This document shows, one piece after another, positions 1 to 64,000 of a stretch of DNA of 64,000 bases. The notes under the pieces were generated by a model. That model saw nothing but the letters and a program-made list of their open reading frames with translations, did not search any database and was not told the DNA's origin. The stretch comes from a virus. Lineage: Duplodnaviria; Caudoviricetes. Position numbers and translations under genes: made by a program. How positions within the stretch are numbered: the first letter of the stretch is position 1; every line of letters starts with the position of its first letter. Location: IMG/VR virus record IMGVR_UViG_2788500220_000014, positions 1-64,000 of that record; one strand, written 5' to 3'.

Positions 1-449
1 CCAGACGTCTGGTCCTGCATGGTCACATTACCAGAAACAAACAATTCCCCTTCATGAGATAAATCAACTTCTATTACTTGTCGTTCTGCATATAGTGTAC
101 CAGATATTACAACATCACCACCGAAGAGCACGACCGCAGGATTCACACCCACGGGAAGATCCCATCGTTGATTGGCCTCTGGGCTAGCCTGTGTACCAGA
201 AACAAAGAGATATACATCACTACCAACAACAAGCCCATCTGAGCTTCCCCAGCTGTCCCCAACCGTGTCATCATGTAGCATTGTTGGTGTAGCTCCAGGC
301 ATTGGCCCGCCTGTTAGTCCACCTTCGTAATCGATTGCAGTTGACGAACTATAAATCATCAACCCAGGGAAATTATCACCATATGAACCTGAGGCTATTA
401 GGTGGGTTACCCTTATTTGTTTTGCAAAGAAATCTTTAGGATTAGCCAT
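1..449 (-). CDS. Partial CDS running off the window end, probable virion/tail-fibre-type structural protein (MANPKDFFAKQIRVTHLIASGS...)
   Basis: ATG at 449, frame open to the window edge; Gly/Ser/Val-rich beta-type composition (FVSG, VISG). Not in the ORF track because it is truncated. Confidence 0.6.
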   Translation of the reverse strand, partial: MANPKDFFAKQIRVTHLIASGSYGDNFPGLMIYSSSTAIDYEGGLTGGPMPGATPTMLHDDTVGDSWGSSDGLVVGSDVYLFVSGTQASPEANQRWDLPVGVNPAVVLFGGDVVISGTLYAERQVIEVDLSHEGELFVSGNVTMQDQTS

Positions 450-461
450 TAATCATACTCC

Positions 462-779
462 TCATGTGGTACAGTCTCCAGATTCGAATGTAGGAGTGCA
501 CATTCCATAACAGTTTCCTGGCTCTTTAAGTCCCAATGCATGAATCTCTACTTTAAGTCCTGGTATTGGTCCACTGATAGTTATGCCCACCATATCCTTA
601 GTTAATTTAACTATTGCGCAATCTGCCAATGCTGGTGCATTACTTGATGCTGTCACATAAGGAATATCAGGAAACCCACCAGTGAAGTTATATTCTATGT
701 ATGTCTTATTTGAAGCATTAACATGTTTAACTTCTACTATCCACTGTGGGATATTCTGTCCTAAACTTGAACCTGGCAT
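462..779 (-). CDS. Small beta-rich protein, possible tail-fibre-associated
   Basis: F-x-x-x-F-P-D-I-P-Y-V-T-A pattern shared with the neighbour at 794-1165; GGAG RBS upstream. Confidence 0.5.
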   Translation of the reverse strand: MPGSSLGQNIPQWIVEVKHVNASNKTYIEYNFTGGFPDIPYVTASSNAPALADCAIVKLTKDMVGITISGPIPGLKVEIHALGLKEPGNCYGMCTPTFESGDCTT

Positions 780-793
780 TCTCTAATTACTCC

Positions 794-1165
794 TTAAGGA
801 CATTCAATCCATATAGCATGTAACATAACTGAACCTTCAAAGGGGTTTGAAACATGTATGGTGACAGTTTGATAGTCAACATGTGTGACTGTTGCATTTA
901 CATTTACGCCCATGTTGGGATCATTTGGATCACCACCGAACGATTTTGCAATGCATGTAACAATTGGTGGGTGTTCAGGGGGCCCAGGAAATGTGCATGT
1001 AAAAATGTGAGTACCTTCAACCATATCAGGAGTGAAAGGTATCTCAGCAACTTCCATCTGGAAGTTTAGATCACTGATCCATGCCCACCGCGGAGTGCGT
1101 TTAACAAACGGATAAACTTTTTTCCAGCGGTTTAAATCACGCTTTTTGAATGTAGTTGAACTCAC
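794..1165 (-). CDS. Small beta-rich protein, paralog-like to 462-779, possible tail-fibre-associated
   Basis: FTCTFPGPPEHPPIVT and MLHAI motifs resemble the 462-779 protein; GTG start with AGGAG RBS. Confidence 0.5.
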   Translation of the reverse strand: MSSTTFKKRDLNRWKKVYPFVKRTPRWAWISDLNFQMEVAEIPFTPDMVEGTHIFTCTFPGPPEHPPIVTCIAKSFGGDPNDPNMGVNVNATVTHVDYQTVTIHVSNPFEGSVMLHAIWIECP

Positions 1166-1221
1166 TTAAAACTCCTACTCTAATGTAAATATTGAGTGAG
1201 TCGAATAAAGTCAAGTTTCAA

Positions 1222-2529
1222 TCACAGAATGTTTGCAGCTAATGTAGCAATATCTGATCTTTGTCCGCGCGTGAGTTGAATATGCCCGGCAAAGGGAGTA
1301 GATTTAAATTTCTCAGCAACAATCGTTAGGCCGTTTGAGCTAGTATCAATATAGGGTGTATCAACTTGATCAATGTCACCTAATAGGACAATCTTTGAAC
1401 CTTTACCAACTCTAGTAATGATTGTTTTTAATTCATGGATAGTTGTATTTTGTGCCTCATCAACGATAACAAACGCATCATTAAATGTTCTACCTCTAAT
1501 GTAAGATAAAGGTGCAATATCAATTTTCCCTTTCTCTCTCATAATTTCAAAATATGTCATATCCCCAAATGCATGCCTAAAGTTGTCCATAATAGGAGCT
1601 AACCATGGTGACATTTTATCTTGCATATCCCCAGGTAAATACCCAAGGTCACGACCAACCGGTTGTATCGATCGTGTAAAAATAATTTGCTTATAGTTTT
1701 CCTTTGATAAATGAGCCATTGCAGCCATAAGAGTCAAAAATGTTTTTCCAGATCCTGCTAACCCAGTGATGCTAACCAATTGAATAGCTGGATCTTGTAG
1801 CATATGAAGAGCAAATCTTTGCTCTTTATTTCTAGGCTCAATTCCAGCTGTTTTAGCAAACTCGCCATTAGTCAATTGTTTAACTATATCACCATTAACA
1901 ATCCCCAATATAGATCCATTTGCAGGACCTTTACCAACAACAAACTGGTTTTCATGTAGTTCTTCATCTACAATAATTCGTTCTTTTGAAATTTTAGACT
2001 TCTTATAAAATAAGTCAATGTCTTTTTCCGCTAAATGAATTTCAGCTTGGCCTGTGTAAATATTTGATTTGTCAACATCAATATGATCTCTATAATAGTC
2101 CTCTGCAATAAGGCCTAAGGCATCGCACTTAACCCGGAGGTTAATATCCTTAGTAATTACTTTGACGACCTCCTCGGCATGTCCCCTGGCCAGGAATAAT
2201 GCTGTTGCAAGGATCTTGTTGTCTGCATATCTTGCGCTTAGGCCGGGTGGGATTGGTGCCTCTCCGTCTAGCTCAATTTCAACTCGAATAGTCTGATCAG
2301 AGTCTGGTATTTCAACTGCAGTATCTAATCCACCATTTGCGCGCAATTTATCTAGATATCGATTAACATATCTAGCTGATTCTCCTAACAATCCAGGTTT
2401 ATCTTTAAAGCGGTCTAGCTCATCAAGAACAGTTAGAGGAATAACAATATCATTTCCTGGAAAGGAATGAATGGCTGTCATATCATATAACAAAACCGAC
2501 GTGTCTAAAACTAATATTTTTCTTGACAT
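1222..2529 (-). CDS. phoH: PhoH-family ATPase with N-terminal PIN domain (PhoH2/YlaK type)
   Basis: PIN motifs VLDTSVLL, VLDELD, TKDINLRVK; Walker A GLAGSGKT; LGYLPG, YIRGRTF, VDEAQN, GDIDQVD. Confidence 0.95.
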   Translation of the reverse strand: MSRKILVLDTSVLLYDMTAIHSFPGNDIVIPLTVLDELDRFKDKPGLLGESARYVNRYLDKLRANGGLDTAVEIPDSDQTIRVEIELDGEAPIPPGLSARYADNKILATALFLARGHAEEVVKVITKDINLRVKCDALGLIAEDYYRDHIDVDKSNIYTGQAEIHLAEKDIDLFYKKSKISKERIIVDEELHENQFVVGKGPANGSILGIVNGDIVKQLTNGEFAKTAGIEPRNKEQRFALHMLQDPAIQLVSITGLAGSGKTFLTLMAAMAHLSKENYKQIIFTRSIQPVGRDLGYLPGDMQDKMSPWLAPIMDNFRHAFGDMTYFEIMREKGKIDIAPLSYIRGRTFNDAFVIVDEAQNTTIHELKTIITRVGKGSKIVLLGDIDQVDTPYIDTSSNGLTIVAEKFKSTPFAGHIQLTRGQRSDIATLAANIL

Positions 2530-2657
2530 TTATTCCAATTCGAAATCAAATAATTTACTCAACGTGTCCAATTCAATTCATAATGTTATTATTGTCATAA
2601 GTTAAATATTGTTGTTGATCGGGTTTCTAGGAGAATTCGGTATGGAGTAGGGAAAAA

Positions 2658-2936
2658 ATGAATGGCGATAATGATAAAGATGGCATAATACCAAATAGTA
2701 CATGCCATGGTGAACATGAAAGATATGAAATAAAATGTGAAAAAAAGTCGTGCAAATATTGGCACGACTTACCCGACAGTCAGAATTGTATCATGATAGC
2801 TGCACGTAATGGGGAACATACGCTACAACAAATAGGAGACATCTTTGGTGTCACAAGAATGAGAATATGCCAAATTGAAAAAATAATCTTTAAAAAGCTT
2901 TTAAAAAGATCTGATATTCATTCAACCGTTGACTAG
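2658..2936 (+). CDS. Stand-alone sigma-70 region 4 HTH protein with Cys-rich N-terminus
   Basis: HTLQQIGDIFGVTRMRICQIEKIIFKKL matches the sigma-70 region 4.2 consensus (TLEEVG..F.VTRERIRQIE.KAL.KL); four Cys in the N-terminal half. Confidence 0.8.
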   Translation: MNGDNDKDGIIPNSTCHGEHERYEIKCEKKSCKYWHDLPDSQNCIMIAARNGEHTLQQIGDIFGVTRMRICQIEKIIFKKLLKRSDIHSTVD

Positions 2937-4144
2937 TTTTTCATCCCACCAAACATTGTTATTGCAATTAATCCAGGAATTGAATCCTTAATATAGATTC
3001 CGGAAAACAATGTGTTTGCTCTTCCACCAACATATGCCGTAGCAGCCTCGAGCCGCTTACTAATATCCGGATCCGAAGCCATTAAAGAGGTTGCTAGCAA
3101 CAATAGCACACCGGTCTCAGGTCCTTGTGTGGGGGCCGGACATGGTGACCCCTTAATGGAACCTTGGAGGAGAGTAGAGCCTATGTCACGCCCTCCTGTG
3201 TCCTTAACCACAGTACTACCTAAAAAGATTCTTCCTGGAGTCTTAAGACATTTTTCTAAATCATTCGAATCAAATGCAGAAATAGATGAACTTTCATTAG
3301 CTAGTTTAAGGACCTGATGTAATAGTTTTGCAAAAGAGTTATTTGCAGCAGGGTACATATTCAACAGGCCTACTTTACCCCTAAGTAATTGTAGTTGTCT
3401 TTCATTATCAATTATAATATGAGGATTACCGGTAACATCATTAAGTGCAGTTGTGTAATTATTTTCAATTGTTGGGTTTAAAAGCTCTTGTGCAGTAGGC
3501 TTAGTAACAACATATATAACACCACCCCCGGCCTCTATGGACTTAAGATACCTAGCTAGTGCATGAGTAAGGATAGAACTAGCAGATCCAGTACCACCTC
3601 CGCCACCAGCCAGAACAAATACCCAATCGACATCATTACCGAGCCGGCTTCTACATGCATCTTCAACTAATGCACTATTTTCTTGAAGCAGCTTCTTTCC
3701 TAGTTCAATATCTTTTCCAACACCGTCTGATCCGGGGATTAAAACTACGTGATTTGAATCTACCCCATCCGGAAGATCTTTTTCCGTGGTATTAACAATT
3801 AATGTTTTATTAAACCCTAGATCTAAAAAAGCTTTTGCCAATTTTCCGCCGGCACCGCCGACACCGATAAAGGCACACTTTAATGCACTAGTAGCTGTAT
3901 TCTCGGGTAATAGTCTATCATCCTGGACAACTTCATCATCCATTCCTCCAACAAATCCCCAATCATCAACATCATTGATGTATGTATCGTCTGTCGTTTG
4001 GTCGGTATCTTTAGTACTCATATTTTTTTCCTCTAAGGTTTCATCTTTTTGTTCATCGGCCTTTTTATAGGTAGGTTGTTTAAGATTGTTATTATTAACC
4101 TTTTTCCTAACTTTTGTAAACGCGGCCTTAATGCTACTAGCCAT
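2933..4144 (-). CDS. Tubulin/FtsZ-family GTPase (phage tubulin-like); alternative start at 4021
   Basis: IGVGGAGGK (T1 loop), GVGKD, signature GGGGGTGS, IIDN, FDSNDL (T7-like). Both ATG 4144 and ATG 4021 have RBS-like sequences. Confidence 0.9.
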   Translation of the reverse strand: MASSIKAAFTKVRKKVNNNNLKQPTYKKADEQKDETLEEKNMSTKDTDQTTDDTYINDVDDWGFVGGMDDEVVQDDRLLPENTATSALKCAFIGVGGAGGKLAKAFLDLGFNKTLIVNTTEKDLPDGVDSNHVVLIPGSDGVGKDIELGKKLLQENSALVEDACRSRLGNDVDWVFVLAGGGGGTGSASSILTHALARYLKSIEAGGGVIYVVTKPTAQELLNPTIENNYTTALNDVTGNPHIIIDNERQLQLLRGKVGLLNMYPAANNSFAKLLHQVLKLANESSSISAFDSNDLEKCLKTPGRIFLGSTVVKDTGGRDIGSTLLQGSIKGSPCPAPTQGPETGVLLLLATSLMASDPDISKRLEAATAYVGGRANTLFSGIYIKDSIPGLIAITMFGGMKN

Positions 4145-4158
4145 GGTTTAACTCCGAA

Positions 4159-4521
4159 TGGTGGAGACGGCGGGAGTCGAACCCGCGTCCGAAACAAATC
4201 TAATATCAAGTCATTCACAAGTTTAGTTAATTTCTCTAAATCAACAAAGTATCCACAAATTTTCCCACTTCCTATGTAGCCTCGGAAGTCCACCCATTAC
4301 AAATGGGGTATCCATTGTGGTCTTGTTTATTTCGGTGGGACCAACCACTTATCCTAAATTGGTTAGATGGCTTTAGGAAGCCACCCGATTATGCCGCTAG
4401 GGCGTATTCGAAATTATCGTTGTTATTTGCAACTATATTTTGTAACGCTATCAAACCATGTGTTACCGCTGGTTACTTGCACTCTCAACCTTCATTACTC
4501 CGTCGAGACCATTTCGTCCCC
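4159..4521 (-). ncRNA. ssrA: tmRNA (SsrA), 363 nt
   Basis: 5' GGGGACG pairs with 3' CGUCUCC-ACCA, including the G3.U70 alanine identity pair; T-arm GCGGGUUCGACUCCCGC; internal tag ORF preceded by AUAGUU resume context. Confidence 0.97.
4389..4430 (-). other. tmRNA tag reading frame encoding ANNNDNFEYALAA*
   Basis: GCA AAT AAC AAC GAT AAT TTC GAA TAC GCC CTA GCG GCA TAA; the C-terminal YALAA is the canonical SsrA degron ending. Confidence 0.93.
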
Positions 4522-4526
4522 GTAGA

Positions 4527-4727
4527 CTACTTAGCTCCCTTTCGAGTTTTTTCCTCCTCGATTGTTAGTTTAACTAATTCTGCAGCTGAAGTCTTAAGAA
4601 GCCGCAATCCTCGGCGTGCACGTACACCCGCCGAATTGTTTCCATTGGCATTCTTAAGTACGTCAAGATCTAAACTCTCAACCAATACTTTAACTTCACT
4701 CCATTTATCAACAATTTTACTAGACAT
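4527..4727 (-). CDS. Histone H1-like (Hc1 family) small basic DNA-binding protein
   Basis: KNANGNNSAGVRARRGLRLLK matches the GNKAAGxRARK motif of Hc1-like proteins. Confidence 0.75.
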   Translation of the reverse strand: MSSKIVDKWSEVKVLVESLDLDVLKNANGNNSAGVRARRGLRLLKTSAAELVKLTIEEEKTRKGAK

Positions 4728-4737
4728 AATTTTTTCC

Positions 4738-5001
4738 TCACTCTGTTGTCAATATGTTGCTTTTCGAAGACTTTACGTCATCACTTATATTATCTATTGA
4801 ATCTAAAAACTGTTTAACACACTCAGATATTTTAATCATCGATTCCCTATCTTCTAGCTCAAGAGATAATAAATATGCTATTCGCAAAATTTGTTGCTGC
4901 GACACACCATACAACAATATTGTTTGTGTAATCTCCCTAGCAACAGCATTATCTTCTATTTGTTTTTCTGTAGATGACTTTCCGTATGTTTGTGCACTCA
5001 T
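4738..5001 (-). CDS. Hypothetical protein
   Basis: ORF translationally coupled to 5001-5486, with RBS. Confidence 0.7.
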   Translation of the reverse strand: MSAQTYGKSSTEKQIEDNAVAREITQTILLYGVSQQQILRIAYLLSLELEDRESMIKISECVKQFLDSIDNISDDVKSSKSNILTTE

Positions 5002-5486
5002 TACAATGTCTCTCCTATAAATGTACTATATGAAAACGATTCAATTTTAGCCGTATCGGGCCCCTCTAGAACTAACATTTTTCCATGAATTTCGTCTTCC
5101 ATCTGATCCCGAGTTAATACAATCGATTGTCCCCATTTTTTATTTTCTAGAAAAAATCGTGTATATTCCCACGTCGCTAAATCGACTTTATAGCTCTCTA
5201 AAATATCTCTTATGTCTCGTGGTATAGCAATTTTTATATCATCTACAGTCGTTATCGATCTAAGTTCATCTCTACCAGAAATAATTTCTGATCTACATAT
5301 ATCAATAATCTTGTGTATTACTCCACAATTATTACACTGTGCATATTTTGGTTCTACGGTACCGCTATCATCAATAACTGAGAATACTACGAACTTATGC
5401 CAAGGCCGTTCAGGCTTATTTTTATATTGTGGTAATACACAATGACACTCAACGGTGTGCTTAAGTCCATCCATCTCATAACTCAT
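5001..5486 (-). CDS. Hypothetical protein, putative Zn-binding
   Basis: ECHC and CNNC pairs; ATGA overlap with the upstream gene. Confidence 0.7.
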   Translation of the reverse strand: MSYEMDGLKHTVECHCVLPQYKNKPERPWHKFVVFSVIDDSGTVEPKYAQCNNCGVIHKIIDICRSEIISGRDELRSITTVDDIKIAIPRDIRDILESYKVDLATWEYTRFFLENKKWGQSIVLTRDQMEDEIHGKMLVLEGPDTAKIESFSYSTFIGETL

Positions 5487-5704
5487 TCAGTATTATTTTG
5501 AATTTCATTGGATACACGTGTGTAGGTTCGATCTGCCATGGTAGTTAGGGATCTATTGACAATTTGTGATAACAACTTAAATTGTTCATCGCTTAAAGAA
5601 AGTGCCCCTACTGTTCTTGCCTCAAGTAAATCAGCGGCTACAGAATTTTTAACTAGCTCTACCATGTCATATATGCATCGATTAACATCTGTTTCTAGAC
5701 TCAT
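5483..5704 (-). CDS. Hypothetical protein
   Basis: AGGAG RBS, coupled to the next gene. Confidence 0.7.
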   Translation of the reverse strand: MSLETDVNRCIYDMVELVKNSVAADLLEARTVGALSLSDEQFKLLSQIVNRSLTTMADRTYTRVSNEIQNNTE

Positions 5705-5775
5705 AATTTTCTCCTTTAATGATCATGATCATAACCAACAATATTAGTTATTCATTAAAAAGTAAACTTTTTGAT

Positions 5776-6246
5776 TTATTTTGCATGCTTATCTGCGACA
5801 AAGGCAGCCCAGGAATCAGGCTTAACTATACACTTATACCCCATTGATAAAACAAAGTTCTTTAAAGCCTTAAGGTGCTTCGAACTTTTATGACGGGGAT
5901 CCGGATTAAGATCAGCATGTACTGTAATATCTCTGCTTATAAGATTTGCTTTAAGCATTTCTGCTATTGATATTGACAAATCAGTTTCTCTTTGAAGCCT
6001 ATATCCCAATGCATTATACTTCTTTAAAGATTCCTTGTGCCGACTTACATAATACGTCCCACCATTTCCTGGAACATATAAACATATGACAGTCGCAAAT
6101 ACATACACATCTTTAACTTGTTGAGAATCTGTGCCTACATGAATTTCGAAATCTAAATTACCCAGAATATGTTTAACAATTTCTTTATATTCTACATTGA
6201 TTCCTGATCCGTTAATCCATATATTCTTTTGCCATTCATCAACCAC
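5776..6246 (-). CDS. Ribonuclease H-like YkuK family protein
   Basis: IHVGTDSQ, ETDLS, VHADL, VKPDSWAAFVAD motifs. Confidence 0.85.
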   Translation of the reverse strand: MVDEWQKNIWINGSGINVEYKEIVKHILGNLDFEIHVGTDSQQVKDVYVFATVICLYVPGNGGTYYVSRHKESLKKYNALGYRLQRETDLSISIAEMLKANLISRDITVHADLNPDPRHKSSKHLKALKNFVLSMGYKCIVKPDSWAAFVADKHAK

Positions 6247-6266
6247 TAGAAGTATTACCTTTTCTA

Positions 6267-7670
6267 TTACGTTTCTTGATCAAGAACTAAAAATGCGCCG
6301 GTATTATTAATACTACTTGCAGCATAGAAACCACCCATAATTCCATGAACCAAACTTAAAGCAGGCATATCAATAAATCCTAAACCTTGTAATTCGTTCA
6401 TTATATCATTAAGTATTTTTGTAACAAAGATGGATCCAGTCATTTTTTTTAAATCAGGTATATGAATAATGCCAGACCTATTAACCGTTGATAATATTCC
6501 TATTCCCGTTCCTGCTCTTTCTAACGTTAGGGGCAATATATCATTATAATCATGACCAAAAGAAACGCGAGTGCAGATAGATGTTAGGACCTTTATTCTA
6601 TCATCAATTAATCTAGACTTTTCTAAGACATGAGATTCTTTTTTTTGTTCACTTAATTGTGCAATATGCTTTTGAACATTACGGTACGTATTTTCATTTT
6701 GTATTACAACAGTACTTTCGTCAATATCAACTCGGGGAACAGTAACTATTTCATCAATATTAATTGATGAAATTAATTCTCCCTTAAGGGAAGATACGAC
6801 ATCTGTGCCACATATTACTGCTATATCTTTTAATAAATTTGACCCAAATAAATCATAAGGAATGACAACAGGAATAATGTCCAATGACTGCCTTTTAAAG
6901 TTTAAGCCTAAGGTAGCTGTAACTTCTTCAGAACAACCTCTACAGAAAATAACTCCAGGCTCTTTTGTTTCTGATAATGTGCTTAAAATATGATGTACCT
7001 CAGAGACAGATTCTAGGATGCCATCAATAACAAAGCATTTAACATTTGATCTTTTCCATCTACTTACTTTTGTTGGTACCCAAAATTCCCGTAATGGTGT
7101 AACTGGAACCCTGTAGCCCCTGTATGTCTCTATTACGGTATCATCTTTTGACAATGGATCTAGATATATTTGTCCATTATGACCACTTAATCTTGCAGCT
7201 GTAAAAATAATTTTTGAAATAATAGGATTTGAAATATAGTTTTCTAAAATCTTTCTACTATTGTTTATTGTTGTTATTCTTGAAAACCTAGATAGCTCAC
7301 TGATAATATCTTCAAACTCATTTAAATCTAACCTATGATTAAATGCTTTAAGCTTAAGGACCTCTTCAAGAACGTATAAGAATGTAATGCAGTTGACAAT
7401 AGAGCTTCCTGGTGCGGCCTTCTCGTAGTCTATAAGAGACTCTAAGAGTATATTTCGTACAGTTAGCCTTATTGAATCGCTACAATGGCGATTAATTATA
7501 ATTTTCTTAATATCAATAGCAGAAAACGCTACATAGCGATCATTAGATACATACCCTAATTTCGATGCTGCTAATAATTTTAAGTCTTTTTTAAGCTCGC
7601 CTATATAGTCAACTATGGTTGATGTTGAGTCATTATATGCTATAAGCTCCGAATAATTTTCTAAGGTCAT
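6267..7670 (-). CDS. Highly diverged GroEL/Cpn60-like chaperonin
   Basis: Apical-domain-like segments EPGVIFCRGCSEEVTATLGLN and LLKDIAVICGTDVVSSLKGE; IDDRIKVL; the GDGTTT ATP motif is absent (APGSS at the equivalent position). Confidence 0.7.
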   Translation of the reverse strand: MTLENYSELIAYNDSTSTIVDYIGELKKDLKLLAASKLGYVSNDRYVAFSAIDIKKIIINRHCSDSIRLTVRNILLESLIDYEKAAPGSSIVNCITFLYVLEEVLKLKAFNHRLDLNEFEDIISELSRFSRITTINNSRKILENYISNPIISKIIFTAARLSGHNGQIYLDPLSKDDTVIETYRGYRVPVTPLREFWVPTKVSRWKRSNVKCFVIDGILESVSEVHHILSTLSETKEPGVIFCRGCSEEVTATLGLNFKRQSLDIIPVVIPYDLFGSNLLKDIAVICGTDVVSSLKGELISSINIDEIVTVPRVDIDESTVVIQNENTYRNVQKHIAQLSEQKKESHVLEKSRLIDDRIKVLTSICTRVSFGHDYNDILPLTLERAGTGIGILSTVNRSGIIHIPDLKKMTGSIFVTKILNDIMNELQGLGFIDMPALSLVHGIMGGFYAASSINNTGAFLVLDQET

Positions 7671-7681
7671 GATTCAACATA

Positions 7682-8014
7682 TTAATGAGGTGTTTTCTTG
7701 TTACCCGTAAGTGCCCCAAAATCAAATAACTTTGAGTATGATTCAACTAGCTGTTCATTTAGCAAAGATGCATCTGATGACTTACTGCCTTGAATACCTG
7801 AGGAAATCGATTTAATTGCATCTGCCATAGCTTCTGCAGTGGCTTTCTGTTGCTGCATTTCGATTGCATATCTACAAAATACACCAAAAATTGATAATCC
7901 TAAAAATATGCTGCCTAACCATAAACTAGGGTTTGTAACAAATAAAACAACAGAACCAACTAAACTAAGTTCGCTCCATTGAATTGATACTTGATTTTTC
8001 ATATAAAACTCCAT
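7682..8014 (-). CDS. Membrane protein (two N-terminal hydrophobic segments)
   Basis: Hydrophobic stretches LSLVGSVVLFV and LWLGSIFLGLSIFGVFC. Confidence 0.65.
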   Translation of the reverse strand: MEFYMKNQVSIQWSELSLVGSVVLFVTNPSLWLGSIFLGLSIFGVFCRYAIEMQQQKATAEAMADAIKSISSGIQGSKSSDASLLNEQLVESYSKLFDFGALTGNKKTPH

Positions 8015-8083
8015 CCCATAAGTAAAGTACTTAATACAATATTACATACATGGACTTAAAAGTATAGTTCGGTTTACTTAGTT

Positions 8084-10012
8084 CTAGCCGTCGCGCCAAA
8101 GATTGTTGCTAGCATACCTTAAGATCTCTTCTGCAGAGTCTTCACTATAACCATATTCTTCAATCATAGTACTAACCATGTCACCATATCGTTTTTGCTG
8201 GTCGTCATCCCTAGTCTTACTCTTGGTAACAATCCGGGCCATATCTTTGACAGATGTAATTAGATAACCCTCAATAGCTTCTTTGAGAGGTTCATAACTT
8301 CTATAATCTACTATATCGCCGCGTCTCATTCTTGCGAACATATACGCAGTAACATCACTCCTGAAGCCGTCCCTGCTGGAACCAATGATGCCGATTTGTT
8401 CTTCAATCGATCTCATAAACTCCTCATCGGGCTCTCGCTCTTCTTTAGTGATTCCGTCCTTTACACGTTGGCGTGTTGTAAATGCTTCAGCATTATCAAG
8501 GTATGTATCAAAAAGAGCTTGAGCTTGTTCTTCGTATGCGGTGACAAATGCTTTTGCAATTTCTGTCTCTAGTATTTTTAGATACTCTTCTCTTACACCC
8601 TGTAGGATTTCTAAGCAACTATCTTTAAAATCTTCCCGAATAATCTGATCTTTGACTTGTCGGGTTAGAGATTTTAGAATTGAAACAGGGGTAATCATAC
8701 TCTTTTCAGCGTCAGATAAAGCATTATCAATTGATTTCATAATAAATCTTGTTGAGATTCCTTCCATCCCTTCCCGGGGGGCAGCCTCATCTTTAAGATC
8801 TTTGATATCAATTTTCTTGACCCTACCTTTTTCTATAACATCTTCACCGTTATAGATTTTCATCTTCGTTAAGATGTCACACTTTGCAGATGCTTTAAGC
8901 CTAGATAAAACTGAAAACATTGAGGCAACCTTTAATGTATGAGGTGCGATGTGTGCTTTGAAATCAGATCTAGATAAAAGCTTTTCATAGATTTTAATCT
9001 CTTGATCAAGCTCTAAAACATATGGTACATTAATCTTAACAATTCTATCTAAGATTGCCTCGTTGGTATGTTCTGCCCGAAACCTATTCCACTCTGCTTC
9101 GTTGCAGTGCGCAAGAATAACTCCATCAAAATGAATCATAGCATTTTTTCCTGGAGACGGAATCCTTTTTTCCTGCGTTGCTGTAATTACAGTATGAAGA
9201 AATTCAATTTCATTTTTAAAAACCTCAATAAGCTCCACAATGCCTCTATTACCCACATTAAATGCACCATTCAATGACAGTACTCGTGGATCATCTTCAG
9301 GAAATAAATCTAACTTAGATATATCCTCTGACCCAATAAGTACTGAAACATCTTGGCTGTTTGCATCCATCGGTGGGACGGAAGCAATCCCCCTTCGGGC
9401 CCGTGCTGAGAACGTTCTTTCAACAACAGGAAAATTTTCATACTGGCCATCATGATCTTCAAGCAGTTTGTGGCGGGCCACTGGACTTAGATCTCCTTCA
9501 ATCTTAACCTTTAAAATCTTTTCAAATTCTTTTCGCAACCCGCGCGGAACCAAATGCAATGGCTCACCACATTGAGGATCACCTTCAAGGCAATAGTATT
9601 TCTCTCCCTCTAGGGCAGCCTTAATATGTTCTGTTAGCGCAGACTTACCGGCCCCAACCGGTCCCATAAGTAATAGAATTTGCCGGCTCTCTTCACCTTT
9701 AAGTGAGGCAGACTTGAGGAACCGCATAAGTTTTGCGATTACTCTTTCCATTCCAAAAAATTCTGAGTCGAAATAGTCATATACCTGAATATTCTCCCCA
9801 TCAAACAGCTTATGGTTCCTAGATATATCTGACATAACACCAGAACCTTTATTCGCGATGGCATCATAAAGACGCTTATGAGCCAACCTTATAATATCTG
9901 GATTCTTTTGAACTAAATCCAGATACTCTAGAAAAGTCCCTCTAAACTTTTCTTCCTGATTCGTATCTCGTTGTTTCTGAATCAGATTCAAAAATTTCTT
10001 TTTATCGGTCAT
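8084..10012 (-). CDS. prkA: PrkA/YeaG family AAA+ protein (annotated as serine protein kinase)
   Basis: FFGME, LLMGPVGAGKS Walker A, NRGIVELIEVFK, HCNEAEW, EAILDR, EGMEGISTRF. Confidence 0.95.
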   Translation of the reverse strand: MTDKKKFLNLIQKQRDTNQEEKFRGTFLEYLDLVQKNPDIIRLAHKRLYDAIANKGSGVMSDISRNHKLFDGENIQVYDYFDSEFFGMERVIAKLMRFLKSASLKGEESRQILLLMGPVGAGKSALTEHIKAALEGEKYYCLEGDPQCGEPLHLVPRGLRKEFEKILKVKIEGDLSPVARHKLLEDHDGQYENFPVVERTFSARARRGIASVPPMDANSQDVSVLIGSEDISKLDLFPEDDPRVLSLNGAFNVGNRGIVELIEVFKNEIEFLHTVITATQEKRIPSPGKNAMIHFDGVILAHCNEAEWNRFRAEHTNEAILDRIVKINVPYVLELDQEIKIYEKLLSRSDFKAHIAPHTLKVASMFSVLSRLKASAKCDILTKMKIYNGEDVIEKGRVKKIDIKDLKDEAAPREGMEGISTRFIMKSIDNALSDAEKSMITPVSILKSLTRQVKDQIIREDFKDSCLEILQGVREEYLKILETEIAKAFVTAYEEQAQALFDTYLDNAEAFTTRQRVKDGITKEEREPDEEFMRSIEEQIGIIGSSRDGFRSDVTAYMFARMRRGDIVDYRSYEPLKEAIEGYLITSVKDMARIVTKSKTRDDDQQKRYGDMVSTMIEEYGYSEDSAEEILRYASNNLWRDG

Positions 10013-10061
10013 ACCAGTTAACTCCAGTTTTCGATAGGCATTGCATATTCATTTATAATTA

Positions 10062-11372
10062 TTAAATCTCCCAGGGTTCTTCTTCAACTATAGTCAATAG
10101 TTTAACAGTGTCTCCCCATAGAGTCGAAATATGCTTAACAACTTCGTCTGCATAATTCAATTCTAAATCTCTTCCATCATGTTCATGTTGTAAAACTAGC
10201 ACATTTCCCTCTTTTTCTACATCAATAACATTTATCTTTGGAATTGTACCTTCCCCCACTCCTTTGATAAGGCTTTCTTTAATATTTTTCCACCCATCAA
10301 CGTCAGATATTTCATCAACAGAATAAACACCCTTTCGTTTTTTTGAATATGCAAATAAATTTAAGTCCTTACAATCATCTTCGATTAAGTATTCTCTTAA
10401 AAAGGATTGATCATTTCCAACTTCTCTAGCCAAGAAACACCTGTCTAACCCATGCCTCTCTTCAATCTTTTCGAACAATTTAAATCCAAGATGATATGGA
10501 TTAACGGCACCAATATGTGGCCTAATAACTTGGTTATGGCTCTTAATAAATGGTATATGATATTCTTGAGGTAATTCTAAAGCATTACTAATTCTGTAAT
10601 GCCAAAAAGATGCCCACCCCTCATTCATAATCTTCGTACGAATTTGGGGCATAAAATATAATGATTCATCATGTACAATTTCTAATATATCTTTTTGCCA
10701 GTCTTTAATTCTTCCATGTTCAATTATAAACTTTAATACATCATACTGGGGTTCGAGAGGAATCTTGTCGATATCAAAATCAATATATTGACCATCAGTA
10801 TCGTTCTTAATTCTATCAGTATATGTTTTCTTTAACTCTTTATGTGTGGGGCGATCTAGCTGATATCTGTCAATTTGATATTTTACTGCGTGTGCAGCAT
10901 CTAGAATTTCCTCAACTTTTTCAATTCCAATACTGGGGTCTTCAATATAGCCCTGGATTCTTTTTCTAGCATTTCGAAATCTTCCGCAAACTGAATTCGG
11001 CCTAGTCTTTGCAAACGTTCTATTATTTTTAAAAAAATCAGAGTGACCAACACAATGGGCCATAATCAAGATCTGCAGATAGGCAGGATTTTCCCGCATC
11101 AAATATGCTATTGATGGGTTTGAATTGATAATAAGCTCATAAGGTAATCCTTCGGCACCCATATTATACATCTGATGTGTTCTTTCAAATGACTTACCAT
11201 AAGACCAATGTTGGTAATGGCTTGGCAAACCATGATAGGACATGTGCCCTATCATTTGGTAATAATCACATACCTCGTATGTAATTGGATGCCAATCTAG
11301 ACCTGCATCTTCTGCGATCCTACAAATCTTTTCGTCCCATTCTTCTAGGAGCTTAAAATTCCAATCTGACAT
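10062..11372 (-). CDS. spoVR: SpoVR/YcgB family protein
   Basis: HWSYGK, YELIINSNPSIAYL, AHCVGHSDFFKNN, TKIMNEGWASFWH, NPYHLG. Confidence 0.95.
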   Translation of the reverse strand: MSDWNFKLLEEWDEKICRIAEDAGLDWHPITYEVCDYYQMIGHMSYHGLPSHYQHWSYGKSFERTHQMYNMGAEGLPYELIINSNPSIAYLMRENPAYLQILIMAHCVGHSDFFKNNRTFAKTRPNSVCGRFRNARKRIQGYIEDPSIGIEKVEEILDAAHAVKYQIDRYQLDRPTHKELKKTYTDRIKNDTDGQYIDFDIDKIPLEPQYDVLKFIIEHGRIKDWQKDILEIVHDESLYFMPQIRTKIMNEGWASFWHYRISNALELPQEYHIPFIKSHNQVIRPHIGAVNPYHLGFKLFEKIEERHGLDRCFLAREVGNDQSFLREYLIEDDCKDLNLFAYSKKRKGVYSVDEISDVDGWKNIKESLIKGVGEGTIPKINVIDVEKEGNVLVLQHEHDGRDLELNYADEVVKHISTLWGDTVKLLTIVEEEPWEI

Positions 11373-12562
11373 TATGAACTTCCCATCGCTAATTTTCCAC
11401 CAAATAGCATCTTAAAAGCAGGCCAAATATCAGACGCCTGTGTAATTTTTACAGTCTTAAACTTTTGATCTACTAGGGGCTCATATGCATTAGATAATTT
11501 AGTCCCTTCAGATAACCACTTAATTCTCTCTTCATCAGGCTCAATTTCACAATAACAATACATCTGACTAGCTAATTTAAGTTTTGTAGAGAGATCTTGG
11601 ATCTTGTCCATATCATTTGGCCAGTTATCTCCATCTGAACAATGAAATGAGTATATGTTCCAGGACGTCGACGGATACCTTTCTTTAATAATCTCAAGTG
11701 CCAACTCTACAGCAGAAGAGGCAATTGTTCCCCCGCCGGCGCCTCTTTTAAAGAATTGTTCTTCATTTACTTCATATGCCTGTGTGTCATGTGCAATGAA
11801 AACAAGATCAGTATTTTCATATCTGTGATTAATAAATTGGTATAATAGAAAATAAAAGCTTCTAGCCAAAAACTTTTTTTGTTTTGTCATAGAGCCAGAA
11901 ATATCCATCATAAAGAATATGACAGCGTTACTAGTCTCTTTTGTTGTTTTTTGTATATGCTTATATTTTAGGTCATCCTTATGAAATGGAAACCTAGAGT
12001 CCTCATCATCCGGATCATATGTGCCAGCACGCTTTGCTGCGCTACGTCTCTTGATTTTTTTAAGCAATGTCTTCTTTTTATCAAGTCGTGGCTTAATACC
12101 AAAATCTCTATAGCCATGCCTCCGAAGTTTTTCGGATAGTATTTTTTTCATTTGCTTTTTCTCAAGCTCAGGTAATTCTAAGCTATCAAACAAATAAGCA
12201 GCAAGTTCTTCTAGGGTAATTTCGACATCATAATACTCGACGCCCCGTTCATTTCCAGGCTTGTCACCCTCACCTTGCTCTTCATTTTGTGACCTACCAA
12301 CCTGTTGGCCACGTTTTACATTTTTCCCGGGCGCAGATCCTACTCTCTGATTATTTTCATTATCGCCATACACAAATTGGTATTCTTTGATTCCCCGTAC
12401 AGGGATGCGTATCTTCTTTTTGCCCTCTTTACCAATAATAGATTCGTCTGCAATAACATGATAGATCCCCTCACGAATTGCCTTTTCGATCTTTTGTTTA
12501 TGTCGGCTTTTGTCAGATGCTGATCTGTCAGCCGATATTCTATGTTCTTTGAAGATAGACAT
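11372..12562 (-). CDS. yeaH: YeaH/YhbH (DUF444) vWA-like protein
   Basis: AVIFFMMDISGSM MIDAS-like motif, GGTIASSA, WNIYSFHCSDGDNW; co-located with spoVR and prkA. Confidence 0.93.
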   Translation of the reverse strand: MSIFKEHRISADRSASDKSRHKQKIEKAIREGIYHVIADESIIGKEGKKKIRIPVRGIKEYQFVYGDNENNQRVGSAPGKNVKRGQQVGRSQNEEQGEGDKPGNERGVEYYDVEITLEELAAYLFDSLELPELEKKQMKKILSEKLRRHGYRDFGIKPRLDKKKTLLKKIKRRSAAKRAGTYDPDDEDSRFPFHKDDLKYKHIQKTTKETSNAVIFFMMDISGSMTKQKKFLARSFYFLLYQFINHRYENTDLVFIAHDTQAYEVNEEQFFKRGAGGGTIASSAVELALEIIKERYPSTSWNIYSFHCSDGDNWPNDMDKIQDLSTKLKLASQMYCYCEIEPDEERIKWLSEGTKLSNAYEPLVDQKFKTVKITQASDIWPAFKMLFGGKLAMGSS

Positions 12563-12617
12563 GTCTTTATTAAATATCTCTAAGCTTAGACATTATGTAC
12601 AAGCAATCATTAATTTT

Positions 12618-13082
12618 TTATTTATTTGCCAGTAAGCCTGACCCTATTATTGTATGGGCCCATATCACTCCGGGCACAATAAATTTTTTTGTATTATTGC
12701 AAAGCTCTGTCCACGAAACCCATTTTGCAGAGTCATGTTCTAGAATTCCAGTATGGGGGTTTGGACGTATTATGGGGTCCTGAGTTGTCAGAGCTATAAA
12801 AAATGTCATTTTTTCATTAATATATGAATTTGTACCCCACATAAAATTTAACTCTGTAATTCCGGCTTCTTCTTCTGTTTCTCTTATAGCTGCTTCAAGG
12901 GCTGACTCTTTGTCATCAATACCACCCTTAGGAATATCATATATACCTTTATTTAAAAGTGCTAATACTTTCAATATTCCACCAAAATCTCTAACAACGA
13001 TAATCCCTGCGCCTTCGGGAATGTCATTTGACTCTATCATTTGAGATAAAACCCTCCGTAATAAGTCCAGTTCTATATTCAT
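12618..13082 (-). CDS. NUDIX hydrolase
   Basis: Nudix box PKGGIDDKESALEAAIRETEEEAGI. Confidence 0.92.
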   Translation of the reverse strand: MNIELDLLRRVLSQMIESNDIPEGAGIIVVRDFGGILKVLALLNKGIYDIPKGGIDDKESALEAAIRETEEEAGITELNFMWGTNSYINEKMTFFIALTTQDPIIRPNPHTGILEHDSAKWVSWTELCNNTKKFIVPGVIWAHTIIGSGLLANK

Positions 13083-13660
13083 TAGCTAACTGTTTTAATT
13101 ATATCTTGAAGTTGAGACCAGTGTGCAGGATTAATTTCTGGCGGGATTCCGCTATATTTTAGCTCTAAAGAATTTAATGCTGTTAGATATTTCAAGGCCT
13201 GTTTTTTATGTGGAGAAGATGAGAGGTTATGTAGCATATCGGCTAGCTTTATTTTTAACGCACCCGGATTATCAGATAATGACAAAACATATTTTGAGTA
13301 GTCTGCACCTGGTTCATGTGTTAAAAGATATAAGATCTGTAAAACATGTTTTCCTTCGCTGGGACTAGAATATGACGACGTTATAGCATTGACAAGTTCA
13401 TTTTCATCAACATAGTTCCCATATTTTATAGCATCTTCTAGCGTATCATGTAATAAAGCAGCTGTACATAACAGCTGCTCTCCTGGATAATATTGCTTTA
13501 TAATATTTGCGACTGCTATCGGGTGTTCGATGTATGGTTCGCCGCTGCGCCTCATCTGACCTGAGTGTGCTTTTTCAGCGGTTTGTAGAATATTTGAGGC
13601 ATCTTTACCCCCACAAACTTCTTTTATGTATTCTCTTAAAACTTGAAAATCAGATCTCAC
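13082..13660 (-). CDS. HD-domain RelA/SpoT-type small alarmone hydrolase-like (Mesh1/SAH-like)
   Basis: AHSGQMRRSGEPYIEHPIAVA, AALLHDTLED, IKLADMLHN: the RSH hydrolase motifs, with no synthetase domain. Confidence 0.88.
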   Translation of the reverse strand: MRSDFQVLREYIKEVCGGKDASNILQTAEKAHSGQMRRSGEPYIEHPIAVANIIKQYYPGEQLLCTAALLHDTLEDAIKYGNYVDENELVNAITSSYSSPSEGKHVLQILYLLTHEPGADYSKYVLSLSDNPGALKIKLADMLHNLSSSPHKKQALKYLTALNSLELKYSGIPPEINPAHWSQLQDIIKTVS

Positions 13661-13709
13661 AACTTATTCCCACAAGGCTAAATTATAATTATCTACTTGT
13701 GGTGTGATC

Positions 13710-14300
13710 TTAATCATCTTTGATAACATTTTCATGAATAATTCCACGAATAGTTTTTCTTAACAACATTTCATGTTTAATTTCTATCTTGTTTGCAGAA
13801 ACTTTGACGTCCGGATATTTTGCTTTTAATGCAGAATCGATTGCAGTTATATTATCTATAGAATCCTCATATATGTATACGTCTGTATAACCAGGGGCAG
13901 GAGCTTTGATCATATGACGAAGGACCCTTGTTACTTTTGCTTGGGGATTTGAACTACCCACCCCTATAATATGAATATCATCTGTAATACCGTTATCATT
14001 TAAAAAAGCTTTCATAGGTGCTGCTTTTCCGCGTGCAGATAATACCATTACATTTTGAATACCGTCTTCTTGGATTGCTTTTTTTAATAACTTAAATGTG
14101 TTTGTTATAACTTTTCCATCCGGAGGGTATACATCAAACTCAGAAAAATCAAATCTATCGCCAGGCTGTTCAATATATGTTGCAAATTCATGGCTTTGCA
14201 GCAATTCAATATCCCCACTGGAATGTATTACTTTAACTTTTGCACCTGAAGAAACTAGTGTGTCATCAAAATCAAAAATATGTAGTCGTTTATTCTTCAT
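13710..14300 (-). CDS. HAD-superfamily phosphatase
   Basis: FDFDDTL motif I, LSARG motif II, YEDS motif IV. Confidence 0.85.
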   Translation of the reverse strand: MKNKRLHIFDFDDTLVSSGAKVKVIHSSGDIELLQSHEFATYIEQPGDRFDFSEFDVYPPDGKVITNTFKLLKKAIQEDGIQNVMVLSARGKAAPMKAFLNDNGITDDIHIIGVGSSNPQAKVTRVLRHMIKAPAPGYTDVYIYEDSIDNITAIDSALKAKYPDVKVSANKIEIKHEMLLRKTIRGIIHENVIKDD

Positions 14301-14814
14301 AATCTAAATGTTGTTGGGAAGTTTCAACTAGCATACTACTAGACTGGATCTTTCCTCCACCAACATTAAATATGACCTTGCACCCGATATCGGAACAAAG
14401 TCGAAACTCCGGAACGGTCTCTGCGTTGACCCTATCTCCTCCCTTAGTAAAATAGTTTGGGCGAATGATGTCAATGGCTCCAGTAACCGTTTGGCTTCCA
14501 TCATCCCATCCCACAACATAGTCAACACCTTCAATCCCAGCAATTATTTCCATGCGCTCCTCATGAGGCATAAAGGCATAACCCTTTTTTCGTTCTAAAA
14601 ATCCGTCCCCATTTACAATAATAATAACAATTCCCGTATGCCTTGTAGGATATTCATCCGGATTGTTGGCTAATTCTACTGTACCCTGTATGCATCTAAG
14701 ATGTCCTACATGCATTGGGTCAAAGCCACCGGAGGTTACATATATATCTCTATCATAAATCCCTTGTAGGTCATTTACGAGCATACTAACATCACTTATA
14801 ACCTTACCTGGCAT
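14290..14814 (-). CDS. Cytidylyltransferase-like nucleotidyltransferase (HIGH family)
   Basis: SGGFDPMHVGH, FTKGGDR, KIQSSS. Confidence 0.9.
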   Translation of the reverse strand: MPGKVISDVSMLVNDLQGIYDRDIYVTSGGFDPMHVGHLRCIQGTVELANNPDEYPTRHTGIVIIIVNGDGFLERKKGYAFMPHEERMEIIAGIEGVDYVVGWDDGSQTVTGAIDIIRPNYFTKGGDRVNAETVPEFRLCSDIGCKVIFNVGGGKIQSSSMLVETSQQHLDYEE

Positions 14815-14820
14815 TGTTAC

Positions 14821-16464
14821 CTACTTTAAGCAATCGGAAAACCCCTTTGGAAAGAATGGTTTATTCTTGTTATAGAAGAAATCCCAATCACCGTCTAGAA
14901 TGTATGTTACTGCATGATCATCCATACTTCGCACACTCCGTCCAACCGCCTGTACAATTGACTTTGCGGTTTGTAAGGGGTACCACCATCTCCACTTATT
15001 CATTCTCTTTTTTACTAGTTTGTCACCGAGATATGGATACGGTACCTTACAAATAACCTGGAATCGTCCTAACTCATCGTAAAGATCAATTCCTTCTGTC
15101 ATTGAAGGTGATAACAATATTGTTGGAGATTTTGACTTGATATGTTCATTTAACATATCTTCCCTATTATCGCTGCTGTGGATCAACAATCTCTTACTAC
15201 GGATATTTCTCTTAAGATAATTTGCGATCTTGTATGTGTGGCAATGAATTATTCCTTTTTCATTTTTATGTTGTTCCATAATCGCTTTGACGGCTTTTGC
15301 TAATTTCGGAAGGGTATCATCAATTGCCTTCGCACTCATCTTTCCGATTGGGAAAGCCATGATCGGCCGGTGTTCTACTGGGAAAGGAGAAGGGATAGAT
15401 ATAAAAGCAACATCATCTCGCGGAATTCCAAGCAAAGTACAAAATGCATCTCTATCTAGAATTGTAGCTGACATCATGACAACATGTTTTCCATGTTTAA
15501 AAACCATATCATCTGCAAACGGTGCAACATCAATAGGCTTGAATTCAAGCCTCCGCCCTGCTCTGCCATCAGCCGGCGCCATATTAAAGACCCAATTATC
15601 GCTATCATATACATCTAAGAATCGCTGGATTTTACATGCATGTTTATCTAATAGGTCATACTGTTTGGCTAGCTTCGCAAACTCTTGTAGTTTTTCCCTA
15701 AGATTTATATACTTGTCTAACATCTTCTCAACGTGCTTCACGTGTGCGCGTATCTTGGGCGAGTATATATTCCGGATCCAGTCAATGGCTTGAAGCTGTG
15801 TTGATATGCGGGGCATCTGTAGTTTCATTGATTTTGCAAATCGTTCGGTGACTGCTACTTCAATAAACTTACTGAGCTCTGTTTCTACATTATGGGCCTC
15901 GTCGATGACCAGCATATTTCTTGGTTTAAGTTTTCCAGAATAAGTAGTTTCAGCCAGGAAATATGAAAAGTTAGTAACACTCTCAGTTGATGCAAGAAAT
16001 TCATCTTTAGCATTTTTATATGTGCAATTGAATACACAATGACGCCAGTGAGGTGTGCCTTTCTCAGCAACCTTAAGCAGCCTTTGTCCCTCGCCACAAT
16101 TTGTTTTACCCCCAAATGAGCATGTGTAATTAGATGAAGATTTAATAGAGCACATCGCTCCAGCCGGCTTTGCAAAGTCTTTAACATATTGTTCCTGAAG
16201 GATTTTTTGTGTCGTTAAAAAATATCCTCCTGGTTTATATGGTTCTTCATCATGATGCATAGCCTGAAGAGGTAGTGAATCCATGTATCTTGACAACGTT
16301 ACACCGATAGCACTCTTGCCCACCCCTGTGCCGGCCTCAACAATAACAAATTTTTTCTCTTGATTTATAAACGCATCTAAAGCAAAGTCAATAGCTTCTG
16401 CTTGTGCATCCCTAATATCGTTATATGGAAAAATAGACTTTACATTAAATTGCATTTCACACAC
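14821..16464 (-). CDS. DinG/Rad3-like SF2 helicase
   Basis: Q-motif, EAGTGVGKS, DEAH, MSAT, EGID, KVPYP, QAVGRSVRS; Cys cluster compatible with an Fe-S domain. Confidence 0.92.
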   Translation of the reverse strand: MCEMQFNVKSIFPYNDIRDAQAEAIDFALDAFINQEKKFVIVEAGTGVGKSAIGVTLSRYMDSLPLQAMHHDEEPYKPGGYFLTTQKILQEQYVKDFAKPAGAMCSIKSSSNYTCSFGGKTNCGEGQRLLKVAEKGTPHWRHCVFNCTYKNAKDEFLASTESVTNFSYFLAETTYSGKLKPRNMLVIDEAHNVETELSKFIEVAVTERFAKSMKLQMPRISTQLQAIDWIRNIYSPKIRAHVKHVEKMLDKYINLREKLQEFAKLAKQYDLLDKHACKIQRFLDVYDSDNWVFNMAPADGRAGRRLEFKPIDVAPFADDMVFKHGKHVVMMSATILDRDAFCTLLGIPRDDVAFISIPSPFPVEHRPIMAFPIGKMSAKAIDDTLPKLAKAVKAIMEQHKNEKGIIHCHTYKIANYLKRNIRSKRLLIHSSDNREDMLNEHIKSKSPTILLSPSMTEGIDLYDELGRFQVICKVPYPYLGDKLVKKRMNKWRWWYPLQTAKSIVQAVGRSVRSMDDHAVTYILDGDWDFFYNKNKPFFPKGFSDCLK

Positions 16465-16502
16465 CTTACCATATTGTACAATGCTAGTACTAGATTTTCA
16501 AG

Positions 16503-16946
16503 TTATCGCTGAGAATGATGCTGGTCTTCAATAAGCTTCGAAGCTTCTGCTATATAGATTCTTTTTCGAAGATTTGTTGTTGACCAGTTATGTGATCTCG
16601 AATTAAAGTAACACTCAATAGGAAGCTCATGTCCGGTAAATTTCTTATGTTCCCAGTCAGCCCCAAGTATTCGAACGTCAGGATTAATTCGCTTAAGCAA
16701 TTCTATTAGATCATCTTCAGTATCATATAACACCGTTTCGTCGACGAAACGAATTGACTTTACCATAATAATACGTTCTTCGTATGATTGAACAGGTTTA
16801 TTTTTATTATATCGATCAACACTGGGATCTGACTGAACACCAACAATTAGATAGTCACACTGGGCCTTGGCTTCTTCTAGCATTAATGCATGCCCAGTAT
16901 GAAAAAGATCAAATGCCCCGCATGTAAACCCAACCTTGTTATTCAT
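16503..16946 (-). CDS. Glycerol-3-phosphate cytidylyltransferase-like (TagD family)
   Basis: GAFDLFHTGH, YLIVGV, RSHNWSTTNLR. Confidence 0.88.
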   Translation of the reverse strand: MNNKVGFTCGAFDLFHTGHALMLEEAKAQCDYLIVGVQSDPSVDRYNKNKPVQSYEERIIMVKSIRFVDETVLYDTEDDLIELLKRINPDVRILGADWEHKKFTGHELPIECYFNSRSHNWSTTNLRKRIYIAEASKLIEDQHHSQR

Positions 16947-17520
16947 CTTCTACCTGATCTCCCCAAGAAGTCCATCCTTCTCTAATTTGTCTCGAGAACA
17001 TATCAAGATATGGGCCATGACTTCTTTTTTCGACCATTTGATAAAATGCATTCGGCTTGATACTATGCCCAGTTTTCTTTGCCTGAATTATCGATGAAAT
17101 GGTTCTGTCACCTGTACGAGGTAGTACACCCCTACCACGGGTACCAAACAAACATAGTTCATGTTTACCACGAAAATATTGCCCAAGGCCAATTTGGTTT
17201 TTGACCCATGCAATGTTTGTGATATAACGAAACCCCAGTGCACTCATTACTTCAAGTCCTTTAGGCAAAAAACTATTCGTAACCCAAAGATACATATGTG
17301 CATTATCATCTACATCTTCCCAAACCGGTGATTGGATAATCGTACGAATAATGCCTGGGGTGTCTAATAGGCTATAATGCTTGTCTGCACCTCTTTTGAT
17401 CTTACCACCCCCACGTTCCAACCATGGAGGATCAATTACAACAGCCTGATATTTAGGTTTCTCTTGCTCTTCATCAATTAATTCAAGATCTGAATCTTCA
17501 AAAAGTGTTTGTTGGATCAT
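16939..17520 (-). CDS. MT-A70 family N6-adenine methyltransferase
   Basis: IDPPW catalytic motif, LWVTN, GLGQYFRGKHE, HSIKP, WGDQ. Confidence 0.92.
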   Translation of the reverse strand: MIQQTLFEDSDLELIDEEQEKPKYQAVVIDPPWLERGGGKIKRGADKHYSLLDTPGIIRTIIQSPVWEDVDDNAHMYLWVTNSFLPKGLEVMSALGFRYITNIAWVKNQIGLGQYFRGKHELCLFGTRGRGVLPRTGDRTISSIIQAKKTGHSIKPNAFYQMVEKRSHGPYLDMFSRQIREGWTSWGDQVEDE

Positions 17521-17747
17521 TTTTCTTCCTGCCTATTAATACCATTAAGACGGTATAGTTCTCTAATGCCAGCCTCTGTAAGCATACACCAGGTGCCATT
17601 ATTATTTTTAAAAATTTCTGCCTCTTTTTTTGCTACTAACATATCAACACCAGCCAATTCTTTATGACTCATGTTTCCCAGATTTCTTTTCCCTGCCCAG
17701 CTAGCAGCAATTGATCGGATCAGTTGGTGCTTAAAATCTTTATTCAT
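17517..17747 (-). CDS. Hypothetical protein
   Basis: Coupled ORF within the operon. Confidence 0.6.
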   Translation of the reverse strand: MNKDFKHQLIRSIAASWAGKRNLGNMSHKELAGVDMLVAKKEAEIFKNNNGTWCMLTEAGIRELYRLNGINRQEEK

Positions 17748-18546
17748 TTTTCTCTTTGATGTGGGGAATGATTAATTCATTAATTAGTCTAATAGTATTT
17801 TCTGGCATATCAACTTCATATGATGTCCCCATCGGCCGAAGAGCCTTGTAGATTGCAAAATCATTTCCACCCTCTCTACACTTATCTCCCACAAACCATG
17901 TAGTTCCTACATTTTCAAAGTGTTGTAATGCGTATGTCTTATCCCAACCCCGAGGGTATATATCAATAGAACATTGACCCCCAAGAGCCATAGTAATGTT
18001 TTTTACTTTATTCCTAATAAGGCTTCTTTGTAATTTTGTTAGAAGATTTTTACGTAGATGTGTTTTATTGTCGATGTCAATAAATTTGCTTCTGTCATTA
18101 TCTTCAAAATCCCTTCCGATCATACACCAATTCAAGAGGCTCCCCCTATATTGAATGAATGTTCCACTTAGCGGAAGGTCAGGTACGGTTACTGATATGC
18201 TTGACTGAAGACTTAATATAGACCTAATAAGTTTTTTAAGACTTAATTCACCTATTTCTGACTTCATATTAGCATTATATACTCGGGTTGGTTGTCGAGT
18301 TGTACCGTCGAAGATATATTTCTGTGTTCCATTACAAGGGAGAATTGTTAGCTTATCGAGATCAATGTCTTTTGATTCCCACAAAGCGCTACATTGTTCT
18401 TTGATATAATCAAATCCACTACCAGACACAATCCCTACATGTGTATAGGACATTAGGTTAGTCAACACATTAACCATGTCTTCCTCAATTTGTTTTCGAT
18501 GAGGGGTAATTGTACCATCCATATCAAATAAGACTAATTGATCCAT
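17740..18546 (-). CDS. Phosphomannomutase, eukaryote-type HAD subfamily IIB
   Basis: LFDMDGTIT, FIQYRGSLLNWCMIGR, GGQCSIDIYPRGWDKTYAL, FVGDKCREGGND. Confidence 0.9.
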   Translation of the reverse strand: MDQLVLFDMDGTITPHRKQIEEDMVNVLTNLMSYTHVGIVSGSGFDYIKEQCSALWESKDIDLDKLTILPCNGTQKYIFDGTTRQPTRVYNANMKSEIGELSLKKLIRSILSLQSSISVTVPDLPLSGTFIQYRGSLLNWCMIGRDFEDNDRSKFIDIDNKTHLRKNLLTKLQRSLIRNKVKNITMALGGQCSIDIYPRGWDKTYALQHFENVGTTWFVGDKCREGGNDFAIYKALRPMGTSYEVDMPENTIRLINELIIPHIKEKNE

Positions 18547-18723
18547 AAGATTCCTTTGTGTAATCTATAAAAATACTAACGTCGAATGCAGTATTGTACA
18601 TGGGAATGTACATTTATAGGTCATTACTTAGTTAATTTTCCTAACAACGGTCGCCAACCTATAATTAAAAATAGGTGCTGACATGAATCATGTTGTTGTG
18701 CCGACACAGACACGAGTTAAATT

Positions 18724-19581
18724 ATGTCAAAAATATTGAAATACTGCACGAAAAGAATAGTAAAGTTAATAAGCCTATTTTCAGTTTTGGGTTTAATATT
18801 TTGCGTACTAACAATAGGTTTATTTAAGGCTGAAAATACTTCACTAACAATTGCGACCCATGAAGATTATACAGCCGAAAATTTACCGGTCAGGTCGTTT
18901 ACCCTGGTTACAGTCCAGCCTAGTCTTCGCCTAGAATCTTGTTACGGTACCAACCCGTCGACTGCTGACTATTGTAGAACGTTGCTAGCCGGTAATCGAA
19001 CCATAGACTTAATAAATATGAGAAGTATAGGTTCAGGTGCCGTCGTTGGCTGGGCTGGTGATAGAACATATATACTTACTGCAAAACATGTTTGTGAAGG
19101 TCCGATACCACCATATGATATACAAATAGAAGGTGAGGGAGAAAATCAGTTCATATTGGGCGTCTCAAGTACTTCTTCATATACGCTGGTTGATTATGAA
19201 GGGAATGAAAGAGATGCAGAGATTTTTCGAATGCATCAACATGCAGATATTTGTGTACTAGTCACAGATGGTAATTGGGGCACACCCATTCGTGTTGCTA
19301 CCGAGCCTCCACCAGAAGGGGCAATGGTTTATAACATGGCAGCGCCGCTAGGTATATTTACACCCGGAATGGTACCTCAATGGAGAGGATATTATTCCGG
19401 CCGGGACGATAGAGGTTATGAATTTTATTCTGTACCGGTTGCCGGAGGTTCATCAGGATCACCGGTGATATATGATAATGAAATTGTTAGTATCATTGTC
19501 ATGGCACCTATAGGTTTTTCGAATATAGCTATAGGGGTAAACCTTCAAGATATCCATGATGTCCTGGGGTCAATCCAGTAA
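18724..19581 (+). CDS. Trypsin-like (S1) serine protease with N-terminal membrane anchor
   Basis: Triad motifs LTAKHVC, ADIC, GGSSGSP; N-terminal hydrophobic helix. Confidence 0.9.
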   Translation: MSKILKYCTKRIVKLISLFSVLGLIFCVLTIGLFKAENTSLTIATHEDYTAENLPVRSFTLVTVQPSLRLESCYGTNPSTADYCRTLLAGNRTIDLINMRSIGSGAVVGWAGDRTYILTAKHVCEGPIPPYDIQIEGEGENQFILGVSSTSSYTLVDYEGNERDAEIFRMHQHADICVLVTDGNWGTPIRVATEPPPEGAMVYNMAAPLGIFTPGMVPQWRGYYSGRDDRGYEFYSVPVAGGSSGSPVIYDNEIVSIIVMAPIGFSNIAIGVNLQDIHDVLGSIQ

Positions 19582-19583
19582 GG

Positions 19584-19874
19584 TCATGGCCTATTTCTAG
19601 CGATCGCCCTTAAGACAGAGTTCTTAATTTGCTTAGTTGGCTCATCGATAATTTGATCAAACGTTCCTAACCTAAATTGTCCAGAAATTTCGCATGCAAA
19701 AGAAAAGCATGGTGATATATTATCATCTGGATGGAACATGGTAATCTTTCCGTAGCTAAGCTTTTTGTCTGGAGAGCGGTAACAATATACCAATTGGCCT
19801 ACCTTATAGCCTTTATATTCTAAGGGCCCAAGTTGCTCTGGTGGCTTTATTTTGTTTTTTGATTTTCTTGGCAT
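19584..19874 (-). CDS. Hypothetical protein with SH3-like start (YKVGQLVYC)
   Basis: ORF; K-V-G-x-L-V motif like the small-gene family further along. Confidence 0.6.
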   Translation of the reverse strand: MPRKSKNKIKPPEQLGPLEYKGYKVGQLVYCYRSPDKKLSYGKITMFHPDDNISPCFSFACEISGQFRLGTFDQIIDEPTKQIKNSVLRAIARNRP

Positions 19875-19898
19875 AGTACAATTATACCAACCTGTAAT

Positions 19899-20207
19899 CT
19901 ATTGTTCTTGATTTAAAAGTTTTCTTCTTGCAACATCTGCATGATTTCTTGCAAATGATCTTGCTTCTTCTTCATTACTAAAGACTCGAAGAGGAGTACT
20001 TAGTTCCTTATTACCATCAACAGTTATTTTAACATGATACTCGTTGCCATTATCTGCAGGGTATATATCAATCTCCATTCCTGGATAATCTTCCCATGAA
20101 TATGGATCATTATCAAGTGTGTGATAATTTCTTCCTATTTCCTCTTTAATGAGTTTTCTTAGCAGCTGTATAATATTATCCACTTTTATTAACCTTATGG
20201 TCACCAA
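19899..20207 (-). CDS. Hypothetical protein with LRKLIKEE leader-like motif (start uncertain)
   Basis: QLLRKLIKEEI near the N-terminus resembles the leader of the 53-64 kb array. Confidence 0.6.
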   Translation of the reverse strand: MVTIRLIKVDNIIQLLRKLIKEEIGRNYHTLDNDPYSWEDYPGMEIDIYPADNGNEYHVKITVDGNKELSTPLRVFSNEEEARSFARNHADVARRKLLNQEQ

Positions 20208-20433
20208 GCTTAAGTAGGGCTCTATTAAATGTAACCTGTAATGATAACTTTGCCTGACGTAACCTTATAATATTTTGTTTGTCATTATTTTCTTTCATAA
20301 TCATGTTCATAATATTAATATGTTTTAAAGCATTTTGATAGGCCAAATCCAAACGATGAACTGAATCATTTACTTTTTGCGCCTTGTTTCGACGAGTAAA
20401 AAGGTTGAAAAACATAACAGGCCCCCATAACAT
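20176..20433 (-). CDS. Hypothetical protein
   Basis: ORF; start uncertain. Confidence 0.45.
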   Translation of the reverse strand: MLWGPVMFFNLFTRRNKAQKVNDSVHRLDLAYQNALKHINIMNMIMKENNDKQNIIRLRQAKLSLQVTFNRALLKLGDHKVNKSG

Positions 20434-20479
20434 TAATTATTATGAGGGCCCGAAACTAAATTAACTGTTTATAATTCGA

Positions 20480-20851
20480 TTAGTTTCTTAAATCTTTAGT
20501 GTTAGAATTTATTATAACAACTTGATAGCTTCCATCCTCTAGTTCAACCAACAACTTTTGTACGAATGTTGATTCAATAATAGGATTATCTACTGTGGTA
20601 CCGTCCTTCATATAATCCGGAAAGACAGGAACAGTTCGATATCTACGCATATCATCTTGTGGATCTGCACTTTCATCTCTTTCTATATGCAATAAAGAAG
20701 AAATATTAGACTGTATGTCAGTATTATGTTGCCTCATTATTGATTGACCATTAGCTCGAAGATGATGTGAGTTACACGCTGTGCCCATGCATAATATGCA
20801 TAACATACAACATGCTGGAACGAAACTAAACTTGAACAAAGAATTAAACAT
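20480..20851 (-). CDS. Putative lipoprotein
   Basis: Hydrophobic N-terminus ending in GTAC. Confidence 0.5.
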   Translation of the reverse strand: MFNSLFKFSFVPACCMLCILCMGTACNSHHLRANGQSIMRQHNTDIQSNISSLLHIERDESADPQDDMRRYRTVPVFPDYMKDGTTVDNPIIESTFVQKLLVELEDGSYQVVIINSNTKDLRN

Positions 20852-20972
20852 AGGGTTTTTAAATTACCTTATAGTCAGTGGCTATAGAACTTCGTCCGGG
20901 ACACCCGGCCTTGGCAAGATAATAGCCAACATATTTGTTAAATATGCATGTGCTTGGGTTAGATCCTATTTT

Positions 20973-21758
20973 TTATGAACCATTGTAACATTTAAGTAAG
21001 CACTCTGCATCCCATGTGCTTGGCGGAGTCTCTTTGCCAAAATCGATCAACCTGGCCTTTTCCGGCCAAGTTGAAGAAACTTTCCATAACCCCCATGAGA
21101 ATGCGCTGCCACCCATCCCATTAACTACATAATCGTGGGCTTGATCCAAGGTCTGGAACTTGCCGACATGGGGACGCTTACCCCAGTTACCTCTAATCTG
21201 TAGCCCTTCTGGCATACCTTGCTTATTGTAGCAAATTGTAACCACAACCGCATGGCCATGGAATGTGCCATCAGACTCATATGATCCAACAGCAAAAAAT
21301 AATGGGGCAAATTTAGGATCAATAACAACTGCGCCATACTGAGTAAAGTCGTCACAGTCTGTTAATGCCTTAGGCCAAACATTAAATTGCGCTTCTCTAA
21401 GAATTGCCAACAACTCAGAGTTATTAAGATCTCTCTTTACCTGGTCAATGGCAAGGCTTTCTAGTTTTCTTTTTTCAACATCTAAGTTTGCCAGATGCCA
21501 ATGAAACCTTCGGCCGCTACGAACCATATCGAGGGGCAGCCATTTTCTCCCTAATATAATATCAGGCTTCCATAATGCTGACTTGACAGTCCTATCATAT
21601 TCTTCTGGTGACATATGATGAAGAATTACTTTCTTAAATTTTCTATCTGCAACTATTCGTACGATCATTCCCCACAAGGAATATAGTCTTAGCTTAAGTG
21701 ATAACCAGAACCCTGCATATAATAATCTTGCCTTAAGGCTTACCCATCTTTCTTTCAT
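20973..21758 (-). CDS. Hypothetical protein, possible Cys-His (transglutaminase/papain-like) fold
   Basis: TDCDDF and GHAVV motifs. Confidence 0.5.
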   Translation of the reverse strand: MKERWVSLKARLLYAGFWLSLKLRLYSLWGMIVRIVADRKFKKVILHHMSPEEYDRTVKSALWKPDIILGRKWLPLDMVRSGRRFHWHLANLDVEKRKLESLAIDQVKRDLNNSELLAILREAQFNVWPKALTDCDDFTQYGAVVIDPKFAPLFFAVGSYESDGTFHGHAVVVTICYNKQGMPEGLQIRGNWGKRPHVGKFQTLDQAHDYVVNGMGGSAFSWGLWKVSSTWPEKARLIDFGKETPPSTWDAECLLKCYNGS

Positions 21759-21853
21759 GTTAAATCCTACTCTTTCTTCTTGTTAAATATAATACTCTGG
21801 TGTTTGCCGGGATTAAATTATCTCGACATTGTTAGTACCTTGCCTATTAGCAC

Positions 21854-22300
21854 TTATTCACCAGGTCGGTGTGGTGTGGAACCTGATACCCCTGAAAATG
21901 CTGCTGAACCTATGAAATCAATAAGCGCTTCTTCATCAATGCATACATCACACATGCAAATATTTGAAGTGCACTCTTCATTTCGGAAGCATTCACCACC
22001 TACTATTCTAGGATAACATTCACCAACCTCATATACACAATAATGATCATCATCACAGTCTTGTGAATTTACACATTCGGTTAGGCATGAACCAGACATT
22101 GATTCATACCCATTACAACCATTGTAATATGAGGGTTCCCAACCAGGCTCAGCCTCTGCAGCAAACGAATCTACGAAATCGCATGCTCCAGGGCCGACCT
22201 GAATATCTACGTCGACGGGTGCTTCAACTTCAAACAATGTACAAGCTCCCAATGCTAATAACCCAAAAACTACTAAAAATATTATGGATCTTGCTTTCAT
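21854..22300 (-). CDS. Cys-rich lipoprotein
   Basis: Lipobox LGAC; repeats ECVNSQDC...C...C and ECFRNEEC...C.C..C. Confidence 0.7.
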   Translation of the reverse strand: MKARSIIFLVVFGLLALGACTLFEVEAPVDVDIQVGPGACDFVDSFAAEAEPGWEPSYYNGCNGYESMSGSCLTECVNSQDCDDDHYCVYEVGECYPRIVGGECFRNEECTSNICMCDVCIDEEALIDFIGSAAFSGVSGSTPHRPGE

Positions 22301-22381
22301 AATGATAAGCTAACGTAAACAAAAAAATAAAGAACGGAACGGAACTATGAATTTAAAGCCTCATAAAAGCCGGCTAGAAAG

Positions 22382-22418
22382 AAAAAAGGCCCCTAGCTAA
22401 AATATAACTAGGGGCCTC
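22382..22418 (-). terminator. Intrinsic terminator after hsp20
   Basis: AGGCCCCTAG...CTAGGGGCCT stem followed by a T-run on the minus strand. Confidence 0.8.
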
Positions 22419-22450
22419 TAATACTTTTTTACTTTTAAAGTACTTTTTTG

Positions 22451-22891
22451 TTACTCTACATCGATGACAACAGTCGAGCTCTTCTTATCTTCAACTGGAA
22501 TAGTAACCGAAAGAATTCCGGCATCATATCGTGCGCTAACAGATCCTACACTAACATTGTCAGGCAAGGACCAGGTTCGAGTAAACTCAGAATAAGAATA
22601 CTCCTGCCGTACAACATCACCGGTAGTTGCGCTATCATTTGCCTGGCTGAGACTAACTGTCAATGCGCCATTATCGCATGTAATCTTGAAATCATCCCGA
22701 CTGTATCCAGGTACTGCAAGGTTAATCGTATAGCCGCTGTCTGTATTCATGACATTAGCTGCAGGTACGGTCGACAATGCCGTGGTCGTTGATCGCCGAA
22801 GCGGCTCATTAAAAAATGCATCAATCATAGAATCGAAATCCCCAAGAATAGGACTACGACCAAATCGTGAAATTGGAAAAATGTTACTCAT
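22451..22891 (-). CDS. Small heat-shock protein Hsp20
   Basis: PAANV, LAVPG, FTRTWSLP, ARYDAGILSVTIP alpha-crystallin motifs. Confidence 0.93.
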   Translation of the reverse strand: MSNIFPISRFGRSPILGDFDSMIDAFFNEPLRRSTTTALSTVPAANVMNTDSGYTINLAVPGYSRDDFKITCDNGALTVSLSQANDSATTGDVVRQEYSYSEFTRTWSLPDNVSVGSVSARYDAGILSVTIPVEDKKSSTVVIDVE

Positions 22892-22998
22892 TATTATATT
22901 CTCCTTCGTGGTTAAAAATTAAGTAAACTGATTACCAGTTTTCTTCCAAAGGAAATATAAACATTTTGTTAGAGAAGTACAACTACTCGATGCACTTT

Positions 22999-23454
22999 TT
23001 AATTAACAGCTACTAAAACATCTAGGCCCATTTTAACAAGCGTCCCCAACAACGCAGCCAGAACAAGCCAGGTTAATTTTTTTTGACTAGCTAGCTTGTC
23101 TTCCATTAATACTAGCCGTGGTTCACGCGCAGAAAATAATCTTTCAATTTCTAAGCGATCAGGTTTTTGGCCAGTATCATGTTCTAAATTAGTAACACGC
23201 TTATCTAGATCCTGTGCCATCATACTAGCTTCTTTCTGGCCTTCTTTCATTTCGACCAGCATGTCATGTAAAGTCTCTAATTTTTGATTGCTTAATAGTA
23301 CATGTGATAGTACATCATTAATAGCGGATGTAGAATCTTCTCTTAATTTTTGAATCGATGATGTTGATGAATCCTTAAGATTAGCTAGCTCTTTTTGTAA
23401 ATCTTTGATATCATTTTCCATAGCAGCCCACCTTATATCATTATTGTCAGACAT
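22999..23454 (-). CDS. Coiled-coil protein with C-terminal transmembrane helix
   Basis: Heptad-rich body and LTWLVLAALLGTLV tail. Confidence 0.7.
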   Translation of the reverse strand: MSDNNDIRWAAMENDIKDLQKELANLKDSSTSSIQKLREDSTSAINDVLSHVLLSNQKLETLHDMLVEMKEGQKEASMMAQDLDKRVTNLEHDTGQKPDRLEIERLFSAREPRLVLMEDKLASQKKLTWLVLAALLGTLVKMGLDVLVAVN

Positions 23455-23551
23455 TGAACAGCTCCTTATACAATACGTATATGTAAATTATTTAAAACTG
23501 TAACTTACTGAACTGACGAGTAATCCAACATTAAGGGGATCACCCTTATAA

Positions 23552-23977
23552 TTATTGAGCTCTTTTAATTTTATTTCTCATTTTCCCTATAAGTTTAAGA
23601 TCTTTTTCTACCCCTTCTTTCCTTGCAATCTCCATTATAAAAGGTCGCATACATAGAAAAGGTTCTTTCATGGTTTTCATCCATTGATCGATAAGGGAGG
23701 GATCATGTAATTCTGGTATCTGATACCAAAATTTAGACTCAAGCATATGATCTACTATTTTGTCTAATCCAATTTTTTCTTCAAGGCTTTCAAATAAATT
23801 TAAAAGCTTCATCTGTTTAGACGTCTTTTTTCGACGCTCTTCCGATGACCAGTTATTAGGGTTCCGGAAGATATTAATTAGAGATTTAATCTTAGCCCTA
23901 TTTCTGTAGGCCTTAAGATGATCAGGCAGATCCTCATGAGTTAATGCTGATCTACTTTCTTTATTTTCATTAGCCAT
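23552..23977 (-). CDS. Hypothetical protein
   Basis: 141-aa ORF in operon. Confidence 0.65.
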   Translation of the reverse strand: MANENKESRSALTHEDLPDHLKAYRNRAKIKSLINIFRNPNNWSSEERRKKTSKQMKLLNLFESLEEKIGLDKIVDHMLESKFWYQIPELHDPSLIDQWMKTMKEPFLCMRPFIMEIARKEGVEKDLKLIGKMRNKIKRAQ

Positions 23978-23979
23978 CT

Positions 23980-24216
23980 TTAGTCTTCGTTGTGTGTTTG
24001 CTGTCTAGTCTTAAAGCTTTTTGATTTAAATCCCATAGGTTTAATTTCGTTCCAGTGCACGGATCTTCCCTCACCCTCAATTAGCACATCGATCTTACCG
24101 TTACCAGGTAGGCCTACAACAACACCAATTGCTTTAAGATCCCGGCCGGGGGGGACTAGTTGGTTCCATTCGATTAGTTCACCCAAGTGGTAACCATATG
24201 AATCAAGGCCAGACAT
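23980..24216 (-). CDS. Small SH3-like protein
   Basis: YHLGELIEW...IGVVV...IDVL pattern. Confidence 0.55.
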   Translation of the reverse strand: MSGLDSYGYHLGELIEWNQLVPPGRDLKAIGVVVGLPGNGKIDVLIEGEGRSVHWNEIKPMGFKSKSFKTRQQTHNED

Positions 24217-24789
24217 TTAGCTTAAATCCGGGAAGTCAGGTCCAGGCTGGTCGCTATATGTGCCCCCATGGAGTTGATCTTCGACCCCGACGATAATATC
24301 ATTCAGGACTTTTTTAAAATCCTCTGTAGCTGATGTAAGTTTAGAATGAAGATCTCTGGTTGCCTCGTCGACAGCTTTGATCCAATGATCTTCGGTCCGC
24401 TTTGTTTTTTCTTCTGAGCCCTTCCCTGTAAATGGACCATATTCTCCTGTCTTAGGATCTGCAAAGGCATCCGGCGAGTTTTCTAAAAATTTCATCATAG
24501 CAGTATCAAACTCTTCTACTATATTGTCTACGTGGATTGGGTCAAACTCAACTATTTTTTCAACATGCTGGTAGTCAACCCCGATACCGGCTCCACCCGG
24601 CCTGGCAGGCCCGTCTTCATTTAAATTGTTTAGTTCTTCTTTAATCAGATTACGAAGAGTATTTCGATCTAGCTTCTTTGACTTGTCGGTTACAATCTGA
24701 TTACGGCGTCCTCGCCGGAGTAGTTCTTCTGGGCCCACAACTGATTCTTTAATTAGTTGCTGCAGTTCTGAACATGATAATTTTTTCAT
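24217..24789 (-). CDS. Hypothetical protein with two leader-like motifs (LQQLIKES, LRNLIKEELNNLNE)
   Basis: Motifs visible in the translation. Confidence 0.7.
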   Translation of the reverse strand: MKKLSCSELQQLIKESVVGPEELLRRGRRNQIVTDKSKKLDRNTLRNLIKEELNNLNEDGPARPGGAGIGVDYQHVEKIVEFDPIHVDNIVEEFDTAMMKFLENSPDAFADPKTGEYGPFTGKGSEEKTKRTEDHWIKAVDEATRDLHSKLTSATEDFKKVLNDIIVGVEDQLHGGTYSDQPGPDFPDLS

Positions 24790-24924
24790 TGCATCGTCCT
24801 TCTTTTCTTCCTATAGTATTTATGCACCTTAAAATGAATAACCATATTAATCTAACGGCCGCGCTTTTTGATCTTTGTTTTGGCGGCTCGAGCAAATATA
24901 GAAAAATATTCGTGTTAGAATCAT

Positions 24925-25203
24925 TTACATCATGCCGTCTAGCATCGGCGATATCGCAAGATCATCAGATGGCATAGCAGACAATGTATCCGCAGGCTGA
25001 TCAGCATCATCTCTTTCGACCGGTGACAATAATTCTTGAAGTAGCTTAGCTACCCAATCTAATAGTTCTTCAGGAGAAGCGCCGGCTTGTTTAAGTTCAC
25101 TTGCAGCAGCAATCGGGCATGGAAGACCGGTTGGACATTCTTCATTCAGAGTATTCATCTCTTCCATAATAAGTTCCCGTAGCATTTCTTTATTGAGTTT
25201 CAT
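24925..25203 (-). CDS. Hypothetical protein with leader-like N-terminus MKLNKEMLRELIMEE
   Basis: ATG at 25203 with AAGGA RBS. Confidence 0.7.
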   Translation of the reverse strand: MKLNKEMLRELIMEEMNTLNEECPTGLPCPIAAASELKQAGASPEELLDWVAKLLQELLSPVERDDADQPADTLSAMPSDDLAISPMLDGMM

Positions 25204-25216
25204 ATTAATTCCTTTT

Positions 25217-25393
25217 TTATTTCTTCTTATCAAGATTCTCAGGATTAACGACGTCAGATACAACACCTTCAACCTTAGGCTTAATTAAAGCAACCAGCTT
25301 CCGGACTCCGTAACGGGCCCATACAAATGCTAAATATGCAACAGGAACGCTAGCAGCGCCCAGTCCATAAGACCACCAATTCCAACTTGCCAT
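25217..25393 (-). CDS. 58-aa single-TM protein (MASWNWWSYGLGAASVPVAYLAFVWARYGVRKL...)
   Basis: GGAGG RBS; below the ORF-track cutoff; translated by hand. Confidence 0.65.
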   Translation of the reverse strand: MASWNWWSYGLGAASVPVAYLAFVWARYGVRKLVALIKPKVEGVVSDVVNPENLDKKK

Positions 25394-25689
25394 AACAATT
25401 CCTCCAATATTATGTTAATGCGATATTGATCGCTCAAGTACCATCTTAATTATTGCTAAGACAATGAAATATACTGCAATAGCTACTAAACGTAAAGCTA
25501 TCTACGGAATTATCGTCTTATAAGTCATTAAAACTTAAGATAAAAAGCATATACATGCCCAGGGGCTCTAGGATGCTCTAAGAGGGCCTAAGGCATAATA
25601 CCATGGTTTCCCCTAAGGGTGTTAATAGAACCTTGCTGGCGGCATGCCCCAGAGGGCAGTTTTTCTGAAAATTAGGAAAAACTTAAAAT

Positions 25690-25938
25690 TTAATCAACAT
25701 CATTGATGCGAGTCAAATATCTCTGCTCAACAATACATTTATTGCCATTCAAGAGTATTTCGGCCGAGGAGGGCTCATATACATTCGATGCATATACGCT
25801 TAAGACGACACCGGTGGGTGCCATCTTTGGATCCATTATAATATGCCGCGTATGATATTTCATATGAACCGCAACGAGGTCTCCAGGCATTATACTATAT
25901 CGGTGTCTTGTTGGGCGGCTCGAGCTATTTTTAATCAT
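25690..25938 (-). CDS. Small SH3/KOW-like protein (MPGDLVAV)
   Basis: x-G-D-L-V ... G-V-V family motif. Confidence 0.6.
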   Translation of the reverse strand: MIKNSSSRPTRHRYSIMPGDLVAVHMKYHTRHIIMDPKMAPTGVVLSVYASNVYEPSSAEILLNGNKCIVEQRYLTRINDVD

Positions 25939-26383
25939 TAGCTAATTCGAGGTCATTAAGTAAGACCCATCGTTGTTGATTGGTTGTACTATCAATTATT
26001 AAAGCCATTTGATCCGGAGCTTCAGATTTACTTTCAACCTCAATGATCAATCCAATAATTTCCGGAAGTTTACCAACCGGTTGTTCAGCGCTATCGTATA
26101 CCCGCCGAGAAGGAATCCGTACCAGGTCACCCTTTTTAAAGATAGTCAAAATAGGCTTTGGGCGGGCTTCAACGATATCGCGTGCGATATCATAGTCAGC
26201 CCACTCCGAAAGCGCCTCCGTACGCTCATACGTATACCAAGCTCTCACAGTCTTGTCGTCTTCCCACCCAAAGTCATAAAAGGCATCTTCATAATTACGA
26301 TACTCTTCTGGCCAGTCACAACGATCCGGATAGTTCAATAATAATTCTTGGTATTGTTTTTTTAAGTCATCGGGGTTCATCAT
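25931..26383 (-). CDS. Hypothetical protein with C-terminal SH3-like module (FKKGDLVRI)
   Basis: Family motif in the C-terminal half. Confidence 0.65.
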   Translation of the reverse strand: MMNPDDLKKQYQELLLNYPDRCDWPEEYRNYEDAFYDFGWEDDKTVRAWYTYERTEALSEWADYDIARDIVEARPKPILTIFKKGDLVRIPSRRVYDSAEQPVGKLPEIIGLIIEVESKSEAPDQMALIIDSTTNQQRWVLLNDLELAND

Positions 26384-26441
26384 ATATCCGGGGAGGAGGT
26401 GTTAATATAAAATACCGGTAGCCTACGTAGTTGTACACATG

Positions 26442-26927
26442 TTATCTACCAAAAATTTTTGCGGCAATCGGGTGGCTATAAGAAGTCCCGGACCAGTATT
26501 GATCGAAGCCGTTAATGGTTACCACATTATTTTCCCGAGTGAACGCACGATTTTTTGATAGATCATGCAGTGTCTTCGCAGGGAAAGTATGATCCGTAGA
26601 TAGATATGAGTTCGGCAGGCAATCCCTTACTTTTCCCCAACGTACTCTCCATACCCATTGAGGATTCCCATGTACCCAACGCGTTGCTATTTGAGATATG
26701 TGCCCGTGGGGCACTCCAGGCTTTTCGAAAAGATCGATTAATACGCACCATTCATGGGATGGCTCAAAAATAATGAGATCACCCACGTAGAACTCACCGT
26801 AGTATGTCATGCCATCTGTTTGTATATTACTTACACCACTAGCCGATAATCGACTCATCCTCACATCCAATAGTAGCCTTTCGACTACGAGCACATAATA
26901 AGCATATGCGTTTATTTGTTTGTTCAT
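26442..26927 (-). CDS. Hypothetical protein containing YVGDLII (start uncertain)
   Basis: ORF; true start probably internal. Confidence 0.5.
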   Translation of the reverse strand: MNKQINAYAYYVLVVERLLLDVRMSRLSASGVSNIQTDGMTYYGEFYVGDLIIFEPSHEWCVLIDLFEKPGVPHGHISQIATRWVHGNPQWVWRVRWGKVRDCLPNSYLSTDHTFPAKTLHDLSKNRAFTRENNVVTINGFDQYWSGTSYSHPIAAKIFGR

Positions 26928-27048
26928 ACGTGTAACTTGTGCCGCCTACTATGGCTTTGTCCAAGTGTTTCTTGTATATCTTAAAATGTTTTTCGCATAG
27001 CCTATGTGTATAGCTACCATATCGATCATATACGTTTATCTGTTTCAT
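26839..27048 (-). CDS. Small putative Zn-finger protein
   Basis: CEKH and CLLC motifs. Confidence 0.5.
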   Translation of the reverse strand: MKQINVYDRYGSYTHRLCEKHFKIYKKHLDKAIVGGTSYTYEQTNKRICLLCARSRKATIGCEDESIIG

Positions 27049-27306
27049 CTATATTACCTTAAGGTCTGTTGCATCATGACGACACAGTGGACCATTGCTA
27101 TCAGCTGAAGGCCTATTACCTTCCGGCCATAATACTGTTACAGTGGTTATCTTAGAAATTTTTTCACCATGATGGCTAGCCACGTGATCATAATGCGGTC
27201 GTCGGGATTCAACATCAATGACTAACCCGGGTTCTGTACACATACCAGGTAGCTTCCCGGGGTTTTTTACAATAACTAAATCACCGGTCTTTACATGTAA
27301 CATCAT
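27049..27306 (-). CDS. Small SH3-like protein (MMLHVKTGDLVIV)
   Basis: ATGA overlap with 27303-27440; family motif. Confidence 0.65.
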   Translation of the reverse strand: MMLHVKTGDLVIVKNPGKLPGMCTEPGLVIDVESRRPHYDHVASHHGEKISKITTVTVLWPEGNRPSADSNGPLCRHDATDLKVI

Positions 27307-27440
27307 ATCTCCGATATCTGGCTTCGGGCAACAAGACGGGGACGCCCGTCGAAATAAACTATACAACCTGTAGAGGCACTGATTGCCAGGATGATTCCGA
27401 TATCGGTACTATTGACTCGTACGAGGTCACCGGGATTCAT
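27303..27440 (-). CDS. 45-aa SH3-like protein (MNPGDLVRVNSTDIGIILAI...)
   Basis: Hand-translated; its start overlaps the NESR* end of 27427-27636. Confidence 0.65.
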   Translation of the reverse strand: MNPGDLVRVNSTDIGIILAISASTGCIVYFDGRPRLVARSQISEI

Positions 27441-27636
27441 TGATTACCTCGAGTTGCTCTTTATATTCTACTTCACTTGGGAACCGGTCATTCCACATGA
27501 CAACCGGGTCTGCACTATCCCCTCGGAGATCCCAACCAATTACGATACCAATCCAAGTTTCATTAATCTCTGGGTAGGCGCCCCCGATACATGAGGGCTT
27601 GACTAAGTCCCCTACTTTTATCTCCATAGCTTCCAT
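27427..27636 (-). CDS. Small SH3-like protein (IKVGDLVK)
   Basis: Family motif; ends LEVINESR. Confidence 0.7.
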   Translation of the reverse strand: MEAMEIKVGDLVKPSCIGGAYPEINETWIGIVIGWDLRGDSADPVVMWNDRFPSEVEYKEQLEVINESR

Positions 27637-27944
27637 CCACTGTGACTAAACCCAGGAGAGGCGACTTCGGCTGGACCGAGAGGTGGCTTCGGCTTTTTAT
27701 GGCTAGCATATACTTCCGTACCATCGACTAGCCTGACCTTATATTGGCTGCCTCTGATATGTTCGATTACCATTGCGCCGTAGAATTCCCCGGTCTGAGT
27801 AATCAAGTTTCCTTCGAGTGATTGCCTTTGTCTGGCAAATTCGGCGCGTTCTTCGGCTGTTAGTCTTTTCTTGCGCTCTTTAACAGCCTTCTTAATTTTC
27901 TTTTTATTCACGTACACATTCCCTCTACTTTTCGGTATACTCAT
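27618..27944 (-). CDS. Basic hypothetical protein
   Basis: Coupled ORF. Confidence 0.6.
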   Translation of the reverse strand: MSIPKSRGNVYVNKKKIKKAVKERKKRLTAEERAEFARQRQSLEGNLITQTGEFYGAMVIEHIRGSQYKVRLVDGTEVYASHKKPKPPLGPAEVASPGFSHSGWKLWR

Positions 27945-28150
27945 TCTACTATATCCACACTGTCACGTCTCACCCCGGGGACTACAGCGTTATCATATCC
28001 CCGGAGCACTGTAAGGTGGATGCCTACGGTATCGATAACAAGCCCATATGCCGGCGGTTGGTTCGTCTTACCCCAATGTTTAAATGGAAGCCTGACGAAA
28101 TGGCCGATGACTGGCTTAACGCGTTTCTTATCTCGAGGTGGGGGCATCAT
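27941..28150 (-). CDS. Small SH3-like protein
   Basis: PVIGHFVRL...YGLVID. Confidence 0.55.
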   Translation of the reverse strand: MMPPPRDKKRVKPVIGHFVRLPFKHWGKTNQPPAYGLVIDTVGIHLTVLRGYDNAVVPGVRRDSVDIVE

Positions 28151-28317
28151 GTGGATTATTGAGTCCTCGTTTTTCTTTGAGTTCGAATACTAGCTTTAAA
28201 GCATCTGCCATACAGTCGACAGCACATAACATGCCATCCCCAAGTACATACCATCCATCTTTTCGTCTCTCTGCTCGAATTGGCCCGGAGGTATCGAATG
28301 TCATTCCATCATTGAAC

Positions 28318-28590
28318 TTAAGCAACGGCACTTTTATCTCCTGCCATTTGTTCTGATTGTACCTTGCGCCATCCACCTTGACGGGAGCGAATTCGGCGTT
28401 TAAGCCCTTGATTATCACCATTCATATATACAATATCATATGCTGAACAATAGATGCCGGCTAGGTCACCCATACCATTGGCTTCCATCTCATAATCCTG
28501 TGCTTCCATGAAGCGATGAGTGTAAGGTCCTCGAAGAACTGTTGCGAAACTCCCTTGACCGTTATTGATTAAATCACCTACTTTGAACAT
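28318..28590 (-). CDS. Small SH3-like protein (MFKVGDLI)
   Basis: AAGGA RBS; family motif. Confidence 0.7.
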   Translation of the reverse strand: MFKVGDLINNGQGSFATVLRGPYTHRFMEAQDYEMEANGMGDLAGIYCSAYDIVYMNGDNQGLKRRIRSRQGGWRKVQSEQMAGDKSAVA

Positions 28591-28739
28591 TGTGTCTTTC
28601 CTTTAGCTGTACAGCTGTTTTGATTTTGAAAATGGCTCGAGATATTTCGAGAAGATTTTGAGTTTTTCTTTTTCCTACTCGCCCCGGAAACGGAAACGGT
28701 TTTGAAATTGACTCGAGAAAAAAAATACATGCGCTTAGC

Positions 28740-28880
28740 CACCGCTGCCCCGGGGCCGCCCCGGATAGTATGCAAGGGGGCCCGAAAAGGGGGCCCGAGA
28801 GCCGCTTGTAGGGGGCCTCGAAAGGGGGCCCTTGGGTGCTGCCTACTGGGCCCCTCTAAAGGGGGCCCTTCTGGGCTGTC
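28740..28880. repeat. GC-rich tract of repeated GGGG(G)CCC elements and palindromes next to a T/A-tract region
   Basis: cggggccgccccg, ggggcccgaaaagggggcccg, gggggcctcgaaagggggccc, gggcccctctaaagggggccc. Confidence 0.75.
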
Positions 28881-28891
28881 CTGGGTCACTG

Positions 28892-29083
28892 TCACACGCC
28901 GCTACCTCCCCCACGCTCAAACAGCACTGCCAGTAGCACGAGCAGTACCGTAGCTGGCCAGGCCAGAGATCCGATAACTGCTTGGCGTCGCGTGACGGGT
29001 GGCTCGGCGTGTTTGATAAGCTGCCATGTAAGCGCCGTCATTCCGAGCCATCCGAGTCCTGCTAGTGTCAAGTTGAATATCAT
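28892..29083 (-). CDS. Small two-TM membrane protein
   Basis: GAGG RBS directly downstream of promoter 29104-29134; two hydrophobic helices. Confidence 0.65.
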   Translation of the reverse strand: MIFNLTLAGLGWLGMTALTWQLIKHAEPPVTRRQAVIGSLAWPATVLLVLLAVLFERGGGSGV

Positions 29084-29103
29084 TGGTTCCTCAATATAGT
29101 ACT

Positions 29104-29134
29104 ATTATACCATATGTCATGCTGTTTTGCACGA
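29104..29134 (-). promoter_or_regulatory. Early-type promoter TCGTGCAA-17bp-TATAAT
   Basis: GTGCAA aacagcatgacatatgg TATAAT; one of ten copies. Confidence 0.85.
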
Positions 29135-29151
29135 GGCTGTAACATTTATTT

Positions 29152-29367
29152 TTACCTGCCCCACCTGCGATAGTACTTGTCGTTCTCAGCTTGTACCTTC
29201 TTACGGGCATCGCCATATACGCGCCGCATAGCAGCTAGGTCACGGGCTTCTTCGCGCTTACGCTTCCTGACGTCATATGCTATATACACAAAAGCAACCA
29301 CGCCACCTATCAGCATATTGATCGCTGTGATTGCCATTAGGTCTCCCCATTGGATTGTCTCTAACAT
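29152..29367 (-). CDS. Single-TM protein (MLETIQWGDL...)
   Basis: AAAGGAG RBS before the internal ATG; TM helix then basic tail. Confidence 0.6.
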   Translation of the reverse strand: MLETIQWGDLMAITAINMLIGGVVAFVYIAYDVRKRKREEARDLAAMRRVYGDARKKVQAENDKYYRRWGR

Positions 29368-29378
29368 ATTTTCTCCTT

Positions 29379-29651
29379 TTAGCCGGCGTTGAATTCTTCC
29401 GGCAATTCGAAGGGGTCGACCACATGCCGCACGTCCTTCAGTGTTCGTCGTTGATATGTGTGTGACCAATCAGCATGTGACCCGGGTACTAGTGCAACCA
29501 GACTTTCACCTGGCTGCGCATGTTTAGAACATACTGAGCTATAAGCTTCATCTCTATTTGGAGAGGCGTTGATGTTCACGACACGCGCGGGGGAAGAGCT
29601 AACTTCCGATACAAAAACTGCTGTGTACATTTTGATTGGGCTCATAATCAT
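29379..29651 (-). CDS. Hypothetical protein
   Basis: ORF in the early block. Confidence 0.55.
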   Translation of the reverse strand: MIMSPIKMYTAVFVSEVSSSPARVVNINASPNRDEAYSSVCSKHAQPGESLVALVPGSHADWSHTYQRRTLKDVRHVVDPFELPEEFNAG

Positions 29652-29740
29652 ATTCTCAATTCATGAAGTACTTGAAGTAAATTGTAAAAACTCAATCGTT
29701 ACTTCGCGACTTTTCCTTCCCTTGGTCCAGGACAAAAGGT

Positions 29741-29775
29741 GGCGGGTGGGACCGACCAAGGAAACCCCACCCGCC
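29741..29775 (-). terminator. 10-bp GC hairpin (terminator/processing-like) after the RadA-like gene, loop GUUUCCUUGGUCGGU
   Basis: GGCGGGTGGG / CCCACCCGCC perfect stem, followed by ACCTTTTG on the minus strand. Confidence 0.65.
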
Positions 29776-29805
29776 GGCGATTCGAACGAATCACCATAAG
29801 GTGAC

Positions 29806-30555
29806 TTAGGCTGCGCTAACTCGAGCAACCTCCTTGAATCCGCGATTGTTCAGAGCCAGGAAGAAGGTGTGGCCACAGCCACCGAACCGGTTCTTCGTAG
29901 TCTGGAGGACTCGGCAACCTTCAAGGTCCTTGTCCTTCGTCTCAACGGAAAGGTGCATCATGGCGTCAACCATGTGCTTAAGCTTATTACTTCCGGAAGC
30001 CTGGCCAGACTTGCTGACCTGTCCGATGACAACCGCGTTGCAGTAATGCTCCTTGCAGTAGTCAGTGATCATTGCCAAGGCACGCTCAGCAGACCGGGAG
30101 TTGATGTGACCGTCATTGTACTTACCATCATCCATACACTGGAGGGAGTCGACAATCAGGAAGAAAGGCTTACCAGGATTCTTCTTTCGAAGAGCATCAC
30201 ACTTCTTGAGGAGCGTAGGAACATGAGTTTCCTGACCCACCTTGAACCCGCCCTTGAGGCGAAGACGTTCAACAACCAGCTTGACCTGATAGAGGCTTTC
30301 CTCTGCAGTGTTAAACACCGCGGTAGCACCCTGACGGGTGAGGGCATTAGCCAGGGAGAGCATCATGGTCGTCTTACCTGAACCAGGCTCACCGGTGAAG
30401 AAGGTAACTGCGGACGGGGTAAATCCCTCACCGCCCAGGGCACAATCGACGTAGTCGAGGCCGGACTTTACCTTATTACGTAGCTGCTTCGGGACGTCAA
30501 TGTCCAGAATGTTGGCGCCGAAATCGATGTCGTTTGTAGTAACTTTGAGCTTCAT
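29806..30555 (-). CDS. RadA/Sms-like RecA-fold ATPase (ATPase domain only)
   Basis: GEPGSGKT, AEES, IVDSLQ, HMVDA and the KNRFG RadA motif; no N-terminal Zn finger or Lon-like C-terminal domain. Confidence 0.85.
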   Translation of the reverse strand: MKLKVTTNDIDFGANILDIDVPKQLRNKVKSGLDYVDCALGGEGFTPSAVTFFTGEPGSGKTTMMLSLANALTRQGATAVFNTAEESLYQVKLVVERLRLKGGFKVGQETHVPTLLKKCDALRKKNPGKPFFLIVDSLQCMDDGKYNDGHINSRSAERALAMITDYCKEHYCNAVVIGQVSKSGQASGSNKLKHMVDAMMHLSVETKDKDLEGCRVLQTTKNRFGGCGHTFFLALNNRGFKEVARVSAA

Positions 30556-30614
30556 TTTTTCTTCCTTGGTCAGGTTTAGGAGTTGGGAACCATTCCCCCC
30601 TTCCTTATGTATCC

Positions 30615-30645
30615 ATTATACAATATTGTGGCAGATTTTGCACGA
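30615..30645 (-). promoter_or_regulatory. Early-type promoter
   Basis: GTGCAA aatctgccacaatattg TATAAT. Confidence 0.85.
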
Positions 30646-30671
30646 ACTTGCATGTCGAATAGTCATTTTTT

Positions 30672-30920
30672 TTACTTTTTTTGTGCTTTATTTAGGGCAC
30701 CCATGATGGCCAGGGAGATGTTAGAGGCCTCAGGAGATGCAGTCTTGGGGGTAGGGTTAGCCATAAGCTGTACCGATCCCGTCCCTGGATCCATGTCTAG
30801 ATGACCTGACCAGTACCCCTCGATGACTACCTGGTAGATAAATCCAGGATTATTGGGGTCTAGACCTCGTGTTTTTAGCTCAGCCTGGACCCATTGATTT
30901 GCTTTAGGTGTCAACTTCAT
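30672..30920 (-). CDS. Hypothetical protein
   Basis: ATGA overlap with the vWA gene. Confidence 0.6.
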   Translation of the reverse strand: MKLTPKANQWVQAELKTRGLDPNNPGFIYQVVIEGYWSGHLDMDPGTGSVQLMANPTPKTASPEASNISLAIMGALNKAQKK

Positions 30921-32308
30921 GCTGCCTTCTTCCCCTTCATCTGAATGAGGAAGTCCCGCTTCGAAGCTTCGAAGTAGAGCTTCCGGTCAGGGGTAATTAC
31001 CCATCCTCGCTTAAGGATCGAAGGACCCGGGTCACAACACTCACCATCAGTGAGGATCAAGTACCCATCAAACCGATGACGATTCTTATTTGCATGTACC
31101 GTTGCAGCCCTAAAATCAGTACCACCATAGCGAGTACGTTCCATTCCAGGTGCCCGATTCCGTCCCCACTCCCGCTCGGAGCTTTCATCAACCTCTGTAT
31201 CAAAGTTAAAGATGGTGAACTTCGTCTTCTTGGCCAACTGCTTAAGCTCACCAAAGAGAAGGGAGAGATCCTCATCACTAACCGATCCACTCTGATCGAT
31301 GTATACTGCGATTGAAGAGGTGTAGCCCTTTTGAAACCCGGGATGTACACCAGGATACTTGCGGTGGATCCGCCGGACGTTGCTAGCGCGGTTGGCGCGC
31401 CGGGTCATTCCGCAGAACTTCTTAAGGACTGACTGCCAGGGAATCTCCTTGGAAATCAACTCTCGAATCATTGACTGGCCAGAAGCACCAACCGAACCCC
31501 ATTGGCCGGACTGGTCACACTTCTTAACAGCATCTTCAACTGCCTGCTTGACCTTGCCCTTAATAAGCTCACGATCCTCATCGGAAAGCTCATCCCAACC
31601 ATCATGGCTATCCATGGTACCTGGCAATCCAGGAGCCGGTTGTCCCTGACCAGGTTGACCAGGTTGACCATCACCAGGCTGACCCTCACCCTCACCGTCA
31701 CCAGGCTGACCTGGTGCAGGGGCAGGATTAGTCAATGCTTCCTGAACTTCATCATCAGCCATCAACTCGGCGAAATACCATTCGGCTGACTTTTCCTTGG
31801 GGAAGGATGCAATCTTTGCAGAGACTGTCTCAAACTGCTTGACCCTATCCGGTCCCATTGCGATCTTATCAGCCTCGCTCAGAGCCTTGAACTCCTTACC
31901 AGGTACCAAGCCACCCTCAGGCAACTCTTCCTCTGGAATCAGGCTGTTGATTGCAAGGTCAGTAGCGTAGTTCCAGACCAGGTGAGGCTCGTGGCGTCGT
32001 GTCGTGGTGTGTTCGAACACCAGGTGGTAACACTCATGCTTAAGGAGACCCTTAATGTGCTTCGAAGGGAGCGCAGCAACAAAACGTGGGTTGTACCACA
32101 TCTTGATATCACCGTCCTTGGCCAGGACACCGGCAGTGGGAATCGACTCCGACCGTACCTTGGTGATCTGACGAAGGATGTGGCTAAAGAATGGCTCCTC
32201 CCAAAGAAGATTAATCAGATGGGGATCAAGCTCAAATGCCTTAGCGGCAGCCTCAGAGGCGCGCTGCGTGTGGGCAAGTTCCGTGGATGTGGTGTCGTTT
32301 TTAGCCAT
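30917..32308 (-). CDS. vWA domain-containing metallopeptidase-like protein (DUF2201 type)
   Basis: HECYH (HExxH), WNYATDLAIN, G/Q/P linker, IDQSGS MIDAS, GGTDF, LTDG. Start placed at ATG 32308, downstream of promoter 32336-32366. Confidence 0.88.
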   Translation of the reverse strand: MAKNDTTSTELAHTQRASEAAAKAFELDPHLINLLWEEPFFSHILRQITKVRSESIPTAGVLAKDGDIKMWYNPRFVAALPSKHIKGLLKHECYHLVFEHTTTRRHEPHLVWNYATDLAINSLIPEEELPEGGLVPGKEFKALSEADKIAMGPDRVKQFETVSAKIASFPKEKSAEWYFAELMADDEVQEALTNPAPAPGQPGDGEGEGQPGDGQPGQPGQGQPAPGLPGTMDSHDGWDELSDEDRELIKGKVKQAVEDAVKKCDQSGQWGSVGASGQSMIRELISKEIPWQSVLKKFCGMTRRANRASNVRRIHRKYPGVHPGFQKGYTSSIAVYIDQSGSVSDEDLSLLFGELKQLAKKTKFTIFNFDTEVDESSEREWGRNRAPGMERTRYGGTDFRAATVHANKNRHRFDGYLILTDGECCDPGPSILKRGWVITPDRKLYFEASKRDFLIQMKGKKAA

Positions 32309-32335
32309 GGCCATTCCTTCCTTCCTTATAGTACT

Positions 32336-32366
32336 ATTATACCCTATAGAGGCGGATTTTGCACGA
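32336..32366 (-). promoter_or_regulatory. Early-type promoter
   Basis: GTGCAA aatccgcctctataggg TATAAT. Confidence 0.85.
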
Positions 32367-32434
32367 ACTTGCATAACATTATTAATTATTTTGTATCGTC
32401 CTAAGCCCTTGATATTATTAAGGTTTTTAGGCAA

Positions 32435-32710
32435 TTAAATAGCCTGCAACATGCTCAATGGGACGTCCCAATTCTGACCATGTCCGACACTACAAATAGC
32501 CTTTTTTCGTTTAACCCGTACGATGACGCCCTCCGTGTAACCATTCCGGCCAGTCCAGGATACCTTATCACCGGCATGTAGCGTACGACGCTTGACTGCA
32601 GATTGTCTATCTCGGATTGACCTGAGGTGTTCAAGCACTGATCCATTAAGATCACGTAGCTGTCGGTCATCAAGGGTGTGGAGGTTGTTAATCATATCTG
32701 TGAGTGTCAT
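32435..32710 (-). CDS. Small protein with C-terminal SH3/KOW-like module (LHAGDKVSW)
   Basis: GAGGA RBS; GDKV...GVIVRV...WDVP. Confidence 0.75.
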   Translation of the reverse strand: MTLTDMINNLHTLDDRQLRDLNGSVLEHLRSIRDRQSAVKRRTLHAGDKVSWTGRNGYTEGVIVRVKRKKAICSVGHGQNWDVPLSMLQAI

Positions 32711-32757
32711 CTTGTCCTCGATCTAGTTAGCCAGGATGATCCCCAACCAACATGTAT

Positions 32758-32788
32758 ATTATACAATAGAGTTCGTAACTTTACACGA
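32758..32788 (-). promoter_or_regulatory. Early-type promoter
   Basis: GTGTAA agttacgaactctattg TATAAT. Confidence 0.85.
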
Positions 32789-33133
32789 ATTAGCTAAAGA
32801 AACCACCATAATATAGCAAGCCAATCATTAGTGGCAAATCTATAAATAGTGTAAGGGGTGCATTGTAATTGCCTTTCGGCTCACCGTGCTTAAGCAATGC
32901 TGCTGTAGTGTTAAAGGCTATAAGACAAATCATAATGATCTGGGGAATTCCCATTTTCTTCTCCTAGTAATGTCTATCGTTTTCAATTTTCATACCATGA
33001 TACACACCTAATGCATATGCCATGGCTACAAATAATAGGCCTATAATAACTGCTAGCATTTCCTTTCCTGAAATGCGAGGGGCGAACCTTAGCCAGCATT
33101 ACCTGTTACTAAGGCTGCACCCTCCTGGGTTCT

Positions 33134-34216
33134 TTAAACGTTTCGGCTAGCCTGAACTGCCTTGACGATAGTCTGACCAATCAGCTTGTGGATCTTCTGG
33201 ATGTTCGGCAACTTCTGGGTAGCCGAAATGGCATTCCAAAGGGAGACCATCATTTCACCAGGAAGACTCTCAGCGAAGGCAGCCACGTTCTTAGCCTGGC
33301 TAGCTGTCCACTCGTTATCTGTACAGTGGTTGGCCAACTTTTCAATCACCGCGTTGAGGCGATCGTTGGTCAGCTCCTTGACACGACCCTTAATGGAACC
33401 GTAGCTATCAAGGATGTCCTCGGCACTAACGATTGTCTCATAACCCTCGATGAAGGTAGTAAAGGCGATCGCGGCCTCGGTACCAACAAACCCCATCGCC
33501 GTAGCGTAGAATCCGTCGGCGCGCTTCTGGCCGGCCAGTTCGCTAGGAGCCATACCCATGTGGGTCAGCGAAGTAGCAAGGCGGTGCCATGAAGCGGGGT
33601 TCGGGCAAACCGTACCAGGCTCAACGCTACCAACGTCGACCCGGAGGTGCTGAGGATTCTGGCGGATGAAGTCAACAAGGACGTCATCAACGTTATTCTC
33701 ACCAGCCCAGTTGATCCAATCAGCTGCAGTAGGCTCGAGGTCACAGACCCAAAAGCGGCGAAGAAGTGCCGGGTCCATGTCGTTAACATCATATTCTGAA
33801 CCATGGTTGACAGCAGCAATCACCCGGGTCTGCGGGTGGAGGCGGTAAGGATTACCGTCCTTGTCGTTGCCAAGCTCTCGGTCCAGGACCAACTGGAAGA
33901 AAGACTGTTGGACGCCGGGGAGGGAGCGGTTAAGCTCATCCAGCATCAAAACAACAGGCTCTCGGCATGCCCGGATAAACCAGGATGGCATGCAGAAAGT
34001 CATGACACCATTTTCCTTCATACCCTCAAGATCAGGGTAACCACCAACATCACCTTCGGACATGGTAGAACCACGTACGTCGATAAAGGGCAGTCCAACG
34101 CTGTCCGCGACCTGCTTTCCGAGGAAAGACTTACCGACTCCGGTCGGTCCCCGCATGAGGATCGCGATGTCCGCGGGGAGGTTCGGGGCTACGATATTGA
34201 AAGTTTTGATGTCCAT
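33134..34216 (-). CDS. MoxR-type AAA+ ATPase (partner of the vWA protein)
   Basis: GPTGVGKS, LMLDELNR, AAVN, MDPALLRRF, NPASW. Confidence 0.9.
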   Translation of the reverse strand: MDIKTFNIVAPNLPADIAILMRGPTGVGKSFLGKQVADSVGLPFIDVRGSTMSEGDVGGYPDLEGMKENGVMTFCMPSWFIRACREPVVLMLDELNRSLPGVQQSFFQLVLDRELGNDKDGNPYRLHPQTRVIAAVNHGSEYDVNDMDPALLRRFWVCDLEPTAADWINWAGENNVDDVLVDFIRQNPQHLRVDVGSVEPGTVCPNPASWHRLATSLTHMGMAPSELAGQKRADGFYATAMGFVGTEAAIAFTTFIEGYETIVSAEDILDSYGSIKGRVKELTNDRLNAVIEKLANHCTDNEWTASQAKNVAAFAESLPGEMMVSLWNAISATQKLPNIQKIHKLIGQTIVKAVQASRNV

Positions 34217-34273
34217 TTTTTCTCCTTGGTCAAGAGGCTTGGAGGGCTAATCCCCTCCCCAACCTTCATATAT

Positions 34274-34304
34274 ATTATACCCCATGGGGAGGGAATTTGC
34301 ACGA
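34274..34304 (-). promoter_or_regulatory. Early-type promoter
   Basis: GTGCAA attccctccccatgggg TATAAT. Confidence 0.85.
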
Positions 34305-34327
34305 ACTTGCACAATTAATTATGCTTT

Positions 34328-34687
34328 TTAAAGTTCAATTTCTCCACCAAGCTCTTCCTCATCGGAAACGTCTTCCAAGAGGTCAAATGGCTCTTCACCG
34401 GATGGGATTCCCATTTCTGCCGGTACATCAGAGGTGGCGTCAAGTTCAGATTCAAAAGATTCACGTGCTGCAACTCGGGCAGCGTCGCGTGTTTCCTCAC
34501 AGTAGGCTCGAGCCAACTTTCCAACAGAGAATTCTGCAAGAGGATTGCTGAGATCCGCACTGGCCGATACCACCCAGGCAGCGCCACGGGTTGGTGCACT
34601 ACGACCGAAGAATAGCTTCCCAACCTTATACGGCTTCTTGTGGGTACGCTTAAGACCTGCAGTGTTTTCGTTACTTTGTTCAATCAT
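34328..34687 (-). CDS. Hypothetical protein with acidic C-terminal tail
   Basis: AAGGA RBS; tail DLLEDVSDEEELGGEIEL. Confidence 0.6.
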   Translation of the reverse strand: MIEQSNENTAGLKRTHKKPYKVGKLFFGRSAPTRGAAWVVSASADLSNPLAEFSVGKLARAYCEETRDAARVAARESFESELDATSDVPAEMGIPSGEEPFDLLEDVSDEEELGGEIEL

Positions 34688-34750
34688 TTTCTTTCCTTTT
34701 CCTTAGTGTGTATGTAGGCCAGAACCATTCCAGCCTCAACCTTTAGATAG

Positions 34751-34781
34751 ATTATATCCTGCCTCGACCAATTTTACACGA
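34751..34781 (-). promoter_or_regulatory. Early-type promoter
   Basis: GTGTAA aattggtcgaggcagga TATAAT. Confidence 0.85.
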
Positions 34782-34821
34782 AGATTAAGCACTCGATGTA
34801 CTTTTTTCTAAGTGGTTGATT

Positions 34822-35022
34822 TCATTGGACTTTTTTAAGTCCTGACAAGCTACTTGGATCTGCAATGATCGATGATCCTTGGGCCAGGCGTACATCGACG
34901 CTGTCAACAGCAATAAATTCGATGACCCCGGTAATCAAAGATCCTTCCGGATCCAGCCGGAATTCTACTTCATCTCCGGCCTTTAAGTCCTTAATATCAT
35001 TATGCTTTTCTTTATTCCTCAT
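34822..35022 (-). CDS. Small SH3-like protein (LKAGDEVEF)
   Basis: Family motif. Confidence 0.65.
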   Translation of the reverse strand: MRNKEKHNDIKDLKAGDEVEFRLDPEGSLITGVIEFIAVDSVDVRLAQGSSIIADPSSLSGLKKVQ

Positions 35023-35574
35023 CTATTCCTCAGTGGTGTTGCGGAGCGCCTTTGCTGGAACTCCCTTTATAACGTCCGGTCCAACCATGACGTCGACAAC
35101 CCACTTGTTCGATGTCTGATATGTTTCGGAAATGATCATAACAATTTCACCCTTACGCAGCCCTCGAGGCGCGCCGTACGATCCCATCTCCCATCTGGAA
35201 ATTTCCCGGGATACCTTGGCCAGTCCGGCCTCCAGCACTTGGGCAAATTGCATCTTCTTACCAGATGCACCAGGCACCATGGCTCGTCCACCCTGAGCCC
35301 ACTGAATTGTACGTCGGTGGGTACCGGTAGCCTCAACCTTTGCCTTTCGGAGTTCAGCCTTCGCAGCGAGCTTTTCTGAACGCTTCTTTTCGGCGATATC
35401 AAACATATCGCGGAGCTCATCGATCTGAGCTAGCAATTCATTTACCTTATCAAAGTCATCATTAGCAGCTGCTTCATTCTTGAGCTCATGAAGTGCTTCA
35501 ATCTCATCATTAAGCTTTGCGTTACGTGCGAGTAGCGCCTTTTTGAGAGTTGACTTGCTTGGTCTGCGGGCCAT
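35023..35574 (-). CDS. Coiled-coil protein with C-terminal beta module
   Basis: AAGGAG RBS downstream of promoter. Confidence 0.75.
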   Translation of the reverse strand: MARRPSKSTLKKALLARNAKLNDEIEALHELKNEAAANDDFDKVNELLAQIDELRDMFDIAEKKRSEKLAAKAELRKAKVEATGTHRRTIQWAQGGRAMVPGASGKKMQFAQVLEAGLAKVSREISRWEMGSYGAPRGLRKGEIVMIISETYQTSNKWVVDVMVGPDVIKGVPAKALRNTTEE

Positions 35575-35597
35575 GTTTTCTCCTTGAATATGTATAT

Positions 35598-35628
35598 ATT
35601 ATACCACATCATCTAGGTATTTGCACGA
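35598..35628 (-). promoter_or_regulatory. Early-type promoter
   Basis: GTGCAA atacctagatgatgtgg TATAAT. Confidence 0.85.
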
Positions 35629-35636
35629 AAGAGATC

Positions 35637-35668
35637 AAAAAAAAGAAGGCGACCCGAAGGCCGCCCTC
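35637..35668 (-). terminator. Intrinsic terminator with UUCG loop
   Basis: GGGCGGCC TTCG GGTCGCCT followed by a T-run. Confidence 0.85.
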
Positions 35669-36438
35669 TAAGCTATTAATATTATTACCATATTAGGTTA
35701 CTAACCGGTCCCGTTGCATACGCGGAATTCACCTGCCTATAATATATGCGGATACCCCGATCATCACATCGGCAACGAAGGTCTCCTGTCTCGCTTAACC
35801 TTAATTCATATTTCTCATTTCCTTCAACACGTCCTCCCGGTGAGTCGCCGTTCGGATAGGACAGTAACATCTGATCGGAACGAAGTGATGTTCCCTCTGA
35901 TCTTATCCTACCTATTTGAAGTATACCAGCTTATTTTGCGGTGTACATGCAAAAATAATTTTATCTCACTGTCCGAGCAATCCGTTAAGCGCATGGACCA
36001 CCATCAGGAACACAGCCAGGCATAGACCTAACCACACCAATAATACTATAGTCGTACCCTTCATGAGCCTACCAGAGCCATTCATCCCATGCGTATAGAA
36101 ACAGGAACGGGTATATGTACCAAAATATGTGGAGTGGTTTAACACTCCGAGTAGGCGCGCGGGTTAGCACGGATCCCAAGAGCTTTTTATTTTTCATCTT
36201 CATCTTTGCGCTTGTCATCAGGCATGTATGTTACATTTGCCCATATGAATATCCCCCATCCCCCGATTACCAAGATCATTAAGATCAAGTTACCGATTAC
36301 CTCTATAGTTTCGTAACTCATATTGCCAATACTATTATACTGCGGTCGCGAGCCGTGTATAAGAGCTGCCCTCACTTTTTATGGGGGCAGTTTCGGTCTC
36401 GGTGCTCCCTGATCTGCAGTGAGCTTTTTTGGTGGAGC

Positions 36439-36469
36439 GCGTGTAAAACAGGGTAGGGTGTGGTATAAT
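36439..36469 (+). promoter_or_regulatory. Early-type promoter, the only plus-strand copy
   Basis: GTGTAA aacagggtagggtgtgg TATAAT. Confidence 0.8.
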
Positions 36470-36620
36470 AGTACTATATGGTTAAGGAAGCACAGCATAT
36501 GATTCGCGACGGCCCGTAGCTCGGTAGCACTCGGACAGCAGCACCGCTGCGCAACAGCCACTCTCGTGGGTGGGTGGGGCAGTTTGTCACTTTTTGGTGT
36601 ACAGCGGCGCATAGATAGAT

Positions 36621-36643
36621 AAGGGCGAGAGCCCTTTTTTTTT
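36621..36643 (+). terminator. Intrinsic terminator ~150 nt downstream of promoter 36439
   Basis: AAGGGC GAGA GCCCTT followed by a T-run. Confidence 0.8.
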
Positions 36644-37064
36644 CGGCCGAGTTCCGGTACACTGCACTCTAGCATGTATTTCCCCTGTCGCTCACCCACG
36701 CCGATAGTCTGACGAGCCAGTAGGGCAATGGACTTTTGGCCACAACTGACAAAGCAAGAGGGCAGAAGTAACAGTAGCTAACCATCTATCAACCCATTAT
36801 AGATAATTTACATCTTTCTGTTATACTACTAGCACATATAAGCAGTAGGATACTAATAGGAGGTAATGATGTTGTCTATAGAGACTTTGCTATTATTGCT
36901 GATAGGATGTGTGTACGTATGTGGTATGGTATCAGGTTACGGGCTATATATGTTATTGACTTATAAGAATGAGGAGTAGGTGACTTACCTGCTTACTCTT
37001 CTGTTACTTACACACTCTTACTGTTTTTTAGTATTACCCGCCACGGAGCCGATAGTCACACGAG

Positions 37065-37244
37065 CTATGGGTCAATAGGTTTCCGCCCATCTAGTTCAGG
37101 GAAGTCGCCGTACTCAAGCATCATCAGTGTGCGCAGATTATTCATTTGCGCTCTATCGTTGACTACCTTAAGTTGATTATCAAGGTGTTCAATCTTTTCC
37201 TCGAGCTTATCAATACCAAGAAGCCATTTCAGAAATTTACGCAC
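37065..37244 (-). CDS. 59-aa protein MRKFLKWLLGIDKLEEKIEHLDNQLK... (amphipathic N-terminus plus coiled coil)
   Basis: Hand-translated; GTG start overlaps the upstream stop. Confidence 0.55.
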   Translation of the reverse strand: MRKFLKWLLGIDKLEEKIEHLDNQLKVVNDRAQMNNLRTLMMLEYGDFPELDGRKPIDP

Positions 37245-37413
37245 TGCTAATTACCGTAAGCATTTCTTTAGTTGCAACAACTTCTGTTTGAGACTCTTGG
37301 CATCTGACCTCATAAACAAATCCCGTTCCCACAGAATATCTAACGACCATGATTAGTCCAAGCTCCTCGTTTCCAGATCTAGTTATAACTCTTACCAAAT
37401 CACCGACTTTCAT
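37237..37413 (-). CDS. Small SH3-like protein (MKVGDLVRV)
   Basis: Start overlaps the NESR* end of the upstream gene. Confidence 0.7.
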   Translation of the reverse strand: MKVGDLVRVITRSGNEELGLIMVVRYSVGTGFVYEVRCQESQTEVVATKEMLTVISSA

Positions 37414-37597
37414 TGATAATACTCCACTTTGTATAGTCAAGTCGAGTCACCCAACTCCGACCATCATCACTTAGAATCCTCAACCGAGGGGTCTTTTGAT
37501 ACTCTCCTGTCTTAGGCGGCATCACTCCCAGTACTAGGGCAATGCAACCATGTGCCTTAATCAGGTCACCTTCTTTGACATGGTTACCAGGTTTCAT
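37400..37597 (-). CDS. Small SH3-like protein (MKPGNHVKEGDLIK)
   Basis: ATGA overlap; family motif. Confidence 0.65.
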   Translation of the reverse strand: MKPGNHVKEGDLIKAHGCIALVLGVMPPKTGEYQKTPRLRILSDDGRSWVTRLDYTKWSIINESR

Positions 37598-37761
37598 TGA
37601 ATTGGCTCCATCAATCGTTGCAGTACCCAATTAAGCCGGCCGTCTGACCACTTAACAAGGTAGGTTGGATCTGCAGACTCAATAGCTTGGTGGTAACCAA
37701 TAATGATACCCAATAGCCCACCTTCAGAGAGTTTATGTCTTACCATGTCACCGATCTTCAT
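37594..37761 (-). CDS. 55-aa SH3-like protein (MKIGDMVRHKLSEGGLLGIII...LVKWSDG)
   Basis: Hand-translated; below the ORF-track cutoff. Confidence 0.7.
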   Translation of the reverse strand: MKIGDMVRHKLSEGGLLGIIIGYHQAIESADPTYLVKWSDGRLNWVLQRLMEPIQ

Positions 37762-37763
37762 AG

Positions 37764-38063
37764 TCATCGCAACAACTCTCCATACGCTTCTTTTCCATAC
37801 TCTTCCCAGTCATCCAGGGACCACAGATCATCTCGATCTGTCCAGAAGGTATATGGATCCAGGGTCGGTCGACCGGTAAGTGATCGCTTACTAGCCATGA
37901 CCTCGAAATTCCCTTCTCTTCCACCTCTGCCAGTAGTAACCACAATCCCAGTTTGCAGGTCATTATGATAGTAGTCTTCGAAAATCACCACGTCACCAAG
38001 CTTAAGCATATTCTTTTTCCTATCGTCGCTCGATGCCAAACCACTCTGGGCGGCCACACTCAT
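37764..38063 (-). CDS. Small SH3-like protein (MLKLGDVVIF; true start probably internal)
   Basis: Paralog-like to 38020-38283 (WTDRDDL vs WREREDL). Confidence 0.65.
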   Translation of the reverse strand: MSVAAQSGLASSDDRKKNMLKLGDVVIFEDYYHNDLQTGIVVTTGRGGREGNFEVMASKRSLTGRPTLDPYTFWTDRDDLWSLDDWEEYGKEAYGELLR

Positions 38064-38283
38064 TCCACTCGGCAGTCGTCATCAGATCCTCACGCTCTCG
38101 CCAGATAATCATCTCCTCATAAATCCCATGTTCCGGGAGTGCGCATACCTTCACCAAGTAGTGGCCGGCTTCGTATCCGGTGATGACTCCTGCCATGATA
38201 GCGTTTGCGGCGAAGTCTTCGTAGTGAACGACGTCGTTAATCTTAAGCACTATATCTATCTTTCTAAAGTAGCGAGGATCCAT
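38020..38283 (-). CDS. Small SH3-like protein (LKINDVVHY)
   Basis: First gene after promoter 38301-38331. Confidence 0.65.
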   Translation of the reverse strand: MDPRYFRKIDIVLKINDVVHYEDFAANAIMAGVITGYEAGHYLVKVCALPEHGIYEEMIIWREREDLMTTAEWNECGRPEWFGIERR

Positions 38284-38300
38284 TCCCCACCAACATTTAG

Positions 38301-38331
38301 ATTATACCATGAAGGAAGTAGAAATGCACGA
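38301..38331 (-). promoter_or_regulatory. Early-type promoter
   Basis: GTGCAT ttctacttccttcatgg TATAAT. Confidence 0.8.
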
Positions 38332-38398
38332 TAATAACTTTATTGTGAAATAAAAGTTTGTATTGTAGCCATACGTAATATTACAACCTGAGGTTAAT

Positions 38399-38593
38399 AT
38401 GTTAGATAGATATAGAGAGTGGATTTCTCATATGTCAGATGGTCAAGCTGACCTAATGGCATCTTTTGGTTACCTGGTGTGGTGTAGCTTACTAGTAACC
38501 GGAATATTATCATACGGTGCTGGTGCTTTAATACCTATGGTTCTATCTTTTGGCCTGGCCGGTGTATTAACTGCATCCGTATACATTCATTAA
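38399..38593 (+). CDS. Small two-TM membrane protein
   Basis: GAGGT RBS; hydrophobic. Confidence 0.6.
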   Translation: MLDRYREWISHMSDGQADLMASFGYLVWCSLLVTGILSYGAGALIPMVLSFGLAGVLTASVYIH

Positions 38594-39408
38594 ATGCAAT
38601 CCTCAACATATTCAGGCCAGTATTGAAGTACTTCTGCCTGTGAGAAAAATTCATTCTGAGAATCTGTCCAGTGCTCCGGAGCATCATTTCTTGATATATT
38701 TTCAGTCCCTGTACCAGACCTCTGATGCCATGTGTGACAAAAATACTCTTTGGCAGCGGTCATGGCAACCTTGTCCTCAATATATTTGCATTTGTATTCA
38801 AGTGCTGGATCACCAGAATCCCAAAATGGCCAGGCCTTAATAGAAACCCACAGGGGTACCAAGCCATTCGCCTCATTGTCAATTGATAATATTTCACCAT
38901 TCTCATCTATCCCAGTTATAAAGGGGTATGTGTGCTGACGTGGGGTACTGTAAAACATATCTTGGTCTGAACAGGCGTTTCTTAAGAATATATCCATTCT
39001 TGCATCTTCAGTTGTTATCCAGAATGGATCCATATTGGAAAATGCGCCAGCTTCGATACCAGCAACTATTCCATGTATTAGAGATTCGAAGCTATAATCT
39101 AGATAATACAAAGGTTGGCCAGAAGGTGCTATCTGCGCCTGACGTTCATCAGGAGCTCCGTCTCCAAAAAGCCTCGGCCTTAATATCCGGTTCGTTGCAT
39201 GGTCGATATAGAACTGAATTGCCTTCTCAATTTCTTCAGAGAAGACAGGTATCTGGTCAACATCAATCTGTTCTCCTGGGTCAGGAGGTATAATATGTTG
39301 AGATGGTTGATCATCAACTTCCTGAATGTCAGGTGTGTTCGTTGTTGGTAGTTCAGTTTCTTGAGAATTTGCTTCGTGGATGCTGGGTTGGTCTGGGTTA
39401 TGATAGTT
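38590..39408 (-). CDS. Open frame continuing in-frame after the TGA of the L7/L12-domain gene (possible readthrough extension, or separate gene from TTG 39111)
   Basis: 99 stop-free codons with no ATG/GTG between 39408 and 39112, in frame with both flanking ORFs. Confidence 0.6.
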   Translation of the reverse strand, partial: NYHNPDQPSIHEANSQETELPTTNTPDIQEVDDQPSQHIIPPDPGEQIDVDQIPVFSEEIEKAIQFYIDHATNRILRPRLFGDGAPDERQAQIAPSGQPLYYLDYSFESLIHGIVAGIEAGAFSNMDPFWITTEDARMDIFLRNACSDQDMFYSTPRQHTYPFITGIDENGEILSIDNEANGLVPLWVSIKAWPFWDSGDPALEYKCKYIEDKVAMTAAKEYFCHTWHQRSGTGTENISRNDAPEHWTDSQNEFFSQAEVLQYWPEYVEDCI

Positions 39409-40233
39409 TCAATTTTCAATAAACTCTATCAACAAATCAGAAATATCATAGGCAGTCTCAATCAACACTTCAATGCTAGTACGTTCTTCTTCTGTAACAT
39501 CTTCTTTTAAAGTAACCGGGAGGGAATCTAATAGGTCTTTTGCTTCTTTAGGTGATAATCCGGTTATATCCCGCACCAACTTGATCATATCGACTTTCTC
39601 ATTTAGGTCATAGCCATGAAGCCGAACAGTATAGCTAACATCGTCAGCCGGTGGGGTAATAGTTTCTTCATCTTCATGAGAATCCTGCGTCATGAGCTCT
39701 GCTAGACTTACTTTCATATTGTTCAACTCAACAGCAATATCTGCACATAACTTTTCATTTTTAGCAATTTCATTTTTGAGTGCGTCAGTTGTTTGTTGTT
39801 CACGTTTTTCAAGATTGTTCAGCGCGTCGCTGTTGCTCTTGGTCTTACCCCAATGTTTGTCAATAGCAGTACTTAAAGCCTCAATCTCGCCAACAAAATG
39901 TTCACTGATTGCCTTATCACAGCGGTTTGCAATTTCTTCTATTACGTCAATTCGCTTTGAGATCTTATCTAAGTCTAGCTTTGAGTCTAATTTAGACATC
40001 TCGTCTATAACCCTGTGTATGTTATCCCATATCCTTATTTGATCCATTGCCATTGTTGAAATAGATGACATGTATGAGCTCAAGGTTTGTTCAATTTCTT
40101 CATCGCTAGCATCTGAGCTTGCTATTACCTTTAATAGCGCAGATTTTCTTTCTAATTCAATCTCTTTTTTTATCTCTTTTTTAAGATCTTCATTATTTTT
40201 CTCTATTCCAAATAATCTTAATATCCAGCTCAT
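39409..40233 (-). CDS. Coiled-coil protein with C-terminal ribosomal L7/L12 CTD-like domain
   Basis: KVDMIKLVRDITGLSPKEAKDLLDSLPVTLKEDVTEEE aligns by eye to the L7/L12 CTD (KVAVIKAVR..TGLGLKEAKDLVE..P..LKE.VSK); start MSWILRLFG. Confidence 0.8.
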   Translation of the reverse strand: MSWILRLFGIEKNNEDLKKEIKKEIELERKSALLKVIASSDASDEEIEQTLSSYMSSISTMAMDQIRIWDNIHRVIDEMSKLDSKLDLDKISKRIDVIEEIANRCDKAISEHFVGEIEALSTAIDKHWGKTKSNSDALNNLEKREQQTTDALKNEIAKNEKLCADIAVELNNMKVSLAELMTQDSHEDEETITPPADDVSYTVRLHGYDLNEKVDMIKLVRDITGLSPKEAKDLLDSLPVTLKEDVTEEERTSIEVLIETAYDISDLLIEFIEN

Positions 40234-40378
40234 GTGCGTCCGTCCTTTGTGGCAAATATGTCTAAGTATAAATATTTCGAACATGTTCAAGCGCTTCTCA
40301 GAATTTTGAGTTATTTTACTCGAGTCAATGTATCGCTTATAATGTTTATAACGCTTATTCGACAGGAGATTTAAATCA

Positions 40379-40810
40379 ATGAAAAATATAAGCTTACTTG
40401 TTTTTACTAGCCTTATGCTAACTGCTTGCCCGGGCCCGGGTCCACAGTATCATGCACCGGCTGAGAGTTGCGTTAAAGAGTACTCATACGCAATGCGAGC
40501 ACTAGCTGCTGTCGACCGTGGGGTGGGCGAAGATAGTGTGGAAGCTAACGAGCATGCATGTGACGCGTCATGGGCGGCATTCGTAGATTCAAGCATGTTA
40601 GATTCCGATGCACTTCCAGATTGGTATAGGTGGCATAATGAGCTATGGTTCAGCGATGAGCTTAAGGATGCAATGCCACAATGTCGTGGGAATGACGGGA
40701 CTAGTGAGTATCACGCATGGACACTTTTAAAAGACGATGAAGTTATGAGAGTGCGATGTACACTTAAGTGTGATGGTCATGACCCGGGCTCTTGTGAACA
40801 ACCAGAATAG
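40379..40810 (+). CDS. Cys-containing lipoprotein
   Basis: Lipobox LTAC; AGGAG RBS. Confidence 0.75.
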   Translation: MKNISLLVFTSLMLTACPGPGPQYHAPAESCVKEYSYAMRALAAVDRGVGEDSVEANEHACDASWAAFVDSSMLDSDALPDWYRWHNELWFSDELKDAMPQCRGNDGTSEYHAWTLLKDDEVMRVRCTLKCDGHDPGSCEQPE

Positions 40811-40908
40811 CTTCTTTTTGAATTAATGTAAGGTTTAGTGCAATACCATTGTATATTTATTTGGTGTCAAGGGTGATAAATTATCCCTCTTAATCCTAAG
40901 GATATACA

Positions 40909-41262
40909 ATGAAAAACTTTACTTTACTTTGTTCTCTGTTGTTTTTGGTGGGTTGTCCAACACCTACCCCTGAACCAGAGCCGGATCCGCCCGAGCCAGT
41001 TGTCGAAGTACAATGTCAAACAATTGAACGATGTCAATTATTAGTGCAAGCATGCTTAAATGAAATGTGCCCAAAGTATTTTGCACAAGGTAAGAGTGCT
41101 GCCGATGCATTTCAATATTGCACTGTTGATATGACCGCAAGGCACCCTATTATGAGGCAGCATGATTGTGCACAGTGTATCGAAGAAGACCGTAGGATTA
41201 ATCGTGGCCGAAATTTCGGGTCGATTATATCCAACGTCGATAGGTGCCAAACCGGTAATTAG
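40909..41262 (+). CDS. Cys-rich lipoprotein
   Basis: Lipobox LVGC, PEPEP linker, multiple Cys. Confidence 0.75.
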   Translation: MKNFTLLCSLLFLVGCPTPTPEPEPDPPEPVVEVQCQTIERCQLLVQACLNEMCPKYFAQGKSAADAFQYCTVDMTARHPIMRQHDCAQCIEEDRRINRGRNFGSIISNVDRCQTGN

Positions 41263-41277
41263 CCGAAAGCTTATATT

Positions 41278-41748
41278 ATGATTAAAATAATTTCTGCCGC
41301 CTTCGGTATTGCTTTTGTACTGGCCGCCGCCTGCAGTCCGCAAGTTGAACCGAATACAGGGCATACGTCCCAAGTCCCGAGCCTTTCAGCTTGCCATATA
41401 TTATATGACTCAGAAACACAAACATGGGTAAGGGCAATATTGCCTCAAAACAGTACACAGTTCGAATTATGCGATCCACTCATCGATGATTACAACGTTG
41501 AATACGAAGCACAGTGCCAGCTAATCAATTACGGTACTGTTTTAGGCTATGAAACAGAGCCTCAAAGATTCGAGCTTCTAGAAGAATATTGTTTGGATGA
41601 GCCTATCGACGGTCGATGTGATACCTTTAACTGCCAAGACGTACATAAGGCAATTAATCCGGACGCGGGTTGGGCATATCCCTCAGGTTGTGTTGCAATA
41701 TTAAATCGTAATGAAGGTACATGTACAGCAATGTGGAACGATCAGTAA
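41278..41748 (+). CDS. Cys-rich lipoprotein
   Basis: Lipobox AAAC; multiple Cys. Confidence 0.7.
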   Translation: MIKIISAAFGIAFVLAAACSPQVEPNTGHTSQVPSLSACHILYDSETQTWVRAILPQNSTQFELCDPLIDDYNVEYEAQCQLINYGTVLGYETEPQRFELLEEYCLDEPIDGRCDTFNCQDVHKAINPDAGWAYPSGCVAILNRNEGTCTAMWNDQ

Positions 41749-42648
41749 TTAATCTTCATCATAATCGTCGATATCATCAAATACATAACTACAATTATCT
41801 TCAAAATAGTCAATAATCAAATCGAGTGGTTCTGTATATTCAACATCATCGATAACCCAAAAATCATCCAGACCATCGGCAATGATCTCTGTTAAAATAT
41901 CTTCGGGGTTATCTGGGCACCAATCTTCACAAAAATCTTGAATACGTATTTTTAACACGTCAAGTCTTTCTGCATTCCAAAAATAAGAATCAATCGTATC
42001 AGGCGTCGATAAAAAGATATATTTCTTTACCTTATGCTCTACGTCATCGGTGTTCCAATATTCTAACTCAAAAACTATCTCAATATTCTCATCATTGTCT
42101 TCAGGTATTGGAAACCTAAATGGGTCAAGAAAAAGGGACTGCAATGATACTCCACTCGGAGCGCCGCACCATGACAAATCAACCGGTGCCTCGAGGCTGG
42201 GTGAAAATAAGATCCGATTAGTAGAATTTGGAGGCTGTGTGTATACAGTATACAGCAGATTATTGTACTTTGACTTAAGGCCGACGATATCAGGAAATTT
42301 AGAATTATTTAAAAGCTCTATTACATTATCTGCAGATATTACGCCGCCGCGGCCGCATAATGCAATACCGTCATGATTATTTAATAAATCCCATTCATGG
42401 CCATATACCTCTTTTTCAATCATCATTAGGCGATCATCGATATCAGATATGTCATGAAGCCCTAGTTCATCAATATCATCATAAAGCTCTGATATCGCTG
42501 TAGCGGTTATATTTTGTTGATCTACATGACCTTGTTTTAAAAGCTTTAAATTTGATACTAGCTCTTTTTCTTTTTTCTTTTGGTCGTTAACGAATTGATC
42601 AAACTCTTTTTTTGAAACGGTCCCAAATAGCCTTGCCCAGAAAGACAT
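41749..42648 (-). CDS. Acidic hypothetical protein with N-terminal MSFWARLFG amphipathic helix
   Basis: AAGGAG RBS; very D/E-rich C-terminus. Confidence 0.75.
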   Translation of the reverse strand: MSFWARLFGTVSKKEFDQFVNDQKKKEKELVSNLKLLKQGHVDQQNITATAISELYDDIDELGLHDISDIDDRLMMIEKEVYGHEWDLLNNHDGIALCGRGGVISADNVIELLNNSKFPDIVGLKSKYNNLLYTVYTQPPNSTNRILFSPSLEAPVDLSWCGAPSGVSLQSLFLDPFRFPIPEDNDENIEIVFELEYWNTDDVEHKVKKYIFLSTPDTIDSYFWNAERLDVLKIRIQDFCEDWCPDNPEDILTEIIADGLDDFWVIDDVEYTEPLDLIIDYFEDNCSYVFDDIDDYDED

Positions 42649-42824
42649 AATATTATGCTCCTTAAGTTATTTTTTTTCAGAACTAAACCTAAACAGCGAT
42701 ATCGCATGTGCGATATGCCTATAAATATGGAGCTACTGTATGATATAATACCGTATATATAATTTCACATAATATATGTAGACAGTTTAGATAGTTAATA
42801 ATAGAACCCTAAGCTGGAAAAACG

Positions 42825-43166
42825 TTGAGACTTGCAATAATACTTTTAGCATTCCTCGCGTGCGCACCTGAACAGCAGGAACTTTTTGACCGATCGGTAT
42901 TTGAAGATACGTGGTGGGAAGTTAATACACTGGGATACAATGCATGTTTTCTTGTACATCAATCTGGGGAAATATTTATATTTGAGCCAGATTATGGAAC
43001 ATATTTTGCAGGTTCATGGGAGTATGAAGATCCCGGAATGTATCACGTTGAATCCGACTCACTAAATAATGCAGAAGTACTAGAAATTAAAAAGAAGAAA
43101 GACTGTTGGAAAATTTCAGGATACTCTATTTTAAAAATAGAAGCATGCGCATGTACATTACTATAA
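42825..43166 (+). CDS. Putative lipoprotein
   Basis: Lipobox FLAC. Confidence 0.65.
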   Translation: MRLAIILLAFLACAPEQQELFDRSVFEDTWWEVNTLGYNACFLVHQSGEIFIFEPDYGTYFAGSWEYEDPGMYHVESDSLNNAEVLEIKKKKDCWKISGYSILKIEACACTLL

Positions 43167-43191
43167 AAAAAGGAGGGCGTTAGCCCTCCTT
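43166..43191 (-). terminator. Intrinsic terminator between convergent genes
   Basis: AAGGAGGGC TAAC GCCCTCCTT followed by a T-run. Confidence 0.8.
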
Positions 43192-43217
43192 CGTATATCG
43201 AAAACTAGTTAATAGTT

Positions 43218-43445
43218 TTACTTCACTGTTGCATCTGCATCATCAACATTAGTATTCTTGACAGCCGGTGCAATTTCAAACCCTGTAGTTTCTTGAGTCA
43301 CTGCAGGTTTCGAAGGTATGACAGCCGGAGCCTTTGTTGAAGTTACAACATCAGGTTCTGAATTAGATGATTGAAGATAAAACAATCCAACAACTAATCC
43401 TAAAACTGTTACTGCTGCTACAACATATGTAGTATACTTTTTCAT
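43218..43445 (-). CDS. Single-TM secreted/anchored protein (MKKYTTYVVAAV...)
   Basis: AAGGAG RBS before ATG 43445. Confidence 0.7.
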   Translation of the reverse strand: MKKYTTYVVAAVTVLGLVVGLFYLQSSNSEPDVVTSTKAPAVIPSKPAVTQETTGFEIAPAVKNTNVDDADATVK

Positions 43446-43467
43446 GATTAAATCACTCCTTGTTTCG

Positions 43468-43501
43468 AAAAAAAGAGAAGCCCAGCATTCCAAGGCTTCT
43501 C
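43468..43501 (-). terminator. Intrinsic terminator closing the large ncRNA candidate
   Basis: GAGAAGCC...GGCTTCTC followed by T7. Confidence 0.85.
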
Positions 43502-44120
43502 GTTCTCATGACCGTCAAGCCTTTTGAGCCTGTCCCCCTCTTGGGGTTAGACGTGAACACACCGGTAAGTAACACCGTTCACAAGATTTCTCCCTGTTCT
43601 TGGCTCGTAAAAACCACGGAACAGCACGTCCTACTGTCATCAACATTCTGCGCTCAGTTGGGTAAGCTGTACACTTCCCCCCGCATTTGCGCGCCATGCT
43701 TCCAATCCTTGGGAGAATGTCCACATAACCCCTTTCGGGACGATAGGTTCGTTGCCGACTCTACCAGAGAGACTTCTGCCAATGACAGTTAAATTCTAGA
43801 GGTTATTAAGCCTCCTTCCCAAGACTTTTCGACTCCTTTTGGGAGTGTCTTTGGTTTGCCCTTATCCCGTTTCCACGATGAATTTACAAGTCCATGGATA
43901 TTTTCAGCAGTATTTCCCTAGCGGAATAGGGACTCATGCATCCAACTACTAAACGACTTCGGAAGTTCCACCTTCCTTAACTCGTTCCCTCTCTTGGTGG
44001 GGCGGCATGCCGCAAGAACAACACCTTCCCCATTCGAGGTTTTCTCTATCATCTACTTTCGTAATTGCCCAGGAGCCAGTAATTCCACCTGAGTTTTTGG
44101 ACCCGAGAACATGGGTCACA
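43502..44120 (-). ncRNA. Large (~620 nt) structured non-coding RNA candidate, ROOL/GOLLD-class-like
   Basis: No credible CDS. Several GNRA-capped hairpins (UAC-GAAA-GUA, UCG-GCAA-CGA, CCC-GAAA-GGG). 13-bp long-range helix 43777-43789 / 43633-43645 with G-U pairs that favour the minus strand. Flanked by a promoter, a boxA-like element and a terminator. Confidence 0.7.
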
Positions 44121-44124
44121 TAAG

Positions 44125-44136
44125 TTTTCAAAGAAC
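44125..44136 (-). promoter_or_regulatory. boxA-like antitermination element GTTCTTTGAAAA
   Basis: Resembles the rRNA-leader boxA; lies between the promoter and the ncRNA. Confidence 0.55.
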
Positions 44137-44193
44137 CTTCGTTTATTAACGTATGTTAAATATAACGACCCTCTATAGAGTGTATAAAACTAT

Positions 44194-44790
44194 TTAATTT
44201 AATTTTGCACCTACCCATAACCCTAAAGATGCCTGGTAAAGATGCTTCTGGAGCAATTGTTTTGGTATCACCCATTTAAGGGGTAACTCTTCCTTGGGCC
44301 TATCAATTATAGTATTATTTCTATAATCGTGATATGCTGTCATCTGTTGTTGCTTTATCCACCTAATTGTAGATGCATCGCTCCATGACCCACGAGATAT
44401 AACTTGCAACATGTTATTATAAAGTAGCATCTCTATAGTAAACTGATTATCACTTAGGGTAATCGTTGTTTCAAGTAAATAATGACCGTTGTCATACGTA
44501 CATTGCTTAGCATTTAAAGTATAGTCACAGCCCTCCCATATATATGATATTGTATCTCGGTTATAAACGTTAATTGGATTAACACCTTTAGCCAGTCGAC
44601 TGTGCATGCTAGCTAAGCCGAATACTGAATTAACGTCAATATCTACATCAGCATCTTGAGACATGTCAATAACCTTAATAGGTGCTACATAAACTTCTGA
44701 AGAGCGAACATCGCTAACAACAATTGACATATCAACATCTTCTGCATGTGAAGATAATAAAGAGAAAGAGAGAAAGATAAGCGCTTTCAT
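44194..44790 (-). CDS. Secreted hypothetical protein
   Basis: Signal peptide MKALIFLSFSLLSSHA. Confidence 0.7.
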   Translation of the reverse strand: MKALIFLSFSLLSSHAEDVDMSIVVSDVRSSEVYVAPIKVIDMSQDADVDIDVNSVFGLASMHSRLAKGVNPINVYNRDTISYIWEGCDYTLNAKQCTYDNGHYLLETTITLSDNQFTIEMLLYNNMLQVISRGSWSDASTIRWIKQQQMTAYHDYRNNTIIDRPKEELPLKWVIPKQLLQKHLYQASLGLWVGAKLN

Positions 44791-44833
44791 AACTCACCTA
44801 TAGATTAGTAATTTATCGATCACCTATAAATAA

Positions 44834-45547
44834 TCAATCTTCTATTGCATGTATACCTTTATTTCTTTGATAAGCCTGGACAGTTGTAGGAAATAAGTCT
44901 GCCGCAATTTCTAGACATGCCATGGCGACCTGTTGGATCTCCCACTGTGCACCTTCATGTATGCGTAAATCGATGAACTTTAATAGATTACCAAGGTTCA
45001 CAGTGCCATAATATTGGGTGTACATATTTTGTGGTAATATCCCGCGTGCTTGCTCACGGCAAACACCCGCCTCGATCATTCTGTTAAATAAGTCAAGAGA
45101 CATCTGATGGTGCAATCCGACCATTTCATCACAATCACTACCGCAGGAAAGGATTGGATTAATTAGCCCTTCGGTATTGGATGCTTGCCGGTTTGACTTA
45201 TGCTGCGTCCTGAACTCTTTCGGTTCATAAAACTGAATATCGAAATCGGTATATCTCCTACTAATCTCGTTATAGCTCCATGTTCGATGCCTATGATGCT
45301 GGCTACGAATAAATAAAGGTACTACAAATCGAAATGTTATTGAGCAGTGTTCCAATGTACTAGTATGCTTGTGCCGAATTAAATAGCTTATCAGCTTAAT
45401 ATCTCGTTCATCCATATGCTTCTTTTGTTTTCCAAAAGAGACCCTAGCACTATTAACTACAGTAAGATCAGAACCCATATGTTGAACATATTCTACTGCT
45501 CCCACTCCATCATTGTATAGCCCTATAGATTTTGTATATTTCATCAT
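44834..45547 (-). CDS. thyX: Flavin-dependent thymidylate synthase ThyX
   Basis: NSARVSF, HTSTLEH, RHRTWSYNEISRRY ThyX motif, EQARGILP, AQWEI. Confidence 0.96.
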   Translation of the reverse strand: MMKYTKSIGLYNDGVGAVEYVQHMGSDLTVVNSARVSFGKQKKHMDERDIKLISYLIRHKHTSTLEHCSITFRFVVPLFIRSQHHRHRTWSYNEISRRYTDFDIQFYEPKEFRTQHKSNRQASNTEGLINPILSCGSDCDEMVGLHHQMSLDLFNRMIEAGVCREQARGILPQNMYTQYYGTVNLGNLLKFIDLRIHEGAQWEIQQVAMACLEIAADLFPTTVQAYQRNKGIHAIED

Positions 45548-45567
45548 GATATCCTATATTAAAGTCC

Positions 45568-46080
45568 CTAATCATTGCAATTATCTTTAATTGCCTTGTC
45601 AACCGGCTTAGTGTCTAACTCTCCCCATCTTTTAGATTGAATTTCTTGATATTTTTTTAAGCACCCATTACATAACGTCCGGATCCATCCTTTGGTATTT
45701 TGTTTTCCCGGGGCTCCACATTCTTCGCATGTATAGTCAGACATTGCTTCTGCCATGGCAATCATTCCGCTGGTCCTATCATCACCACCGTGATAATAAA
45801 ATCGAAGTCCTCCATACTTTTCTTTAACCTGAACTGCTTCTACCTGAGGTATGGGCTCACGGTTGCATTTAAACTTCTGCTTTTGATCTTCATATTTTCC
45901 GGTACAATTATTCCAATCAATATGTTGTTGGATATTCGTACAAAGGACATTTAAAATGTTATACCACCCATCACCTGTCTCGATGCCCCAACACATTGCT
46001 GTCTCTTGCATAGAAAGATCTTTTTGCCGAAATATCTTTGGATATTTTTCAAATAATTTATCTTGTAACTCTTGTTTCAT
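45568..46080 (-). CDS. Conserved phage-type hypothetical protein with C-terminal Zn finger
   Basis: QVKEKYGGLRFY, CEECG...TLC.GC. Confidence 0.75.
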   Translation of the reverse strand: MKQELQDKLFEKYPKIFRQKDLSMQETAMCWGIETGDGWYNILNVLCTNIQQHIDWNNCTGKYEDQKQKFKCNREPIPQVEAVQVKEKYGGLRFYYHGGDDRTSGMIAMAEAMSDYTCEECGAPGKQNTKGWIRTLCNGCLKKYQEIQSKRWGELDTKPVDKAIKDNCND

Positions 46081-46315
46081 ATTTTTCCCTCACTAGTTTA
46101 AGTTTTGCTTGGGCCAATATGGCATAACGTGCAATAACCTCATGAGATTGAACCTCACCATAATAATTTCTAATATAGTTGCATAAAAACCCTATATCGA
46201 CCTCATACTCTTCAATTTGTTGCATGAATTGGTCGTTATGTGTATCCATGAAACTATCATAAATAATATCACATTTAGTCCTGTATTTTTGCGCTGCTTC
46301 TAACGGAGTCTTCAT
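46058..46315 (-). CDS. Hypothetical protein (MKTPLEAAQKY...)
   Basis: GAGGTG RBS before the internal ATG. Confidence 0.55.
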   Translation of the reverse strand: MKTPLEAAQKYRTKCDIIYDSFMDTHNDQFMQQIEEYEVDIGFLCNYIRNYYGEVQSHEVIARYAILAQAKLKLVREKYETRVTR

Positions 46316-46529
46316 AAGCCACCTCTCTTTCACATTCCATCCAGGCATCATAAACATCCTCGAAATAATCAAGTTCTATAATCGAATGTATCGAAATAAT
46401 ACCATTTGACCATGCAACTAAAAAAGTAGTATCACCTAAACTATTACCATCATCCCTAGATACAATTATCCCAGGAATAGAATGATCGTTAAATGAATAT
46501 CCTCGGACCACCATGTCACCTGACTTCAT
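46275..46529 (-). CDS. Small SH3-like protein (MKSGDMVVR...PGIIV...VAWSNG)
   Basis: Tandem paralog of 46516-46752. Confidence 0.75.
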   Translation of the reverse strand: MKSGDMVVRGYSFNDHSIPGIIVSRDDGNSLGDTTFLVAWSNGIISIHSIIELDYFEDVYDAWMECEREVAYEDSVRSSAKIQD

Positions 46530-46752
46530 TTAAGTCCTCAAGCTGATAGGTTAATGCTTCTTCTAAATAGTCTAATTCTACATCCATTTCACGAGATGTG
46601 TTACCATCAGACCATGCTACAATAAAATTATGATCCGTATGTGCTACAAAGTCATCTCCATCTGGGTGATGTACCAACTCTTCATCAACAATAATGCCAG
46701 GAACAAATGCGCGCCATGCATATGCGCGTACTACCATATCACCTATTTTCAC
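46516..46752 (-). CDS. Small SH3-like protein (MKIGDMVVR...PGIIV...VAWSDG)
   Basis: GTG start at 46752 overlapping the ENR* end of the upstream gene. Confidence 0.7.
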   Translation of the reverse strand: MKIGDMVVRAYAWRAFVPGIIVDEELVHHPDGDDFVAHTDHNFIVAWSDGNTSREMDVELDYLEEALTYQLEDLNEVR

Positions 46753-46999
46753 AGACACACTCCTTAATGCCGATGACAATCGATTCTTCAATGCACTTAG
46801 GGCACCTGATATATTCTACACCCTTATCTTTATCATTCATTTGCCAGTATAGTGCCCACTCTTCTCCGAATGTCCGAATGAAGCTCCACGGACCAACAAA
46901 CCAATCAATACAACACTCAGGGATACCAGAATGCCTTCCACACTTAACATGATAATTCATTTTAAAATAATCCGTAAGTCCCGCCGGCGGGCAACACAA
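46739..46999 (-). CDS. Small Cys-rich protein (GIPECC...RCPKC); start probably internal
   Basis: Cys motifs. Confidence 0.6.
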   Translation of the reverse strand: MCCPPAGLTDYFKMNYHVKCGRHSGIPECCIDWFVGPWSFIRTFGEEWALYWQMNDKDKGVEYIRCPKCIEESIVIGIKECVCENR

Positions 47000-47166
47000 A
47001 GATCACCGACGGGGTCTAGGTATATAACTGCCGGCTCACGCTTATTCGGTTTGAAAGCCTCTTCTGTAATCATTATAACAATTCCCGTCTTTCCCCACTC
47101 CCCATCTCGCACCATCGGATCGGTTGGGAGCCTATCCCTATACTTAACCAAATCACCTACCTTCAT
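46957..47166 (-). CDS. Small SH3-like protein (MKVGDLVKY)
   Basis: Family motif. Confidence 0.75.
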   Translation of the reverse strand: MKVGDLVKYRDRLPTDPMVRDGEWGKTGIVIMITEEAFKPNKREPAVIYLDPVGDLCVARRRDLRIILK

Positions 47167-47452
47167 AAATTAATTGAACCTTTTTTTGTTTGGTAAGCTT
47201 CTTAAAATAACTCTCTGCCTTTTGGGCGCTAGATCGATCTTCACATTCTTCCCAATACACTAATGAGACCGGACGTCGGGAACGTGTATATTTTGCACCC
47301 CGGGAACCTTCATTATGTTCTAGAACCCTACGCGGTATATCTGTTGTAACACCGGTATATAACGTATTATCACTACACTCTACAATATAAACAAACCACT
47401 TTTTTTTAGTCATCATCAACCAGCTCAAGCTCATCCTTATACAGGTGCTCAA
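47153..47452 (-). CDS. GIY-YIG nuclease (YhbQ/UPF0213-like); start probably internal
   Basis: WFVYIVECSDNTLYTGVT, RRVLEHN, GAKYTRSRRPV. Confidence 0.9.
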   Translation of the reverse strand: MSTCIRMSLSWLMMTKKKWFVYIVECSDNTLYTGVTTDIPRRVLEHNEGSRGAKYTRSRRPVSLVYWEECEDRSSAQKAESYFKKLTKQKKVQLIYEGR

Positions 47453-47594
47453 ATTCGCCTGTTGGCCAAAATATTAATCCGGCTGGAGGTAACGTCAGAT
47501 CATTTACCTCAACAACAATCCCGACAGTCCTACCAAGCACATCAGTATATTCTTGTATACTTTGATTGACCCTGACAAGATCTCCGACTTTCAT
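47406..47594 (-). CDS. Small SH3-like protein (MKVGDLVRV)
   Basis: ATGA overlap; family motif. Confidence 0.75.
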   Translation of the reverse strand: MKVGDLVRVNQSIQEYTDVLGRTVGIVVEVNDLTLPPAGLIFWPTGEFEHLYKDELELVDDD

Positions 47595-47791
47595 AGTTCG
47601 CATATTAACTCAACATGATCTTTAAGAAATGAAAAAGTTTTTTTATGTTGGGACGGAAAAATAACCTTGATTGCGCCCTCAAATTCTTCGATTATTAAGC
47701 CCAATTCGTCAACCGGTGCATTTCTTTGAGCTGCCCTACGTTTTGATGCAAAAGTAACCCACTTAAGTTTAACAAGATCTCCGACTTTCAT
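47591..47791 (-). CDS. Small SH3-like protein (MKVGDLVKL)
   Basis: Family motif. Confidence 0.75.
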   Translation of the reverse strand: MKVGDLVKLKWVTFASKRRAAQRNAPVDELGLIIEEFEGAIKVIFPSQHKKTFSFLKDHVELICEL

Positions 47792-48123
47792 TAATGATTC
47801 CGTTTACCGTCAAATACACATACAAATGTTAAATCCTCACATGAACTATCATTAAATACCTTATGAAATGCGCCATCCGGAATTAAGACTACATCACCTG
47901 GTCGGACGGGAAAGGTCTCATCAGCCACCATCATCACTCCTCGACCATGGACAAATTGGTATACCTCTTCCTGGCCGGGATGCGTGTGGCCTGTTGTCTC
48001 CTTATTTGGGTGCAAAATTGTCTTAGATACCACCAGGCCCTGCAGTGATGTATTATCAATCACAATATACGTGCCATTGTTCTTTACGATCTTACCGCTA
48101 ATATCGTCGGTATTAACTTTCAT
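47791..48123 (-). CDS. Cupin domain protein
   Basis: HTHPGQEEVY...G.G...PGDVVLIPDGAFH cupin motifs. Confidence 0.9.
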   Translation of the reverse strand: MKVNTDDISGKIVKNNGTYIVIDNTSLQGLVVSKTILHPNKETTGHTHPGQEEVYQFVHGRGVMMVADETFPVRPGDVVLIPDGAFHKVFNDSSCEDLTFVCVFDGKRNH

Positions 48124-48347
48124 TTCCTCTCCTTGAATGGTGCACAATTTACCTTAAGGGTATCATTATCTTTTATGAACTGAATCCTATCACCTTCTTT
48201 GATTGTACATGGAATCATAGAACGAGGGATATGCATATACTCTAGCTTATTATCAGACATCTCAAACTCAACCAATACAGCGTTTCCGTGAATTTGGTCA
48301 ATTACACCAAAGAAACAAAATGCCAATAGTAGACTAAGCGTTTTCAT
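48120..48347 (-). CDS. Small OB-fold-like protein (DUF3006-like)
   Basis: VIDQI.G..VLVE...IP...KEGD. Confidence 0.55.
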   Translation of the reverse strand: MKTLSLLLAFCFFGVIDQIHGNAVLVEFEMSDNKLEYMHIPRSMIPCTIKEGDRIQFIKDNDTLKVNCAPFKERK

Positions 48348-48613
48348 TGTTGTACCGACTCAACTGATGTGTGAAATCCCTCGATGTCCCAAACCTGATC
48401 AGCTGCCTCTAAGGCATCATCCATGGTATCGAACTTTAAGGCCTTATTATTACCCCACCCTTCGACTACTTCAACCTTACCTGGTGGCCAGGCACGATTC
48501 CAGTTAGGATCAATATCTGATACGAACTCATTAGTTCCGCCAATTCGAATTGTAAAAGGCCCTTTTTCACGATCATCTTCGAAAAATGTTACTCCGGGAT
48601 GTAAACTACTCAT
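48344..48613 (-). CDS. Hypothetical protein
   Basis: Coupled ORF. Confidence 0.65.
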   Translation of the reverse strand: MSSLHPGVTFFEDDREKGPFTIRIGGTNEFVSDIDPNWNRAWPPGKVEVVEGWGNNKALKFDTMDDALEAADQVWDIEGFHTSVESVQQ

Positions 48614-48782
48614 TAATTACCTCAAATTCAGATTTATCTAAAAACCATATACCATTCTCAAATGAAACAGCCCAAACAGATCCTTCTCCAGGATCTTCAT
48701 ATAAAAGTACTCCGCACCAGGTTAATTGTACATCAACCTTCTCTATTAAATTAGTTAATCTAACTAAATCGCCTGACTTCAT
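48606..48782 (-). CDS. 58-aa SH3-like protein (MKSGDLVRL...FEVINE)
   Basis: Hand-translated; below the ORF-track cutoff. Confidence 0.7.
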   Translation of the reverse strand: MKSGDLVRLTNLIEKVDVQLTWCGVLLYEDPGEGSVWAVSFENGIWFLDKSEFEVINE

Positions 48783-48969
48783 TTACTAACCTCACACGTC
48801 TCTGGAGAATCCAGCCGATTCCTACATCCCATAATACCTCAACGATTAATTCATTTGATAAACCAGTATTTCGAGACCTATAAACATCGGTGTTTGTTAT
48901 TATACCTACAGTTCTTCCTTGTGACTCGTCCGGATGGTCATTATATTCAACCAGGTCACCAATCTTCAT
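48760..48969 (-). CDS. Small SH3-like protein (MKIGDLVEY)
   Basis: Family motif. Confidence 0.75.
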   Translation of the reverse strand: MKIGDLVEYNDHPDESQGRTVGIITNTDVYRSRNTGLSNELIVEVLWDVGIGWILQRRVRLVNEVRRFS

Positions 48970-49178
48970 TACACAGTCTCCATATCATCAACAGGAAATC
49001 TATACGCTCCAGATTCCGAAATGCATTCAACAACTGGGTCAATTCTAAATTGATGTGTATGAGATATAACATCAGTTACAAGCATGATCTCATCGAATAG
49101 CCAGCAATCATATACAGCTTCATGAGGCTCTTCACCTCTAAGCTCCTTTCGAATTCGAACCAAGTCACCGACTCTCAT
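48969..49178 (-). CDS. Small SH3-like protein (MRVGDLVRI)
   Basis: Family motif. Confidence 0.75.
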   Translation of the reverse strand: MRVGDLVRIRKELRGEEPHEAVYDCWLFDEIMLVTDVISHTHQFRIDPVVECISESGAYRFPVDDMETV

Positions 49179-49380
49179 GAATTTCCCTTAGTTGCCAATC
49201 ATAAAAGTCCATCTCCTCGCCCGTGGAGGGGATTAATACGTTAACTACCAATGTGACGTCTTCCTCATCATTGTCGGCGCGCCAGGCAAGCTTAGAATTA
49301 AGAACGATACCGAACCTACCACGGTTACATTCACCTGCTGCTGCATGATCTTCAATTTGCACTAACGCGCCAATGGTCAT
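49165..49380 (-). CDS. Small SH3-like protein (MTIGALVQI)
   Basis: Family motif; ends IHESR. Confidence 0.7.
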   Translation of the reverse strand: MTIGALVQIEDHAAAGECNRGRFGIVLNSKLAWRADNDEEDVTLVVNVLIPSTGEEMDFYDWQLREIHESR

Positions 49381-49384
49381 ATTA

Positions 49385-49576
49385 TCATCCATTCTTTTGA
49401 AGTGGTACCACAGTATAATGTGCACATCGACGTAGCGCACCATGCAGAAGGACAATATAATCAATTGACATCATCGACCCACCCCGCCTAGATTGTTGAT
49501 CAATCTTTGTTATAATGCCGATCAACTCTTCAGGAGATTGTGGATCATCGACTTGTACCAGGTCACCGACGTTCAT
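49385..49576 (-). CDS. Small SH3-like protein (MNVGDLVQV)
   Basis: Family motif. Confidence 0.7.
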   Translation of the reverse strand: MNVGDLVQVDDPQSPEELIGIITKIDQQSRRGGSMMSIDYIVLLHGALRRCAHYTVVPLQKNG

Positions 49577-49778
49577 TCATTTCTCCAACGCAATAATTGT
49601 AACCATCTTCTGACATATCTCTAATCTCTTCCATACAATCCATAATAGAGTACATACGGTCGGTATTTGGGACTACCCATGCAAAATACCACATCATACA
49701 TAGCATCATAATTGCTGCAACAAAAATAATATTTGAGATAATTTCTTTACTCATTAATCGACCCCACGTTACACTCAC
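49563..49778 (-). CDS. Single-TM small protein
   Basis: Hydrophobic helix IIFVAAIMMLCMMWYFAWVV. Confidence 0.6.
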   Translation of the reverse strand: MSVTWGRLMSKEIISNIIFVAAIMMLCMMWYFAWVVPNTDRMYSIMDCMEEIRDMSEDGYNYCVGEMNERR

Positions 49779-49929
49779 TAATTAATACTAAAGTTTTAAG
49801 ATCACACCATTTGTCACATTCGACCCAACCCTGAAATGCTACCCACGCGTACCCTTCATCTATAGATGTTATTAGACCGAGCCCTAAATGCTTATGAATA
49901 ACATGCTTTACCAGGTCGCCGGCTTTCAT
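49747..49929 (-). CDS. Small SH3-like protein (MKAGDLVKH...LGLGLI)
   Basis: Family motif. Confidence 0.7.
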   Translation of the reverse strand: MKAGDLVKHVIHKHLGLGLITSIDEGYAWVAFQGWVECDKWCDLKTLVLISECNVGSINE

Positions 49930-50390
49930 GAAGTACCCTGCACATCTTTAGGCATATGACGAAAAACAAAATATGGGTAATAGTCATCCATATTGTCAGT
50001 TCCAAACTCAAGCCAGATATGGCCATCATTTACATCAACTAACCGATACCCTTGGCATGCTTCTGAGCCCCAGCTATCTCCCCTTTTTTCTCCATCATAC
50101 ACTTCAATACGAACTTTACCAAGTGATGTACGAAAGAAAATAGAGTTTGACTGGCTGCCGTACTCAATCACTCCGAGATGTGATCGGTAACCATCATCCG
50201 GATCTTCAAGCACCTTGAAAATAATATCGTCAAGCTTAAACTCATGTGCAGCATCGTCAGCACCGAAGTATTCAAGTTCCATACCTTCAAGGGCTGAGAA
50301 ATGCGCAAATACTTGCTTCCAATATGGGCGGTGGCGCTCATTCTCGTCCCAATCCTCATTGGCGCTATGTGAGAAATAATCTGGTATCAT
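49926..50390 (-). CDS. Hypothetical protein
   Basis: EDPDDGYRS and FGTDNMDDYYP motifs; coupled. Confidence 0.75.
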   Translation of the reverse strand: MIPDYFSHSANEDWDENERHRPYWKQVFAHFSALEGMELEYFGADDAAHEFKLDDIIFKVLEDPDDGYRSHLGVIEYGSQSNSIFFRTSLGKVRIEVYDGEKRGDSWGSEACQGYRLVDVNDGHIWLEFGTDNMDDYYPYFVFRHMPKDVQGTS

Positions 50391-50635
50391 AGTCGGCTCA
50401 TCCTAATTGCTTCTGAAATATTTCTTGTAAAGTCGCTGTTGAACTCGTCACACTCTGGGCGATCTGGGCGCCGGCCGTGGACCTTGAGTGCACTGGTTAC
50501 CTCATCATCCTTAATAGAAAAACTAATTGTCGTGCCATTTTCCCTAACATCGATCCATTGCTCATAACTAGCGCACTGTTCTTCCGGCAAGTATCCGTTT
50601 TTTAAAAGTTTATTTTGTAGAAGTTTAAGCTTCAT
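50387..50635 (-). CDS. Hypothetical protein (MKLKLLQNKL...)
   Basis: GAGGTG RBS before ATG 50635. Confidence 0.6.
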   Translation of the reverse strand: MKLKLLQNKLLKNGYLPEEQCASYEQWIDVRENGTTISFSIKDDEVTSALKVHGRRPDRPECDEFNSDFTRNISEAIRMSRL

Positions 50636-50840
50636 GAGCCACCTCAAATTTATCTGTAGCAAAGTCAGAAACCGTTGCCTTCCGACCATGGTATGGGATA
50701 GGCTGGACCCATTCTACACGAATGTGCTTAATACCATCCTTTGATATCGACGGACCGGCAATGATGATACCGAGCTGACCAAAAAACCATTTGGCGTATG
50801 TTCCATTATCTGTAAACATTACTACATCACCGATCTTCAC
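50625..50840 (-). CDS. Small SH3-like protein (MKIGDVVMF)
   Basis: Family motif. Confidence 0.75.
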   Translation of the reverse strand: MKIGDVVMFTDNGTYAKWFFGQLGIIIAGPSISKDGIKHIRVEWVQPIPYHGRKATVSDFATDKFEVAHEA

Positions 50841-50841
50841 T

Positions 50842-51135
50842 TTATTCCCCTACTAGTTCTTGTGCAATTTTTTCTGATAGCCATACATATGGATCACCAT
50901 CCCTTGCTTTTTGTGTACCATATGGCATTTCGTCACGATAATATTCTAGAAATATTTCATAAGGTGATATGGGCCAGCCGGTAACTGGATCTTTACGAGA
51001 AGTAGTAGCAAACCCTACATCATCGCCGTCAAGGACGAATGCCAACGTTGCAGCAATTTCTTGTGCATTTAGGCCGATTCCGTATTCATGAACAAGGCCG
51101 GTCAAAAAATGACCTGTATCTAAAACTTTACTCAC
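50842..51135 (-). CDS. Hypothetical protein
   Basis: EMPYGTQKARDGDPY motif; coupled. Confidence 0.7.
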   Translation of the reverse strand: MSKVLDTGHFLTGLVHEYGIGLNAQEIAATLAFVLDGDDVGFATTSRKDPVTGWPISPYEIFLEYYRDEMPYGTQKARDGDPYVWLSEKIAQELVGE

Positions 51136-51337
51136 TGATTACCTCAATCAAATCTTTTTGGATTGTACTAATTCGATCACCATTAGGTGCATTACGTTCG
51201 AACCACATAACCTCCGCACAAGTATATGCAGAGCCTACCGACCCATTTGATGCCTTTCTTTTAAAGGTGCGCATTCCCATAAAGAGACCCATCTCTTCAG
51301 GGTATTTTTTATTTTTTACCAAATCACCCGGCTTCAT
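51128..51337 (-). CDS. Small SH3-like protein (MKPGDLVKN)
   Basis: Start overlaps the NEAG* end of the upstream gene. Confidence 0.72.
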   Translation of the reverse strand: MKPGDLVKNKKYPEEMGLFMGMRTFKRKASNGSVGSAYTCAEVMWFERNAPNGDRISTIQKDLIEVISE

Positions 51338-51518
51338 TAATTGCCTCAACATCCTTTCGCATATTACGTCCAATAGCACCATCCAAAAAATTCCAGCTTA
51401 CATAAACCCAATTTGTTTCAAGTTTAGTAATAATACCAACAGCGCTAGGGTCATGACCCTCTGTAAATCTTACCAAGTCTCCAACTTTCAAAAGAAGCCG
51501 TTTACCATATGATTTCAT
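51324..51518 (-). CDS. Small SH3-like protein (LKVGDLVRF)
   Basis: Family motif. Confidence 0.7.
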   Translation of the reverse strand: MKSYGKRLLLKVGDLVRFTEGHDPSAVGIITKLETNWVYVSWNFLDGAIGRNMRKDVEAINEAG

Positions 51519-51751
51519 ACAATCACCTCAAAAGTACTTTGGCCATAATTGCCGCAGCGTACCGTTTCGCCATCGACGGAAAGCACAACGTCACAGTAAC
51601 CAGATAGAGGCGGATTATTAAGCCTATCCGGCCGGACATCAATTACCACCCCAACATGCCCAGGCTCGATGGGCTTCCACCCACGGCTCTCATTGACTAC
51701 TGGGTTTGTGCGTACGTACATAACATTTCTTACCATGTCACCGATTTTCAT
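51515..51751 (-). CDS. Small SH3-like protein (MKIGDMVRN)
   Basis: AAGGAG RBS; start overlaps the NENR* end of the upstream gene. Confidence 0.72.
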   Translation of the reverse strand: MKIGDMVRNVMYVRTNPVVNESRGWKPIEPGHVGVVIDVRPDRLNNPPLSGYCDVVLSVDGETVRCGNYGQSTFEVIV

Positions 51752-51941
51752 TTTTAATCTCCTTAAGGTCGCCAGTATCAGCGCCCATTGTTTCACCGTT
51801 ATCGTAAAGCACCAACCATTCCCATTCAAGAATATCTCCTGCAGCAAGAGAGCTGGTGCCTTTACCCACTTCAATATTGGGACCGTCGATTACAATACCA
51901 CTCCTACCGAGGGCATAATCAAAAATCAACTTACCAATCAT
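51738..51941 (-). CDS. Small SH3-like protein (MIGKLIFD...SGIVID)
   Basis: GGAG RBS before ATG 51941. Confidence 0.6.
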   Translation of the reverse strand: MIGKLIFDYALGRSGIVIDGPNIEVGKGTSSLAAGDILEWEWLVLYDNGETMGADTGDLKEIKNENR

Positions 51942-51942
51942 C

Positions 51943-52182
51943 TTATCTCCAAAGAGTGACGAGAGTTCCAAACTCCCGATCGAAAGTATAAAGTAGGCCC
52001 TCATAATCCGATAGCCTCATCTCGTCAAGAACACGTTCGGTATACATATCATCATATCCCAACTTCTTGCAGAGACTTGAGGCAAGGCCTAATAGATAAT
52101 ATGCATTACCCTTTGGGCCGGTAAGATCAACTTCAATCGGCGTTGGGCCCCGCGGACGATCTCTCAAAGATTTGATAGCCAT
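51943..52182 (-). CDS. Conserved phage-type hypothetical protein
   Basis: IEVDLTGPKGNAYYLLG motif. Confidence 0.7.
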   Translation of the reverse strand: MAIKSLRDRPRGPTPIEVDLTGPKGNAYYLLGLASSLCKKLGYDDMYTERVLDEMRLSDYEGLLYTFDREFGTLVTLWR

Positions 52183-52457
52183 TATACAACCTCCACATAA
52201 TTTGTGGTCTGGTCAGACCAGGTAGGTGTTCCGTTAACTGGAGGGGTAACAATACGGCCAACCCGGCGATCTTCTTCCTTACCTCCAAAAACATCACGAT
52301 CCACAAGGATACGATATCGTTGGCATCCCTCGATGTGATCGAAACCAATAACCTCACCCTCAACGTAACATGCTCGTTCTCCAGAAAGGTCGCGACCATA
52401 ACCATCATCCTGAGCAAAGTCGAACGAACGAACTCGATTTCCAATTTGAATGTCCAT
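52182..52457 (-). CDS. Small SH3-like protein (IQIGNRVRSFDF), first gene of the early operon
   Basis: AAGGAGG RBS directly after promoter 52483-52513. Confidence 0.78.
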   Translation of the reverse strand: MDIQIGNRVRSFDFAQDDGYGRDLSGERACYVEGEVIGFDHIEGCQRYRILVDRDVFGGKEEDRRVGRIVTPPVNGTPTWSDQTTNYVEVV

Positions 52458-52482
52458 AATGTTTCCTCCTTGGTATGGTTAT

Positions 52483-52513
52483 ATTATACAACAGGAGGCA
52501 CCAAATTGCACGA
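52483..52513 (-). promoter_or_regulatory. Early-type promoter heading the 52.4-44.8 kb small-gene operon
   Basis: GTGCAA tttggtgcctcctgttg TATAAT. Confidence 0.85.
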
Positions 52514-52652
52514 AAATGTCAGATTAAAAAGCCTATTGTTATTATATAGTTACGCCTAGGGTCCTCTAGAGACCATTTTATGACCTCCCAGGCACCTATT
52601 GGGGCTTATAAACAAACTAATATATGGTGTATAATTGCAAAAAGGAGTGTTT

Positions 52653-52973
52653 ATGGGACTAATTGATGTATTGGCGCAACTTATTCCGGGCCTTGGTACC
52701 AGAGAACGAGAAAGATCAAAATTAGCTAAAGAAAATTTAGCACTTTCAGAAAAACTACTGCATGCAGAACAAAAAAATGCCGCCATGCTTCAAAAGTTGT
52801 TTCATGGTCGGCAAACACTAGAACAAGAAATTAATGATATGTATAGAATGTATGATGAAGGAGTACTTGATCGAATGCAGGATCCTGTAAAAGGCCTTGT
52901 CTGTCTATACACTCATATGGTTTGTTCACATCTTGGTTTCGAAAATCCGATACCTATTGAGTTTGATGCCTGA
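52653..52973 (+). CDS. Hypothetical coiled-coil protein (MGLIDVLAQL...)
   Basis: AAGGAG RBS; TATAAT just upstream. Confidence 0.65.
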   Translation: MGLIDVLAQLIPGLGTRERERSKLAKENLALSEKLLHAEQKNAAMLQKLFHGRQTLEQEINDMYRMYDEGVLDRMQDPVKGLVCLYTHMVCSHLGFENPIPIEFDA

Positions 52974-53117
52974 TTCATTTAATAGCTTTGCACGGTATAT
53001 TGAAAACTGTTGGTACGATTGGCCTCCCTGGACTAGTTCAAGCTCTTCATCGCTTAGTTCTGTTACATCTTTAAGATCTTCTTGTGCGGCCTGAGGCTTA
53101 TTTGTTTTCATCTTCAT
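52926..53117 (-). CDS. Peptide with double-glycine (bacteriocin/RiPP-type) leader
   Basis: TELSDEELELVQGG followed by a 31-aa basic core. Confidence 0.6.
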   Translation of the reverse strand: MKMKTNKPQAAQEDLKDVTELSDEELELVQGGQSYQQFSIYRAKLLNESGIKLNRYRIFETKM

Positions 53118-53349
53118 CTTCTTTTTGAGACTTTTTGCTCCACTTATCTTTGGGCATTAATTTTTCAATTCTGAAGCTTAAAGCTTTCATACCATTAACA
53201 GTAGGCTGTCCAAGGTCATCTACACCTATTTCTTTAACTGTTGTTCTTTTATTTTTAAAACGACCGGTAAGAATAATGTCACCCTTTTCTAAATCTAGCT
53301 CTAACATTTCCCTTATTATCATTCTTAATTGACGCTCAGTAGTCTTCAT
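53098..53349 (-). CDS. Leader-array gene (MKTTERQLRMIIRE) with SH3-like payload
   Basis: Shared leader; LEKGDII motif. Confidence 0.75.
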   Translation of the reverse strand: MKTTERQLRMIIREMLELDLEKGDIILTGRFKNKRTTVKEIGVDDLGQPTVNGMKALSFRIEKLMPKDKWSKKSQKEDEDENK

Positions 53350-53872
53350 TGTGGTGCCTAATTGTAAGAGCATGTTCCAATGATTGCTCAAGTTCTTTAG
53401 TAATCCCTGTCAGAGCGTTGTATATTGCACCTAGTACTTTAGGGTCGGGCTCACCATGTGGACCAGCATATCCGAGCTCTGCTACAAGGTCCATTATTTG
53501 TTGATATGCATCCTCATACGTAGTCTGATCTGCACCATCGTAGCCATATGGCCCTTTTTTGAGCTCTTCTTTGATATTTTTAATACGCCTGGAATATTGC
53601 TTAATTGCATTTTCAGCAGCATAAAGGTACGGGCGGCTATAGTCTTTAGCAGGCATGCCCTCTTTTTCCCTAATACTATCTATATCATTTCGAAGTGAAA
53701 GAAGATCTTCTATAGAGACATTAATATCATCGCTAGCGCCCATGGGACTAAGAAGCTGACCGTTTATAAAAGACACCAGCCTATCTTCACGCGATTCAAG
53801 ACTTTGAAGGCTTGGCATGCCCACCATCGATTCTCTAATAATTTTCCTAAGCTGTCGTTTTGTAATCTTCAT
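53336..53872 (-). CDS. Leader-array gene (MKITKRQLRKIIRES)
   Basis: Shared leader. Confidence 0.8.
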   Translation of the reverse strand: MKITKRQLRKIIRESMVGMPSLQSLESREDRLVSFINGQLLSPMGASDDINVSIEDLLSLRNDIDSIREKEGMPAKDYSRPYLYAAENAIKQYSRRIKNIKEELKKGPYGYDGADQTTYEDAYQQIMDLVAELGYAGPHGEPDPKVLGAIYNALTGITKELEQSLEHALTIRHHNEDY

Positions 53873-54169
53873 TTACCTGCGGTTCCTTGTTGCCGGTGAA
53901 GTATGATGTTCTTCAGGGGGAATGGTCTTAGACTGCCTAACTTCTCTAGCGACAACCTCTAGAGCATGTGCAATACTCTCAACATATATAGGATTAATCC
54001 ATACATCTTCGCCGATCATATCCTGAGAAAATTCTTCCTCGATGTAGTTCCAAACTCCATTTTGTACGCCACGTGAGATGCCCTCTTCAACATCCGGGCT
54101 CATCTCAGAAAGAAGGCGCGCTTTCTCTTCTTTAATGATTCTTCTTAGTTGTCTCTTTGTGGTTCTCAT
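53873..54169 (-). CDS. Leader-array gene (MRTTKRQLRRIIKEE)
   Basis: Shared leader. Confidence 0.8.
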   Translation of the reverse strand: MRTTKRQLRRIIKEEKARLLSEMSPDVEEGISRGVQNGVWNYIEEEFSQDMIGEDVWINPIYVESIAHALEVVAREVRQSKTIPPEEHHTSPATRNRR

Positions 54170-54210
54170 AATGTTATTTCCTTAAGTCCCGGTGCATCCC
54201 AACTGGGTGG

Positions 54211-55005
54211 TTACCGGCCTGCTGCCCGGGTGAAAATCTTGATTATCTCTGATAGCGCATGCGCTTCTTCATCATTGGCCGGAGGTTCATAAAAATAATA
54301 TTCTCCGATCCACCGAGTTCCGTGTGGGCCTGGAGAAGGGGAGACAGCTTCGGCCATGGCTAAAATAATCTTGAGTACCCCTACCTGGGTCGGCTCCGGC
54401 GGATCCTCTGGTAAATCTTTACTGAAACTGCCACCATAACCTTCGGTGCTCATAGTATATTCAACGGCTTTAGAGATGTACCCTAGAATTCCACTGGCCC
54501 CATGTCGCTCTAAAACATCCTGGTATCGGTTATCCTGAGGGCCTTTGAATGCTTTATGAAGATGAAAATCGAATTGCCTTGCAGTTGCTAGATCTGTCTG
54601 ATATTGATCCACATCAGCCTTGCCGCGTCCAGAATCCCACCAGCTCCCCTTGAACCATGCAGGTGTAGATATACTCTTCCTACCCTTCTTCCTGCCCTTC
54701 TTCCTGCCCTTCTTCCGAGGAAGAGTGGCAGCCAAAGTATCTAACCAGCCTGGTTGATTATTGGATATCCAGTCTAATTGTTCATCCCAATCCAGGTCTT
54801 GTTCATATCCCGGGATTTTTTCCCATAAACCTGCATTAACTAAGTCATCTGCCAAAGCATTAGCGCCGTCGGTCATTGAATGCATATCCGATATTTCATC
54901 ATACTTTGCATATAACCTATCATATGCTGGCCCGCCACCCTCTGAAATGACCCGGGCCACTTCTTCTTTAATGATTCTTCGCAGTTGGCACTTGGTAATT
55001 TTCAT
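54211..55005 (-). CDS. Leader-array gene (MKITKCQLRRIIKEE) with an internal RKKG x3 repeat
   Basis: Shared leader; 12-nt tandem repeat at about 54676-54717. Confidence 0.8.
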   Translation of the reverse strand: MKITKCQLRRIIKEEVARVISEGGGPAYDRLYAKYDEISDMHSMTDGANALADDLVNAGLWEKIPGYEQDLDWDEQLDWISNNQPGWLDTLAATLPRKKGRKKGRKKGRKSISTPAWFKGSWWDSGRGKADVDQYQTDLATARQFDFHLHKAFKGPQDNRYQDVLERHGASGILGYISKAVEYTMSTEGYGGSFSKDLPEDPPEPTQVGVLKIILAMAEAVSPSPGPHGTRWIGEYYFYEPPANDEEAHALSEIIKIFTRAAGR

Positions 55006-55406
55006 TATACTTTATCCCTTTTCGAAAGTACTGATACTCCAATTGCAGAATATATTTCCGGACCTACATGGTGATTAACTTGTTTAAGCTTTATACCCTG
55101 CCAATTAATCGGGGGCTCCAAATAATCAGTCGGAGGAAGTGCTGCACCCTCCGCTTTTAAAGCTTTCCATGCTATGTCCCTATCAGACTTGTCATCAAAA
55201 ATAACCATGTTTCGAATAGAGAACATCGTTTGCCCGCCTTTGCCTCTTTCTGATCGTTGTCCGGATTTTGGAAGGTTATTTAGAGGCTGGCCACCAAAGC
55301 GGTCTGCTATAGCAACAGTTGCAGACCCTACATCCCATTGATTTTCTGAAAGCATTTCAAGTTCTTCTTTAATGATTCGCCTGAGTTGTCTTTGAGTAAT
55401 TTTCAT
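55005..55406 (-). CDS. Leader-array gene (MKITQRQLRRIIKEE)
   Basis: Shared leader; ATGA overlap. Confidence 0.8.
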   Translation of the reverse strand: MKITQRQLRRIIKEELEMLSENQWDVGSATVAIADRFGGQPLNNLPKSGQRSERGKGGQTMFSIRNMVIFDDKSDRDIAWKALKAEGAALPPTDYLEPPINWQGIKLKQVNHHVGPEIYSAIGVSVLSKRDKV

Positions 55407-56389
55407 TTTAAAATCCCAGCCAACCTTTGCCATTTTTCGATAAGTAGATCATCCCTGGTTTTTCTTGACTCTGTTTTTGTTGCATTTCCAAGAGCATTTC
55501 CAAGAGCAGTAAGAAACTTAAGTGTGCGTTTCTCATCACCAAGAGATTGTAGATCAACTTGTCCTGCAGTGCCTAGTGATGCTGAAGGATCGTTCAACAT
55601 CGTTGCTGCCCACCGATGATGGCCATCAAGGATCTCTCCGTTCGTACCTGCCCAAGCATCTAGATCACCCCCTGCAATTTGGTTTTTTGGGTTCATTGCC
55701 ATCCCTAGGGCCTTGTATATAAGAATATTTGATTGGGTTGGTATAGCATCGCTTGCAGGAACTGATCCACCCTTAACAACCTTGATATCATCATCATCTT
55801 TATTCCCATCATTTTCTTCATGGCCGGATGTCATAAATTCTTTAGATTCAGCGTCATCCATACCTACAAATGTATTGGGCGCAGGAGGTACATTAAACTT
55901 TCCCCTCTTAAGATTTACTTTTCTTTCCTTAAGGGCCCTGATGTTTGATACATCATTCTTTTGGACGGCTTCATTGTGTGTGTCAATATTAAACTTGCCT
56001 CCAGGCGAAAGAGCATCAACTACTTGATCGACTGAACCTTTGGCATCTTCCGGGCCAGGAAGAAACGGCATGACAGACTTAGGTAATCCAGAAGTTGGTA
56101 TTTTTGATGCCAACGTTTTGATTCTAGAAGCAACTTCCTCAGGTCCAATTTTTTCTACCCACTCCTTTGCCTGTGCACCGTTAGTAGCGAACCACTGGCC
56201 TTGAGTTGATTTAACAATTGGGGCATTATCATCTCCGGAAAGTAGCTGATTTACTATTTCGATTGGGTCAACATCTTTAACATTTGTTGACTTATCAACT
56301 GCGTCGCCCCGAGGAGCATCACCAATTTTACCGGTTGATTTCTCCTCTTCTTCAAATAAGATACTTACTAAGCTTGGAATTTTTTTCAT
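55403..56389 (-). CDS. ParB/Srx-like domain protein embedded in the leader array
   Basis: AIPTQSNI...ILDGHHRWAA ParB-N motif; C-terminal EKWQRLAGIL. Confidence 0.78.
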   Translation of the reverse strand: MKKIPSLVSILFEEEEKSTGKIGDAPRGDAVDKSTNVKDVDPIEIVNQLLSGDDNAPIVKSTQGQWFATNGAQAKEWVEKIGPEEVASRIKTLASKIPTSGLPKSVMPFLPGPEDAKGSVDQVVDALSPGGKFNIDTHNEAVQKNDVSNIRALKERKVNLKRGKFNVPPAPNTFVGMDDAESKEFMTSGHEENDGNKDDDDIKVVKGGSVPASDAIPTQSNILIYKALGMAMNPKNQIAGGDLDAWAGTNGEILDGHHRWAATMLNDPSASLGTAGQVDLQSLGDEKRTLKFLTALGNALGNATKTESRKTRDDLLIEKWQRLAGILK

Positions 56390-56859
56390 CCTGATGTCCT
56401 CATCGGTCCTTCAATTATTTCATTTAAAAATGCCACAAAATTCTTAGCACTTTTCTTATCGTGGATGCTAAGTGCTTTTTTATCATCGACATATATTTCC
56501 ATGGTCAGACCATCCCATGTCCACGCAGCCTTAATATTACCAATCCCGATTATGTCCTCTTCCCTAACTGGATCCCGCGGGCCAGATTGTTCTTTTTTCT
56601 TTTTGCCCCAAAACTCAGATAATTTACGAATTTCTTCTTTAATAAGTGCAGAAGGATCATGACGGCGCATACCAGAATCCCACCTAACCGAAATTTGCCT
56701 GTCTCTTTTATTTGATTTTGCAACAACACGGCCAACACCAAGGTGCGCATCGTCCTTATGGCGAACGATATCACCTACCGTGATGTTAAACGTAGGCCTA
56801 GACTCTGAGAATAATTCTTCTCTAATAATCTTTCTTAGTTGATGCTTGGTAATTTTCAT
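56386..56859 (-). CDS. Leader-array gene (MKITKHQLRKIIREE) with SH3-like payload (ITVGDIVRH)
   Basis: Shared leader plus a second LIKEEI..LSE internally. Confidence 0.8.
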   Translation of the reverse strand: MKITKHQLRKIIREELFSESRPTFNITVGDIVRHKDDAHLGVGRVVAKSNKRDRQISVRWDSGMRRHDPSALIKEEIRKLSEFWGKKKKEQSGPRDPVREEDIIGIGNIKAAWTWDGLTMEIYVDDKKALSIHDKKSAKNFVAFLNEIIEGPMRTSG

Positions 56860-56860
56860 C

Positions 56861-57205
56861 TTACCATTCTCCGGTGTCATTGCCATCTTCATCTAGCATT
56901 ACAGCATATTCTTCAAGCTCTTCATATGTTGTAGCCATAGTAGTAGAAAAACTATTCGGATATTCATCAGATGCAGCAGCTGACATTATATGGCCATACC
57001 AATAGCGGAACGCCCTGGCTTCAATCGACCTATCTGGTACTAGCTTGGTAATCTCGAGCGCTTCTTCTGTTAGTACTTGAATCTCTTGCATGATATCCTT
57101 AAATCGATATAGATCATTCTCATCTAGGCCCTCAAATTGCTCTTTAAGAATACGAGATTTTTCCTCACGAATTATTCTTCTTAACTGTCGTTTTGTAATT
57201 TTCAT
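56861..57205 (-). CDS. Leader-array gene (MKITKRQLRRIIREE)
   Basis: Shared leader. Confidence 0.8.
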   Translation of the reverse strand: MKITKRQLRRIIREEKSRILKEQFEGLDENDLYRFKDIMQEIQVLTEEALEITKLVPDRSIEARAFRYWYGHIMSAAASDEYPNSFSTTMATTYEELEEYAVMLDEDGNDTGEW

Positions 57206-57507
57206 TATCGTAACCCAAACTCTATAAGCTCTTCAGCATCATCAATAATCGTGCCAAGATAATCTGACAACTCTGGGAACAGTTCATAAAGAGATTCTTC
57301 CACCTCTTCGCGATCGCCTCCACCCTTAAAGATATTAACAGCTGTATCCCTGGCTTCCATTTCTATGTCCATGATCTTGGGTTCCCAGCCACCCTCAGGT
57401 TCTCCATACATGGTACCATCATGTGGATTAGCCTCACGATCAATAAAGAAATCTTTCTCAATAGTTTCCTTGATGATTCTTCTTAGTTGCTTTTTTGTAA
57501 TTTTCAT
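57205..57507 (-). CDS. Leader-array gene (MKITKKQLRRIIKET)
   Basis: Shared leader. Confidence 0.8.
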   Translation of the reverse strand: MKITKKQLRRIIKETIEKDFFIDREANPHDGTMYGEPEGGWEPKIMDIEMEARDTAVNIFKGGGDREEVEESLYELFPELSDYLGTIIDDAEELIEFGLR

Positions 57508-57508
57508 T

Positions 57509-58297
57509 TTAAAGTTCCCTGTATATATCTGCTAATGCTTGCTTCAAATACTTTCGGCCATTTTCCCCTAGCTCAGCAAATAATTGCGATAAAATCTCCT
57601 TTACAGAATCCTTATTGTTCGCTGCGTCAATAGCAACTAGAAGAGGTTGTACGCCACTTTTATCTAGTGCAATGTCTGCTTTTTTTCCTGCAGCAGTCTT
57701 TGATTCTGCACCGGCATCAGCAGAAGCTTCATCTTCAGGATTTTCTTTAAGAATTTCTTCTCTAATAATTTGCCGTAAGCGGCTTTTCGTTATATTCATT
57801 GCTTTATTCTCCCATTGTCTTTGTGCACTTTTTGTTTTTAGACGTTTACCCATTCCAGATCTCTGAGGTACTTTTTCATAGTCTAAATCTAATCCAGGTA
57901 CCTGTAGGGCTGCTAGCTCCTGTCGCTCTTTTTCCCACTCTGCTTCACGCTCAGCATTAAATGCATCATCTTCTGCCATAGCTTCAGCTTCACGATCTAA
58001 GTCATCAATCGCCGCTTGAACTTGTGCGACTGTCTCAAACCTTGCCCAACGTGGTCGGATACCATGAAGCGATTTGAATGCGTCTGAGTACGTCTGAGAT
58101 AAGATCTCAAAGGCTAACTCTTCTCCAGTTGTAATACCTCTCTCTTCCCAAAATGACTGATCTGTAACAAGGGTCATACCATATAATCCTGGGCCAGCTT
58201 GGGCATTAATTTTCTCAGCTTCTTCCTGTGCAGTAGGTGCAAAGCCTGACATAGCTTCACGAATTATCTTCTCTAGTTTTTTGCGACTAATTCTCAT
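57509..58297 (-). CDS. Leader-array gene with two leader copies (MRISRKKLEKIIRE; internal MNITKSRLRQIIREE at 57799)
   Basis: Seen in the translation. Confidence 0.8.
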   Translation of the reverse strand: MRISRKKLEKIIREAMSGFAPTAQEEAEKINAQAGPGLYGMTLVTDQSFWEERGITTGEELAFEILSQTYSDAFKSLHGIRPRWARFETVAQVQAAIDDLDREAEAMAEDDAFNAEREAEWEKERQELAALQVPGLDLDYEKVPQRSGMGKRLKTKSAQRQWENKAMNITKSRLRQIIREEILKENPEDEASADAGAESKTAAGKKADIALDKSGVQPLLVAIDAANNKDSVKEILSQLFAELGENGRKYLKQALADIYREL

Positions 58298-58306
58298 GTT
58301 ATCATC

Positions 58307-59683
58307 CTAATCATAATATGGCATCATCGGTGGACCCTGGGGCGGCCGGCGGCCCAAGGTTTTTCCTGCTCTTCTGTTCAGGAAGTCTAAAAATTTTGGA
58401 ACATCAATCTGATCTTTTGGAACAGCCACCTCACCAACACCATGTGATATACTATCTGGTGCGGAAAGCCTTATATACCTCTTATACTCTTTCCATCCTA
58501 GGGTCTTTAAATCCTCAGGGGTGACCGTGGATGTAAAATGGTTTGCCAATAGTTCTAGCCATTCTTTATCTGGGTCAGATGTTATAGCACTACTTTGTCG
58601 AGCTTTTTCTATTTTCCACGCTTCATTTTCTATTGCATCAGTGTCACGACGTGTCACACCATTGCTGTACAATAGATCTGCTAGTTCACTATCATCTAAA
58701 AATACTGGTAAATCAGACCACCCAAATATTGGCAATAATATCTCTGCAGCCTCCTTATATTTTTTTGCTTTGGCAAGTGGAACTACGACAGCTGCAATTT
58801 CATCATCACTATTCTTTGCAGTAAGGGTTTCATTAATGATCCCTGCTATCTTTAAAATCCTATTATATGAAGCGGCAATCGTTTCTTTAGCAGGATCTTC
58901 ACCTGATATCCATTCTCCATATTTCTTAATATATTTTGAGACTCCGTTGCTAATTCCTGTGTATACTGTATCAGCAACAATATCCTTGAATATCTGTTTA
59001 CTAGGCCGGCTATTACCATACCCAAAACTATAAGAGCTCTTATTTTCATCTGGCAACGAGCTATATAAATCCGCAACTTCCTTACTGTCAGCCCACTCGG
59101 TATAGCCTGATGCGATATCTGCTGAGGCATCTTGCCCGTATTGAAGCACATAATCTCCGGGGCTATCCCATTGTTGGTAGCTGCTTCCATCTTGCCACAT
59201 CTTAGGATTATTATAGGCATCATGCATAGTATCCATGGCCCAATCTTCTCCGCCGGCTTCAGCATCATTCAATATTTTTTCTTTGAGAGCTTCATATTTT
59301 TCTTCAGCTTCTTCTTCCTGGCGCTTTTCTTCAGCTTCAGCTTCATCTTCCCTGGCAAAATGCGCATCCCAGTCGTAGTCGGGATCTGACTCATCTGTAA
59401 TCGGGCCTTTTTCTTCAGGCTCTATATACCACTGACTGTCTGGGTACCACTCTTGCTCTTCCATGGATTCACCAGCTGGAATCATCATTTCAAATGATTC
59501 CGGATCTTCAACATCTGTCTCTACCTGATCACCTGGTTCGAGCTCATCCAAGAACATCTCCATATCAGCAGTCGTTTGAAATTCTGGAACAGTATATCCT
59601 GCATCATACTCTTTAAGAAGTCTTTTTGCACGGATCACTTCTTCCTTGATGATTCTTTTCAGTTGTCGTTTTGTGATTTTCAT
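58307..59683 (-). CDS. Large acidic leader-array gene (MKITKRQLKRIIKEE) with internal NRILKIAGIINE
   Basis: GAGGA RBS before ATG 59683. Confidence 0.8.
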   Translation of the reverse strand: MKITKRQLKRIIKEEVIRAKRLLKEYDAGYTVPEFQTTADMEMFLDELEPGDQVETDVEDPESFEMMIPAGESMEEQEWYPDSQWYIEPEEKGPITDESDPDYDWDAHFAREDEAEAEEKRQEEEAEEKYEALKEKILNDAEAGGEDWAMDTMHDAYNNPKMWQDGSSYQQWDSPGDYVLQYGQDASADIASGYTEWADSKEVADLYSSLPDENKSSYSFGYGNSRPSKQIFKDIVADTVYTGISNGVSKYIKKYGEWISGEDPAKETIAASYNRILKIAGIINETLTAKNSDDEIAAVVVPLAKAKKYKEAAEILLPIFGWSDLPVFLDDSELADLLYSNGVTRRDTDAIENEAWKIEKARQSSAITSDPDKEWLELLANHFTSTVTPEDLKTLGWKEYKRYIRLSAPDSISHGVGEVAVPKDQIDVPKFLDFLNRRAGKTLGRRPPQGPPMMPYYD

Positions 59684-59981
59684 TATATTCCTCTTCCGGT
59701 ATGCTACTTTCGACGTCATCAGCCAAGCCACGGAGGTCGGCAGCTAACTCATGCCATTCCGACGGATTCGTTTGATCCATTGCTTGATTTATTATGTCAG
59801 CAAGGGTATGCCATAGTGGTTGATCATAAGAGCGGCCTTTAATCTTAACGCTTGAAAGGCTTCCTCGTTGAGCATCCATCTTTGCTGCTGCGATCCCCAT
59901 ATCAGCAGGAGTCATTTCATTTATTAGCTTAGAATGTTCTTCTTTAATGATTCTTTTTAATTGTCGTTTTGTGATTTTCAT
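59613..59981 (-). CDS. Leader-array gene (MKITKRQLKRIIKEE)
   Basis: Shared leader; 3' end runs ~70 nt into the next gene in another frame. Confidence 0.78.
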   Translation of the reverse strand: MKITKRQLKRIIKEEHSKLINEMTPADMGIAAAKMDAQRGSLSSVKIKGRSYDQPLWHTLADIINQAMDQTNPSEWHELAADLRGLADDVESSIPEEEYNENHKTTTEKNHQGRSDPCKKTS

Positions 59982-60736
59982 TAGTCTAACCTTACGTCAA
60001 TAATATCTGGCACCATACGCTTAAGTTCTCGTAAACCAGCTGGATACATACTTCCAGGCATCTCAACTACTATGTCGATTGCCGTACCGTTATCACCTAG
60101 TTCCATTACAACACCTGACATTTCGTCACCAGGTTGTATTCCGCCATATTCATCTTCATAATCTTCCCATGCATCGAAGCCCATATAGAATGTACCACTG
60201 CTTGGGCTGTAGCCAAGATAAGACTCCTGCCCTTCGCTATATCCGGATCGTTGAAGATACTGCCAGGCCTCACCAACACCGGGGCCCTCATAAAATACCT
60301 GATATACGTTTACTCCATCAACCATTACACCTTCAGGCCAGGCGGCACTAACTTGTTCTTCGGTAACATCTGGATCCGTAAGTTCGGCCGTGATACCACT
60401 CATATTACTTTCAGAAAGCCCTTCTTCTGATTCTGCAGCTGCCTTAAGGGCAGCTTTAGCTCTTGCGCGCCGGGTTTCAGAAGCTTTTCGGGCCCGATAA
60501 TCCGCGGGGGACTCATCACCATACGGATTTTCTCGGCCGTAATAGTCAGCCTGTCTCTCGTTCCGGGTCCGTTGCGCTTTACGTGCACGATAGTCTGCTG
60601 GAGACTCGTCACCATATTCGTTGTCAGGGCCATGGAGTCGATCGTTTAATCTTCTTTGAGCCTCAGGTGAACGTTCAACAAGTCTTGAGATCTCTTCTTT
60701 GATTATTCTTCTTAGTTGTTTTTGTGTAATTTTCAT
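59981..60736 (-). CDS. Leader-array gene (MKITQKQLRRIIKEE) with duplicated YGDESPADYRARKA
   Basis: Shared leader; ATGA overlap. Confidence 0.8.
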   Translation of the reverse strand: MKITQKQLRRIIKEEISRLVERSPEAQRRLNDRLHGPDNEYGDESPADYRARKAQRTRNERQADYYGRENPYGDESPADYRARKASETRRARAKAALKAAAESEEGLSESNMSGITAELTDPDVTEEQVSAAWPEGVMVDGVNVYQVFYEGPGVGEAWQYLQRSGYSEGQESYLGYSPSSGTFYMGFDAWEDYEDEYGGIQPGDEMSGVVMELGDNGTAIDIVVEMPGSMYPAGLRELKRMVPDIIDVRLD

Positions 60737-61179
60737 TCTTTCTGCATCCACTCGTCCCCCCAATCGAGGTCGTCCATCCATGAGTCATCGCCGGCGTCTT
60801 CGTCGTCTTCGTCGTCATCAAAGGTCCCAAGAGCCAATAGGCTATCCCTTAGGTCAGCTGGAGCAGACCCATCATCTATAGCCCAATTAATCTCATCCTC
60901 TACATCGGTGGGATCAGGGCTGCCATCATCAGTCATTTGATCAATACGTTGAGATAGAGGGTGATCTGGGCCCAATACATCCCTTATGTCTTCCCACATA
61001 TAGTCAACAGTGTCAGTCCGGCTCTCATACTGTTCCCAATGTGCATCGGCAGCCAGAAAATAAGGGTGCCTCTTCGGCTTCTTCTTCTTTTTGTTTTTCT
61101 TTTTCTTTTTCTCAATTAGAATATTTCTAGAAATTTCTTCCTTGATGATTCTTTTGAGTTGGCTCTTTGTGATTTTCAT
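60733..61179 (-). CDS. Leader-array gene (MKITKSQLKRIIKEE), poly-Lys then very acidic
   Basis: Shared leader. Confidence 0.8.
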   Translation of the reverse strand: MKITKSQLKRIIKEEISRNILIEKKKKKNKKKKKPKRHPYFLAADAHWEQYESRTDTVDYMWEDIRDVLGPDHPLSQRIDQMTDDGSPDPTDVEDEINWAIDDGSAPADLRDSLLALGTFDDDEDDEDAGDDSWMDDLDWGDEWMQKE

Positions 61180-61457
61180 AGTCTTATCCCCAGGTTCCGA
61201 GCGATTCTTTCAAGCATTCCCTCAAGTTCCTCCGAAGCATCCATTAAATCATAGTCATCGGTACCATATGCTTCTTGCAGTTTATCAGCAAACTCAAACA
61301 TTGCATTTAAAAAGCCCTTTGTCCCATCATGTAATCTCCAGTAATCCTCACCTGATACTGCCATGGACTCATTTTGAAGTGAGGCTCTCTCTTTTTTACG
61401 GTCGCTTGATATTTCTTCCTTGATGATTCTTTTCAGTTGTCGTTTTGTGATTTTCAT
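61176..61457 (-). CDS. Leader-array gene (MKITKRQLKRIIKEE)
   Basis: Shared leader. Confidence 0.8.
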   Translation of the reverse strand: MKITKRQLKRIIKEEISSDRKKERASLQNESMAVSGEDYWRLHDGTKGFLNAMFEFADKLQEAYGTDDYDLMDASEELEGMLERIARNLGIRL

Positions 61458-61458
61458 T

Positions 61459-61695
61459 TTAAAATCCTCCTGCCCTAATTGTATCTGCTATATCGCGATC
61501 TGGTATGCCCATTGCTCGACAGCGCTCAATGCATGCTGTGAGATCGTCTAACGCCTCGAGTTGATCTAGGCTTCGATTTACATATAACTCTTCATCGACG
61601 TCATTGTATTGTTCACCATAACGAGGGGCCTCTTTTAGCAATTTAAGCTTCTCTTCCTTAATGATCCGTTTAAGCTGTCTCTTGGTTATTCTCAT
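61459..61695 (-). CDS. Leader-array gene (MRITKRQLKRIIKEE)
   Basis: Shared leader at ATG 61695. Confidence 0.78.
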   Translation of the reverse strand: MRITKRQLKRIIKEEKLKLLKEAPRYGEQYNDVDEELYVNRSLDQLEALDDLTACIERCRAMGIPDRDIADTIRAGGF

Positions 61696-61696
61696 T

Positions 61697-61798
61697 CTAA
61701 CATTGCCCTTTACAGCTAGTGCAACCGCAACAACCGCAACAGCAACAACAATGACTGTCATTAAATAAATTTGCTAATCTGTGTAATACCTTTTTCAT
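61697..61798 (-). CDS. 33-aa Cys-rich peptide MKKVLHRLANLFNDSHCCCCCGCCGCTSCKGQC
   Basis: AAAGGAG RBS; fills the gap between two array genes; hand-translated. Confidence 0.7.
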   Translation of the reverse strand: MKKVLHRLANLFNDSHCCCCCGCCGCTSCKGQC

Positions 61799-61834
61799 TT
61801 TTAATCTCCTTTTATTGTTGATTGGTAACCTTCA

Positions 61835-62212
61835 TTATACCGGGGTTCCTTCAATTAACCATGTAAATAGATGCCATGGCTCACTTTCATTCCAGTATTC
61901 AGAATATCGATCAGCCCAATCTTCAAAAGCATCAGTAAAATCTTTATTAAGCGCTGCCTTATCTGGTGCGATTGTGCCAGATTCCAGGCCTGATATTACG
62001 TCGGTAAATTGGGATAGATCTCTCTTCATATCATCATACCATGTGGTTGACTTATCTTGTGGATTGATCTGTTCAAACCCATACATCTGATTAACAGTTT
62101 CGTGCCAGGTATCAGGCTCGCGAGGGCCCTGATATGGGTCGTCGACACTATCAAACCACGGGTCAAGTTCTTCTTTGATGATCTGCTTAAGCCGGCTTTT
62201 TGTAATCTTCAC
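61835..62212 (-). CDS. Leader-array gene (MKITKSRLKQIIKEE, GTG start)
   Basis: GGAGG RBS; shared leader. Confidence 0.78.
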   Translation of the reverse strand: MKITKSRLKQIIKEELDPWFDSVDDPYQGPREPDTWHETVNQMYGFEQINPQDKSTTWYDDMKRDLSQFTDVISGLESGTIAPDKAALNKDFTDAFEDWADRYSEYWNESEPWHLFTWLIEGTPV

Positions 62213-62213
62213 T

Positions 62214-62570
62214 TTAATATCCCTCCGGGCGGGCCCATGCAATTATTTCGTCATCCGACATATCTTGTGCCATTACACTCGATGCCTTTGCTGCGGCTAC
62301 AAATTTCCTTGAGTCTCTTTTTGCAAGAGAACCTGGTGAGATCGAAATATCCATCTCAGCAAAGTCTCTAAACCCTAATTCATATGCCATATGATCCAGG
62401 TCAAGTATTCCGATATCCAATGCCTCAGAAAACTCGTACCAATTGGAATCCTTTGGGGGATAGCCATTCACCGGTGATGGTGGGCCGTGCGTACCAGTTC
62501 GATACTCATTAACAATATGGGATACTTCTTCCTTGATGATCCGCTTAAGCTGTCTTTTGGTTATTCTCAT
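62214..62570 (-). CDS. Leader-array gene (MRITKRQLKRIIKEE)
   Basis: Shared leader. Confidence 0.8.
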   Translation of the reverse strand: MRITKRQLKRIIKEEVSHIVNEYRTGTHGPPSPVNGYPPKDSNWYEFSEALDIGILDLDHMAYELGFRDFAEMDISISPGSLAKRDSRKFVAAAKASSVMAQDMSDDEIIAWARPEGY

Positions 62571-62571
62571 T

Positions 62572-62991
62572 TTACCATGCTCCTGGTGTACCTTGAGGAA
62601 AACTGTATGCCTTACCATACTCATCTTGTTCATCGAGGATCATAATAATATCCTCAAATGATCGGAGACCAGGAAGAGTATGATCGTATGCAGGTAAATT
62701 AAACAGATTATGGCTTCGGGCCCAGCGTACAAACTCTGACATATCTGTAGGTTGTGGACTTAATTCATATTCAGGTGTACCATAATTCGGATGTAAAGAA
62801 ATTGTATAATCATCAACCACCTTGCCGGTGTCATCATATACGGTTACAGATGCCGCATCTTCACTCATGCCTCGATAGTTGAGGATGTCATATTCACTGT
62901 GCGCGCCGGCTGGAATGTTTGACGATTCGTGAAGGAGGCGGGATACTTCTTCTTTAATGAGCCGCTTAAGCTGTCTTTTGGTTATTCTCAC
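62572..62991 (-). CDS. Leader-array gene (MRITKRQLKRLIKEE)
   Basis: Shared leader and shared RBS ATAGGAGACAACACG. Confidence 0.8.
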   Translation of the reverse strand: MRITKRQLKRLIKEEVSRLLHESSNIPAGAHSEYDILNYRGMSEDAASVTVYDDTGKVVDDYTISLHPNYGTPEYELSPQPTDMSEFVRWARSHNLFNLPAYDHTLPGLRSFEDIIMILDEQDEYGKAYSFPQGTPGAW

Positions 62992-63002
62992 CGTGTTGTC
63001 TC

Positions 63003-63326
63003 CTATCGATACATATCGGGGTTTGATAATACGTCTTCTAACTCAGCAATCTTATCATCGATTGACATCATACCAAACTCAGAATCATTGACTGTAGTAG
63101 CACCCATTGCTCTTTCTGCTTCAAGCGCCTCGATTTGATCTGCCTCGAATCCCGGGGCAGAAAGTATCTTTCGGTCACCTATGATTACACCATCAAATGC
63201 TGTACCTGAACTATAAGTTACATTAACGACATTCTCACGCAGCTTACGCCGGACCTTGGCCTCAGCAATCAGCTTAGCCTTCTCTTCTTTGATTATTCGT
63301 TTAAGCTGTCTCTTGGTTATTCTCAT
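63003..63326 (-). CDS. Leader-array gene (MRITKRQLKRIIKEEKAKLIAE)
   Basis: Shared leader and RBS. Confidence 0.8.
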   Translation of the reverse strand: MRITKRQLKRIIKEEKAKLIAEAKVRRKLRENVVNVTYSSGTAFDGVIIGDRKILSAPGFEADQIEALEAERAMGATTVNDSEFGMMSIDDKIAELEDVLSNPDMYR

Positions 63327-63343
63327 CGTGTTGTCTCCTATGA

Positions 63344-63769
63344 CTATTGTATTCTATATACCGCATCTAAAGTTGAGTTGTCAACGTCAACCCAGTCACC
63401 ACCATCCCACATCATATATGCATCTGGGCCGGCGCTATATGGCGAGTTCATATCATCCCACCAGTGAACCAGCGTGCCATTAACAATAAAGAATTCAGAT
63501 TCTGATAATAGTTGATTCTGCGTTGGAACTTCAGTTTCGAAGTCCCCAGGGGAATGATCTGCACCTAATAGCCAATTCAAAAGATTTTTCTCTAACATCA
63601 TCATGGCATCTGGGAACATAGATCTAGCATCTTCTAACGTTACCTGTCTATTGCCCGGGGCATTCTCACATAATTTACGCCTGACCAATCGTCGGACCTT
63701 GGTCTCAGCAACCAGCTTGGCTTTTTCTTCTTTGATGATCCGCTTAAGCTGTCTCTTGGTTATTCTCAC
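63344..63769 (-). CDS. Leader-array gene (MRITKRQLKRIIKEEKAKLVAE)
   Basis: Shared leader and RBS. Confidence 0.8.
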   Translation of the reverse strand: MRITKRQLKRIIKEEKAKLVAETKVRRLVRRKLCENAPGNRQVTLEDARSMFPDAMMMLEKNLLNWLLGADHSPGDFETEVPTQNQLLSESEFFIVNGTLVHWWDDMNSPYSAGPDAYMMWDGGDWVDVDNSTLDAVYRIQ

Positions 63770-63912
63770 CGTGTTGTCTCCTATGACTAATCATATAATA
63801 GAGACTCTCACGACACCAGCTTATGTGCGATAAATTTTTGGATTGTGTGAGTCTCATTTTATTTTCTCCTCGTGGGCACAGACTTTACAATATCCCACGC
63901 TTTTCACTAAGT

Positions 63913-64000
63913 TTAAAATTCTAATTCAGAGGCCATTTGCTCTTCAGTTCCGATCAGGCCATTTGCTTCTAAGTTTGATATCAAATAAGCTAATGCTTCA
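63913..64000 (-). CDS. C-terminal end of a gene entering from beyond the window (...EALAYLISNLEANGLIGTEEQMASELEF*)
   Basis: Open frame from the window edge to TAA at 63913. Confidence 0.5.
   Translation of the reverse strand, partial: EALAYLISNLEANGLIGTEEQMASELEF

Follow-up and report, generated by a model that had tools for sequence, protein, structure and literature searches.

A new class of large structured RNA with a boxA-type leader in uncultured marine phages

What is encoded in a stretch of phage DNA that carries the signals of a gene and has no credible reading frame? Such a stretch lies on the minus strand, from 44187 to 43468, of the 64,000-nt piece of viral DNA analysed here (the window: positions 1 to 64,000 of the IMG/VR record IMGVR_UViG_2788500220_000014). 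The original prediction described it as a stand-alone RNA of about 620 nt, either ROOL-like or of a new class. Its G+C content is 0.47-0.50, against ~0.36 in the flanks, and its single-sequence MFE has a z-score of -2.6 relative to shuffled sequences. Upstream are a 198-aa ORF, whose family was not recognised, and thyX; on the other side, a small membrane-protein ORF starts at 43444 on the same strand, ~24 nt past the final U-tract. Stretch 44187-43468 (minus strand) is most likely a free-standing gene for a stable, untranslated, structured RNA of ~650 nt.

The relatives of the RNA were collected stepwise. A search of a protein collection with a spurious 110-aa ORF revealed close DNA relatives; a 20-mer from the part they share gave five IMG/VR loci whose identity along the entire RNA is 68-89%; and a 19-mer from the invariant core gave 10 true viral loci and ~85-86 stretches of marine metagenomes, from the assemblies of JGI, Tara, and other ocean projects. 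An nhmmer profile search produced 95 hits, 77 of them full length, which were clustered at 97% identity into 45 representatives. These non-redundant full-length members share 66-89% identity with the copy in the window. Their alignment is conserved from exactly the boxA-like element up to the terminator. The conserved length from boxA to the U-tract is 669 nt and the folded body ~640 nt, close to the length first proposed. One contig (L114) has two copies of the RNA, 72.5% identical to each other. We regard it as nearly certain that these sequences form a real new family of structured RNAs.

The family was then sought outside marine viral sequences. Searches of INPHARED with three diverse members (blastn) gave no match among cultured phages, and the 19-mer found a single chance match among the GTDB species genomes, in an Acetobacter genome. 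BLAST found the RNA once in the assembly and bin to which the window belongs and in none of 60 genomes related to the bin; the latter result is uninformative, the contig being viral.

Could the conservation be that of a protein? The longest minus-strand ORF in the RNA stretch does not exceed 69 aa, as expected from the prediction that it holds no credible ORF. On the plus strand, a 110-aa ORF (43460-43792) overlaps the RNA, and two 'proteins' deposited by gene callers match it at 81-84% identity, which is what can be said for one or more small proteins being encoded in the overlapping short ORFs. Starts and stops are not conserved, either between the two deposited sequences or with respect to the ORF of the window, and one or more stops interrupt the frame in 43 of the 45 homologs. 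Substitutions track base-pairing rather than codon position. The RNA is not protein-coding; the small-protein reading is already refuted by the unconserved ends and the stops in the frame, and we give it practically no chance.

The pattern of substitutions describes a structure that is far beyond chance. From the 45 sequences, RNAalifold predicted 148 pairs; compensatory double changes occur at 92 of these. Scanning all column pairs for covarying stacks and then curating the fold raised this to 166 pairs in 31 helices. Across the 45 homologs, 98.0% of the pairings in the curated fold are canonical, against 39-45% when partners are slid by 1-3 columns and a mean of 86.7% in shuffles. Double changes occur at 105 pairs (24-36 slid; 73.8 +/- 3 shuffled), a number reached by none of 500 shuffles, and the covariation score is 0.482 (0.09-0.125 slid; shuffle mean 0.249). 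Four pseudoknots are included in the 166 pairs, and a covarying loop-loop contact between P8 and P11 comes in addition. Many single-stranded junctions are invariant in the alignment. The features of the locus are, from 5' to 3':

44187-44182, minus strand: TTATAC, a -35-like hexamer found in the sequence and by consensus scan; putative promoter element
44164-44159, minus strand: TATATT, a -10-like hexamer following TTATAC after a 17-nt spacer, found in the same way; putative promoter element
44136-44125, minus strand: boxA-type element GTTCTTTGAAAA, unpaired; first conserved position of the family (45 homologs)
44117-44100, minus strand: P1, the 5' hairpin GACCC/GGGUC with the conserved loop GUUCUC (helix 1; compensatory GGCCC/GGGCC and AACCC/GGGUU)
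44046-44042 with 44109-44105, minus strand: PK1, GAGAA with UUCUC of the P1 loop (helix 2; 5 pairs, 98.7% paired)
44093-43988, minus strand: P2, the GNRA-capped P3, and the P4-P6 arm (helices 3-7; compensatory changes at nearly every pair)
43987-43900, minus strand: the P7-P8 and P9-P11 arms (helices 8-12; covariation)
43971-43966 with 43926-43921, minus strand: 6-bp loop-loop contact P8/P11, GUGGAA/UUCCGC (covarying)
43898-43857, minus strand: P12 and the most conserved core, with an almost invariant 23-mer, used as bait for relatives
43886-43880 with 43796-43790, minus strand: PK2, the first strand within the P12 loop (helix 14; 7 pairs, 4 double-changed, 99.7% paired)
43846-43832, minus strand: optional GNRA-type hairpin ACUCC-CAAAA-GGAGU (alignment columns ~340-360)
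43823-43817 with 43714-43708, minus strand: PK3, CUUGGGA with UCCCAAG within the P18 loop (helices 15-16)
43815-43798, minus strand: P13 hairpin (helices 15-16)
43789-43777 with 43645-43633, minus strand: 13-bp long-range helix P14/P15, closing a domain (helices 17-24)
43624-43594, minus strand: P22-P23 hairpin arm (helix 25)
43586-43504, minus strand: 3' domain closed by P24 (43586-43580 with 43510-43504) and holding P25, P26, and P28 (helices 26, 27, 29, 30)
43560-43555 with 43490-43485, minus strand: PK4, GUGUUC with GAAUGC in the terminal-hairpin loop (helix 28)
43501-43468, minus strand: P29, the terminal hairpin, and U7, an intrinsic terminator (seen in the sequence; stem covariation, helix 31)

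In PK1, three pairs are double-changed (UA to CG in 7 sequences, CG to UA in 3). PK3 has 7 pairs, two of them double-changed (GC to UA in 9 sequences), and is 99.7% paired; PK4 has 6 pairs, three of them double-changed (CG to UA in 18 sequences, UA to CG in 15), and is 98.9% paired. The P8 and P11 loops alternate together between GUGGAA/UUCCGC, GUGGUA/UACCAC, and GUGACA/UGUCAC. The 23-mer of the core was invariant in the first 10 homologs and is nearly so in all 45. The domain closed by P14/P15 contains P16 (with a GCAA loop), P17 (CCC-GAAA-GGG), P18, and P19-P21, and the closing helix P24 of the 3' domain has four covarying pairs.

Most of the secondary structure that had been proposed from the one sequence is borne out by covariation: the 5' hairpin GACCC/GGGUC, three GNRA-capped hairpins, the CCCUA/UAGGG stem, and the 13-bp long-range helix. 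The CUCC/GGAG hairpin was also confirmed and proved to be an optional insert, present with varying stems in ~20 of the 45 members and missing from the remainder. Two long-range proposals had to be replaced. The 5' loop had been thought to pair with GAGAAC at the 3' end; this is excluded because the GAGAAC stretch sits in the covarying helix P24, and the actual partner of the loop is GAGAA at 44046-44042. The proposed GUGAAC/GUUCAC stem is broken by an A-C mismatch in most relatives and stands in competition with both P24 and PK4; it was rejected in favour of the covarying PK4.

Does this fold belong to a known class? At gathering score, the only Rfam 15 match in the whole window is a tmRNA at 4159-4521. 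No family matches positions 43300-44400 with permissive filters and E <= 10, and a search of 20 diverse relatives at E <= 0.5 returned only tRNAs and chance matches. The models of ROOL, GOLLD, OLE, RNase P, group I/II introns, HEARO/omega RNA, and tmRNA match neither the window stretch nor the 20 relatives, and the same is true of the self-cleaving ribozyme models. The two halves of the original proposal thus fared differently: covariation and the lack of an Rfam match establish a new class, and membership in ROOL is rejected on comparison with the ROOL model. Membership in GOLLD appears equally unwarranted, since its covariance model is not matched. The family is a new class, absent from Rfam 15 and carried by large uncultured marine phages. 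We found no account of this RNA in the literature; it may overlap an unnamed candidate in a viral RNA survey that lists 10,006 of them.

There are nevertheless clear likenesses to known RNAs. To our knowledge, very large ornate RNAs of bacteria and phages are only a handful (GOLLD, ROOL, OLE, raiA, and HEARO), and none has a settled function. GOLLD is likewise very large, multi-pseudoknotted, phage-encoded, of unsettled function, often near tRNA islands, and endowed with covarying long-range loop pairings. It differs in its length (800 nt or more, against ~650 nt here), in lacking similarity to our family at the level of sequence or model, and in its origin, which is Lactobacillales prophages or lake samples rather than marine T4-type phage contigs. 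The conserved boxA leader is also a feature of the new RNA, unlike GOLLD. ROOL, named as a rumen-originating, ornate, large RNA, resembles the family in length (~600 nt), pseudoknots, phage carriage, frequent tRNA neighbours, and the lack of a linked protein gene, and differs in its helix plan and conserved sequences as well as in the marine setting of the new RNA. The manA RNA, found in marine phages and Photobacterium and present in Rfam, is a structured RNA with a kissing-loop pairing like that of P8/P11; it is shorter than 200 nt, has been described as a 5'-UTR element, and its model is unmatched here.

The signals for making the RNA lie within the locus. The hexamers TTATAC and TATATT, 17 nt apart on the minus strand as predicted, are flagged by the consensus scan and suggest a sigma-70-like promoter with a start site expected near 44152. 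The closest relatives (L023, L025, and L119) show the arrangement TTATAC-17 nt-TATACT. The motif has no second occurrence elsewhere on the contig and is thus not a shared promoter. At the other end, the terminator also stands as proposed: a G+C-rich stem of 8 bp (43501-43494 with 43482-43475) with an 11-nt loop, followed by U7 at 43474-43468. A simple terminator scan missed it because the scan allows loops of at most 8 nt. The stem is often only 5 bp long in relatives, where a tRNA gene may start 3-4 nt downstream. The loop is paired in PK4, and therefore the terminal hairpin belongs to the fold and does not serve as terminator alone. This arrangement bears on whether the RNA could act in cis as a long leader, in the manner of a riboswitch-like 5' UTR, and control the small membrane-protein gene at 43444. 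The short distance to that ORF and its shared strand would fit, but a strong intrinsic terminator stands between the two and the downstream genes vary across the family, which brings this reading close to refutation; we find it hardly credible.

The boxA-type element opens the conserved part of the RNA, at the place where it was first noted, and GTTCTTTGAAAA has a single exact copy in the window. It would lie ~15 nt past the predicted start, it is unpaired in both the RNAalifold and the curated folds, and the transcript that follows is long and untranslated. Its form in the window is that of Bacillus rRNA leaders. Variants in the 45 homologs fit G[TAC]TC[TA]TT[GAT]A[AC]A. The boxA consensus of gamma-proteobacterial rRNA and suhB elements is GYTCTTTAANA (PMC5725501). 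The sequence in the window, GTTCTTTGAAA, matches this consensus, which is gamma-proteobacterial and may not be that of the host, at 10 of 11 positions (G for A at position 8). Ten of the 45 members have the gamma-proteobacterial consensus exactly, and the rest deviate from it at positions 2, 8, or 10. No 16S gene was found in the bin or in the genomes of its genus.

In about half of the members, a boxB-like hairpin ends 0-3 nt before boxA. Its mean z-score against shuffles is -1.7, with 18 of 41 cases below -1.5, and it is weak in the window. Leaders of rRNA show the same succession, boxB before boxA. In one locus (L081), boxA is retained even though a tRNA gene ends 6 nt upstream; boxA is therefore part of the RNA and not of one promoter. 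The likeness to rRNA antitermination leaders, which work with NusB/NusE/NusA/NusG/SuhB, lies in a boxA placed a few nt into an untranslated structured transcript, often just after a hairpin; the differences are that the new transcript is a phage RNA and that no boxC was recognised in it. Both protection from Rho and help in folding are attributed to the rRNA Nus complex in the literature. We think it probable that boxA is used here for Nus-type antitermination or folding, with putative binding of NusB/NusE to the element.

Which kind of genome carries the RNA? The contig encodes PhoH, ThyX, a helicase, an HNH endonuclease, and the tmRNA. Matches to the marine viral loci that we fetched were found for 31 of its 109 larger ORFs; the remaining contigs in the bin had 0 or 1 each. 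Two contigs of similar G+C, C13 and C16, hold a T4 gp23-type capsid gene and a phage-like tRNA island, respectively. The carrier appears to be a lytic phage, large and of T4 type, rather than a prophage, and its contig to have been binned with a bacterial genome.

Across the family, the surroundings of the RNA are rich in tRNA genes and poor in constant protein neighbours. At least one tRNA gene occurs in 25 of 44 loci, and in 16 of 44 one lies on the same strand no more than 1 kb away. A tRNA-Ser gene ends ~55 nt upstream of boxA in three representatives. The L081 copy sits flush between tRNA-Met and tRNA-Leu, and there, as in L106, a tRNA begins 3-4 nt after the RNA. The copy in the window has no tRNA gene on its 101-kb contig. 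Protein neighbours vary by clade: downstream there may be tRNAs, an FKBP isomerase, unrelated ORFs, or genes on the opposite strand, and on its upstream side the clade with the FKBP-type isomerase has large peptidoglycan-binding proteins and an endonuclease-like gene. Across clades, no protein gene accompanies the RNA throughout.

Placement in tRNA operons, sometimes 3-6 nt from tRNA ends, would suit a large ribozyme, for instance one acting on the surrounding tRNA transcripts, and so would the core, which is densely pseudoknotted and has long junction strands that do not vary. Yet many members, the one in the window included, are far from tRNA genes, the RNA has no likeness to RNase P, group I/II introns, or self-cleaving ribozyme models, and we could name no candidate active site from the sequence. 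We therefore view catalysis as improbable.

The inconstant position of the RNA raises another possibility, that it is the RNA of a mobile element: an ORF-less intron, or the guide or structural RNA of a homing or transposon-like element. Gene neighbours differ among phages; homologs of the flanking 198-aa gene occur in 15 IMG/VR loci, none of which has the RNA alongside; the endonuclease-like gene (125 aa) lies two genes upstream in one clade; and one contig, L114, has two diverged copies. At only 72.5% identity, these copies are old paralogs and not recent transpositions. Against mobility, the promoter, boxA, and terminator belong to the RNA itself, we saw neither flanking repeats nor a host gene that it interrupts, and no intron, HEARO, or omega-RNA model matches. 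We thus hold this origin to be very improbable. Two related jumbo contigs (202 and 273 kb) lack the RNA altogether, and it is therefore dispensable for that phage group.

The reading that best accounts for the locus as a whole is that of a stable RNA, made in the manner of rRNA with boxA and Nus factors and folded into a compact, possibly multimeric particle; we give it a probability of about one half, its function being a matter of inference. The host RNA polymerase would initiate at the sigma-70-type promoter, and the nascent boxA would recruit host NusB/NusE and other Nus factors, as on rRNA operons. Loading of these factors would allow the long untranslated transcript to escape Rho and would chaperone it during folding, until its own terminator ends it. 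In relatives that lie inside tRNA operons, the RNA would be released by tRNA processing. During infection, the product might then form a compact RNA particle that acts in trans.

Some of the same observations could fit an RNA whose business is with proteins: the core of an RNP, or a decoy, that sequesters host Nus factors through its boxA, ribosomal proteins, or translation factors and thereby redirects translation or rRNA synthesis. A boxA is kept at the 5' end of a conserved RNA, many single-stranded junctions are invariant, and the phage has further genes related to translation (a tmRNA and an L7/L12 C-terminal-domain protein, with tRNA islands in the bin). OLE RNA has been proposed to act likewise with its partners, and its dimer exposes protein-binding sites, one of them proposed for RpsU. 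A boxA decoy would not need 31 helices, though, and the lack of a consistently linked protein gene, with neighbours that differ by clade, also speaks against this explanation, which we consider unlikely.

Returning to the particle, the precedents concern pairings of the kind seen here. In the RNA-only nanocages of ROOL and GOLLD, pairings that covariation had first revealed turned out to bridge separate chains, and manA cages are held by kissing loops between different loops (preprint 10.64898/2026.07.01.735769). By analogy, PK4 or the P8/P11 contact could join separate chains. All five tertiary pairings could also form within one chain, and nothing in the sequence requires multimerisation. 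An RNA-only multimeric particle is possible, if not what we would expect. Doubtful as it must be called, a more specific version is that marine T4-type phages may build an RNA-only cage or shell from the ~650-nt RNA by way of a boxA-loaded Nus complex, with PK4 and P8/P11 among the bridges between subunits. If true, phage RNA nanocages would be general in ocean viruses and tied to the tRNA and translation gene set. Palindromic loops, looked for as a sign of symmetric dimers, were limited to one: in a palindrome scan, the invariant UGUACA of the P21 loop was the only conserved palindrome. It never varies, which leaves no covariation test, and one such palindrome is no more than chance expects among so many invariant windows.

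The family adds a well-populated and strongly covarying class from ocean phages to the large ornate RNAs. Its fold, resolved to 31 helices and five tertiary pairings, can be used for cryo-EM, probing, and an Rfam model. The boxA leader provides a testable link between a phage RNA and the host rRNA transcription machinery, and may account for the ability of phages to make long untranslated RNAs that Rho does not terminate. Placement in tRNA islands, common to GOLLD and ROOL, points to a shared role in translation-related takeover. Stable RNAs among the tRNA genes of T4-type phages have a precedent in the 'species 1 and 2' RNAs of T4 (rnaC and rnaD), which have an unsettled function. We know of no report of an ornate fold or a boxA in them and expect no homology; far shorter at ~140 nt, they too are stable and lie within the T4 tRNA cluster.

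The large RNA, whose conserved part begins with a boxA-type element (resembling the Nus-factor antitermination element of rRNA leaders), lies flush within a tRNA operon in two marine contigs:

L081, 10-846: large RNA within a tRNA operon
L106, 835-1593: large RNA within a tRNA operon

In L081, 6 nt separate the end of tRNA-Met from boxA, and tRNA-Leu begins 3 nt past the large RNA. Judging from this flush position, we infer that the ends of the RNA in both contigs must be made by tRNA processing, and not by a promoter and a terminator of its own.

Another marine contig, L114 (33 kb), carries two copies about 7 kb apart:

L114, 5394-6117: large RNA, first copy
L114, 13021-13746: large RNA, second copy, same strand

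At only 72.5% identity, these copies appear to be paralogs of long standing, which might assemble into mixed particles or have taken on separate roles.

The protein genes next to the large RNA include the following:

Window, 44194-44790, minus strand: 198-aa protein gene, just upstream of the large RNA
L033, 12687-13214: FKBP-type peptidyl-prolyl isomerase gene, right after the large RNA in one clade (also in L032 and L034)

The 198-aa protein matched no Pfam or PHROG family. Its homologs, 33-43% identical, are found in 15 IMG/VR contigs, in none of which (0/15) does the large RNA follow the gene. The clade with the isomerase gene (contigs L032-L034) also carries, upstream, genes for three or four large peptidoglycan-binding-domain proteins that are paralogs of one another.

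Two tmRNA genes were found in G000, the bacterial genome bin that contains the window's phage contig:

Window, 4159-4521, minus strand: complete tmRNA gene (117 bits; tag ANNNDNFEYALAA)
Contig C24, about 30303-30740 (L122:404-840): second tmRNA gene of the bin (128 bits)

The window tmRNA lies directly 3' of an ORF and has no boxA ahead of it. The sequence GTTCTTTGAAAAA, a boxA form identical to that of the large RNA, sits 5 nt ahead of the 5' end of the C24 tmRNA. Contig C24 (G+C of 0.43) has no genes in common with the phage loci, and its gene products include glycosyltransferases, UvdE, and a spermidine-synthase-like protein, so it may come from either a bacterium or another virus.

Two other contigs of the bin resemble the window's contig in G+C, and the phage genome is probably divided among several contigs of G000:

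C13, 45823-47427: T4 gp23-type capsid gene
C16, 37693-48727: six-tRNA island (Arg, Asn, Pro, Gly, Met, Lys) at the end of the contig

A further translation-related oddity of the window phage is an ORF ending in a ribosomal protein domain:

Window, 39409-40290, minus strand: 293-aa ORF whose last part is a ribosomal L7/L12 C-terminal domain (Pfam, E = 1e-11)

Finally, P0001 and P0002, two database 'proteins' from short ENA contigs present in public protein collections, were translated from the strand antisense to the large RNA. Such spurious antisense ORFs offer a practical route to relatives of unknown RNAs.

Follow-up and report, generated by a model that had tools for sequence, protein, structure and literature searches.

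The short N-terminal leader repeated in a tandem gene array of the window, the whole 64,000-nucleotide stretch of DNA analysed here, is probably a T4-type capsid-targeting propeptide, part of a greatly expanded system in a large T4-like phage. The tag, M(K/R)ITKRQL(K/R)RII(K/R)E, is present in 21 copies in 20 minus-strand genes at 53.1-63.8 kb. The copies span 53,349-63,769, with 20 at N-termini and one internal, at residue 167 of an ORF (57509-58297) that is also N-terminally tagged. The first-pass annotation had reported the leader on 20 of 22 consecutive genes, which is confirmed, and had interpreted it as an address tag on variable cargo for head loading, which is partly supported. The 328-aa gene at 55403..56389, taken earlier to lack the leader, carries a degenerate tag and has fully tagged orthologues, and the gene heading the array has a tag-like N-terminus. 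The array comprises the following genes:

53098..53349, minus strand: leader gene, 83 aa, with MKTTERQLRMIIRE as a variant of the tag; true start at the internal ATG 53349, which replaces the TTG at 53391 annotated earlier
53336..53872, minus strand: leader gene, 178 aa, acidic payload
53873..54169, minus strand: leader gene, 98 aa, second site L-S-E at residue 22; payload 71% identical to a leader-tagged protein of IMG/VR locus L037
54211..55005, minus strand: leader gene, 264 aa
55005..55406, minus strand: leader gene, 133 aa
55403..56389, minus strand: conserved 328-aa member whose degenerate tag, SLVSILFE, ends at residue 13; in orthologues the full leader KITKRxL..II.EE lies upstream of the SLVSILFE-type motif; DGHHRW motif and weak ParB/sulfiredoxin-like fold in the C-terminal part
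56386..56859, minus strand: leader gene, 157 aa, basic payload
56861..57205, minus strand: leader gene, 114 aa
57205..57507, minus strand: leader gene, 100 aa, very acidic payload
57509..58297, minus strand: two-unit ORF, 262 aa, N-terminal leader plus a Met-retaining leader at residue 167 (DNA 57755-57799)
58307..59683, minus strand: leader gene, 458 aa, payload of net charge -48 without family or fold match
59613..59981, minus strand: leader gene, 122 aa
59981..60736, minus strand: leader gene, 251 aa
60733..61179, minus strand: leader gene, 148 aa
61176..61457, minus strand: leader gene, 93 aa
61459..61695, minus strand: leader gene, 78 aa
61835..62212, minus strand: leader gene, 125 aa, GTG start
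62214..62570, minus strand: leader gene, 118 aa; leader helix, disordered linker and helical domain (from orthologues and AlphaFold2)
62572..62991, minus strand: leader gene, 139 aa, GTG start
63003..63326, minus strand: leader gene, 107 aa, second site L-I-A-E resembling F-I-A-E of T4
63344..63769, minus strand: leader gene, 141 aa, GTG start, the first canonical one in the direction of transcription
63913..64000, minus strand: gene heading the array, 266 aa, of which the window contains the 3' end (63913-64713 on contig C25); tag-like N-terminus SINQLRKFIKE

An ATATTTA motif, enriched upstream of genes, lies 42 nt upstream of the start of the 266-aa gene and is the only one ahead of the array; non-structural genes are preceded by it too. 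The array itself lies among small accessory genes, at a distance from the head module, which counts against the capsid-targeting explanation.

An alignment of the 21 copies shows no variation at M1, L8, I12 and E14 and hardly any at I3, T4 and I11. All 20 N-terminal leaders have an [LIV]-x-E tripeptide finishing precisely at residue 14, in the form I-(K/R)-E, and the second such tripeptide noticed earlier in many of them was found in 13 of the 20, ending at residues 21-25. Among 458 unique environmental copies of the tag the best-conserved positions were L8 (98%), I11 (93%), I12 (97%) and E14 (98%), which are spaced -6, -3, -2 and 0. When the entire 4.9-Mb assembly was translated in six frames and scanned with a leader HMM, as the first-pass annotation had suggested, only the array and one gene on contig C16 matched. 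A stricter core motif, sought in the first 22 residues, occurred in 22 of 173 genes on the array contig (C25) compared to 1 of 567 host genes, so that the tag is restricted to phage contigs and not equally common elsewhere. The leader pattern is far beyond chance.

In the T4 targeting sequence, residues 4 and 7 drive targeting and residues 8 and 10 drive processing, and the gp21 protease cleaves after L/I-x-E (PMC9026906). The N-termini compared were MKTYQEFIAE (IPII, IPIII), MAKINELLRE (gp24), MELITELFDE (Alt) and MLKEQLIAE (gp22). Counted back from the glutamate, T4 residues 4, 7, 8 and 10 have the same spacing as L8, I11, I12 and E14: hydrophobic residues stand at -6 and -3, and I-K-E14 agrees with the gp21 cleavage motif. 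Moreover, a second type of tag on the array contig, MKLLREYIRE, is identical to MKTYQEFIAE at M1, K2, E6, I8 and E10, has Y in place of F at position 7, and places L4 and Y7 at the targeting positions; a nucleotidyltransferase and an RNase T-like exonuclease are among the proteins that carry it. Part of the match to T4 could nevertheless be generic, since [LIV]-x-E is a short motif and an i, i+3, i+4 spacing is typical of any amphipathic helix.

A bacterial origin of the array contig was rejected. Together with three linked contigs it makes up a giant T4-like phage (C25, C6, C13 and C16, linked through shared 99-mers or duplication), whose DNA was assembled along with a bacterial genome. Contig C13 encodes a gp23-type capsid protein, a portal and a gp21-like prohead protease of the Peptidase_S77 family (PF03420, 94 bits), which shows 32% identity to T4 gp21, aligns with it at the GE.(D/N)HP and SSRG.GS motifs (His, Ser), and matches PDB 5JBL (E=1.5e-16). 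The motif recurs on conserved proteins of the head module and on a scaffold-like protein. Downstream of the protease, a 136-aa protein starts with MAKLSRSQLKSIVKECLVE and a 95-aa protein carries KLTPKMLRRLVLEE, both tag-like, and the scaffold-like protein, of 620 aa and net charge -55, contains TPKIRRMIERE. In five of five relatives the gene order is the same and both small protease-adjoining proteins have the N-terminal motif (e.g. MAKITKRMLKGIVKE).

Tagged genes extend well beyond the array. The phage has about 40 of them, with at least two types of tag, and the tag is clade-wide; the estimate of about 20 tagged proteins in the first-pass annotation understated the scale. Five near-complete relatives of 267-293 kb have 17-39 tagged genes each. 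All five encode the S77 protease, although the co-occurrence of protease and tag is not independent support, since it is expected from shared ancestry. A profile search of metagenomes (1.84 billion representatives) yielded 8,024 tagged protein clusters, 266 tagged proteins taken from IMG/VR fell into 170 payload clusters, and at least one protein of a cultured relative, Flavobacterium phage immuto, has the tag core. A virion proteome of any member was not found in the literature.

The leader is computed to be a basic amphipathic helix with a net charge of +5 and a hydrophobic moment of 0.64, properties that would also suit a function outside the virion. The helix might contact a partner shared by all members (nucleic acid, membrane, or a host or phage complex) or drive the oligomerisation of a large family of small host-takeover proteins, being neither a packaging signal nor cleaved. 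Its residue spacing is one that helices show in general, many early phage proteins are, like these payloads, small, acidic and uncharacterised, and the array sits amid small accessory genes away from the head genes. We consider this explanation rather unlikely, as it accounts neither for the invariance of Glu14, equal to that of the hydrophobic positions, nor for the motif on the protease-flanking proteins, here and in the relatives, and on the scaffold-like protein, nor for a second type of tag that nearly copies the T4 targeting sequence.

Beyond residue 17, the payloads showed no pairwise BLASTP similarity at E<=0.01, with the exception of the two rightmost genes, which share a 17-residue extension of the leader. 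They range from 63 to 443 residues, and 17 of 21 have a pI of 4.0-5.5, bearing out their earlier description as mostly acidic with little mutual similarity. Pfam and PHROG scans of ten array proteins per library matched no family and gave no homology to IPI, IPII, IPIII or Alt; such homology is not defining for a T4-type mechanism, as the T4 internal proteins are themselves mutually unrelated. Orthologues of the 62214..62570 protein consist of the leader, an indel-prone linker of variable length and a conserved domain. Its AlphaFold2 model comprises a helix at residues 5-26 (pLDDT about 58), a stretch below 50 at residues 22-34, and a confident helical domain of about 70 residues at 43-112 (81-92). 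The leader helix is thus modelled at low confidence. On the orthologues and the model, the leader appears to be a separate helix joined to its payload by a linker, and not a piece of a common domain. A family of RiPP precursors was rejected in view of the payload lengths, the folded domain of the one payload modelled, and the lack of a modifying-enzyme domain in a Pfam search of ten array proteins (the six largest and four smaller ones).

It is also conceivable, but in our judgement improbable, that the tagged proteins enter the head not as effectors but as internal stuffing or core material (for head size, the balance of charge or pressure, or an inner body) whose sequences drift freely. The extreme diversity of the payloads, their lack of known domains and their mostly acidic composition, like that of scaffold fragments, would fit such a role, and the T4 core proteins gp67, gp68 and gp22, which have similar N-termini, are structural (PMC5694885). 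However, some payloads are well-folded conserved domains with 60-72% identity across many contigs, which together with the two enzymes bearing the second type of tag argues for specific functions.

Finally, it can hardly be that the repeat owes its conservation mostly to the nucleic acid, DNA or RNA, whether as a substrate of recombination that shuffles cassettes or as a translation-initiation element, with a functionless peptide. The three rightmost cassettes do have an identical upstream sequence, CATAGGAGACAACACG, and very similar leader DNA, shared with the next cassette at 62570, but in a comparison of the 21 copies synonymous sites proved saturated (dS >1) while amino acids are fixed (mean dN ~0.15), L8 is encoded by five codons and the Ile positions by all three, and the peptide is conserved throughout the metagenomic clusters. 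The leader is conserved as a peptide and not as DNA, and selection acts at the protein level. Recombination at conserved tag DNA was reportedly proposed for the polymorphic internal-protein loci of T-even phages by Repoila et al. in 1994; cassette shuffling may well be a consequence, not the cause, of tag conservation.

For the favoured explanation, a capsid-targeting propeptide, we infer that the tagged proteins bind the core, are cleaved and are packaged. The hydrophobic face of the basic helix (I3, L8, I11 and I12) would dock the precursor on the very acidic scaffold and core of the assembling prohead. The gp21-type serine protease of the phage would then cleave the precursors behind Glu14 (I-K-E), and roughly two thirds of them a second time after the [LIV]-x-E near residue 22, releasing the unrelated payloads inside the head. 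Single ORFs with two or three tag-plus-payload units were found both in the window and in metagenomes, and tolerance of such fusions is expected if a protease separates the units. More speculatively, the payloads would accompany the DNA out of the head and work in the host at an early stage, countering defence systems for instance. The most far-reaching version, which we put forward tentatively, is that the tag is an address label readable from sequence, and that a widespread clade of uncultured marine T4-like giant phages pre-loads the proteins of over 8,000 clusters so labelled and injects them ahead of gene expression. These would amount to a very large and hitherto unseen set of first-response effectors for anti-defence and host takeover, RNA-repair enzymes included, in arrays that evolve by gain, loss and fusion of cassettes, with the head protease resolving the fusions.

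If the tag works like that of T4, sequence alone would suffice to list the packaged and probably injected proteins of a whole uncultured clade of giant phages, amounting to about 10% of the genes of these phages and to thousands of families without annotation. T4 requires IPIII on certain strains, and its IPI blocks GmrSD (PMC9391042). Internal proteins of T4 are a first line against host defences, which would make the tagged catalogue a natural hunting ground for novel counter-defence activities. The extent to which T4-type loading can be scaled up would also become apparent, as would the tolerance of fused cassettes. In laboratory phage-host systems, a short portable tag could be of use for bringing proteins into phage heads, and its core in the cultured phage immuto opens the idea to bench testing. 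The tag is described by no paper, Pfam family or PHROG family in the literature and family libraries searched.

Among known systems, the cargo-loading peptides of encapsulins and the encapsulation peptides of bacterial microcompartments also use a short amphipathic helix on a flexible linker to direct diverse cargo into a protein shell. In contrast to the proposed tag, they are not cleaved by a maturation protease, their shells hold no DNA, and encapsulin tags are usually C-terminal. The giant phages phiKZ, 201phi2-1 and SPN3US possess a gp21-related protease, many head-internal proteins cut after Glu, and paralogue families of variable size (PMC5694885, PMC9026906). However, their propeptides are mostly longer than 100 residues with the motif S/A/G-x-E, as opposed to 14 residues and an I at -2 here, their families are homologous over the whole length where only a short tag is common here, and the capsid protein here resembles that of T4 and not that of phiKZ. 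An inner-head paralogue family of the phiKZ/SPN3US type was rejected on the tag length, the I at -2 and the absence of pairwise payload similarity.

The gene-level likeness to T4 comprises several features: a short N-terminal tag on otherwise unrelated proteins, ending in L/I-x-E with key residues at the same spacing; similar N-termini on scaffold or core proteins; a homologous S77 protease; and tagged genes that lie away from the head module, with a cargo set that differs between relatives. Tag length differs, at 14 residues (up to 22 with the second site) versus 10-19 in T4. T4 internal proteins are basic, and their lysines touch DNA phosphates, whereas the payloads here are mostly acidic; the tag here is strongly basic and that of T4 is not. 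Both differences in charge count against the favoured explanation. Furthermore, unlike in T4, the tagged genes stand in tight tandem arrays, some payloads are enzymes and some reach up to 458 aa, and tagged genes number about 40 here and 17-39 in the relatives as against about four in T4.

The minus strand of the window carries an array of 21 tightly packed genes between 53,098 and 63,769. A 14-residue leader, M(K/R)ITKRQL(K/R)RII(K/R)E, stands at the start of 20 of the 21 complete genes, and past residue 17 pairwise similarity between the remaining portions (payloads, 17 of 21 of them acidic) is absent. The first-pass annotation had described 20 genes with one common N-terminal leader on dissimilar, mostly acidic payloads, and these counts bear it out; the idea of a leaderless array member, by contrast, has to be given up. 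The 328-aa gene concerned keeps a tag-like N-terminus, and its orthologues, of which there are many, carry a full KITKR.L..II.EE leader upstream of the SLVSILFE motif, so that all 21 complete array genes are tagged or derived from tagged genes. Members with particular features are:

55403-56389, minus strand: 328-aa member, N-terminus SLVSILFE with the same spacing as the tag
57509-58297, minus strand: two-tag gene, second tag copy with its Met kept at residue 167
63,913-64,000, minus strand: another tag-like gene next to the array, represented by its 3' end

In an alignment of 21 tag copies, M1, L8, I12 and E14 did not vary, and I3, T4 and I11 varied hardly at all. Every N-terminal leader of the array has an [LIV]-x-E ending at residue 14, and 13 have a second one at residues 21-25. 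Synonymous sites in the leader are saturated while the amino acids are fixed (five codons for Leu8 across the tag copies), so that selection acts on the peptide.

Contig C25, whose first 64 kb make up the window, belongs to a 4.9-Mb assembly of 33 contigs in which the phage was co-assembled with a complete bacterial genome. C25 and contig C6 have a 99-mer end in common, the C6 end is found within contig C13, and a fourth phage contig, C16, duplicates 30.5 kb of C25 before its sequence goes on:

C16 1-30500 and C25 70229-100728: 30.5-kb duplicate, 99.9% identity

This duplicate represents either two phage variants or a long terminal or internal repeat split by the assembler. On C13, large structural genes run along a single strand, their products including a gp23-type major capsid protein, a T4-type portal and a Peptidase_S77 prohead protease, which shares 32% identity with T4 gp21, the two catalytic motifs being in register, and matches the gp21 crystal structure 5JBL. 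The closest named relatives of the capsid protein (~37-42% identity) are those of a 484-kb uncultured phage, Microcystis phage Mel-JY01 and Flavobacterium phage immuto. A leader HMM gave zero matches on the bacterial contigs of the assembly, and the strict core motif occurs within the first 22 residues in 22 of 173 C25 genes versus 1 of 567 host genes. Comparison of the phage contigs with the remaining contigs of the assembly found no spacer-like match, so that spacers provide no host link. Ten further contigs (C1, C4, C7, C15, C21-C24, C29 and C33; ~360 kb in total) have a G+C of 0.43-0.46 versus 0.37-0.38 for the host, and could represent contamination, a further phage or a separate replicon.

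The first-pass annotation had proposed looking for the motif on scaffold or major capsid propeptides, and in the head module it is present on three proteins:

C13, directly downstream of the protease: 136-aa protein, N-terminus MAKLSRSQLKSIVKECLVE
C13, directly downstream of the protease: 95-aa protein, containing KLTPKMLRRLVLEE
Just upstream of the capsid gene: 620-aa scaffold-like protein, very acidic (net -55), TPKIRRMIERE near the N-terminus

Five near-complete IMG/VR relatives (267-293 kb), all encoding an S77 protease and each with 17-39 leader matches, mostly in arrays, keep the gene order portal, ~280-aa protein, protease, ~120-180-aa, ~137-aa and ~92-aa proteins. They also retain the N-termini of the two small proteins, one of which, MAKITKRMLKGIVKE, is almost the array leader. 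T4 has a comparable arrangement, with a tag-like N-terminus common to its scaffold and core proteins.

Judged from sequence, the leader is probably a T4-type capsid-targeting propeptide in hugely expanded form; it would bind to the core and be cleaved, and the tagged proteins would be packaged and ejected. A common helix acting outside the virion is the chief alternative. Several observations weigh against the T4-type reading: the motif is low in information content, and the same spacing is found in any amphipathic helix; charge also sets the system apart from T4, with a basic tag on acidic payloads here and a non-basic tag on basic internal proteins there. Expression signals likewise speak against it, as the T4 late promoter TATAAATA was not enriched, promoter-like sigma-70 sites in the array were at chance level only, and no minus-strand terminator was found within it. 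The sequence ATATTTA is ~8-fold enriched in the 60 nt upstream of start codons on C13, C6 and C25 (23 observed versus 3 expected) and is a candidate phage promoter element, found also ahead of the gene heading the array; since it precedes several tail, baseplate and head genes and non-structural genes alike, it is uninformative on timing. A non-virion helix, on the other hand, leaves both the invariant Glu and the motif on head-module proteins unexplained.

The first-pass annotation had considered that the leader might fold into one common domain, which proved not to be so in the 118-aa member (62214-62570). Seven orthologues align as a leader, in which I3, I12, E14, E15 and E22 are invariant, a linker with large indels and a well-conserved domain, and AlphaFold2, run on this alignment, predicted a helix at low confidence (residues 5-26), then disorder, then a helical domain at high confidence (43-112). 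Given this indel-rich linker and separate domain, the leader is not part of a common domain. Foldseek returned no significant fold match for the domain. The 328-aa member gave a well-folded model (pLDDT 85), and the best structural matches of its residues 204-300, which include DGHHRW, were weak and all to ParB/sulfiredoxin-fold proteins (Z 2.5-4.0), which is no more than suggestive of a ParB/sulfiredoxin-like fold for the C-terminal part. Nothing usable was found in the ESM Atlas for the payload of the 458-aa member (58307-59683), and neither Pfam nor PHROGs provided a family for the array proteins scanned (ten per library). A RiPP precursor family was rejected in view of the large payloads, which are folded in the cases modelled, and a Sec or Tat signal because the leader lacks a hydrophobic core. 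A chromosomal island is ruled out by the contig links and phage core genes: C25 is not bacterial chromosome.

Other features of C25 include a tmRNA gene (window 4159-4521, minus strand; tag peptide ANNNDNFEYALAA), a PIN-PhoH fusion (1222-2529) and adjoining genes for PrkA kinase, SpoVR and DUF444 (YeaH-like), in this order on plus-strand coordinates (8084-12562, minus strand), a bacterial stress- and sporulation-associated trio with a very strong Pfam match each. A 403-aa protein (2933-4144, minus strand) matched Tubulin/FtsZ GTPase weakly, at 30.8 bits (below the cut-off, 33), and may be a phage tubulin. With a tubulin-like gene present, the leader might alternatively be a phage-nucleus import tag, yet the capsid is T4-like. 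The segment 28000-34500 has a G+C of 0.47-0.51 versus 0.33-0.44 elsewhere and encodes a DUF2201 metallopeptidase/VWA protein (30917-32434) and a MoxR-type AAA_5 ATPase (33134-34216). Just downstream of the array, a candidate 63-aa ORF (52926-53117, minus strand), which shares 20 nt with the end of the last array gene and may be spurious, has the look of a double-glycine-type leader, ELSDEELELVQGG, as in bacteriocin and RiPP precursors.

With the array as query, Megablast gave no match among 50,697 phage records, and tblastn with one array member found no tag-only matches. A degenerate leader DNA pattern matched IMG/VR contigs of up to 293 kb in 69 stretches, and a few contigs from bacterial MAG bins, one of them 306 kb long. 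The fetched IMG/VR stretches encode 266 distinct tagged proteins in 170 payload clusters, and a few window payloads have tagged homologues among them. Searched against 1.84 billion representative proteins, the leader profile matched 8,024 clusters (E<=0.001), the best 144 of which have two or three tag-plus-payload units per ORF. Such multi-unit ORFs make up ~2% of tag-bearing clusters, Met still begins each internal tag, and Pfam gave essentially no matches for 150 multi-tag representatives (P0001-P0150). Tolerance of these fusions is expected, though not proof, if the protease cuts at each tag. Among the nearest named phages, weaker leader matches occur in the 484-kb record (nine) and immuto (one), and none in Mel-JY01, RM378 or a 595-kb phage. 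The N-terminus of immuto gene 190 (immuto35A_190 of Flavobacterium phage immuto 3-5A; 2645-3403 of stretch L095, MW353176.1) reads MKKSQLRQIIKE, and that of its scaffold-like protein, gene 203, MSNKDLLKQAIAE, closely resembling T4 gp22; by this comparison a cultured relative has the core of the tag, and immuto offers a cultivable system for it.

The principle is already known from T4, and the targeting sequence has been suggested as one means by which T4-like phages load varied proteins (PMC9026906, PMC3012670). Full-text searches with tag fragments found no description of the tag, the arrays or their scale, and searches for capsid targeting in giant phages or in phages from metagenomes turned up work on T4 and SPN3US alone. 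A second tag type, M(K/N)LLREYIRELL, identical to the T4 targeting sequence at 5 of 10 positions and conservative at a sixth, heads about ten larger proteins on C25 (93-101 kb; region 89.9-100.7 kb, 5888-16739 of stretch L002) and C16 past 30.5 kb (stretch L089), two of them enzymes, namely a CCA-adding/poly(A)-polymerase-family protein and an RNase T-like exonuclease. It also occurs on a small protein of C13 (17027-17272). The T4 N-termini compared here were taken from NC_000866:

IPII and IPIII: MKTYQEFIAE
gp24: MAKINELLRE
Alt: MELITELFDE
gp22: MLKEQLIAE

T4 internal proteins have core-targeting propeptides of 10-19 residues, gp21 cleaves after L/I-x-E, and within the targeting sequence residues 4 and 7 chiefly govern targeting and residues 8 and 10 processing (PMC9026906); relative to the cleaved Glu these functional residues lie at -6, -3, -2 and 0. 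What the window adds is a phage co-assembled with a bacterial genome, the assignment of the supposedly leaderless member to a tagged family, the tag core in a cultured relative, and a residue correspondence with T4. Among 458 unique environmental copies, the four most conserved leader positions are L8 (98%), I11 (93%), I12 (97%) and E14 (98%), which sit at exactly the T4 offsets; each of the best-conserved positions of the leader is matched by one functional residue mapped in the T4 sequence.

What the first reader, a model, noticed from the sequence alone, without database searches (positions are those of the whole stretch)
59639..63786. Leader DNA plus RBS is copied almost identically between cassettes, suggesting recombination-driven payload shuffling
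Seen: 45 nt (ttcttccttgatgattcttttcagttgtcgttttgtgattttcat) are identical at 59639-59683 and 61413-61457, including synonymous positions. The last three genes share the upstream RBS segment ATAGGAGACAACACG(A/G)TGAGAATAACCAA, and the last two also share TAGTC before it and the KAKL.AE.KVRR codons after it. Synonymous-site identity next to unrelated payloads points to recent duplication or gene conversion of the leader module. Inference: the leaders serve as homologous-recombination anchors for gain, loss and exchange of cargo, like an integron without an integrase.
Basis: partly seen in the sequence, partly recalled or inferred. Interest (0 to 1): 0.72.

Follow-up and report, generated by a model that had tools for sequence, protein, structure and literature searches.

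The report
Leader-anchored gene-cassette swapping in phage
In a large uncultured marine T4-type phage, 20 neighbouring genes all begin with the same short tag, and comparison with relatives shows that the unrelated gene bodies behind the tag have been swapped with the break points sitting in the tag DNA, a coding-sequence version of the cassette shuffling already known from T4-type phages.

Summary
Leaders at 59639-59683 and 61413-61457 are identical over 45 nt. ATAGGAGACAACACG occurs three times in the window, only before the last three genes.

The stretch is the promoter-proximal end of a 20-gene array (53098-63769, minus strand). It lies on a T4-type phage contig binned with a bacterium. 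Every gene starts M[KR]ITKRQL[KR]RIIKEE; the bodies are unrelated.

Most leader similarity is not recent copying. Across 335 leaders from about 43 viral contigs, synonymous codon identity is 0.55 between genomes and only 0.47 inside this window. Two subsets are identical by descent: g10=g14, and a local "block B" dialect in g15 and g17-g20.

The recombination reading gains direct comparative support:
- The g19 body is 244/250 identical to a metagenome relative, while its leader (34/45) and upstream DNA differ.
- One conserved upstream-plus-leader module carries four different bodies in five genomes.
- A second phage pair (L009/L015) shows bodies replaced exactly between leaders.

No integrase is present; a RecA/UvsX-like gene is.

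The closest known cases are PeSL-mediated shuffling in T4-type phages and the T4 capsid-targeting sequence. This scan has already noted similar leader arrays on other DNA, in at least 92 genomes. The leader's function and the mechanism are inferred.

The parts
53098..63769 (-). Whole array: 20 tightly packed genes (g1..g20, g20 transcribed first), each starting M[KR]ITKRQL[KR]RIIKEE. It also holds one leaderless 328-aa gene (55403-56389) and one internal leader copy at 57799.
   Evidence: The motif occurs nowhere else in the 4.9-Mb bin.
59639..59683 (-). Leader (codons 1-15) of g10, identical over 45 nt to the g14 leader.
61413..61457 (-). Leader of g14, the second copy of the 45-nt identity. 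With g11 (59937-59981) and g13 (61135-61179) it forms 'block A' (41-45/45), which lies close to the family codon consensus.
   Evidence: The best match outside the window is 43/45.
61651..61695 (-). g15 leader, block B dialect (AGA ATA ACC AAR AGA CAG CTT AAR CGG).
62168..62212 (-). g16 leader, a possible chimera. The 5' 21 nt are unlike block B (7 mismatches to g20); the 3' 24 nt are block B (1 mismatch).
   Evidence: Fisher p 0.017, uncorrected; suggestive only.
62526..62570 (-). g17 leader, block B.
62947..63006 (-). g18 leader (62947-62991, block B) plus the shared RBS segment ATAGGAGACAACACG (62992-63006).
   Evidence: Homology to the relative L082 stops at residue 19.
63001..63250 (-). 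g19 body, intergenic DNA and the g18 RBS: 244/250 identical to metagenome contig L082, with a 182-nt perfect run (63066-63247). Leader modules of only about 75% identity bound it on both sides.
63243..63346 (-). g19 5' module: TAGTC plus RBS (63327-63346), block B leader (63282-63326) and the KAKLIAEAKVRR extension. It matches the FIRST gene of L082 at 44/45 and 28/30, not the leader of L082's own g19 orthologue (34/45).
63659..63789 (-). g20 5' module: TAGTC plus RBS (63770-63789), block B leader (63725-63769) and a 22-codon extension (63659-63724). The extension type matches the one on L082's g19 orthologue (27/30). Homology to the first gene of L082 ends at residue 37.
63770..63901 (-). Conserved island upstream of the array. 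It is 83-89% identical in four metagenome contigs whose flanks on both sides differ, and it contains two hairpin-forming repeats. It is a candidate promoter or regulatory cassette of the array.
   Evidence: The sigma-70 scan did not call a promoter in it.
61812..61835 (-). Seven-codon leader-like relic (MKVTNQQ*) directly after g16, a possible scar of a lost cassette.
   Evidence: (family D1, 60%).

Best explanation
The stretch is the promoter-proximal half of a hyperplastic cassette array in a large marine T4-type phage. Each cassette encodes a basic 15-22-residue N-terminal leader fused to an unrelated, mostly acidic body. The leader is kept mainly by selection on the peptide. Most likely it is a cleavable capsid-targeting propeptide like the T4 CTS, because it carries I-K-E and L-x-E sites of the kind cut by the gp21 prohead protease. 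The same 45-110 nt of leader DNA, sometimes with its RBS, is repeated at the head of every cassette. The phage's own homologous recombination can therefore cross over between leaders of different cassettes or of co-infecting relatives. The unit exchanged runs from inside one leader to inside the next: body, then the next RBS, then the start of the next leader. Repeated exchange has produced the mosaic seen here, including the g10=g14 identity and the spread of the first gene's RBS-plus-leader module ('block B') over g15 and g17-g20. Shown: the repeats, their statistics, and the mosaic structure and break points in relatives. Inferred: that homologous recombination is the mechanism, and what the leader peptide does.
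For: Phage setting. The window contig has a tmRNA, a tubulin-like gene and PhoH; the rest of contig C25 has DnaJ. gp21 protease, gp23 and a RecA/UvsX-like gene are on contig C13 of the same bin. Four IMG/VR relatives carry leader arrays and gp21 on one contig. Peptide-level constraint. Entropy in leader codons 2-15 is 0.44 bits at codon positions 1 and 2 against 1.11 at position 3. Family-wide, upstream DNA is not conserved apart from an RBS. Identity by descent of subsets. Leader-bounded exchange, case 1 (window vs L082). The g19 body is 244/250 identical, but its leader is 34/45 and its upstream DNA is unrelated. The g19 leader matches L082's first gene instead, at 44/45. Both leader-body combinations exist as exact proteins, each on 6 contigs from several sources. 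Case 2. The same upstream island and block B leader carry four different bodies in five genomes. Case 3 (L009 vs L015). With flanks 87-90% identical, two bodies are replaced; homology ends at about codon 14 of a leader and resumes at the next start codon. Case 4. Contigs from two runs of another study place the g17 body directly after g13, with an intact leader at the joint. Baseline. Leaders are normally inherited with their bodies: synonymous identity is 0.86 when bodies are at least 95% identical. The g19 pair, which I counted by hand from the sequences at 4 of 11, is therefore an outlier. There is no tyrosine recombinase on the phage contig and no enrichment of promoter- or terminator-like sites inside the array.
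Against: No single-molecule data: all relatives are short-read assemblies, and repeats of this kind break or can mis-join assemblies. Logan contigs of the source run end exactly at the g10 and g14 leaders. Near-identical genomes keep identical arrays (62 of 65 spacings), so exchange is not frequent on short time scales. Leaders inside the window are more heterogeneous than random family sets, which argues against ongoing homogenisation. Break points at leaders could partly reflect survival of only in-frame, functional junctions. Perfect matches between diverged leaders are short, often 10-20 nt. Capsid targeting and cleavage have not been measured, and the link between contigs C25 and C13 rests on binning and on relatives.
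Confidence: 0.68

Rival explanations
1. Selection only: the leader DNA is similar purely through amino-acid constraint plus a leader-specific codon preference. The apparent mosaics are metagenome assembly chimeras formed at the repeated leaders.
For: The family-wide floor of synonymous identity is 0.55-0.58, even between unrelated genomes. The window's leaders are below that floor. k=31 contigs of the source run break at the identical leaders.
Against: Shared non-coding RBS segments and rare-codon haplotypes confined to neighbouring genes are not explained by peptide or codon selection. A 182-nt perfect run lies beside about 75%-identical leaders. Both g19 leader-body combinations were assembled independently, each on 6 contigs from JGI, Logan, ENA, NCBI and Tara. 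The L009/L015 replacements lie inside 2-kb collinear flanks.
Confidence: 0.1
2. Exchange is real but not homology-guided. Bodies are inserted or replaced by illegitimate recombination, or by nuclease-stimulated repair (for example by homing-type nucleases). Break points appear at leaders only because other junctions destroy the tag or the reading frame and are lost.
For: Junctions lie at different depths (after codon 15, about 23, or 37). Perfect identity between exchanging leaders is short. A leaderless gene whose translation shows a DGHHR motif, which I recall as ParB/sulfiredoxin-like, sits in the array (55403-56389).
Against: In L009/L015 homology runs continuously through each leader and stops only at its 3' edge, as expected for crossovers within homology. 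Exchanged units carry the next cassette's RBS and leader start. The ParB-like gene has no Pfam or PHROG hit, and no homing endonuclease was seen in the array.
Confidence: 0.15
3. The conserved leader nucleotides are a cis-acting RNA or DNA signal, for example an operator for a RegA-like translational repressor or a translation enhancer. The nucleotide conservation is the selected trait and the peptide is secondary.
For: Leader codon choice is position-specific (GAA 94% at codon 14, GAG 73% at codon 15, AGA about 85% at codons 9-10, ATC about 60%). The N-terminal codon usage of other genes of this phage does not explain it (ATC 14%, AGA 30%).
Against: Third positions still vary 2.5 times more than first and second positions. 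Same-peptide leaders differ by 5-6 nt on average. The block B dialect changes 8-10 nt while keeping the peptide.
Confidence: 0.07

Closest known systems
PeSL-mediated modular shuffling in hyperplastic regions of T4-type phages (Arbiol et al. 2010, PMC2839356; Comeau et al. 2014, PMC4122927)
   Same: Short conserved sequences are repeated between non-essential genes of a T4-type phage. Insertions, deletions and replacements between relatives have their break points in these repeats. Recombination is done by the phage's own homologous machinery, with no site-specific recombinase.
   Different: PeSLs are non-coding cassettes of an early promoter plus a terminator stem-loop. Here the repeat is the coding N-terminus, with or without its RBS, of each gene. 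No promoter- or terminator-like sites are enriched between cassettes. PeSL mini-circles were shown experimentally; nothing of that kind could be tested here.
T4 capsid-targeting sequence (CTS) on internal proteins IPI, IPII, IPIII and Alt (PMC3012670, PMC9026906)
   Same: A short N-terminal tag is shared by otherwise unrelated proteins of a T4-type phage and ends in an L/I-x-E site for the gp21 prohead protease. The genes are variable between relatives.
   Different: T4 has a handful of such proteins with a 10-residue tag. This phage has 20 in one array, with a 15-22-residue basic tag of unrelated sequence. Packaging and cleavage are not shown.
Integrons
   Same: An array of promoterless cassettes sits behind one conserved upstream region, with very high turnover of cassette content.
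   Different: There is no IntI-type integrase on the phage contig and no attC-like imperfect inverted repeats. The recombination substrate is a direct coding repeat, and promoter-proximal insertion polarity is not shown.
Orphan toxin-module displacement in CDI and Rhs systems
   Same: A conserved coding segment ahead of a variable domain serves as homology for swapping the variable part.
   Different: Those are C-terminal toxin domains of large bacterial proteins with immunity genes. Here whole small phage proteins sit behind an N-terminal tag.

Membership tests
PeSL-type modular shuffling (T4-type hyperplastic region) | Short conserved sequence repeated between variable, non-essential genes | tested here: met
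   20 to 22 copies of a leader-coding repeat of about 45-50 nt lie in 10.7 kb. The bodies are unrelated.
PeSL-type modular shuffling (T4-type hyperplastic region) | The repeat consists of an early sigma-70-like promoter plus a terminator stem-loop | tested here: not met
   The repeat is coding. Promoter-like sites: 23 found against 27 expected. Terminator-like sites: 4 found against 9 expected, none on the coding strand between cassettes.
PeSL-type modular shuffling (T4-type hyperplastic region) | Insertion, deletion and replacement break points between relatives coincide with the repeats | tested here: met
   Window vs L082, L009 vs L015 and the X4/X5 contig. By my own tally of these outputs, 11 of about 12 homology-block ends lie in leader modules.
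PeSL-type modular shuffling (T4-type hyperplastic region) | Mini-circles formed by recombination between neighbouring repeats | not testable with these tools
   Only contigs, not raw reads, were available for the runs that hold this DNA.
T4 capsid-targeting sequence / internal proteins | N-terminal tag shared by otherwise unrelated proteins | tested here: met
T4 capsid-targeting sequence / internal proteins | The tag ends in an L/I-x-E gp21 cleavage motif | tested here: met
   I-K-E at residues 12-14 in most leaders; L at residues 19/20 and E at 22 predominate in the extended consensus. The motif definition is from PMC9026906. Only sequence presence was tested; cleavage was not.
T4 capsid-targeting sequence / internal proteins | The phage encodes a gp21-type prohead protease | tested here: met
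   PF03420 hits contig C13 of the same bin. It also lies on the same contig as the arrays in four relatives.
T4 capsid-targeting sequence / internal proteins | Sequence similarity of the tag to the T4 CTS | not tested
From memory the tags differ in length and sequence.
T4 capsid-targeting sequence / internal proteins | Proteins are packaged in the head and the tag is removed | not testable with these tools
   This needs virion proteomics.
Integron | IntI tyrosine recombinase next to the array | tested here: not met
   The PF00589 hits are all on other contigs of the bin (C3, C5, C10, C11, C17, C27), none on C25.
Integron | attC imperfect inverted repeats at cassette ends | tested here: not met
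   Many cassette junctions are stop/start overlaps or gaps of a few nt. The only repeat family is the direct leader repeat (where only direct repeats were searched).

The most novel reading that the evidence does not exclude
The array is a self-contained 'tag-and-swap' gene-capture platform. One short coding element both addresses proteins to the capsid and serves as the recombination site. New bodies enter preferentially at the first leader, beside a conserved mobile promoter island, much as cassettes enter at attI/Pc in integrons. This would explain why the first gene's RBS-plus-leader module has spread over the five or six promoter-proximal cassettes. It would also explain why leader codons stay alike across unrelated genomes: a pan-genomic pool of injected effectors is kept exchangeable by selection on the DNA as well as on the peptide.
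Probability: 0.2. Interest if true: 0.8.

Novelty: new variant of a known kind. Interest (0 to 1): 0.55.

Why it matters
If the reading holds, T4-type marine megaphages maintain large, fast-changing libraries of tagged accessory proteins. In the contigs sampled here there are 83 body families plus 127 singletons, and the ten window bodies tested have no Pfam or PHROG family. The tag's own DNA is what makes the library exchangeable between co-infecting phages. That extends the PeSL idea from regulatory cassettes to a coding element. It gives a sequence rule for finding candidate virion-packaged, possibly injected, proteins in metagenomes. It also marks such arrays as places where short-read assemblies are fragile and need long reads.

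Tried and rejected
- GenBank phages gave no relative: tblastn with g14 and with the tubulin-like protein found nothing useful.
- The block B leader and RBS patterns and a g19 body pattern found nothing in IMG/VR. A block B pattern found nothing in genome contigs.
- Pfam and PHROGs gave no family for ten bodies or for the leaderless gene.
The 12 contigs holding the two g19 protein forms, one of them 176,782 nt long, could not be examined.
- Read laying: the many 'joints' with sides of 32-47 nt at 85% likeness are leader-only matches from other phages and were not used. Parts of the array without cover in X3, and the small shares of X4-X7, are not evidence either way.
- Resampling real leaders from 20 genomes gave an identical pair in 15% of draws. 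I set this null aside because loci were found with a consensus-peptide pattern. I used the comparison conditioned on identical peptides instead.
- A chimeric reading of leader L082_1816 was not significant.
- Folding the upstream island gave no energy beyond shuffles (z -0.9).
- No paper contains the leader peptide string.
- Complex prediction and structure prediction were not used. The partner of a CTS is not known, and enzyme-substrate pairs are poor tests.
- The idea that leaders are homogenised by pervasive gene conversion was rejected. Leaders track their bodies, and the window is more heterogeneous than random.


Full report
**What is there**

Between 53098 and 63769 the minus strand carries 20 tightly packed genes. 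I call them g1 to g20; g20 is transcribed first. Each starts with M[KR]ITKRQL[KR]RIIKEE. The motif occurs nowhere else in the 4.9-Mb assembly.

The window is contig C25 of a bin (101 kb, GC 0.41, against 0.37-0.38 for most of the bin). The window carries a tmRNA, a tubulin-like gene, PhoH-PIN and PrkA/SpoVR/DUF444. The rest of C25 carries DnaJ and a CCA-adding enzyme. Contig C13 (GC 0.40) holds a T4-type prohead protease, gp23 and a RecA/UvsX-like gene.

A degenerate leader pattern found 68 stretches in IMG/VR, many on 170-290-kb viral contigs. Four of these relatives carry leader arrays and gp21 on one contig. So this is a large, uncultured marine T4-type phage binned with a bacterium.

With the leader removed, the 20 bodies show no pairwise BLASTP similarity apart from an 18-residue extension shared by g19 and g20. 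Of the 20, 17 are acidic, while the leader is strongly basic. The ten tested have no Pfam or PHROG family.

**The observation**

All three sequence statements are correct.
- The 45-nt identity is between the g10 and g14 leaders.
- ATAGGAGACAACACG is shared before g18, g19 and g20: 3 occurrences in 64 kb against 0.04 expected.
- g19 and g20 additionally share TAGTC and the extension codons.

**How much of the identity needs a special explanation**

I collected 335 distinct leader genes from about 43 viral contigs. The peptide consensus is MKITKRQLRRIIKEEKA[KR]LL.E.

Third codon positions vary 2.5 times more than first and second positions. Family-wide, upstream DNA is not conserved except for an RBS. 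The peptide is therefore the main target of selection.

Codon choice is nevertheless strongly position-specific (AAA ATC ACA AAA AGA/CGA CAA CTT AGA AGA ATC ATC AAA GAA GAG). The synonymous codon identities are:

| Comparison | Value |
|---|---|
| Leaders of different genomes | 0.547 |
| Leaders within a genome (family-wide) | 0.580 (permutation z 5.9) |
| Expected from this phage's codon usage | 0.385 |
| Leaders within this window | 0.47 (z -2.7) |

N-terminal codon usage of the phage's other genes does not explain the preference (ATC 14%, AGA 30%). So leader DNA is more alike than peptide plus codon bias predicts, but this holds across the whole family and not especially within this window.

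Leaders normally travel with their bodies. Synonymous identity is 0.86 when bodies are at least 95% identical, 0.74 at 80-95%, and then falls to a floor of about 0.58.

Two subsets of the window exceed the family background:
- **g10=g14.** Exact identity among same-peptide leaders with unrelated bodies occurs in 1 of 3907 pairs between genomes and 2 of 199 within genomes.
- **Block B (g15, g17-g20).** The haplotype ATA-ACC is in 5 of 21 window leaders against 1 of 314 elsewhere. CGG at codon 10 is 4/21 against 1/314.

Leader similarity also falls with distance along the array (r -0.375, permutation p below 0.0002). Lys at residue 9 is found in 10 of the 11 promoter-proximal genes and none of the 9 distal ones.

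**Evidence for exchange at leaders**

The block B RBS pattern found four metagenome contigs, L081 to L084.

- **One module, four bodies.** In all four contigs the first array gene has the same upstream island (window 63770-63901, 83-89% identical) and a block B leader. The bodies differ: four different bodies in five genomes. Homology ends after codon 15, about 23, or 37. The body of L083's first gene is homologous to the 13th cassette of L081.
- **The g19 mosaic.** Its body, the following intergenic DNA and the g18 RBS (63001-63250) are 244/250 identical to L082, with a 182-nt perfect run. Its leader is only 34/45 identical to the leader of the L082 orthologue, and the upstream DNA is unrelated. 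Beyond the g18 leader the bodies are again unrelated.
- **Reshuffled modules.** The g19 leader and extension match L082's first gene instead (44/45 and 28/30). The extension on L082's g19 orthologue is the type found on the window's g20 (27/30). The upstream-plus-leader, extension and body modules are thus combined differently in the two phages.
- **Independent assembly.** Both g19 protein forms exist exactly in the 15-billion-protein collection, each on 6 contigs from several sources. This argues against a one-off assembly chimera.
- **Different cassette content.** L082 keeps g19 and a g14 orthologue in order, but has one different cassette where the window has g15-g18, and an extra cassette before g19.
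- **An independent pair.** L009 and L015 have flanks 87-90% identical over 2 kb. Between conserved cassettes two bodies are replaced. Homology ends at about codon 14 of a leader and resumes at the next start codon, twice.
- **Another study.** Contigs from two runs place the g17 body (88% identical) directly after g13 (94%), with an intact 15-codon leader at the joint. A 133-nt contig in the source sample carries the L082-like junction after g19.

By my own tally of these outputs, 11 of about 12 homology-block ends lie in leader modules, which I estimate occupy under a fifth of the array.

Near-identical genomes keep identical arrays (62 of 65 spacings). More diverged genomes share few bodies and not always in the same order.

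**Mechanism**

The exchanged unit runs from inside one leader to inside the next. This is what crossovers between direct repeats predict, and what circle excision and re-integration would also give.

The phage contig has no tyrosine recombinase, and the phage encodes a RecA/UvsX-like protein. Known T4 biology makes homologous recombination at short repeats plausible. Arbiol et al. (PMC2839356) and Comeau et al. (PMC4122927) showed exactly this for non-coding promoter-terminator cassettes (PeSLs). Here the repeat is coding, and no promoter- or terminator-like sites are enriched between cassettes.

The leader peptide most likely acts like the T4 capsid-targeting sequence. It is an N-terminal tag on unrelated proteins, it ends in I-K-E or L-x-E, and a gp21 protease is present (PMC3012670, PMC9026906). 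This is inference only.

The family-wide leader-specific codon preference remains unexplained. It could reflect selection on the RNA or recombinational homogenisation across the phage population.

**Caveats**

- All relatives are short-read assemblies, and such repeats are assembly-fragile. Contigs of the source run break exactly at the two identical leaders.
- Break points at leaders may be enriched by survival of functional junctions.
- The link between C25 and C13 rests on binning and on relatives.

**Standing**

This scan has already recorded leader-tagged arrays in at least 92 other genomes, including one read as swappable cassettes. No paper containing the leader string was found. I rate this a new variant of known kinds (T4 CTS and internal-protein loci; PeSL shuffling). 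It is of moderate interest, with unusually clean comparative evidence for the break points.

Noticed in passing
window 63770-63901: A 130-nt island upstream of the array is 83-89% conserved in four metagenome contigs although the DNA on both sides differs. It holds two hairpin-forming repeats (GTGGG...CCCAC and GAGACTCACAC...GTGAGAGTCTC). It is a candidate mobile promoter or regulatory cassette, and it is unique in the window.
   Followed up: partly
window 61697-61835: The gap between g16 and g15 holds a 7-codon leader-like relic (MKVTNQQ*). It also holds a 33-aa ORF with an AAGGAG RBS that ends in a Cys-rich run (HCCCCCGCCGCTSCKGQC). In another frame a hydrophobic stretch (MTVIVVAVAVVAVALAVKGNVR) could extend g15 upstream of its leader.
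   Followed up: partly
window 59613-59683: The g11 reading frame has no stop before g10 and runs 70 nt through the g10 RBS and leader in another frame. tblastn hits of the g11 tail to other loci are just leader DNA read out of frame.
   Followed up: partly
window 57509-58297 (internal leader at 57799): g9 contains a second, internal leader copy (MNITKSRLRQIIREE), as if two cassettes had been fused.
   Followed up: no
window 55403-56389: This is the only leaderless gene in the array (328 aa). Its translation contains a DGHHR motif that I recall as ParB/sulfiredoxin-like, but it has no Pfam or PHROG hit.
   Followed up: partly
family-wide (loci L003-L080): Leader codon choice is position-specific and shared by unrelated genomes (for example GAA 94% at codon 14 but GAG 73% at codon 15; ATC about 60% where other genes of this phage use 14%). 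Neither the peptide nor general codon bias explains it.
   Followed up: partly
whole bin G000: Phage contigs C25 and C13 (GC 0.40-0.41) are binned with a bacterial genome of GC 0.37-0.38. About ten further contigs have GC 0.43-0.46, and one of them (C33) has its own RecA-like gene, so the bin may hold a third entity.
   Followed up: no
L009:4880-6010 and L015:2060-3275: An unrelated pair of IMG/VR contigs shows alternating conserved and replaced cassette bodies with break points exactly at leader edges. It is a clean second example of the same process.
   Followed up: yes
window 59655-59668 and 61429-61442: k=31 contigs of the source run end exactly inside the two identical leaders. Arrays of this kind are likely to be fragmented or mis-joined in short-read assemblies.
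   Followed up: partly
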